Source: a virus
Lineage: Duplodnaviria > Caudoviricetes
DNA length: 24,022 nucleotides
Strand: one strand, 5' to 3'
IMG/VR virus record: IMGVR_UViG_3300025838_000133
Coordinates: 1-24,022 of that record
Shown: positions 1 through 24,022 of the stretch, one piece after another
Numbering within the stretch: the stretch's first letter is position 1
Layout of the letters: the number at the start of each line of letters is the position of its first letter
Program-made: the position numbers and the translations under genes
The notes under the pieces: model-generated
Told to the model about the DNA's origin: nothing
The model's input: only the letters and a program-made list of their open reading frames with translations
Databases searched by the model: none

Positions 1-44
1 CATCATTAACTCCAGAATGCACGCCGCAAGCGGAGATTATTTAA
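1..44 (+). CDS. 3' end of an upstream gene (partial, ...SLTPECTPQAEII*)
   Basis: Open frame from 3 to TAA at 42-44, overlapping the next ATG (TAATG coupling). Confidence 0.45.
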   Translation, partial: SLTPECTPQAEII

Positions 45-277
45 TGGATCACTTTCTTATACGGTTCAATAAGTCGAGAGGCCAAGCTGGCCGAGGCACT
101 GTGGACCACGTGTGGAGGGTATTCCAAAATAAAAAAGAATACCTCGTCAAGCATGTAAGAATTGATGTCCCGTCGCAATCAGAACGCACTGACGAGGACT
201 GGAATATCGCCTGTGACGGATATCTTAAGTTAGACAGAGACACGTCAACGGCGATTATTGTGGGCGAAGAGCCTTAA
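44..277 (+). CDS. Hypothetical phage protein
   Basis: ORF 17..277. The ATG at 44 has GGAG just upstream and TAATG coupling, so it is the preferred start. Confidence 0.65.
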   Translation: MDHFLIRFNKSRGQAGRGTVDHVWRVFQNKKEYLVKHVRIDVPSQSERTDEDWNIACDGYLKLDRDTSTAIIVGEEP

Positions 278-297
278 TAAACTAAGAGGATAGTATA

Positions 298-489
298 ATG
301 GAAGATGAAACAGTAACCCTCGCGCTGACGGTTGCTCAATGGCGTAGTATCCTGAACGTTTTGGGAAGCGCGCCATATGTTATGGTTACGTCTAATGCTG
401 ATGCAGTAAACGCTATTCATTCACAGGCAAATGCTCAGGTAGAAGAGATCCAGAAAAAGTATCCGCAGGAAACACCTGTAGAACAATAA
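298..489 (+). CDS. Small helical hypothetical phage protein of the kind seen after tail-fibre genes
   Basis: 63-aa ORF with GAGGA RBS; amphipathic pattern LTVAQWRSILNVLGSAPY. Confidence 0.7.
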   Translation: MEDETVTLALTVAQWRSILNVLGSAPYVMVTSNADAVNAIHSQANAQVEEIQKKYPQETPVEQ

Positions 490-520
490 TATCTGATAAC
501 TCTGAAACTGAGGAGTATTT

Positions 521-2098
521 ATGCCATACAGTTCAAATGACGGTAAACAGCATATCAAGAATATCTTGTCTCGCGTGAGAAAAGATAAGGTGTTGGATAT
601 TGGCGTTGGGAGTGGAACATACGCAAAAATGCTCCCCAGTTCTGATGTTACTGGGATAGAAATCTGGAGCCCATATATAGAGAAATTTGAATTAGATAAA
701 ATATATAAAAAATTAATAATACAAGATGCACGCACAGTTGACTATGAAAAGTTAGGTCATTTTGACTTAGCTATAGCTGGCGACGTTTTGGAGCATATGA
801 GCGAGGATGAGGCGAGAGAAATTGTTCGCAAGATTAGACTGATTGCTGATACTGTTATTATCAGCATACCGATTGGTCATTACCCACAGAGTGAGGTAGA
901 GGGTAATCCTTACGAGGCTCACGTAGTTGATAATTGGACTAATGATAAATTTATACATGTATTTGGGAAGCCAGACTGGAGTGCAATAGACGGGGAGATT
1001 GGCGTTTACTGCTGGTCTGACCAAAAGGTAGCCCCAAAAATCTGCGTTTATACCATCACCAAAAACGAAGAAAAATTTGTTAAGAGGTGGGCTGATTCTG
1101 CTAGAGAGGCTGATCTTCTTCTTATGGCAGATACGGGTAGCACCGATAAAACTGTAGAGATATGCAAGCAGGAAGGCGTAGTCGTTCACGAGATATGCAT
1201 TACTCCTTGGCGTTTTGATCACGCAAGAAACGCTAATATTGCTCTTATCCCAAAAGACATAGACATTTGTATCTGCATGGACGCAGACGAGGTTCTTGAG
1301 GCTGGATGGCGTCAGGAAATAGAAAAAGTATGGGTAGAGGGGACGACACGGCTCAGATATATGTTTGACTGGGGGTCGGGGATTAAATTTCAATATGAAA
1401 AAATCCACGCTCGTCATGGATACTACTGGCATCACCCGTGCCACGAGTATCCGACACCGGACGGACGTATTAATGAACAGTATGCCTATACTCAGAAACT
1501 ATTAGTAAGCCACCATCCCGACCCTACTAAGAGCCGTGGACAATACTTGGATCTTCTTGCTTTGTCAGTTAAGGAAGATCCGCGCTGCCCTCGGAATGCG
1601 TTTTATTATGCAAGGGAACTTTCATTCTACGCAAAGTGGGAAGAAGCTCTTACCGAGTGCAGACGATACTTAGCCTTACCTACGGCAACATGGGGTAATG
1701 AACGCTGCTACGCTTATAGAGTTATGGGCAAATGTTACGAAAATCTAGGTAATCTGTCGGATGCCGAGAAGTCGTATCAAAACGCTTGTGGCGAGGCTCC
1801 TAATACCAGAGAGCCTTGGTGCTCCTTATCTCTTCTAATGTATACACAACATCGTTGGGAAGAGTGTTTCGCATATGCGATTAGGGCTTTGAGGATTAAA
1901 GACAGAGAGTTGGTTTACACCTGCGACCCTGCCGTATGGGGAGCTCAACCCCACGATTTAGCTTCTATTTCAGCGTGGCACCTAGGTCTTAAAGACCTGT
2001 CGTTAGAACACGCTAAATTGGCTGCCGAAAAAGAACCTAATGATGATCGTTTACAATCCAACCTAAAGTGGATTGAAGAAGCAATCAAAAAAAGTTAG
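521..2098 (+). CDS. Fusion of class I SAM methyltransferase, GT2 glycosyltransferase and TPR repeats
   Basis: N-terminal VLDIGVGSGTY (SAM motif I) and GDVLEH. Middle ITKNEE, DTGSTDKT, RFDHARN and DADE (GT-A DxD). C-terminal TPR-like helices (AYRVMGKCYENLGNLSDAEKSYQNA). GAGGAG RBS. Confidence 0.9.
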   Translation: MPYSSNDGKQHIKNILSRVRKDKVLDIGVGSGTYAKMLPSSDVTGIEIWSPYIEKFELDKIYKKLIIQDARTVDYEKLGHFDLAIAGDVLEHMSEDEAREIVRKIRLIADTVIISIPIGHYPQSEVEGNPYEAHVVDNWTNDKFIHVFGKPDWSAIDGEIGVYCWSDQKVAPKICVYTITKNEEKFVKRWADSAREADLLLMADTGSTDKTVEICKQEGVVVHEICITPWRFDHARNANIALIPKDIDICICMDADEVLEAGWRQEIEKVWVEGTTRLRYMFDWGSGIKFQYEKIHARHGYYWHHPCHEYPTPDGRINEQYAYTQKLLVSHHPDPTKSRGQYLDLLALSVKEDPRCPRNAFYYARELSFYAKWEEALTECRRYLALPTATWGNERCYAYRVMGKCYENLGNLSDAEKSYQNACGEAPNTREPWCSLSLLMYTQHRWEECFAYAIRALRIKDRELVYTCDPAVWGAQPHDLASISAWHLGLKDLSLEHAKLAAEKEPNDDRLQSNLKWIEEAIKKS

Positions 2099-2161
2099 TA
2101 TACAATACAAGGACTTGCGGGGATATTATGGAACCGCGTAGGTAAAATAGGAAGTGGGGCG

Positions 2162-2410
2162 ATGAACGAATATCAACCGATTATTAACCTAGCTTCCGGT
2201 GCGTTCATTGCTGGAATTGGCTGGTTCTGTAAAGCAATTTGGGATGCGGTAAACAGGCTTCAGAAAGAAATACACGACATCGAATGCAGCCTACCAATTC
2301 TATATGTTCGTAAAGATGAATTTAACGATGCTGTAAAAACTATATTTGATAAATTAGATAAAATATATGACAAGTTAGAAAGCAAACTTGATTCAAAGGC
2401 AGATAAATAA
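2162..2410 (+). CDS. Small single-TM protein with coiled coil (possible holin-like or virion membrane protein)
   Basis: Hydrophobic N-terminus IINLASGAFIAGIGWF, then YVRKDEF...IFDKLDKIYDKL...KADK. Confidence 0.7.
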   Translation: MNEYQPIINLASGAFIAGIGWFCKAIWDAVNRLQKEIHDIECSLPILYVRKDEFNDAVKTIFDKLDKIYDKLESKLDSKADK

Positions 2411-2508
2411 TGTATTATGTTTATGAAGTTTGTAGAGGAAAACAGAAAACGACTAAAGGCCATAAATTTATGTATTTAGATAAATACAACAATAAGGTTG
2501 ATCGATGA
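2410..2508 (+). pseudogene. Internally deleted homing endonuclease remnant (32 aa)
   Basis: MYYVYEVCRGKQKTTKGHKFMYLDKYNNKVDR*: a GIY-YIG-type start joined to a NUMOD1/IENR1-like tail. Coupled to both neighbours (TAATG at 2408-2412, ATGA at 2505-2508). Confidence 0.6.
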
Positions 2509-3215
2509 TGAATTATACTACGTATGTCACGTCGCTTGCAAACCTAATGGCTGCTGACCCAACAACGATAGATTTCCAAAATTTCCTTCCTGATTGCATA
2601 GCATACGCCGAAAACAGAATCTACAGGGAAATTGATTTATTAAACACTGTTGTTGTCAATGGGACACAATCTTTGACGGCGGGAGTGAGAAGATTCCCTA
2701 TCCCAACAAATGGTTCGGCAGGTATTTTTTATACAGTCACAGGGGTTAATGTTATCACTCCAGCGGGAGTTATCCCAGACAAAGGGGTAAGAAACCAGCT
2801 AACTGCTGTTTCTATGGATTACCTAAACTCTGTGTGGAATAGCAGCCAGACACTAAGTTTACCTCAAAGTTTTGCTATGGTTGACCAATTCAACATTATT
2901 GTTGGACCTTGGCCTGATCAGAGTTACGGCGTGGAAATTATTGGAACTGTTCAGCCTGCTCCGCTTTCTTCAGCGAACCCAACGACGTTCCTGACGACAT
3001 ATTTACAAGATTTATTCTTGGCGGCGAGTATGATATTTGCTTCTGGTTATATGAGGGATTTTGGTGCTCAGTCTGATAATCCACAACAGGCTGCATCATG
3101 GGAATCTCAATATCAAACCCTATTTCAGTCTGCCAATCTTCTTGAGTTACGCAAAAAGTGGGCGGGACCTGCTTGGACTCCGTTTTCGTCTATCCCAGTC
3201 TCCCAAACGAGATAA
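2505..3215 (+). CDS. Head-to-tail adaptor / tail tubular protein A-like
   Basis: 236 aa with pattern IAYAENRIYREIDL...VGPWPDQSY...LFLAASM...WESQYQ; lies directly before the tail tube/stabilisation gene. Confidence 0.7.
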   Translation: MMNYTTYVTSLANLMAADPTTIDFQNFLPDCIAYAENRIYREIDLLNTVVVNGTQSLTAGVRRFPIPTNGSAGIFYTVTGVNVITPAGVIPDKGVRNQLTAVSMDYLNSVWNSSQTLSLPQSFAMVDQFNIIVGPWPDQSYGVEIIGTVQPAPLSSANPTTFLTTYLQDLFLAASMIFASGYMRDFGAQSDNPQQAASWESQYQTLFQSANLLELRKKWAGPAWTPFSSIPVSQTR

Positions 3216-3218
3216 TAT

Positions 3219-5315
3219 ATGCCATTCCAAGAAATACAGCTCACACCCAATGTTGGCGTCAACGTTGAGCCAACCCCTGCTGGCAACCCAACAGGCATTC
3301 AGAGCAGTAATTTTATCCGTTGGCGAGCTAATTTGCCTGAAAAAAGGGGTGGTTGCTCGCTTTATATAAATCAACCTGTGAATGGCGTTCCGTGTGCTCT
3401 GAAGCCGTGGGGTGATTTTGAGGGTATTAATTATTTAGGAATAGCAACTAATTCTGCTGTATTAACATATAATGCTAATACTTCTGAGTTACGGGACATA
3501 TCTCCTCAGTATGTTAATTCATCATTAGCATCCCCTACATATAGCACGGCTGTTGGTTCTAACTTAGTAACAATAGTTGACACAACAGCTCCCTCTTTAA
3601 CAACATTTGATTCCGTACAATTCAACACACCGGTTGCCGTTGGTGGTTTAATTCTTGATTCAATATATCCTATTGTATCCTCATCGGTAGATACTCATAC
3701 ATATGTTATTAATGCAGGTTATGCAGCTACATCAAATGAGACAACTGTATCTGGAACATTAATAGGGTTTGAGACATTTGCTGGTAACGCGTCTGTTATT
3801 ATGGTTTTCCCTACTCAATATCAATATAATTCTATTGCTGTAGGGGATAGAATTGGATTTACAGTACCAACATCTGTTGGTGGATTAACAATTGTTGGGC
3901 AATATATCGTAACTCAAATATTGCAAGATGGGTTTATTACTTTTAATGCTCAATACGAGGCGTCAAGCAGCACTCCCTCTGGCGAGCCTGTTTTTATGAA
4001 TAATGGGTTTACTAGTTTAACGTATTGGATATCCGCATCCCCTGGGCCACCGCCACCTGCTTTGGAAAGAAAAGAGGGATTATTAAATACTATTCCTGAA
4101 ACATCAAAGGGCAGTCGTTTTAAAAGTTCTTTATCATCAACTTATACAGCAGATAATTGGTGGTTAGACAGTATTGAATCCACATTAGTTGCGTGTGCTC
4201 AGAATGGACCAATATTTACGTTTTCACCGATTGGTGGTTACCAAGATCTTTCGATCATCAATAGTGGTCCTCCGGCAAGCACAGGGGCTTTTGTTGCTAT
4301 GCCATCTGGACAGATTATGGCTTGGGGGACATCTGATTATTTAGACCCAGTTCAAAATCCTCTTTATATTAGGTGGTCGGATTCAACCAATTTTACTAAC
4401 TGGAATATTGGAGGTTCCAGCACTGCTGGATTTTATACAATACCAACAGGGTCTAAGATTGTTCGTGGAATACAAGCTCAAAACCAACAATTCTGGTTTA
4501 CTGACATAGATGTTTATTCAGCGCAATATACGTCCTATCCTACCTTTTTTAGCTTCCTAAAAATTGGTAATGGGTGCGGCTTATTATCCCCTAGGGGCGT
4601 AGGGATTGTAAATAATTCAGTATACTGGATGAGCCAAGAGCAATTTTTTGTTATGCAAAGCGGTTCTGCTCCACAGCCTTTGCCTTGTAGTGTTTGGGAT
4701 TTTATATTCCAAAACTCTACGCAAGATAAACTAGCAAAAACGGTATGCGGAGGTAACTCACTTTTTAACGAAGTGATATGGTATTTCCCAAGCAATGCCT
4801 CATCTGACGGAACGCCAGATGCGTATGTTTGTTATAATACTTTGTATAACGAATGGGATTTTGGTTATTTAGGACGAACAGCGTGGACTGACCAGTCAGT
4901 GTTGGGATTTCCTATTGGATCAGATGAAAACGGTTGGATATACCAGCACGAAACATCGTATGATCTAGCAGTAGGTGATACAACTGTTCCAATTAACGCA
5001 TCGATGCAAACTGGTTATTCAAGTCTTACAAATGGAGAAGACTTAATATTTGTTGATTGGGTTCTTCCTGATATGAAGTGGGGGACTTACTCTGGGTCAC
5101 CAACAGCTAATTTAAACTTTACTTTTTATGTTACAGATTATGCGGGGCAAACGCCTAGAGTTTATGGGCCGTTTACTGCGTCTGAACAGACACCATTTAT
5201 AAGTCCAAGATTTCGCGGGAGATTTATGTCGGTTAAGATTGAAAGCGACGATTTAGGTAGTTTCTGGAGATTGGGTTCTATTCGTTTTAGGTTTGCTCCG
5301 AGTGGGAGAAGATAA
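3219..5315 (+). CDS. Tail tubular protein B / packaged-DNA stabilisation protein (P22 gp10 / T7 gp12-like)
   Basis: 698 aa, beta-rich. Motifs IRWSD..NFTNW, GCGLLSP, VYWMSQ, FNEVIWYFPS, RTAWTD and C-terminal RFRGR...WRLGSIRF...GRR. Confidence 0.75.
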   Translation: MPFQEIQLTPNVGVNVEPTPAGNPTGIQSSNFIRWRANLPEKRGGCSLYINQPVNGVPCALKPWGDFEGINYLGIATNSAVLTYNANTSELRDISPQYVNSSLASPTYSTAVGSNLVTIVDTTAPSLTTFDSVQFNTPVAVGGLILDSIYPIVSSSVDTHTYVINAGYAATSNETTVSGTLIGFETFAGNASVIMVFPTQYQYNSIAVGDRIGFTVPTSVGGLTIVGQYIVTQILQDGFITFNAQYEASSSTPSGEPVFMNNGFTSLTYWISASPGPPPPALERKEGLLNTIPETSKGSRFKSSLSSTYTADNWWLDSIESTLVACAQNGPIFTFSPIGGYQDLSIINSGPPASTGAFVAMPSGQIMAWGTSDYLDPVQNPLYIRWSDSTNFTNWNIGGSSTAGFYTIPTGSKIVRGIQAQNQQFWFTDIDVYSAQYTSYPTFFSFLKIGNGCGLLSPRGVGIVNNSVYWMSQEQFFVMQSGSAPQPLPCSVWDFIFQNSTQDKLAKTVCGGNSLFNEVIWYFPSNASSDGTPDAYVCYNTLYNEWDFGYLGRTAWTDQSVLGFPIGSDENGWIYQHETSYDLAVGDTTVPINASMQTGYSSLTNGEDLIFVDWVLPDMKWGTYSGSPTANLNFTFYVTDYAGQTPRVYGPFTASEQTPFISPRFRGRFMSVKIESDDLGSFWRLGSIRFRFAPSGRR

Positions 5316-5692
5316 TGCCTACGTATGCAGGTAATGACACACTTACTACCGCAACTCAAAATCTAGTTGTTGCGTTTAATTCTCTTAATAAGACGCAACA
5401 GTATCTTAGTGGGCAATATACATCTAATACTTATCCCGCAGCTGGAACTTCCACTGCTGTTATTTATAGCGGAAGAAGCAGAGTAGTATCTATTAACATT
5501 GTAGAAGCAGGTGGAACAGTAAGCATATATAACAGTGCGGTTTCGAGCGTTATACCGTCATCTAGCTTGCTGTTTGTTTTAGACGATTCATCTACTCTTG
5601 GATTATATCCTGTTGGCGTTGAGTGTTCCAATGGAATTGTCATGGTAGTTACTGGGACTATACAGGCAAACTTAACTTACTCGGTGTATTAA
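5315..5692 (+). CDS. Hypothetical virion-associated protein
   Basis: 125-aa ORF coupled by TAATG to the upstream gene; beta-rich C-terminus. Confidence 0.7.
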
Positions 5693-5693
5693 A

Positions 5694-6287
5694 ATGCCTC
5701 TGAAACATGGAAAATCCCCCGCCGTCATTAGTGAGAACATCTCTGAGATGATACACGCTGGCCACCCGAGACGACAGGCAATCGCCGCTGCTCTTAACAC
5801 AGCGCGTAAGGCAATGGCTACTGGTGGGAAGCAGGCTCCTAAAGACCCAAAAGTATTTTCTGGGCCTCTAAAAGCCGCAATACCAGGGAGGACTGACCGT
5901 CTTCCTATTCACGTTCACAGCGGCAGTTACGTTATCCCCGCAGATATTGTTTCGGGGTTGGCGGAAGGAAACACGGAAGCTGGGTTTGAGGTCATCAAAA
6001 GAATGATCCACGATCAAATGTCTCGTGGTGGTAGAGTTGGCACGCAAAAGGAATTGCACAGCGAGCTTTTTCGTAAATATGGTTTAATTGGGCATTATCA
6101 CACTCCCACTAATTTAGTTCCCTGCATTGTTGCTGGAGGTGAATATATATTAACTCCAGAAGAGGTTGAAGCATTTGGTGATGGCGATTTAGATGCGGGT
6201 CATAAAGTGCTTGATGATTTTGTCAAATCACAACGCGCTAAGACAATTAAGACACTGCAGAAGTTGCCTGGGCCTGCTCGCGATTGA
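5694..6287 (+). CDS. Virion-associated protein with GG motifs and duplicated G(S/E)Y(V/I) modules
   Basis: [23 protein letters not shown] start; MATGG and MSRGGRV motifs; [22 protein letters not shown] and [17 protein letters not shown] modules. Confidence 0.75.
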
Positions 6288-6290
6288 TGA

Positions 6291-6319
6291 TTTATTTTTA
6301 TGTAAAATCAAGGTATAAT
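6291..6319 (+). promoter_or_regulatory. Possible sigma70-like promoter for the homing endonuclease
   Basis: Perfect TATAAT at 6314-6319 in an AT-rich intergenic gap. Only a weak -35 (TTTATT, 6291-6296) at 17-bp spacing. Confidence 0.3.
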
Positions 6320-6349
6320 AATGCCTTAGCAGAAATTGGTGCCAAATAG

Positions 6350-7135
6350 ATGATGTATTATACATACGCTCATATTCGACCTGATACTGGGGTTATTTTT
6401 AATGTCGGAAAAGGCAGTAAAAGGCGTGCTTTTTCTAATAAAAATAGAAATAAAGACTGGCACTGTATTGTTAATGACAATAAAGGAAAATTTGAGGTCC
6501 GGATTTTGAATTGGTTTAATGCTGAACAGGATGCTTTAAATGCAGAAGTTTGGCAGATCGCTCAGTTGGCCCATTTAGGACATTTAATTAATAAAACTTC
6601 GGGCGGGCAAGGCATTTCTGGATATAATCATTCGGATGATTTAAAACAAAGGTATTCTAAAGAAAAGAAAGGCCTCCCTGTTCCTCAGGTTAGAACCCCA
6701 GAAGCAATAGATAAAATGGCAAAAACCCTTTCAATTAAAATGAAAAGTAAAGTTGTCCCGCAATTTCAGACAAACAGCGCTAAAGAAAAAAGGGCACAAA
6801 CTCAATCTAAAAATATGAAGGGTATTTTACCTCCTCAACTAGATACGCCAGAGGCACGGAAAAAACGCGGAAAAACTTTATCTTTGAATAGAAAAGGAAA
6901 ACCAACTGATTGGTTAAGAACACCAGCTGCTCTTGAAAATTTATCAAAAGCTACTTCTAAAAGATTAAAAGGAATAGTTCCAACGCAAATGTTAACTCCG
7001 GCAGCTATATTAAAAATGAGCATTACTCAATCAGAAAGGAAACGGGGTAAACCAACTCCTTGGCTTCATACTCCGGAAATTATTGAAAAAAGAGAAATTA
7101 AAAAACGCCGTAAATACGAATATTGGGGCACATAA
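6350..7135 (+). CDS. Free-standing GIY-YIG-family homing endonuclease with NUMOD3-like and tandem DNA-binding repeats
   Basis: YYTYAH...IFNVGKG..RRA, E in LNAEVWQI, LINKTSGGQG, YNHSDDLKQRYSKEKKG; very basic C-terminal repeats. Confidence 0.8.
   Translation: MMYYTYAHIRPDTGVIFNVGKGSKRRAFSNKNRNKDWHCIVNDNKGKFEVRILNWFNAEQDALNAEVWQIAQLAHLGHLINKTSGGQGISGYNHSDDLKQRYSKEKKGLPVPQVRTPEAIDKMAKTLSIKMKSKVVPQFQTNSAKEKRAQTQSKNMKGILPPQLDTPEARKKRGKTLSLNRKGKPTDWLRTPAALENLSKATSKRLKGIVPTQMLTPAAILKMSITQSERKRGKPTPWLHTPEIIEKREIKKRRKYEYWGT
6671..7120 (+). repeat. Six in-frame 25-aa repeats (G-x-x-x-P-Q/W-x-x-T-P-E/A-A...K..S.T.S)
   Basis: GLPVPQVRTPEAIDKMAKTLSIKMK / SKVVPQFQTNSAKEKRAQTQSKNMK / GILPPQLDTPEARKKRGKTLSLNRK / GKPTDWLRTPAALENLSKATSKRLK / GIVPTQMLTPAAILKMSITQSERKR / GKPTPWLHTPEIIEKREIKKRRKYE. 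Confidence 0.85.
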
Positions 7136-7605
7136 TGGCTGATTTAAATAATTGCGAAGACGTGCGTCTCGCTGAAAAAGAAGATGTTCCTGCTTTAATG
7201 AATTTAATGAGGATTGCTTGCGCAGAAGATGGCCAGCATCCAATAGATGAAGAAAAAGTTTTTGGGATGATACGCCGTTATTTTGATAAGGCGGGAGTAT
7301 TAATCTCTGTTATTGGAGAACTAGGGAACCCAGTTGCCTACTTGTTAATGACTATTAATCAAATTTGGTATAGCACTGATTACCAATTATTAGAGTTATC
7401 CCTATTTGTTCACCCAGATAATAGGCGTTCTAATTACGCTAAACAATTAATGTCTTTTTCCAAGCAGGCTTCAGACGGATTAGAACTTGATTTAACAATC
7501 GGTGTTTTATCCAACGAAAGAACCGAAGCAAAAGTAAGATTATACAAAAGACAGTTTGATCAGGTTGGGGCGTTTTTCGTCTATCATCCCTCTCAATCGC
7601 AGTAA
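7135..7605 (+). CDS. GNAT-family acetyltransferase (virion-assembly associated)
   Basis: VRLAEKEDVPAL start and LFVHPDNRRSNYAKQLM (acetyl-CoA motif A). ATG at 7135 overlaps the upstream TAA. Sits directly before the ejection genes. Confidence 0.8.
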   Translation: MADLNNCEDVRLAEKEDVPALMNLMRIACAEDGQHPIDEEKVFGMIRRYFDKAGVLISVIGELGNPVAYLLMTINQIWYSTDYQLLELSLFVHPDNRRSNYAKQLMSFSKQASDGLELDLTIGVLSNERTEAKVRLYKRQFDQVGAFFVYHPSQSQ

Positions 7606-7614
7606 GGACATAAA

Positions 7615-10600
7615 ATGGGCTCGAAATGCACCCCCATCGGTGGTTACTACCCCACTACAAGTAGCACATCCAGCAGCAGTAGCGGGACAAGCACGGGCTC
7701 AACTTCACAAACAGCTAACCCACTTTCAGCGTATGCTTACGCTCAGGCTCTGCAAAACGCTGCCAAGATCGCAGCTACGCCATATCAGCCCTATCAGGGG
7801 CAGATGGTGGCAGGGTTTGCCCCTTCGCAATTGGCTGCTCAGCAAGGTTTCCAGTGTGCCGTTGGGTATGCATCCCCGTATTATACATGCGCGGCAAAGA
7901 CGTATGCCAATAGTCTAAATTATCTGAATAATCCTCAGATGAAGACTGCACAAAATCTATATAATGCATCAATTAACTATGCTAATCCGTCAAATTATAA
8001 TCAAGGCACGCTTAACCAGTATATGAACCCATACCAGCAGAGCGTTGTTTGCGCCACTATGGGTCAGCTGGAACAAACAGAGAAACAGGCTTTAGGCCAA
8101 AATGCAGCTAATTCAGTATTGCAGGGAGCATATGGTGGGTCTGGCCAGTTTTTAGGAGAGGCACAAATTGCTCAGCAGCAAGCTTTGTCAAATGCTCAAG
8201 CGTTGGCAAGCCTAAATGCTGGTAATTATGCAAATGCTCAGCAGGAATATAACCAACAACAGGGTGTAGGAATAGGCGCAAACCAAGCTGCTGCACAAGC
8301 ACTTGGTGCTTTAGGGTATCAGCAACAAGCCGCAGATATTAGCGCACTTCAAAATGCTGCTCAGGGACAGGCTGCTCTTGGTAACCAAGCACAAACCTCT
8401 TACTTGCAAGCTCTCCAACAGCTAGCGGCTTCTGGGGCAACTCAGCAACAATTGGAACAAGCACAGCTTACAAATGCCTACCAGCAATATCAGAATGCTC
8501 TCGCTTACCCATATCAGCAAACGTCTTACTTTTCAGGTCTTGCTTCTGGGCTTGGACCTTTGCTTGGTTCTAATGTAAACACCACTGGAACAAGCTCTCA
8601 AACTGGTTCTGGTTCAAATACTTCTATACAGCCGTATCAAAACCAATCTGGGGCTGGAGGTTTGGCAGGTCTAGCTACGACAGGTCTTGGTATCTTGGGT
8701 GGACTTTTAAAACTGAAAAGCGGTGGTAGTGTCACGGGTAGAAAACATTTTGCAGTGGGCGGAACAGACGGTGGAGAGACGGAGGGTGTGAATGAAATTG
8801 ATGCCGATACTCTCGCCAGTTTAATTTCACAAGAGCCTTACACTAGCAAAAGCAGCTTAGGTTCAAGCTCCAATAGCAATGAAGGCTTTGGCTCTCTTCT
8901 AGGAAACGTGCCGTATTCAAGCTCATCACCAAATAAATACATAACTAATGCTTTAAAGCTATCTAAGGTTATACCGAGTGCTAAACAGGAATCAGCTGAT
9001 AAGCTGGCTTCTGAGATAAGAAACATATTAAGCAAAATACCAGATCTACCTACAATTCCTAATGCATCGGCAGATATAACATCTTCTTTCTATGGAGCAC
9101 CTTCAGACAGTGGTGCACAAGATAGCGGTTCATCAGGGTCATCTGAATCAGGCTCTTCAGAAGGTTCTTCAAGTGGTGGTTCATCGGGTCTTGGAGCATT
9201 AGCTAGTCTTTTCAGAGGAGGAAATGGTTCAAAGACTTCTTCTGAATGCTCTACAGTAGAGGGATGCTTAAGTAATAATATCTCTTCGTTGGGGTGTCTT
9301 TCCCTTTATCGCGGCGGTAGAATTAAAAAAGATGATGGCGGATCAACGGGAGCCGCTACTAATTCTCCTCAACAGCAGGCTCAATTCCTTCAGGGATTGT
9401 ATCAGTCCGATTTTAATCGAAACCCAGACCAAGGTGGGTTCAATTATTGGATGTGCCAGTTAGGAAAGGGAGCGTCACAACAATCTGTCCAGTCTGCGTT
9501 TGCTAATTCTCCGGAAGCTCAAACTGATTTGGGTAATCTTTATCAAAGCAATCTTGGTAGAGCTCCAGATTGCGGTGGATTGTCTTATTGGACAAATCAA
9601 TTAGCTGGAGGAGAAAGTCTTAACAACATCAAGTGTGCCTTTACTCGTTCAAACGAATACGCACAATTGAATGCTTGCCAAAAATCAGCATTAGCCGCGC
9701 AAGCTGCAAACGCTGCTGCTGCATCTGCTGCACCGGCTAATAGTTATAGCGGCCTATTGGCCAAGGCAATGGCAAATAACCCTGGGCCGCAACTTACGCC
9801 TGTCCAGCAGGGTATGCCAGCGATGCCATGCCAGTCATACTACACAACCCAAACATCAAATTATAATCCTGCAAGTTTGGCATCAATTCTTGATATATCA
9901 GGGTATAACCCAAATGCGTCAACGACGTCATCTCCTGCAACATCTACGTCAACAACTACACCATCAACAACATCTGGCGGGTGTTCATCATCTACAAGTG
10001 GGTCAACGACTGGAACAAAATGCCAACCTTCTTCAAACCAGCAAATAATTACCGCTCTCTATCAGGCTTATTTGGGTAGATCTCCAGATGCTAGTGGTCT
10101 TGCATACTGGGAAAACCAAATTGCATCCGGTATGCCTTTGACGACAGTTCAGCAGCTTTTTGCCGCGTCACCCGAGACCAAGGGGTCTTCTCAGGTAGAG
10201 GGGTATTATTCAAATATCGCCAATACAAATGTCAATCCGTATACTGGATTGTATAATTTAAATTACGTTGCCCCATATAAAAGTCAGCCAAATCTTTACA
10301 ATAAAGGTGGGAGAGTTGGAAAGGCAGCGGGTGGAAGATTAAGTGTTCAGGATATCGCTCGCGCTGCATTACAGGCTGGAGCAACACCAAAAGAAGCAGC
10401 GATGCTTACGGCTATTGCCCACCCCGAAAGCGGTGGAAATCCATATGCTCACAATCCTAACGCACGAACAGGCGATAACTCATACGGTCTATGGCAAATA
10501 AATATGCTCGGCAATATGGGACCAGAGCGTAGACATCAATTTGGAATTTCTAGCAACGAAGAATTATTTGACCCAGTAACAAATGCTAGAGCTGCGTTGA

Positions 10601-13600
10601 AGTTACTCCGTGGTGGCGGAGGACTTAATAACTGGACAACATTTACGCATGGAAAACATCTACCGTATTTTGCAACGTCTGCCAACGCTGTAAACGGATT
10701 AGTTGGTAACCCAAATGCGGTTAACGCTCCTATTGCAATGCCTGAAGGAAAACCATCTAACGCACTAGGATTTGGTCCTATTTCTTCAGGAAATACTAAT
10801 AAGATTGGTTCAAATGAACAAAATCTTAATGAAGCTCTGGGTAAGTTACTTGAAGGGATTGGAACTGAAACTCCCGCTCCTCATGAAATGATGTCTCATC
10901 ACGAAGTAAAGCCTGTAGATATTATTTCCGTTAAAAATACATCTGATATTCCAACACCACAAATCACAAATAATATACCTACTGGTAGATATCTAGACTC
11001 CTTACTCGCTGCTTCACAAGACGCAGATGCTGTTAAGAGAAGCAGGGGTGGTTTTACACGCGCTAATATGCAATACGGCGGTAATCCTGACGAGGCATCT
11101 CAGCAAAATTTCTTAAGACAACAGCTTGAAGGGTCTGCCCCACAATATGATCCAGAAGCAGGAAGTGCCTCTTTAGATAAATACGGTAACTTAGCAACAG
11201 ATGTTGGGCTTGGTCTTATGGCTGCAACGGGTGTTGGAGCTCCTGTTGCCGGCCCACTGTTAGCAGCAAAGCGCGCATATAGTATCGGAAAAAGAATAGC
11301 CAATGCTCCTGAGCCAAATTTTGGTGGATTGATTGAGTATCATCCGCAAGCTCCGCGAGGTCGTCAGCCATCTCCATCTGGAGAGCCTATTACGGCTGGT
11401 ATCAACGTGCCTCGAAAGGATATGAATAGGTTTGAGGCAAACACAGAGGGTATGCGAAGAGGCATCCCAGGTAACGAGATATACAGGTGGTCTTCATTGC
11501 GTGATCCAAAGGGCAGCCAGCCTATGGATGCTATGGAGCAAGGACGCACAGGATTGTCTTGGAACCGTTGGGGTGCATACGAGCCTAACAAGGCTCCAGC
11601 ATATTTTGACGAGTATAGTTCTGTATCTGCACCTAGGGTTTCAACGGATACAGGGTCTCGATCATTAAATCGGTATGACGCTAACACCGAGGGTATGCGT
11701 CTAAATAAAGCCGGAGACGATTTATACCTAGGAAGTGTCGCCAGAGGTCCTGTAAGCAAAGGGTTTGCTCCTGAGAATATGGGATTTACACCCGCAGAAC
11801 TAGGTCAGGAGATTATGTCTGCGAGAGGACGTGGGATGTCCCCTCCTTCAAGCGGCGGTTTAGCAACTCAAACTGGCAGCATTATGCAGCCACCTAGTGG
11901 CGGTGGCGGTGGTGGCGGTCAATTGCCTCCCTACGTCCCATACGGTGAATTTACTGATGTCACAGGACATCTTTTGACAGGTTCAAGTGGTGGTGGTCGT
12001 CCTCCCATCCCTCCAGCAAATCGCAGCGGTACGGATATTGTCCCCGTTCCTAGTGGCGGAGGACGCTTTCCACGTAATATGATTACAAAGACTGCCCTGA
12101 CGATGAACCAGCCTCCGGCACAACCTTCAGTTGTCGCTGAGACGCCCACAGAGGGACGCACGGTGTTGCTTCCTCCGATGGATGTTGGGTCAAGATTTAA
12201 ACAAAAAACCAATCCAACAGTAAGTAAGGATCACAAAGAATATCACCACAATCGCCACAATGCCAAAAAGTCACCACCAAAAAGCACTGAAAAATACTGG
12301 GGTGACTGGCGCGATGTTGAGCCGTTTAACTCGGACCCAATCGGTAATTTTTTAGATACGCTTACAGGTGATGTTAAAGCGTCTAATAAACGCGGAAACA
12401 TTAATTCTCCTATGTCACCATATGCGGGTAAGGGATTGGGTAGCTTATTCTCTGATGGAGGCTCTGTAAGAGAACATTTTGAGGAAGGCGGGACGGCAGA
12501 CGCCGGAGGATTTGGATCGTTATTTAAGGACGTTTCATTTAAACCAGGGCCTCTTTCTCAGGGTTTGATTACCGCTGGGTTAGGCATGATGGCGTCTCCA
12601 TCTCACAACACGCTTCGCGCAATAGGAGAGGGTGGTTTACAAGGTATAAAAGCATATAATGCCGCCTCTCTGCTGCAACAAAAGCACAACGAAGACTTAG
12701 CTGAGATAGAAAAGAATAAAGAATTTTTTAAGTCTCTAAATTATGGGGAAAGACCTGAAACAGGGTCAAATATAACTCCTAACCTGTTAAGTCCTGTTCC
12801 GGTTGGCGGAGATACGCCTCCCCCACTTGGAAGATCGCTTGGTGGTTTAGCGCGTCACAGATACGCAGATGGCGGTGGTTCTTCTGATGATTTTGATCCT
12901 ATTGGAGATATTACAAGTGGATTGGGAAGACTTGGCGACACAATAGGAAGCGGTATAGAGGGTGTATTGAGCCCTCTGCTTTCTCTTGACCAATCTAAAA
13001 CCAGAAACAACACGCCTCTCCCTGTACGACACGGCCCGAGTCCTCTTTCTCAGGGGTTGATTACGGCTGGTCTTGGAATGATGGCATCTCCTTCTCACAA
13101 CACATTAAGAGCAATAGGAGAGGGTGGGTTGCGTGGCGTGCAAGAATATAACACTGCCAAGTCTATTCGAGACAAGCAGGATCGAGAAGAAGAAGAAAGA
13201 GCATCTAATATCAAGTTTGGCAAGGATCTTACGCCAACTCGTATTGTTCCCACCAAAGCTGTTTCGATTGACAATGTAAACCCAGTAGTCGCAACAGATA
13301 GGAATGAAACAAAACAATTAGACCCTATTGAAGCATCTATGCGTCGTATTTCTTACTTGAACTCTCATGTTCCAGAGAATGCCACGCAAAAAGAAATTCT
13401 CACTCGTCTCATAAACGAGGAGAAATATAAGATTGATCAATACAACAAGCAAAACGCTGGTGTTATAGGGATTATCGATACTGATAAATTTGGCCGTCCT
13501 GTAAGAGGCTACATCAGCGGTCCAAAGCGTGGTCAGCCGTTAAATATCGCACCTGTAGGAGGAGATAGGGTTGCCCCTACTGATAAAAACCTTCACGGTG

Positions 13601-14367
13601 AAGACCTCTTGAATACTCTTGATCAAGACATGGCTAACACAGTCAGGTCTATCGCAAGCGGTGCTACTGAATTTAAAGATACACCAAAGAACGCGACAAT
13701 TAAAAACGCGCTCCTCCAGTATGACCCTCAATTTAATACGCAACGCTTTAAGTTAAGAGACGACCTGCGCAAGAATACTCCTAACTCAATGGGTAATATT
13801 GTAAATGTTGGCAATACTGCCCTTGACCATCTGAGATTAGCCTCCGACGCAGTTGAAGATCTTCGTAAGAAAGAATACGCAGGTGGTAAATACAGAACGC
13901 TTAATTGGATTCAAGGAATAAAATCCTATGGCCCAAGTGGTTTCCCTGAACTTGAGGAATTTAATACTGCCAAGCAGCGTTTCGTAGATGAAGCTACCAA
14001 GTTTTATCGTGGCGTCGGTGGTAACTTGCACGACATTAAAGAAGCGGAAGCAAGACTAAATGCTGCGCGAAACCCAGATGAGTTACACGCAATCATACAG
14101 CAAGAGGCTAGACTTTTTGCTTCAAAAGTTAATGCTCTAAGTGATCAGTATGACAGGTCGTTCAAGTCTCCATATGTGGAATACGATAAATTCGATCCGA
14201 TAGACGAGAAGGGGCACTCGGCTTTAGATGTTATTAACAGCCGAGGACTTAAAAATGAGACGACAAAATCTCCGCAAATGTCGGGGCCAAAAGTTGGCGA
14301 TGTTATAAAGGGATATCGCTTCAAAGGTGGTGACCCTCGTGATCAAAACAACTGGGAGAAACAGTGA
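7615..14367 (+). CDS. Giant internal virion/ejection protein (2250 aa): pilot-like N-terminus, 3 DUF4214-like repeats, lytic transglycosylase, DNA-transfer-like C-terminus
   Basis: PYQPYQGQMVAGF and YMNPYQQSVV Q/A-rich N-terminus; LY...GR.PD..GL.YW repeats; AIAHPESGGNP...SYGLWQIN SLT motif; C-terminal GYRFKGGDP...NWEKQ. AAGGA RBS. Confidence 0.85.
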   Translation: MGSKCTPIGGYYPTTSSTSSSSSGTSTGSTSQTANPLSAYAYAQALQNAAKIAATPYQPYQGQMVAGFAPSQLAAQQGFQCAVGYASPYYTCAAKTYANSLNYLNNPQMKTAQNLYNASINYANPSNYNQGTLNQYMNPYQQSVVCATMGQLEQTEKQALGQNAANSVLQGAYGGSGQFLGEAQIAQQQALSNAQALASLNAGNYANAQQEYNQQQGVGIGANQAAAQALGALGYQQQAADISALQNAAQGQAALGNQAQTSYLQALQQLAASGATQQQLEQAQLTNAYQQYQNALAYPYQQTSYFSGLASGLGPLLGSNVNTTGTSSQTGSGSNTSIQPYQNQSGAGGLAGLATTGLGILGGLLKLKSGGSVTGRKHFAVGGTDGGETEGVNEIDADTLASLISQEPYTSKSSLGSSSNSNEGFGSLLGNVPYSSSSPNKYITNALKLSKVIPSAKQESADKLASEIRNILSKIPDLPTIPNASADITSSFYGAPSDSGAQDSGSSGSSESGSSEGSSSGGSSGLGALASLFRGGNGSKTSSECSTVEGCLSNNISSLGCLSLYRGGRIKKDDGGSTGAATNSPQQQAQFLQGLYQSDFNRNPDQGGFNYWMCQLGKGASQQSVQSAFANSPEAQTDLGNLYQSNLGRAPDCGGLSYWTNQLAGGESLNNIKCAFTRSNEYAQLNACQKSALAAQAANAAAASAAPANSYSGLLAKAMANNPGPQLTPVQQGMPAMPCQSYYTTQTSNYNPASLASILDISGYNPNASTTSSPATSTSTTTPSTTSGGCSSSTSGSTTGTKCQPSSNQQIITALYQAYLGRSPDASGLAYWENQIASGMPLTTVQQLFAASPETKGSSQVEGYYSNIANTNVNPYTGLYNLNYVAPYKSQPNLYNKGGRVGKAAGGRLSVQDIARAALQAGATPKEAAMLTAIAHPESGGNPYAHNPNARTGDNSYGLWQINMLGNMGPERRHQFGISSNEELFDPVTNARAALKLLRGGGGLNNWTTFTHGKHLPYFATSANAVNGLVGNPNAVNAPIAMPEGKPSNALGFGPISSGNTNKIGSNEQNLNEALGKLLEGIGTETPAPHEMMSHHEVKPVDIISVKNTSDIPTPQITNNIPTGRYLDSLLAASQDADAVKRSRGGFTRANMQYGGNPDEASQQNFLRQQLEGSAPQYDPEAGSASLDKYGNLATDVGLGLMAATGVGAPVAGPLLAAKRAYSIGKRIANAPEPNFGGLIEYHPQAPRGRQPSPSGEPITAGINVPRKDMNRFEANTEGMRRGIPGNEIYRWSSLRDPKGSQPMDAMEQGRTGLSWNRWGAYEPNKAPAYFDEYSSVSAPRVSTDTGSRSLNRYDANTEGMRLNKAGDDLYLGSVARGPVSKGFAPENMGFTPAELGQEIMSARGRGMSPPSSGGLATQTGSIMQPPSGGGGGGGQLPPYVPYGEFTDVTGHLLTGSSGGGRPPIPPANRSGTDIVPVPSGGGRFPRNMITKTALTMNQPPAQPSVVAETPTEGRTVLLPPMDVGSRFKQKTNPTVSKDHKEYHHNRHNAKKSPPKSTEKYWGDWRDVEPFNSDPIGNFLDTLTGDVKASNKRGNINSPMSPYAGKGLGSLFSDGGSVREHFEEGGTADAGGFGSLFKDVSFKPGPLSQGLITAGLGMMASPSHNTLRAIGEGGLQGIKAYNAASLLQQKHNEDLAEIEKNKEFFKSLNYGERPETGSNITPNLLSPVPVGGDTPPPLGRSLGGLARHRYADGGGSSDDFDPIGDITSGLGRLGDTIGSGIEGVLSPLLSLDQSKTRNNTPLPVRHGPSPLSQGLITAGLGMMASPSHNTLRAIGEGGLRGVQEYNTAKSIRDKQDREEEERASNIKFGKDLTPTRIVPTKAVSIDNVNPVVATDRNETKQLDPIEASMRRISYLNSHVPENATQKEILTRLINEEKYKIDQYNKQNAGVIGIIDTDKFGRPVRGYISGPKRGQPLNIAPVGGDRVAPTDKNLHGEDLLNTLDQDMANTVRSIASGATEFKDTPKNATIKNALLQYDPQFNTQRFKLRDDLRKNTPNSMGNIVNVGNTALDHLRLASDAVEDLRKKEYAGGKYRTLNWIQGIKSYGPSGFPELEEFNTAKQRFVDEATKFYRGVGGNLHDIKEAEARLNAARNPDELHAIIQQEARLFASKVNALSDQYDRSFKSPYVEYDKFDPIDEKGHSALDVINSRGLKNETTKSPQMSGPKVGDVIKGYRFKGGDPRDQNNWEKQ
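9376..10180 (+). repeat. Three DUF4214-like repeats inside the giant protein
   Basis: LYQSDFNRNPDQGGFNYWMCQL...FANSPE; LYQSNLGRAPDCGGLSYWTNQL...FTRSNE; LYQAYLGRSPDASGLAYWENQI...FAASPE. Confidence 0.8.
10336..10680 (+). other. Lytic transglycosylase (SLT-like) domain inside the giant protein
   Basis: Putative catalytic Glu in HPESGG (codon at 10426), GLWQIN, LFDPVTNARAA, WTTF. Confidence 0.85.
12550..13131 (+). repeat. Two identical 30-aa modules PLSQGLITAGLGMMASPSHNTLRAIGEGGL (12550-12639 and 13042-13131)
   Basis: Identical at protein level; 12 of 30 codons differ, all synonymously. Confidence 0.95.
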
Positions 14368-16097
14368 TGGCTGGCCCTTGGGAGGATTACCAAAATATAG
14401 AAGGTCCTTGGACGGAGTATCAAAAGGCTTCTAATGAGGAAACTCCTAAAACAAACCAAGGGTGGCGAGGCGATGTCGCGGCTGCTATGCGCGGTGCCCG
14501 CGAGCAGATACCATTTGGTAGGGACTTGGGGGCTTTACTAAAGTCTTATACTAATAACGTCCCATTTGAAGAAGAAAAAAGAAGACAGGAAGCGAGAGAC
14601 GCCGCTCTGGCAAAAGAACACCCTTGGTCGTATGGGGCTGGCGAAGTTGCTGGCGGTATTGGAACTGTTTTAGCTCCTGAGTTAGCTGGAATAGGAATGG
14701 CTAGCAAGGCTTTAAAGGGCGAGCAAGCTGTCGCCAAAGCCTTAACGCCGTATTTGGGAACGACTGATGCCAAAATCGCTACTGCATTAGGCAGCGGCAT
14801 GGCGTCAGGAGCGGCTCAGGGTGCTGTACACGGCTTGGGGACAGGCACGTCTCTTGACGAAAGACTTGGACACGCTGCTGAAGAGGCTGCTGTTGGAGCC
14901 CCACTAGGATTAGCTGGAACAGCACTAGGACACGCCGCGTCAAGAGGCTTGCGTAAGGCTGGAGAGATGGCTGGTAGGGTCGCTCCGCTTCCTAAGGGTC
15001 CTACTTCAGAAGAAATCCTGAGACGTGGTTCGGCGGCATACGACTTAGCAAGAGCACAGGATCTTTTTATCGGAGCTCCTCACGTTGCCAGTATGGTTAA
15101 TAATTTAGAGGGTAAACTTGCCAGAGAAGGCTACCGTCCGAAACTACACCCAAAAATAGGGCCTGCTCTGGATGAATTACGAAGCCACAGCGGTGCTATG
15201 ACACTGGATGACTTGGATCAGATTTACAGATTAACTAGATCTGCGGCTGTAGACTGGACAGACAGAGACCAGCAAAGAATAGCAGGAATATTCAGAGGTC
15301 ACATTAATAATTTCTTGGATACGCTACACCCAACACAGACTTGGAGTAGGACGGGCAGTCCAACAGCTGCTGTTTCATCTCTTAAGCAGGGCCGTCAGCT
15401 TTGGAAGCAAGGCAGGAAGATGGAGCAAATCCAAGAAATGATTAACGCCGCTAAAGACAGAGCTCAGACATCTGGCACAGGCGGAAACTATAACAACACA
15501 CTTCGTCAAGAGGCACGCAAATTACACAACGAGGCAAAAAGACACCCTCGTATGTGGACTACAGACGAATTGCAGGCACTCAAAGAATTATATGGCGGCA
15601 CAATTTCTCAAAATACTGCCAGACTGTTGGGGCGGTTCTCACCCGCTCACCACCCTTTAATCGGAACGGCTGAAGTAATCGCTGGATTATCTAACCCTAC
15701 GGCTGCTCTTGGTATGGCTGCTGCCGGTCTTGGGGCTCACGTGGCAGAGGATCAACTGACAAATATGGCTAAGAAAAACTTAGTAAATATTGTTGCAGCC
15801 AAAGGCGATAAATCAAGAGTTCCTCAATTAAATCCAATAGAATCTCTTGTTGGACGCCAAGCAGGAGCTATCGGTGTTCCTTCTTTCATGGCGTCTCCAG
15901 AAGAGCATGAAGACGACAGAGGGCCATACGCCAGCGGCGGTTCAGTAAAGAAAAGAGATTACCCTGCTAAAAGATTAACGCGCATGGAGAAGGCTGTTAA
16001 GAGAGCACAGGATGCTATTGCACTTGAGACGAAGCCTCTAATGAACCAGCCTGATCATGTTATTGCCCAAGCTCTGGAAATAGCCAAGGTGAAATAA
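14367..16097 (+). CDS. Internal virion / DNA ejection protein
   Basis: MAGPWEDYQ..GPWTEYQ start; Gly/Ala-rich hydrophobic helices; YASGGSV motif near the C-terminus; TGATG coupling to the giant gene. Confidence 0.8.
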   Translation: MAGPWEDYQNIEGPWTEYQKASNEETPKTNQGWRGDVAAAMRGAREQIPFGRDLGALLKSYTNNVPFEEEKRRQEARDAALAKEHPWSYGAGEVAGGIGTVLAPELAGIGMASKALKGEQAVAKALTPYLGTTDAKIATALGSGMASGAAQGAVHGLGTGTSLDERLGHAAEEAAVGAPLGLAGTALGHAASRGLRKAGEMAGRVAPLPKGPTSEEILRRGSAAYDLARAQDLFIGAPHVASMVNNLEGKLAREGYRPKLHPKIGPALDELRSHSGAMTLDDLDQIYRLTRSAAVDWTDRDQQRIAGIFRGHINNFLDTLHPTQTWSRTGSPTAAVSSLKQGRQLWKQGRKMEQIQEMINAAKDRAQTSGTGGNYNNTLRQEARKLHNEAKRHPRMWTTDELQALKELYGGTISQNTARLLGRFSPAHHPLIGTAEVIAGLSNPTAALGMAAAGLGAHVAEDQLTNMAKKNLVNIVAAKGDKSRVPQLNPIESLVGRQAGAIGVPSFMASPEEHEDDRGPYASGGSVKKRDYPAKRLTRMEKAVKRAQDAIALETKPLMNQPDHVIAQALEIAKVK

Positions 16098-16216
16098 TGA
16101 ACCCCAACCCATACGAACTTGCATATCAAATAATGAAATGTGTTTGTATTGTCGTAGTAATTATCTACGCATTCAGGGTTGGCAGAATAATACACGATAT
16201 GATGTTATATTATTAA
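16097..16216 (+). CDS. 39-aa single-TM peptide
   Basis: MNPNPYELAYQIMKCVCIVVVIIYAFRVGRIIHDMMLYY; ATG overlaps the upstream TAA. Confidence 0.5.
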   Translation: MNPNPYELAYQIMKCVCIVVVIIYAFRVGRIIHDMMLYY

Positions 16217-16239
16217 TAATGTAACATAACGAGGCTGTC

Positions 16240-16326
16240 ATGATTAGCGAAGCATTTAGAATGCTTGTTATGCTAGTCTTTTATATCATGTTATTATTTA
16301 CCGCAGCTATAATATTCTTTCGATGA
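16240..16326 (+). CDS. 28-aa single-TM peptide
   Basis: MISEAFRMLVMLVFYIMLLFTAAIIFFR; GAGG RBS at 16231. Confidence 0.5.
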   Translation: MISEAFRMLVMLVFYIMLLFTAAIIFFR

Positions 16327-16336
16327 GGAGGAAAGC

Positions 16337-16525
16337 ATGAACGCGTTTAAACAGTGGCTTTATGATCGACTAGTAGAACAATCCACTTGGACGGGCATCG
16401 GCACTATCATAGCAACGATGACCTTTATTCCTGATAGCAAACAGATAGGCGACCTTGTTCCCACTATTGGTTTGCTTGTTGTCGGAATTATAAAGATTGT
16501 TATGCCGGAAAATGTAAAGTCATAA
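16337..16525 (+). CDS. Putative holin (2 TM segments)
   Basis: DRLVEQSTWTGIGTIIATM and TIGLLVVGIIKIVMPE; strong GAGGAGG RBS. Confidence 0.65.
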   Translation: MNAFKQWLYDRLVEQSTWTGIGTIIATMTFIPDSKQIGDLVPTIGLLVVGIIKIVMPENVKS

Positions 16526-16605
16526 AATATTCAATGATTTGTGATAAAATATACTCTCTACAGTGCTAGACAATAAAAACGTAATAGCAAGGGCGGAGAA
16601 AAAGT

Positions 16606-17682
16606 ATGAAGTTTGACGGTGTTCCGCTCGAGGAACTGCAAAAAACCAAAGAAATATTCGACAAATTAAAGTCTAACTCAGAAACAGGAAGAGCCTTGGG
16701 TATTCACAGAAGGACGGTTCAGCATCGCCTAAATCGTCTGGAAAAGATAAATCCAAAGTTTACATCTCCAAAATTACCCACAAAATCTAGAGATATTGAA
16801 GAATTAATACAAGCGAGGATTGAAGAAAGCAGAAGGGCTAAAAATGCAGACACCTCAAGAGATTTGGTTAAAATCCCTTTACACATCGATGGCCCTGTGG
16901 GCCTGTTGGTATTCGGAGACCCTCACGTTGATGACGCAGGCTGCGACTTTGAGCTCCTCGCCGCGCACAAAGAAATAGCATCTTCTCACCCTCACATTTT
17001 GGCCGCATCCATAGGGGACTATCAAAACAACTGGATTGGCCGATTGGGAGTTTTATACGGTGAGCAGCAAGTCACAAGTAGAGAAGCGTGGAAACTCGTT
17101 GAGTGGCTCGTTTCTGATATACACTGGTTGTTTCTTATTAGTGGCAATCATGACCTATGGACAGGTGCTGGCGACCCTTTGGATTGGATTGCAGGACAAC
17201 AGGGTTCAATTTACGAGCCTTATGGCGTGCGGATCGAATTGCAGCACCCATGTGGTAGCAAGACGCGTATTCACGCCAGACACGACTTCCCTGGTCAGTC
17301 AATCTATTCGCAGCTACACGGGCCACGCCGTGAAGCAATAATGGGATTCAGAGATGATTTAATTATATGCGGACATAAACACACTGGTGCCGTCGAAACA
17401 TTTGTCACTCCTGACGGTAATGTGTGTCAAATTGTCCGCGTATCTGGTTATAAAGTCGTAGACAGTTACGCAAAGCAATTAGGTTTAAAAAAGCATCAAA
17501 TATTTCCAGCTGCTTTGATTATTATAGACCCGTCAGCGCCAAATACTTCGCCAAATCGAATATTTACCGCCCCATCCGTCGAAAAAGGTATTATAATACT
17601 CGACGCCTTGCGGGCGGATTTCGAATCATCGCGGAGTACACCTAATGTGCAAAATCACAAACCAAAAACTCGTCGAAAATAA
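16606..17682 (+). CDS. Calcineurin-like metallophosphoesterase with N-terminal HTH
   Basis: GDPH, GDYQNN, GNHD, ARHD and GHKH motifs; N-terminal SETGRALGIHRRTVQHRL HTH. Confidence 0.85.
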   Translation: MKFDGVPLEELQKTKEIFDKLKSNSETGRALGIHRRTVQHRLNRLEKINPKFTSPKLPTKSRDIEELIQARIEESRRAKNADTSRDLVKIPLHIDGPVGLLVFGDPHVDDAGCDFELLAAHKEIASSHPHILAASIGDYQNNWIGRLGVLYGEQQVTSREAWKLVEWLVSDIHWLFLISGNHDLWTGAGDPLDWIAGQQGSIYEPYGVRIELQHPCGSKTRIHARHDFPGQSIYSQLHGPRREAIMGFRDDLIICGHKHTGAVETFVTPDGNVCQIVRVSGYKVVDSYAKQLGLKKHQIFPAALIIIDPSAPNTSPNRIFTAPSVEKGIIILDALRADFESSRSTPNVQNHKPKTRRK

Positions 17683-17929
17683 CGCGCTCGTAGGTAGTAT
17701 TTACACAAAAATATTAGACGAGAATAATAAGAATATCCTTGATGCGTACAACGATGCGTGTGTCTGGATATCTGAATTAAAGTTACAGATAGACAATTTA
17801 AACAAGAGCATTTCATCTGGTTTTGTTCGTACTGACACATCAAAGTTAAACTGGAAGTCTAAGATGGCTGTTACACCAGTTGATGCTGGTGATGCATGGA
17901 TCAGAACGGGAGTGAGCGACGATGGATGA
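17645..17929 (+). CDS. Hypothetical protein
   Basis: 94-aa ORF overlapping both neighbours in operon style. Confidence 0.5.
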   Translation: MCKITNQKLVENNALVGSIYTKILDENNKNILDAYNDACVWISELKLQIDNLNKSISSGFVRTDTSKLNWKSKMAVTPVDAGDAWIRTGVSDDG

Positions 17930-18152
17930 GTCACACGAATTTGTCCAAATGCCTGACGGACAGACAATGATGTTAGAGGATAAGATTTCTTCTCGTGTGA
18001 CAGCCTATACTAATTTATTATTGGAACTTAGAAACGTAAAGGAAGAAAAGATAGTCGAAGAAGGTTTGCTTATGCTTGCCAGACTTCGACTATCAATTAA
18101 TATAGTACCAGAGACAACTGTATCGGTTATGAAGGGTGGAAAGTCTAGCTAA
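17922..18152 (+). CDS. Hypothetical protein
   Basis: 76-aa ORF with GGAG upstream; last + strand gene before the convergence point. Confidence 0.6.
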   Translation: MDESHEFVQMPDGQTMMLEDKISSRVTAYTNLLLELRNVKEEKIVEEGLLMLARLRLSINIVPETTVSVMKGGKSS

Positions 18153-18813
18153 GACTTGGATAATCCCCTTCTCTTTCTAAATCTCTACGACACGGCGGTA
18201 TCCAGAGCAATTCGCTGCCGCCATTTATTGTTAAGTGAGTATTTTGAAAAGGCGTGTCATTATTCCAGATAAGCCAACAGTAACTGGTTGCTGTTGATGC
18301 GTTCTTGTCTATCATACCCTTAACCATAGGCACACGCTCACTAAATTGAGCAACAGTTGTCGGAGGGCTATCTTTAAATAACCTATTATAACGCCCGACG
18401 CTTTCGATGAACGACGTTCTAACGAGCATGGCCACACCTCTGCGAGCGCGCAGTCGTGCCTCCCTGATAAATTCTTCCGCGTATTTATACGGAGGGTTCG
18501 TGATAATCCACGCCACCCGCTGGGAGCTGGGCGAATTGAGGAAGTCTTGGACGCCGCCATATCCATACTCATATTTGTCGGTTGAGTATACCGTTTCAAA
18601 ATACTCTTCTAATGTGGCAGACATATAACCACGACCACACGCTGGCTCCCAAGCATCCCACATTTTTCTGTTTGAGTTAAATAATAATATCTTTTCGCAT
18701 AAAGCGCGTGTAGCCCACGGAGGTGTCAGAAAGTCATCTGGCTCGTCTGAACCACTTTTGCGTATTCCGGCAACCGCGTAATTTTCATTAGGCAACATCT
18801 GTGTTACTCTCAA
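18145..18813 (-). CDS. Orphan SAM-dependent DNA methyltransferase (amino-MTase, probably N6-adenine)
   Basis: DDFLTPPWAT, WEPACGRG (motif I), ITNPPY (motif IV), SYCWLIW. Confidence 0.85.
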   Translation of the reverse strand: MRVTQMLPNENYAVAGIRKSGSDEPDDFLTPPWATRALCEKILLFNSNRKMWDAWEPACGRGYMSATLEEYFETVYSTDKYEYGYGGVQDFLNSPSSQRVAWIITNPPYKYAEEFIREARLRARRGVAMLVRTSFIESVGRYNRLFKDSPPTTVAQFSERVPMVKGMIDKNASTATSYCWLIWNNDTPFQNTHLTINGGSELLWIPPCRRDLEREGDYPSLS

Positions 18814-19313
18814 AACAAAGACATAATAGCGTCTAGCGGTCCGTTAAACTTCTTTGTAGGATTGCGTTTTATTTTGTTTATCGTTTTTATTAATACCGGC
18901 GTTTCCTGTTTTTTATTGTCAGGCTTATCACAAGACGGTATTCCTAAATTAACCAACTGGTCATAGTAAAGTATTGAGCCTTTATTATAGTTAATTGATA
19001 TATTAGGTTCCACTGCTTGCCTAACCTTAGCGGGGGTTAGAGACAGCATTTCGTTTGTTATGTCATGACGAACAATTCCTGTTTTCTGTTCGTATGCCTC
19101 GTGGAACTTAACTACCGCTCCATACCCCACACAAACGTTAGGCACACCCAGTGCAAGCGTACACGCAGATCTACATGAACCGCGTATTTCTATGCGTCGA
19201 TGCTCTAATCCGTATCTCCACGCAGCGGCTTTGTATTCTTCAACTATCCCTCCGCCGTCTTCATATATGACAATGGGAGCATTATTTGGTGGAGGGTGTA
19301 TAAACGATCCCAT
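18810..19313 (-). CDS. ClpP/crotonase-fold protein (putative Ser peptidase)
   Basis: IYEDGGG, IRGSCRSACTLAL and VKFHEAY follow the ClpP-like GG / C-x-S-A-C / FH pattern. Confidence 0.6.
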   Translation of the reverse strand: MGSFIHPPPNNAPIVIYEDGGGIVEEYKAAAWRYGLEHRRIEIRGSCRSACTLALGVPNVCVGYGAVVKFHEAYEQKTGIVRHDITNEMLSLTPAKVRQAVEPNISINYNKGSILYYDQLVNLGIPSCDKPDNKKQETPVLIKTINKIKRNPTKKFNGPLDAIMSLF

Positions 19314-19606
19314 CAGTTAGCCTTCTTTATATTATCATAATACTCAACAAATGATTTTATTCCATCGTTTACAGCACTAAGAACTAGTTCTGTCATAGTT
19401 TCTCTATCTTCTTTCTCTACCAACGCAACTGGAAAAGCGGAAATCCTACTTACAACATTAAGAACAAAGTCAACCTTATCTTCGTCGTCTATAGAGTCAG
19501 CAGAGTCATAAATAATGTCGGCTATTTGTCGTGTTGCTAATACCATTTTATCATTCAAGTGATCATTTGTTTTATCTGACATGTCTTTAACTTTCTTAAA
19601 GGTCAT
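19313..19606 (-). CDS. Hypothetical acidic protein
   Basis: 97-aa ORF coupled to the downstream gene; start uncertain (19606 or 19582). Confidence 0.6.
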   Translation of the reverse strand: MTFKKVKDMSDKTNDHLNDKMVLATRQIADIIYDSADSIDDEDKVDFVLNVVSRISAFPVALVEKEDRETMTELVLSAVNDGIKSFVEYYDNIKKAN

Positions 19607-19608
19607 AC

Positions 19609-19636
19609 GGAGAGAGGATATTATAATCCCCTCCCC
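19609..19636 (-). promoter_or_regulatory. 11-bp RNA hairpin with TATAAT loop
   Basis: On the minus strand GGGGAGGGGAT-TATAAT-ATCCTCTCTCC pairs fully (2 G-U pairs); intergenic. Confidence 0.5.
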
Positions 19637-19647
19637 ACTGATGTTAA

Positions 19648-20019
19648 TTACTGATCGTTATTTTGTTTTTTGCTTTGTTGTATTGCCTTGCTGTTTCCAT
19701 CGGAAATTCCGATTGTAGCAATCTCTTCCTCTAATCCCTTTTCAAAAATCTCTGCAACGCGATTAATGATAGGCGATGCTGGTTGAACCTTTGCCACCAA
19801 AGACCCGCTGTCCTCTACATTCTCATATTTAGTCATATCCAAATGAAGGATTTGTTCAATCATACGCTCACGCTTTGCCTCGTCATCGGTATAAAGCGAT
19901 GCTCCACGACCGTGAGCCTCTCTAGCCGCTTGAACAGCGTTACGCGCTATAGACCTACAGCGGCTGTCTAAATCAATATCCGTGTTTGTGATTGCCTTAA
20001 GCATAGATACATTAACCAT
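19648..20019 (-). CDS. Hypothetical protein
   Basis: 123-aa ORF with AGGAG RBS. Confidence 0.7.
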   Translation of the reverse strand: MVNVSMLKAITNTDIDLDSRCRSIARNAVQAAREAHGRGASLYTDDEAKRERMIEQILHLDMTKYENVEDSGSLVAKVQPASPIINRVAEIFEKGLEEEIATIGISDGNSKAIQQSKKQNNDQ

Positions 20020-20183
20020 TATTTGGTTCTCCTGTTTTGCACTAATGTTGTTTTAACCCTTGGCCTTGTGCGTTTGGCGTAAGGATCACATTTCCACCAT
20101 TTCTTAATGGTTGGAAAAACTTGGGAAACAAGCAACGCAGACGAAATACCTATTGCCCATAAACCAATATAAACGAGTTTCAT
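20019..20183 (-). CDS. 54-aa membrane-anchored basic protein (not in the ORF track)
   Basis: MKLVYIGLWAIGISSALLVSQVFPTIKKWWKCDPYAKRTRPRVKTTLVQNRRTK; TAATG coupling at both ends. Confidence 0.6.
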   Translation of the reverse strand: MKLVYIGLWAIGISSALLVSQVFPTIKKWWKCDPYAKRTRPRVKTTLVQNRRTK

Positions 20184-20443
20184 TACTCGTCTGCTGTCCC
20201 ATAAACTTCTGGCGTGTCTACCGAGTATGAATTGTATGCTGAATAAGCAGAATAAGGGTTTCCATAAGGTCCGTATGGATTGGTCAGGCTATTCGCGGCA
20301 TAAGGGTTTACAATAGGGGCGAAAGGATTTGCCGTGCAGTCTCCACAAAAAGGATTTGACCCTATCCTACCCAAATACTCAGCACTAATAGACGGCGATA
20401 CAATTGACAGACTAAGTGTCGCAACAATAAACATTTTTTTCAT
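20183..20443 (-). CDS. Secreted NPY/NPF-repeat protein
   Basis: GGAGGT RBS before MKKMFIVATLSLSIVSPSISA (signal peptide), then YLGRIGSNPF...NPYAANSLTNPYGPYGNPYSAYS. Confidence 0.75.
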   Translation of the reverse strand: MKKMFIVATLSLSIVSPSISAEYLGRIGSNPFCGDCTANPFAPIVNPYAANSLTNPYGPYGNPYSAYSAYNSYSVDTPEVYGTADE

Positions 20444-20489
20444 TTTTACCTCCATAGTTAACCACAAGATACATGCTATTACTATTATG

Positions 20490-20882
20490 TCAAATCTTTC
20501 TTGTGTGTCTAACCGCGAAGTGTTGGTGAGGGACACAATACACAGGTTCATTTAACACAGAGTATTCTAATATCATGCTGTCTGTGTTGTGGACTCTTGA
20601 TGCACAAATGGCGTCATCCCACGCAGCCATAACTTCAAATGGATTTCCTGTAGTCCTAAATAATTCCAATCCAGACATTATTTTTGCACAAGAATAATAA
20701 GCGCGTTTGTCCCCTTCTTTTTTACCTTCTGCGCGAGTGTATGTAAGCCACTTGTGAGGAACACCGTCTTTTAAAAGCAAGTATTCTATTCCATACATAG
20801 GAGGAAGAGACACCACAGTTTCTTTCGGGCTGAGTATTCTCTTTATCACATCCATTTCTTTGTTTCGTTCTGCGTTATCCAT
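20490..20882 (-). CDS. Hypothetical protein
   Basis: ORF 20490..20936; MDNAER start at 20882 preferred because it overlaps the upstream stop and has a purine-rich leader. Confidence 0.6.
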   Translation of the reverse strand: MDNAERNKEMDVIKRILSPKETVVSLPPMYGIEYLLLKDGVPHKWLTYTRAEGKKEGDKRAYYSCAKIMSGLELFRTTGNPFEVMAAWDDAICASRVHNTDSMILEYSVLNEPVYCVPHQHFAVRHTRKI

Positions 20883-21462
20883 CGTCGTTTTTCCCTTTTT
20901 GATTATGCATAAATAAATCTGGAAAGGCGTCTTCATACCTCTTCAGAAACTTTCTACCGTGTAAAACTAACTGTCTTTTTATATTCTCATTACGCTTTGT
21001 GGTCATGTAATACTTTAAAGCAACACTGATGTGGTCTATGTGAGACAAAAGACGCACCATAGGGTCGCGCATAAAATCTATGTGACTGTCTCTTACCAAC
21101 TTTACTACACCATCATACTCAATAGACGATAAGCCGTCGCCCTTGGGGTAAAAAGGTGTTTCCGAGTTTATAAGGTCGCAAGATAAATTTAAAAAATGAA
21201 ATACTCTAGACTCACAATCACTGAGATTGTTTTTATCAAAGAAAATATACTTAACGTATCCTATCTCGAGTATATTAATTTGATTGCTGGCGTGTAAATC
21301 ACTTCTCGCGGCGGTGAGATGCTTCTGAACACGATTTCTTATTTGCTCAGACTTGCCTACGTAGACAGGGATTTCATCTAAGTCACACAGTATATACACG
21401 CCAGATTTATTAGGTAATTTTTCAACTTGTTTTTCCCTAAAAGCAATGTCTACGCTAAACAA
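20875..21462 (-). CDS. GIY-YIG nuclease
   Basis: LPNKSGVYILCDLDEIPVYVGKSEQIRNRVQKH (UvrC-N-like GIY-YIG); TTG start with GGAGGT RBS. Confidence 0.8.
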   Translation of the reverse strand: MFSVDIAFREKQVEKLPNKSGVYILCDLDEIPVYVGKSEQIRNRVQKHLTAARSDLHASNQINILEIGYVKYIFFDKNNLSDCESRVFHFLNLSCDLINSETPFYPKGDGLSSIEYDGVVKLVRDSHIDFMRDPMVRLLSHIDHISVALKYYMTTKRNENIKRQLVLHGRKFLKRYEDAFPDLFMHNQKGKNDDG

Positions 21463-21476
21463 TAAAACCTCCTAAA

Positions 21477-21836
21477 TTATTCAAACATTCCACGCCTTGG
21501 CGGTAATGGAATCTTTTCTTTCTTTTCTTTTTTAGCAAACCCGCGAGATTTAATTTTCGTCTTAGCGACTTTAGCTCCCAAATGCTTTGCTTCGACCCTT
21601 TTGGACTTAGCAATGGTCTTGACATCAATTTTAGTTTTTTCCGAATGACAGGATATGCATAAAAGGACCGCATTAGATTCTTTGGCTTCGCCTCCCATGG
21701 CATCCGGTTTTTCATGATCTATCTCAAACTTTTTTGCTGGTAAGTTACACTTTTCACAATAAACAATCCCATTATCTTTCATTGCCCTTTTTATTACGGC
21801 AACTCTTATTTTTTTGCTAAATTCCTTTCTTGCCAT
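21477..21836 (-). CDS. HNH endonuclease
   Basis: CEKC...EIDH...GG...N..LLCISCHSEKT motif. Confidence 0.85.
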   Translation of the reverse strand: MARKEFSKKIRVAVIKRAMKDNGIVYCEKCNLPAKKFEIDHEKPDAMGGEAKESNAVLLCISCHSEKTKIDVKTIAKSKRVEAKHLGAKVAKTKIKSRGFAKKEKKEKIPLPPRRGMFE

Positions 21837-22425
21837 TTATTTTTTCCTGTAGATGTGCCCAATTTTTTCCTATGCGTATCAATCTAATTGCTGTTTTTGA
21901 TACGCCGAAAATTTTTGCCAATTTTGAATTAGTTTCAGTAGATTCTAAAATATATAACGTCTGCTCTTCCGTGAGCTTAGACATATTGTTCGTATCCCCC
22001 CTCCTGATAGGAGGTAGTTTTCTCCTCCCCTTTTTTGTCATATCGTCATTATTTATGGATGGATTTCCAGCAAATAAGTGGGATGGATTACAACAGGGAG
22101 GATTATCACAAGAATGACAAACATTTTCAGCTGTAAAGCCATTGGCAATTTCAAATGCAATTCTATGTGCTAATCTTGGAATTTTTCCAATGTCTATTCT
22201 ACCATATCCGTTTGGGTCTTTCCTGTGCGTCCACTCCCAGCATTCGTCTGGGGTTCCAACTTTAATTCTTTTAAAAAGTCTAATTTTGATGTTTTCTTGG
22301 GCACGTTTGTGCAAGCCTATATTCATACATTCTTTTGAACAATATTGAGGCTTAGCTGCACGAGTGGCGCTAATCGCATATCTTTCAAATTTTATGTTAC
22401 AGGTTGCACAAACGCACGTTGTCAT
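21817..22425 (-). CDS. HNH homing endonuclease with N-terminal Zn finger and C-terminal HTH
   Basis: CATC...YCSKEC; CWEW...GYGRI...LAHRIAF...VCHSCDNPPCCNPSHLFAG...NNDDM; LAKIFGVSKTAI. Confidence 0.9.
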   Translation of the reverse strand: MTTCVCATCNIKFERYAISATRAAKPQYCSKECMNIGLHKRAQENIKIRLFKRIKVGTPDECWEWTHRKDPNGYGRIDIGKIPRLAHRIAFEIANGFTAENVCHSCDNPPCCNPSHLFAGNPSINNDDMTKKGRRKLPPIRRGDTNNMSKLTEEQTLYILESTETNSKLAKIFGVSKTAIRLIRIGKNWAHLQEKINGKKGI

Positions 22426-22434
22426 AATTAACCT

Positions 22435-22593
22435 TTATTTAACGTTAGCGCGAAGGTATGAATCCAAGGCATCATTTACGATTATGCCAAGGCGTGTTTT
22501 ATTTTTCTTCACATATACACGAGCGTTTTTCAAAACGTTTTTCATTATTCTAACGTTCATTTGTTCTGTTGGTGAGAACTTTTTCTTAGCCAT
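22435..22593 (-). CDS. Ribbon-helix-helix (Arc/CopG-like) DNA-binding protein, 52 aa (not in the ORF track)
   Basis: MAKKKFSPTEQMNVRIMKNVLKNARVYVKKNKTRLGIIVNDALDSYLRANVK: alternating beta-strand MNVRI plus two helices; TAATG coupling. Confidence 0.7.
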   Translation of the reverse strand: MAKKKFSPTEQMNVRIMKNVLKNARVYVKKNKTRLGIIVNDALDSYLRANVK

Positions 22594-22910
22594 TAAAGTC
22601 TTCTTTCTGCTCTTGCAGTGGCCTCTGTAGACTGACGCTCATAAAATCGCATTTCTCTGTAACGCAATTCAATTTTTGCAGCGTTAGCCTTTGATCTAGC
22701 CTCTACCATTTTATTGATAAAGTCTTGCCAATCATCAGAACCTCTTACCGCGTGTTCTGCTCTGCTGACAGGCATATCACCCTTCTTTCCAACTAATTGG
22801 CTAAAGACGATATGCTTTGATTCTTCTAAGAGACGGGCCGCAGTATCCTCTGCGACCCAAGCCTCTCCCGCCAAGCGATAAGCCTCGGCAAAGTTGTCAT
22901 TACCACCCAT
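22593..22910 (-). CDS. All-helical protein in the recombination cluster (possibly UvsY-like mediator)
   Basis: 105 aa, long amphipathic helices, follows ERF and SSB. The function is inferred from context only. Confidence 0.6.
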   Translation of the reverse strand: MGGNDNFAEAYRLAGEAWVAEDTAARLLEESKHIVFSQLVGKKGDMPVSRAEHAVRGSDDWQDFINKMVEARSKANAAKIELRYREMRFYERQSTEATARAERRL

Positions 22911-23133
22911 CGTTTCCGCTGTCCTTTTTAACAGGCGAAGCAGACTTGTTCTGTGGCTCGCTGACAGACAGACTAATGAACTTTGCCCCTGACTTGGCTA
23001 CCTTTTTCCAAGCGGAAATTCGCCAATCTTTGCCGTCAACGTTAATATTCCCCGTCCAGTCAGGGTGTGTTTCCTTCTCTTTACGCTCGTTTGTAAAGAG
23101 AGATCCGCGATTTGTGTTATCGTAATCAGCCAT
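22900..23133 (-). CDS. Small ssDNA-binding protein (DUF736-like)
   Basis: GSLFTNERKEKETHPDWTGNINVDGKDWRISAWKK...FISLSV; tail ends in DGW. Confidence 0.75.
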   Translation of the reverse strand: MADYDNTNRGSLFTNERKEKETHPDWTGNINVDGKDWRISAWKKVAKSGAKFISLSVSEPQNKSASPVKKDSGNDGW

Positions 23134-23743
23134 TTTGTATCTCCTTGAATTTTTCTTTGAGTGAATTAAACAGGTTTGTTACTTCGGTTTGTTGAGACTT
23201 TTTAAGCAAAGGCTTTTGCGGCCTATACAAATCAGCCCAGTCTTCCAATTCTTCTATACTCAAACAAGCATCGAGATCTTCTTTCATGTCCTTATAGAGA
23301 GCCTCGAGGTCCACTTCTGGAACCTTTCTTAGAGGCACTTCTATTACGCCAGCCTTGTTGGCTGTGTTACCGTCGTCATCCTCACCCGCTATACCGACAG
23401 CTGCGAACAAAGCAGCACGCCGAGCATAAGTAACACTCGACAGGCCGTCTTGAGGCTTAAACGGCGTTCCTATAACGGGGTATGCTGACGACAGCCACTC
23501 GCCGCTAGAATGCCCTAGGATGGTCTCCAGCATCAATAAATTGCCGTCCATGTAGGTACGCTGGTAGATGCATATACCAACCGCTGTGAGGGCCTCTCTG
23601 GCCACGTTAAGACCCTCGTCCAGTGTCGTATACTTTGACTTGAAGTGAGGGTTGATTGCATTCTTGGTTGGGTTCTGTATTTCCGCCTGAGCCTTAGCCA
23701 GTGCAGAGAAAATAGAACCCACCGTTTCCGATGAATTTTGCAT
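23126..23743 (-). CDS. erf: ERF-family single-strand annealing recombinase
   Basis: ALAKAQAEI.NPTKNAINPHFKSKY...TILGHSSGEWL...SSVTYARRAAL...GEDDDGN. Confidence 0.9.
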   Translation of the reverse strand: MQNSSETVGSIFSALAKAQAEIQNPTKNAINPHFKSKYTTLDEGLNVAREALTAVGICIYQRTYMDGNLLMLETILGHSSGEWLSSAYPVIGTPFKPQDGLSSVTYARRAALFAAVGIAGEDDDGNTANKAGVIEVPLRKVPEVDLEALYKDMKEDLDACLSIEELEDWADLYRPQKPLLKKSQQTEVTNLFNSLKEKFKEIQNG

Positions 23744-24021
23744 TACATCTTCTCCATGATATTCTTTATCTTTTCCACAATTGAATCTACATCTTCACGC
23801 AAAAACCTTTTTACTTCCTCCTCTAGTTGTTCAATGTAATCCTGCAAGTCTTTACGGTATACGCGCTTTACAAATATCTGACCCTTTTCAGGCATTCGAG
23901 GGTCAAAACTTATAAAGTCGCACCATTTCCGTTCTGGCAGGCAAGCCATTTGCCAACAAATCTGTGTGAGGTAGTTTTTAGGAACCTCACCAGCCATCAG
24001 TGTTGCGCAATGCGTTTTTGT
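23743..24021 (-). CDS. YqaJ/lambda-exonuclease-family protein (C-terminal part; continues beyond the window)
   Basis: Frame open to the window edge: TKTHCATLMAGEVPKNYLTQICWQMAC...WCDFISFDPRMP; adjacent to ERF. Confidence 0.85.
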   Translation of the reverse strand, partial: TKTHCATLMAGEVPKNYLTQICWQMACLPERKWCDFISFDPRMPEKGQIFVKRVYRKDLQDYIEQLEEEVKRFLREDVDSIVEKIKNIMEKM

Positions 24022-24022
24022 T

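Follow-up and report, generated by a model that had tools for sequence, protein, structure and literature searches.

Conserved A-x-G-G seams in a giant predicted ejection protein of short-tailed phages are candidate maturation cut sites

The window, that is, the whole 24,022-nucleotide stretch of viral DNA analysed here, a 42% fragment, carries a single open frame at 7615..14367 (+) that encodes a protein of 2,250 aa and 237 kDa with 11.5% glycine and 48 Gly-Gly dipeptides. Upstream lie, in order, the genes for a tail adaptor (SU10_adaptor) and a nozzle-like virion protein (2505..5315 (+)), which place the locus in a short-tailed phage, a 197-aa protein (5694..6287 (+)) and a GNAT acetyltransferase (7123..7605 (+)), which directly precedes the giant gene and is conserved in the module. 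For the adaptor and nozzle-like stretch, MW202675 has a homologue annotated 'phage stabilization protein'. Downstream, a 577-aa neighbour (14364..16097 (+)) carries one YASGG string (aa 522, DNA 15927) followed by a conserved helical C-terminal tail of about 50 aa. The same gene order was seen by eye in most of the 84 loci whose contigs are long enough. Rather than the three separate ejection genes of P22 and T7, this phage has one 2,250-aa frame and the 577-aa gene. We predict that the 2,250-aa protein is an ejection polyprotein that is injected into the host.

Six seams divide the protein into seven segments. Segment 1 (7615..8751 (+), aa 1–379, 39 kDa, a size that follows from the predicted cut) is pilot-like and alone matches phrog_4287, 'DNA ejection protein' (aa 22–362, E 1.8e-9). 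Segment 2 (8752..9330 (+), aa 380–572, 19 kDa) is Ser-rich, has no family and gave no BLAST match to 75 related cargo proteins. Segment 3 (9331..10323 (+), aa 573–903, 34.5 kDa) consists of three DUF4214 repeats, a cassette that is also found behind a motif in the post-portal protein of a related genome (G004). Segment 4 (10324..11070 (+), aa 904–1152, 26 kDa) holds an SLT_3 lytic transglycosylase domain at aa 916–1009. The Pro/Gly-rich segment 5 (11071..12480 (+), aa 1153–1622, 50 kDa) starts with a module that also opens a free-standing gene and lies behind a GG in the post-portal protein of the closest relative (G001, locus L009). Segment 6 (12481..12864 (+), aa 1623–1750, 13 kDa) is an extra copy of module A with a seam on each side, and segment 7 (12865..14364 (+), aa 1751–2250, 55 kDa) combines module A with a C-terminal region. 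Profile and domain matches therefore bear out the pilot-like, DUF4214 and transglycosylase assignments of the initial annotation, and the duplication of module A is visible in a local alignment, but the 'DNA-transfer-like' label given to the last segment was not sustained, as no named family matched there.

Each seam contains two Gly-Gly dipeptides. With the arrow marking the predicted cut, these are seam 1 (8722..8763 (+), GG at aa 370 and 382, F379↓AVGG), seam 2 (9313..9342 (+), aa 567 and 575, K572↓DDGG, a weaker match), seam 3 (10306..10335 (+), aa 898 and 906, K903↓AAGG, the best conserved in alignment A2), seam 4 (11047..11082 (+), aa 1145 and 1155), seam 5 (12457..12492 (+), aa 1615 and 1625, F1622↓EEGG) and seam 6 (12841..12876 (+), aa 1743 and 1753, Y1750↓ADGG, the top matrix score). 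All six paired strings first described are present at the positions given for them, and they exceed chance: GG-x(6,12)-GG occurs 11 times in the giant, compared with 2.5 times in global shuffles (11 reached by 0 of 2,000) and 4.1 times in 100-aa local shuffles (reached by 0.95%), so the pattern is more frequent than glycine content predicts. Tighter GG patterns were fitted to the giant itself, which makes their statistics circular. The spacers measure 10, 6, 6, 8, 8 and 8 aa and carry net charges of +2, +1, +2, +1, −2 and +1; the description of them as basic thus holds at five sites and fails at site 5.

A weight matrix trained on 101 sites in 24 other giant proteins places 9 of the 12 claimed GG dipeptides within the top 10 of the giant's 48, and the first GG of sites 1, 2 and 4 at ranks 17, 18 and 24. 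Conservation in this matrix lies N-terminal of the GG, with alanine at −2 in 70% of the training sites; at −3, most of them have a residue that is aromatic or basic. A basic or aromatic P1 followed by an exact A-x-G-G is present at seams 1, 3 and 6; alanine is replaced by D, Q and E at seams 2, 4 and 5, and scores are weak at seams 2 (1.3 bits) and 4 (0.8 bits).

The motif extends well beyond this protein. We scanned 11 complete related genomes for [RKFYMH]A.GG and compared observed counts with shuffled sequences. The motif occurs 54 times in post-portal proteins (6.8 in shuffles; 21 of 25 proteins), 52 times in ejection proteins (10.2; 17 of 23) and 10 times in the 197-aa family (0.7; 7 of 10). 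In other structural proteins, including capsid, portal and scaffold, the count is 4 against 5.8 (4 of 140 proteins), and in the remaining ORFs it is 20 against 16.8 (20 of 427). Within these genomes, predicted head-cargo proteins carry the seam 5 to 14 times as often as expected, and elsewhere it is at chance level; the remaining ORFs do show an excess of the doubled pattern (21 versus 7.2, in 9 proteins). The conserved unit is a single [R/K/H/F/Y/M]-A-x-G-G-x-V seam, often doubled. Of the motif clusters, 32 of 47 in ejection proteins but only 18 of 43 in post-portal proteins have a second GG at a distance of 5–14 aa, so pairing is optional and an excised basic spacer is not the essence of the signal. 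The paired sites named initially are thus conserved, but the pair is not the unit. The seam is also a genome-wide tag, being present on both proteins that neighbour the giant, and a Lys-rich post-portal protein carries up to 17 copies. At two loci with P22-like separate genes (L006, L007), there are one or two loose matches in the pilot gene and none in the next genes. We found no description of an A-x-G-G seam in the literature searched, which was mostly open-access text without figures or supplements.

Seams coincide with the borders of domains. Across the related proteins, 18 of 29 Pfam domain starts fall within 30 aa behind a motif (null mean 3.4, maximum 10 in 2,000 draws), and 1 of 144 motif sites lies inside a Pfam domain, where 11.4 are expected. 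Related giants contain six muralytic domain families in all, and for three of these the domain immediately follows one and the same seam: close relatives have Phage_lysozyme2 or Hydrolase_2 in place of SLT_3, and all three start 4–26 aa behind the equivalent seam (in the window and at L009, L002 and L011). As had been anticipated, segments are exchanged while the motif persists, as seen for the muralytic and DUF4214 cassettes. These features might suggest a flexible hinge or evolutionary crossover point that is copied with each inserted module and has no protein reader, and the Gly-rich composition of the giant, its degenerate seams and the seams on both sides of the extra module A fit such an origin. 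However, flexibility does not call for alanine at −2 or an aromatic or basic residue at −3, and neither other structural proteins (7.9% Gly) nor the remaining ORFs (9.1% Gly) have an excess of the single motif. A crossover repeat at the DNA level is also lacking, because codons vary across seams; a DNA-level repeat as the basis of the giant's own six seams was rejected because their codons differ as well. The seam is conserved at the protein level, and we consider the hinge explanation improbable.

In the closest relative, the gene is split at seam 4. In this one case, the freed end has no intact GG pair and the freed gene begins M-A-E-S-G, the N-terminus expected from a cut before Ala. That break, along with Met at P1 in 24 of 207 sites (the others being Y 62, F 53, R 33, K 25 and H 10), could also be read as a trace of in-frame Shine-Dalgarno sequences (GGAGG), marking gene-fusion relics or internal starts. 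Codon use refutes this reading: GGA encodes the first Gly at 2% of the 207 sites, against 12% of all Gly codons, and none of 10 GG..M sites begins with GGA.

A mapped precedent comes from phage T5, whose pb2 is converted by maturation cleavage to pb2* and pb2C with a cut after R1127, established by LC-MS (Linares et al. 2023, PMC10038345). The sequence at the cut is R1127↓AEGG, one of two [FYMRK]xxGG strings in the 1,219 aa. According to the authors, the cut separates a muralytic motif from what remains of that protein; the accessible text of PMC10038345 does not name the R-AEGG string as a motif. pb2 is an ejected virion protein, as the giant is predicted to be, with the same A-x-G-G string. 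The two differ in that pb2 is a siphophage tail protein with one cut followed by a G-E-H-G-T-E-V-V module, whereas the giant is a head-cargo protein of a short-tailed phage with six orphan seams; inspection revealed no G-E-x(1-3)-E/F-V module behind any of them. Because swappable modules are joined by the string at which T5 cuts its tail ruler protein, the giant is likely to be cut into pieces, and cutting is the likeliest function of the seam. We judge it somewhat probable that the seam is a maturation cut site, cleaved before A-x-G-G and not after GG. Related chains tolerate processing, given that 24 of 30 related proteins scanned contain a self-cleaving S74 chaperone domain, mostly near the end of the pilot region, a domain that is absent from the giant.

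The proposal that cleavage occurs at GG itself is thus modified, as the only mapped precedent precedes A-x-G-G. Adenain and ASFV pS273R, which are Ulp1-type cysteine proteases, process polyproteins at Gly-Gly↓X sites and cut after GG. At the seam, conservation lies N-terminal of GG, and the T5 cut precedes A-x-G-G; no Ulp1-type cysteine protease family was present among the proteins scanned.

Several observations weigh against cutting. In L004, L005 and MW202675 the motif lies 3–22 aa from the free end of a protein, so that cleavage there would release next to nothing; P1 varies widely, which is loose for one protease, and is Asn at A425 of the crAss001 cargo protein; and the border of a domain may be where cryo-EM density begins even in an uncut chain. 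The weak scores of seams 2 and 4, the raised doubled pattern in the remaining ORFs and the lack of a recognisable protease among the families scanned point the same way. T5 and crAss001 are also distant from the phage of the window.

Two further phages offer comparisons. Lambda gpH is processed to gpH* and gpHC with a loss of about 14 kDa from its Gly-rich C-terminal region, and the available text of PMC12617516 states that the cut site and the enzyme are unknown. In gpH, FATGG at 733 and YATGG at 778 flank a GEFV module, and a cut after F733 would free 12.5 kDa, a loose fit to the mass removed. (A 'YAVGG' likeness to Kelch repeats, which involved only gpH and designed Kelch proteins, was judged to be chance.) crAss001 gp45, cargo protein C1, follows the muzzle gene and, like the giant, is punctuated by A-x-G-G, at 207, 261, 330, 425, 560 and 826. 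The density of its portal-bound part starts at residue 425 (Bayfield et al. 2023, PMC10172136), and A425 is the Ala of an N-AFGG string, as a cut before A-x-G-G would give. It differs in having been modelled as a single intact chain, and the main text of that paper contains neither 'cleav' nor 'proteoly'. The gp45 family, PF25725, had no match in the window and one sub-cut-off match in five relatives. Published MALDI peak lists cover 13 excised crAss001 virion gel bands. Matches to bands 3–13 were obtained for 12 structural proteins, among them the 93-kDa portal; gp29 and gp36 account for the bands at 15 and 35 kDa. The 91-kDa gp45 is at chance level in all 13 bands, which speaks indirectly for cutting, but the motif-free gp46 is likewise unmatched, and no seam-generated semi-tryptic gp45 masses were recognised by eye in these lists. 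That one P1↓A-x-G-G code cuts T5 pb2, lambda gpH, crAss001 gp45 and podophage ejection polyproteins, with the small module that comes after the string in tape-measure proteins, doubled in the 197-aa neighbour, acting as a peptidase in cis and in trans, seems to us unlikely. If it were true, the site and enzyme of lambda gpH would be named and the crassvirus ejection model would be re-read.

The 197-aa protein is present in all 11 complete genomes. It starts with a helical tag (phrog_2423), carries two xxGG motifs and contains a hairpin-helix-helix module twice, each time with a G(S/E)Y(V/I) core. It is a candidate for a seam reader or for a bare cargo carrier. In repeat 2 of this family, a small module that has a G-E-x-V core begins with the motif. 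A profile of the core, which has extra columns from eight longer proteins, reaches 6,800 clusters at E ≤ 0.001. The AlphaFold2 model (pLDDT 80 over the full chain, 83 over the core) gave nothing at E ≤ 0.001 in Foldseek against PDB and only uncharacterised phage proteins in BFVD; in VIA, the N-terminal helices reached a best Z of 5.9 and the core one of 3.5. Neither Foldseek nor VIA found a protease fold, a result that excludes nothing. Comparison of its module with gpH and gp45 yields pairwise HMM E values of 2e-4 and 3e-3 (Z = 1) and an hhalign probability of 3%, so homology to these proteins is a weak suggestion. A link of the module to crAss_CARG1, an ESM Atlas lead at 0.86, was rejected because Pfam did not confirm it.

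These observations bear on another reading, that the seam is an uncut docking handle in which an A-x-G-G-x-V strand completes or binds the 197-aa module, or a portal or tail surface, to tether cargo in the head or pace its ejection. Proteins encoded by genes of their own retain the motif at free N- and C-termini, and the motif opens a G-E-x-V module not only in repeat 2 of the 197-aa family but also in lambda gpH, T5 pb2C and crAss gp45, whose module binds the portal wing according to the text of PMC10172136. The many copies in the Lys-rich post-portal protein and the absence of a protease among the families scanned also speak for docking. Conversely, the sole mapped case, T5, is cut; a handle need not mark each domain boundary or avoid domain interiors; and gpH and gp45 have only weak homology to the 197-aa module. 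We hold docking to be possible but rather doubtful. Cutting and docking are compatible, not exclusive.

No recognisable protease is present among 17 families common to at least seven of the 11 genomes; no prohead protease was recognised among the core families. A SprT-like peptidase was set aside, as it matched only in MW202675 of the 11 genomes. PDB sequence searches with A1, A2 and aa 1–1200 gave nothing significant. A first, tentative candidate for the enzyme is the small module located after A-x-G-G in tape-measure proteins, of which the 197-aa neighbour has two copies. The next candidates are an uncharacterised core gene of 165–200 aa ahead of the capsid gene, which has no family, or a host peptidase. 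Prohead proteases such as T4 gp21 mature head and ejection proteins. Like the seam, the sites in these systems are one short motif in many packaged proteins, with 14 sites in nine packaged proteins given for SPN3US gp245 in the available text of PMC10052503. Unlike them, the seam is at chance level in capsid, portal and scaffold. Papers on JBD30, 80alpha and P1 gave no mapped cut at the seam motif.

Host enzymes suggest one more scheme, in which the chain is ejected whole and cut at its seams after entry by a periplasmic or cytoplasmic host peptidase. In P22, the host enzyme OpdA trims gp7, which then begins K-G-G-K-G (PMC8402733, as far as its accessible text goes), the title of a reference in PMC12617516 points to host involvement in T5 tail-protein cleavage, and the scanned families yielded no phage protease. 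However, T5 and lambda cut during assembly, and the pieces of crAss gp45 are already about 420 Å apart in the virion according to PMC10172136; we consider post-entry cutting very improbable. The P22 gp7/gp16/gp20 and T7-type proteins resemble the giant in gene position and in a pilot-like N-terminus, and differ in being separate genes with, in P22, the one N-terminal trim by OpdA.

The giant also resembles the polyvalent proteins, which are large multi-domain virion cargo encoded in late-gene regions and predicted to be processed (Iyer et al. 2017, PMC5512222): several disparate domains are joined in one large polypeptide within a virion-gene region, and relatives' post-portal proteins with the same seam carry ART-PolyVal and InPase. 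A domain scan found none of the hallmark domains LPD, ART-PolyVal, InPase and MPTase in the giant itself. Processing of polyvalent proteins is credited in the text of PMC5512222 to built-in zincin- or assemblin-like peptidases, which the giant lacks; the same text describes N4 virion RNA polymerase as polyvalent cargo that is packaged unprocessed, and contains no occurrence of 'glycine'.

For the giant, we infer presence in the virion, cutting and the register of the cuts. In the favoured model of maturation cleavage, the protein would enter the phage head in one piece and be cleaved afterwards, immediately ahead of the Ala, or its replacement, of each seam, and the freed pieces (pilot, DUF4214 repeats, muramidase, and membrane or channel modules) would be ejected separately. 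The packaging tag would be a terminal amphipathic helix set off by a seam. Of the two functions first suggested for the motifs, protease cleavage and capsid loading, the former is thus the likelier by analogy with T5, and the latter may fall to this separate terminal helix.

The T5 register makes the site and manner of the lambda gpH cut testable at the level of single residues, as it does the question of whether crAss001 gp45 threads the portal intact or has been divided beforehand. A tag composed of helix and seam could also be used to bring selected proteins into phage heads. Should the seams be cut, the injected payload of a large group of environmental short-tailed phages is made as a polyprotein, in which each domain set between two seams would be packed and set free independently. 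This would account for the ease with which muramidases and other cargo are exchanged among these phages.

The giant predicted ejection protein (2250 aa, ORF 7615–14367, plus strand) is encoded in a 24-kb virus record with a completeness of 42%. Its N terminus matches a DNA-ejection PHROG, and it contains three DUF4214 repeats and one SLT_3 muramidase domain. Genes for an SU10-type adaptor, a nozzle-like protein, a 125-aa protein, a 197-aa protein (5694–6287, plus strand), a homing endonuclease and a GNAT protein lie 5′ of it, and a 577-aa protein (14364–16097, plus strand) is encoded 3′. We infer from this gene order that the giant sits where a short-tailed phage encodes its ejection proteins. 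Cys residues are scattered across segments 1–3 of the giant (7615–10100) and, by eye, are apparently few in most relatives; L063, a related locus, drifts similarly. Elsewhere, the tail-gene region carries a methyltransferase–glycosyltransferase–TPR fusion (521–2098), and the late/early strand junction holds an HTH–metallophosphoesterase gene (16606–17682) and a DNA methyltransferase gene (18145–18813). There are four endonuclease genes of the homing, GIY-YIG or HNH type (6350–7135, 20875–21462, 21477–21836 and 21817–22425), one of which sits between the 197-aa and GNAT genes, as does a like insert in L009 and not in most relatives.

The initial annotation described six paired Gly-Gly strings in the giant, and all are present where it placed them. 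The pattern GG-x(6,12)-GG occurs 11 times, compared with 2.5 in global shuffles and 4.1 in local shuffles. The spacers have the proposed length of 6–10 aa, but their proposed basic character holds for only five of the six.

Searching IMG/VR with the 197-aa protein returned 261 relatives, 80 of them listed, and the pilot region returned seven. Among the matches listed are 50 giants of 1150 aa or more, of which 36 are non-redundant at 80% identity, each with 2–13 broad motifs. A weight matrix trained on 24 of these 36, excluding the window giant, those of the whole-genome set and near kin of these, places 9 of the 12 claimed GG of the window giant in the top 10 of its 48 GG; the matrix was meant as a less circular test, although its seed pattern was picked after viewing that protein. 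The 101 training sites yield the consensus R-G/x-G/H-[F/Y/L/R/K]-A-x-G-G-x-[V/P/A/I], which we call the seam. A literature search found no account of it.

Proteomes were scanned for [RKFYMH]A.GG in 11 complete genomes, namely MW202675 and ten picked for completeness among the listed matches (G002 and G003 being close kin). With protein classes assigned from gene position, the motif is in excess between portal and GroES/scaffold (54 versus 6.8 expected; hereafter post-portal), in ejection proteins (52 versus 10.2) and in the 197-aa family (10 versus 0.7). No excess is seen in 140 other structural proteins (4 versus 5.8). The 427 remaining ORFs, a class that includes mechanical ORFs, have 20 versus 16.8, although the doubled pattern is in excess there (21 versus 7.2). 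Pairing, taken earlier as the defining unit, is common but optional, because ejection proteins have a second GG close by in 32 of their 47 clusters and post-portal proteins in 18 of their 43. A Shine–Dalgarno origin, with the seam as a ribosome-binding-site relic, was rejected as extremely improbable because GGA is the first Gly codon at 2% of 207 sites versus 12% overall.

The motif marks module boundaries, as had been proposed. We compared motif sites with 29 Pfam domains from 23 proteins, taking the best stretch of each family and leaving out S74 domains, overlapping secondary families and two DUF6321 matches at N termini. Of these domains, 18 begin no more than 30 aa from a motif (null 3.4, maximum 10), whereas for nine the motif is more than 50 aa away or none lies upstream. 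Only 1 of 144 sites falls within a Pfam domain, versus 11.4 expected. Segments are also swapped while the motif persists: 30 related proteins and the window giant contain six muralytic families, and the domain behind the equivalent of seam 3 (GG at aa 898/906) is SLT_3 in the window and L009, Phage_lysozyme2 in L002 and Hydrolase_2 in L011.

Gene structure varies as well. In G001, the genome of L009, segments 1–4 and 5+7 are separate genes that break at seam 4 (GG at aa 1145/1155). The upstream product ends in a decayed GG pair and the downstream product begins M-A-E-S-G, with GGAG 8 nt ahead provided that the second ATG is the start. The post-portal region is a single protein of 1000–2400 aa in G002–G005, G007 and G009 and three genes, all motif-bearing, in MW202675; post-portal proteins of relatives carry ART-PolyVal, InPase, M15 peptidase or GNAT domains. 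Peptidase_S74, a self-cleaving chaperone domain best known from tailspikes, is absent from the window giant and present in 24 of the 30 related ejection-region proteins scanned (two below the curated cut-off). It mostly follows the pilot segment and occurs twice in at least six proteins (giants of L002–L084; for example, L022:11868-16106 and L041:11185-15240). A literature search found no account of Peptidase_S74 within ejection-region proteins.

We read the seam as, somewhat probably, a cleavable one that would be cut just before A-x-G-G during assembly. The T5 pb2 cut has been mapped by MS after R1127 (Linares et al., PMC10038345); the gene sequence there reads R before the cut and AEGG after it, and the released pb2C is 92 aa. 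In lambda gpH, a Gly-rich C-terminal region is shortened by about 14 kDa, at a site and by an enzyme that the source describes as not known (PMC12617516); the protein contains FATGG (733) and YATGG (778), and cleavage at the former would free 12.5 kDa. In P22, the host enzyme OpdA shortens gp7 so that it starts K-G-G-K-G (PMC8402733). Such a seam would work like T5 pb2 maturation (PMC10038345) and like prohead-protease processing of cargo (PMC10052503), but by feature tests belongs to neither. Against a cut, proteins of L004, L005 and MW202675 retain the motif only 3–22 aa from a free end, P1 (the residue before the predicted cut) is chemically broad, and the giant N4 virion RNA polymerase can be packaged whole (PMC5512222). 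These three observations fit an uncut docking handle, which we regard as possible though doubtful; a cut could create such a handle too. A cut made only after entry seems quite unlikely. The observation in the initial annotation is confirmed, and its interpretation is supported in part.

The 197-aa protein is a candidate reader of the seam, or may be a carrier or joint. That the seam is a hinge with no reader is unlikely. All 11 genomes encode the protein. Across 41 aligned relatives, R66-T67-D68, D84, E91, E150, H170 and D174 are invariant, and the protein is predicted to fold as two hairpin–helix–helix repeats, with no match among solved folds. Its core additionally caps polyvalent proteins of 900–1600 aa, themselves punctuated by the motif, and its module bears a weak likeness to modules of gpH and gp45. 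No protease was recognized among 17 core families. Between the scaffold and capsid genes, a frequent prohead-protease location, a gene of 165–200 aa is conserved in 10 of 11 genomes (L089:12493-13020 in G001; L086:19558-20055); it matches no family in Pfam, PHROG or NCBIfam and no named one in the Atlas. A GroES-like phage gene lies immediately 5′ of scaffold in 10 of 11 (L086:18254-18643 and equivalents).

Many cargo proteins start or end with a short amphipathic helix separated by the motif, which suggests a packaging tag; by eye, the giant has no obvious one. The pattern, composed after viewing the proteins and thus circular in design, has a terminal match in 7 of the 25 post-portal proteins, in 8 of the 23 ejection proteins and in all 10 proteins of the 197-aa family, with about 1 expected from internal windows for the first two classes. 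The 577-aa neighbour has such a C-terminal tail (15927–16097), made up of the motif and about 50 aa that end in a D-x-x-I/V-x-x-A-L helix; by eye, 10 of the 11 genomes have a conserved tail of this kind on the protein 3′ of the giant, and it is likely to be a packaging or anchoring tag. Most of the 11 genomes also encode, 5′ of GroES, a Lys/Pro-rich protein of 330–720 aa with 5–17 motif copies (L086:16829-17977 and equivalents), which may be a core protein or condense DNA and be cleaved to small peptides.

In crAss001, gp45 (L128:16988-19516) has A-x-G-G at 207, 261, 330, 425, 560 and 826 (two of these, whose P1 is Ser or Asn, were found by eye). Its portal-bound cryo-EM domain begins at A425 (PMC10172136); the resolved pieces 214–245 and 425–552 each lie between A-x-G-G sites. 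Published MALDI peak lists (PMC6235969, supplementary file 8) cover 13 gel bands of virions; we matched them again, at a tolerance of 70 ppm, against 22 crAss001 proteins, using a contaminant list. Bands matched gp47, gp50, gp49, gp44, portal, gp26, gp22, gp25, gp23, capsid, gp36 and gp29, and gp45 was unmatched in all 13 (0–5 matches per band versus 0–5.6 expected). This absence fits a cut gp45, indirectly so because gp46, which lacks the motif, was likewise unmatched in the 13 bands. The published intact-chain model of gp45 may need to be checked.
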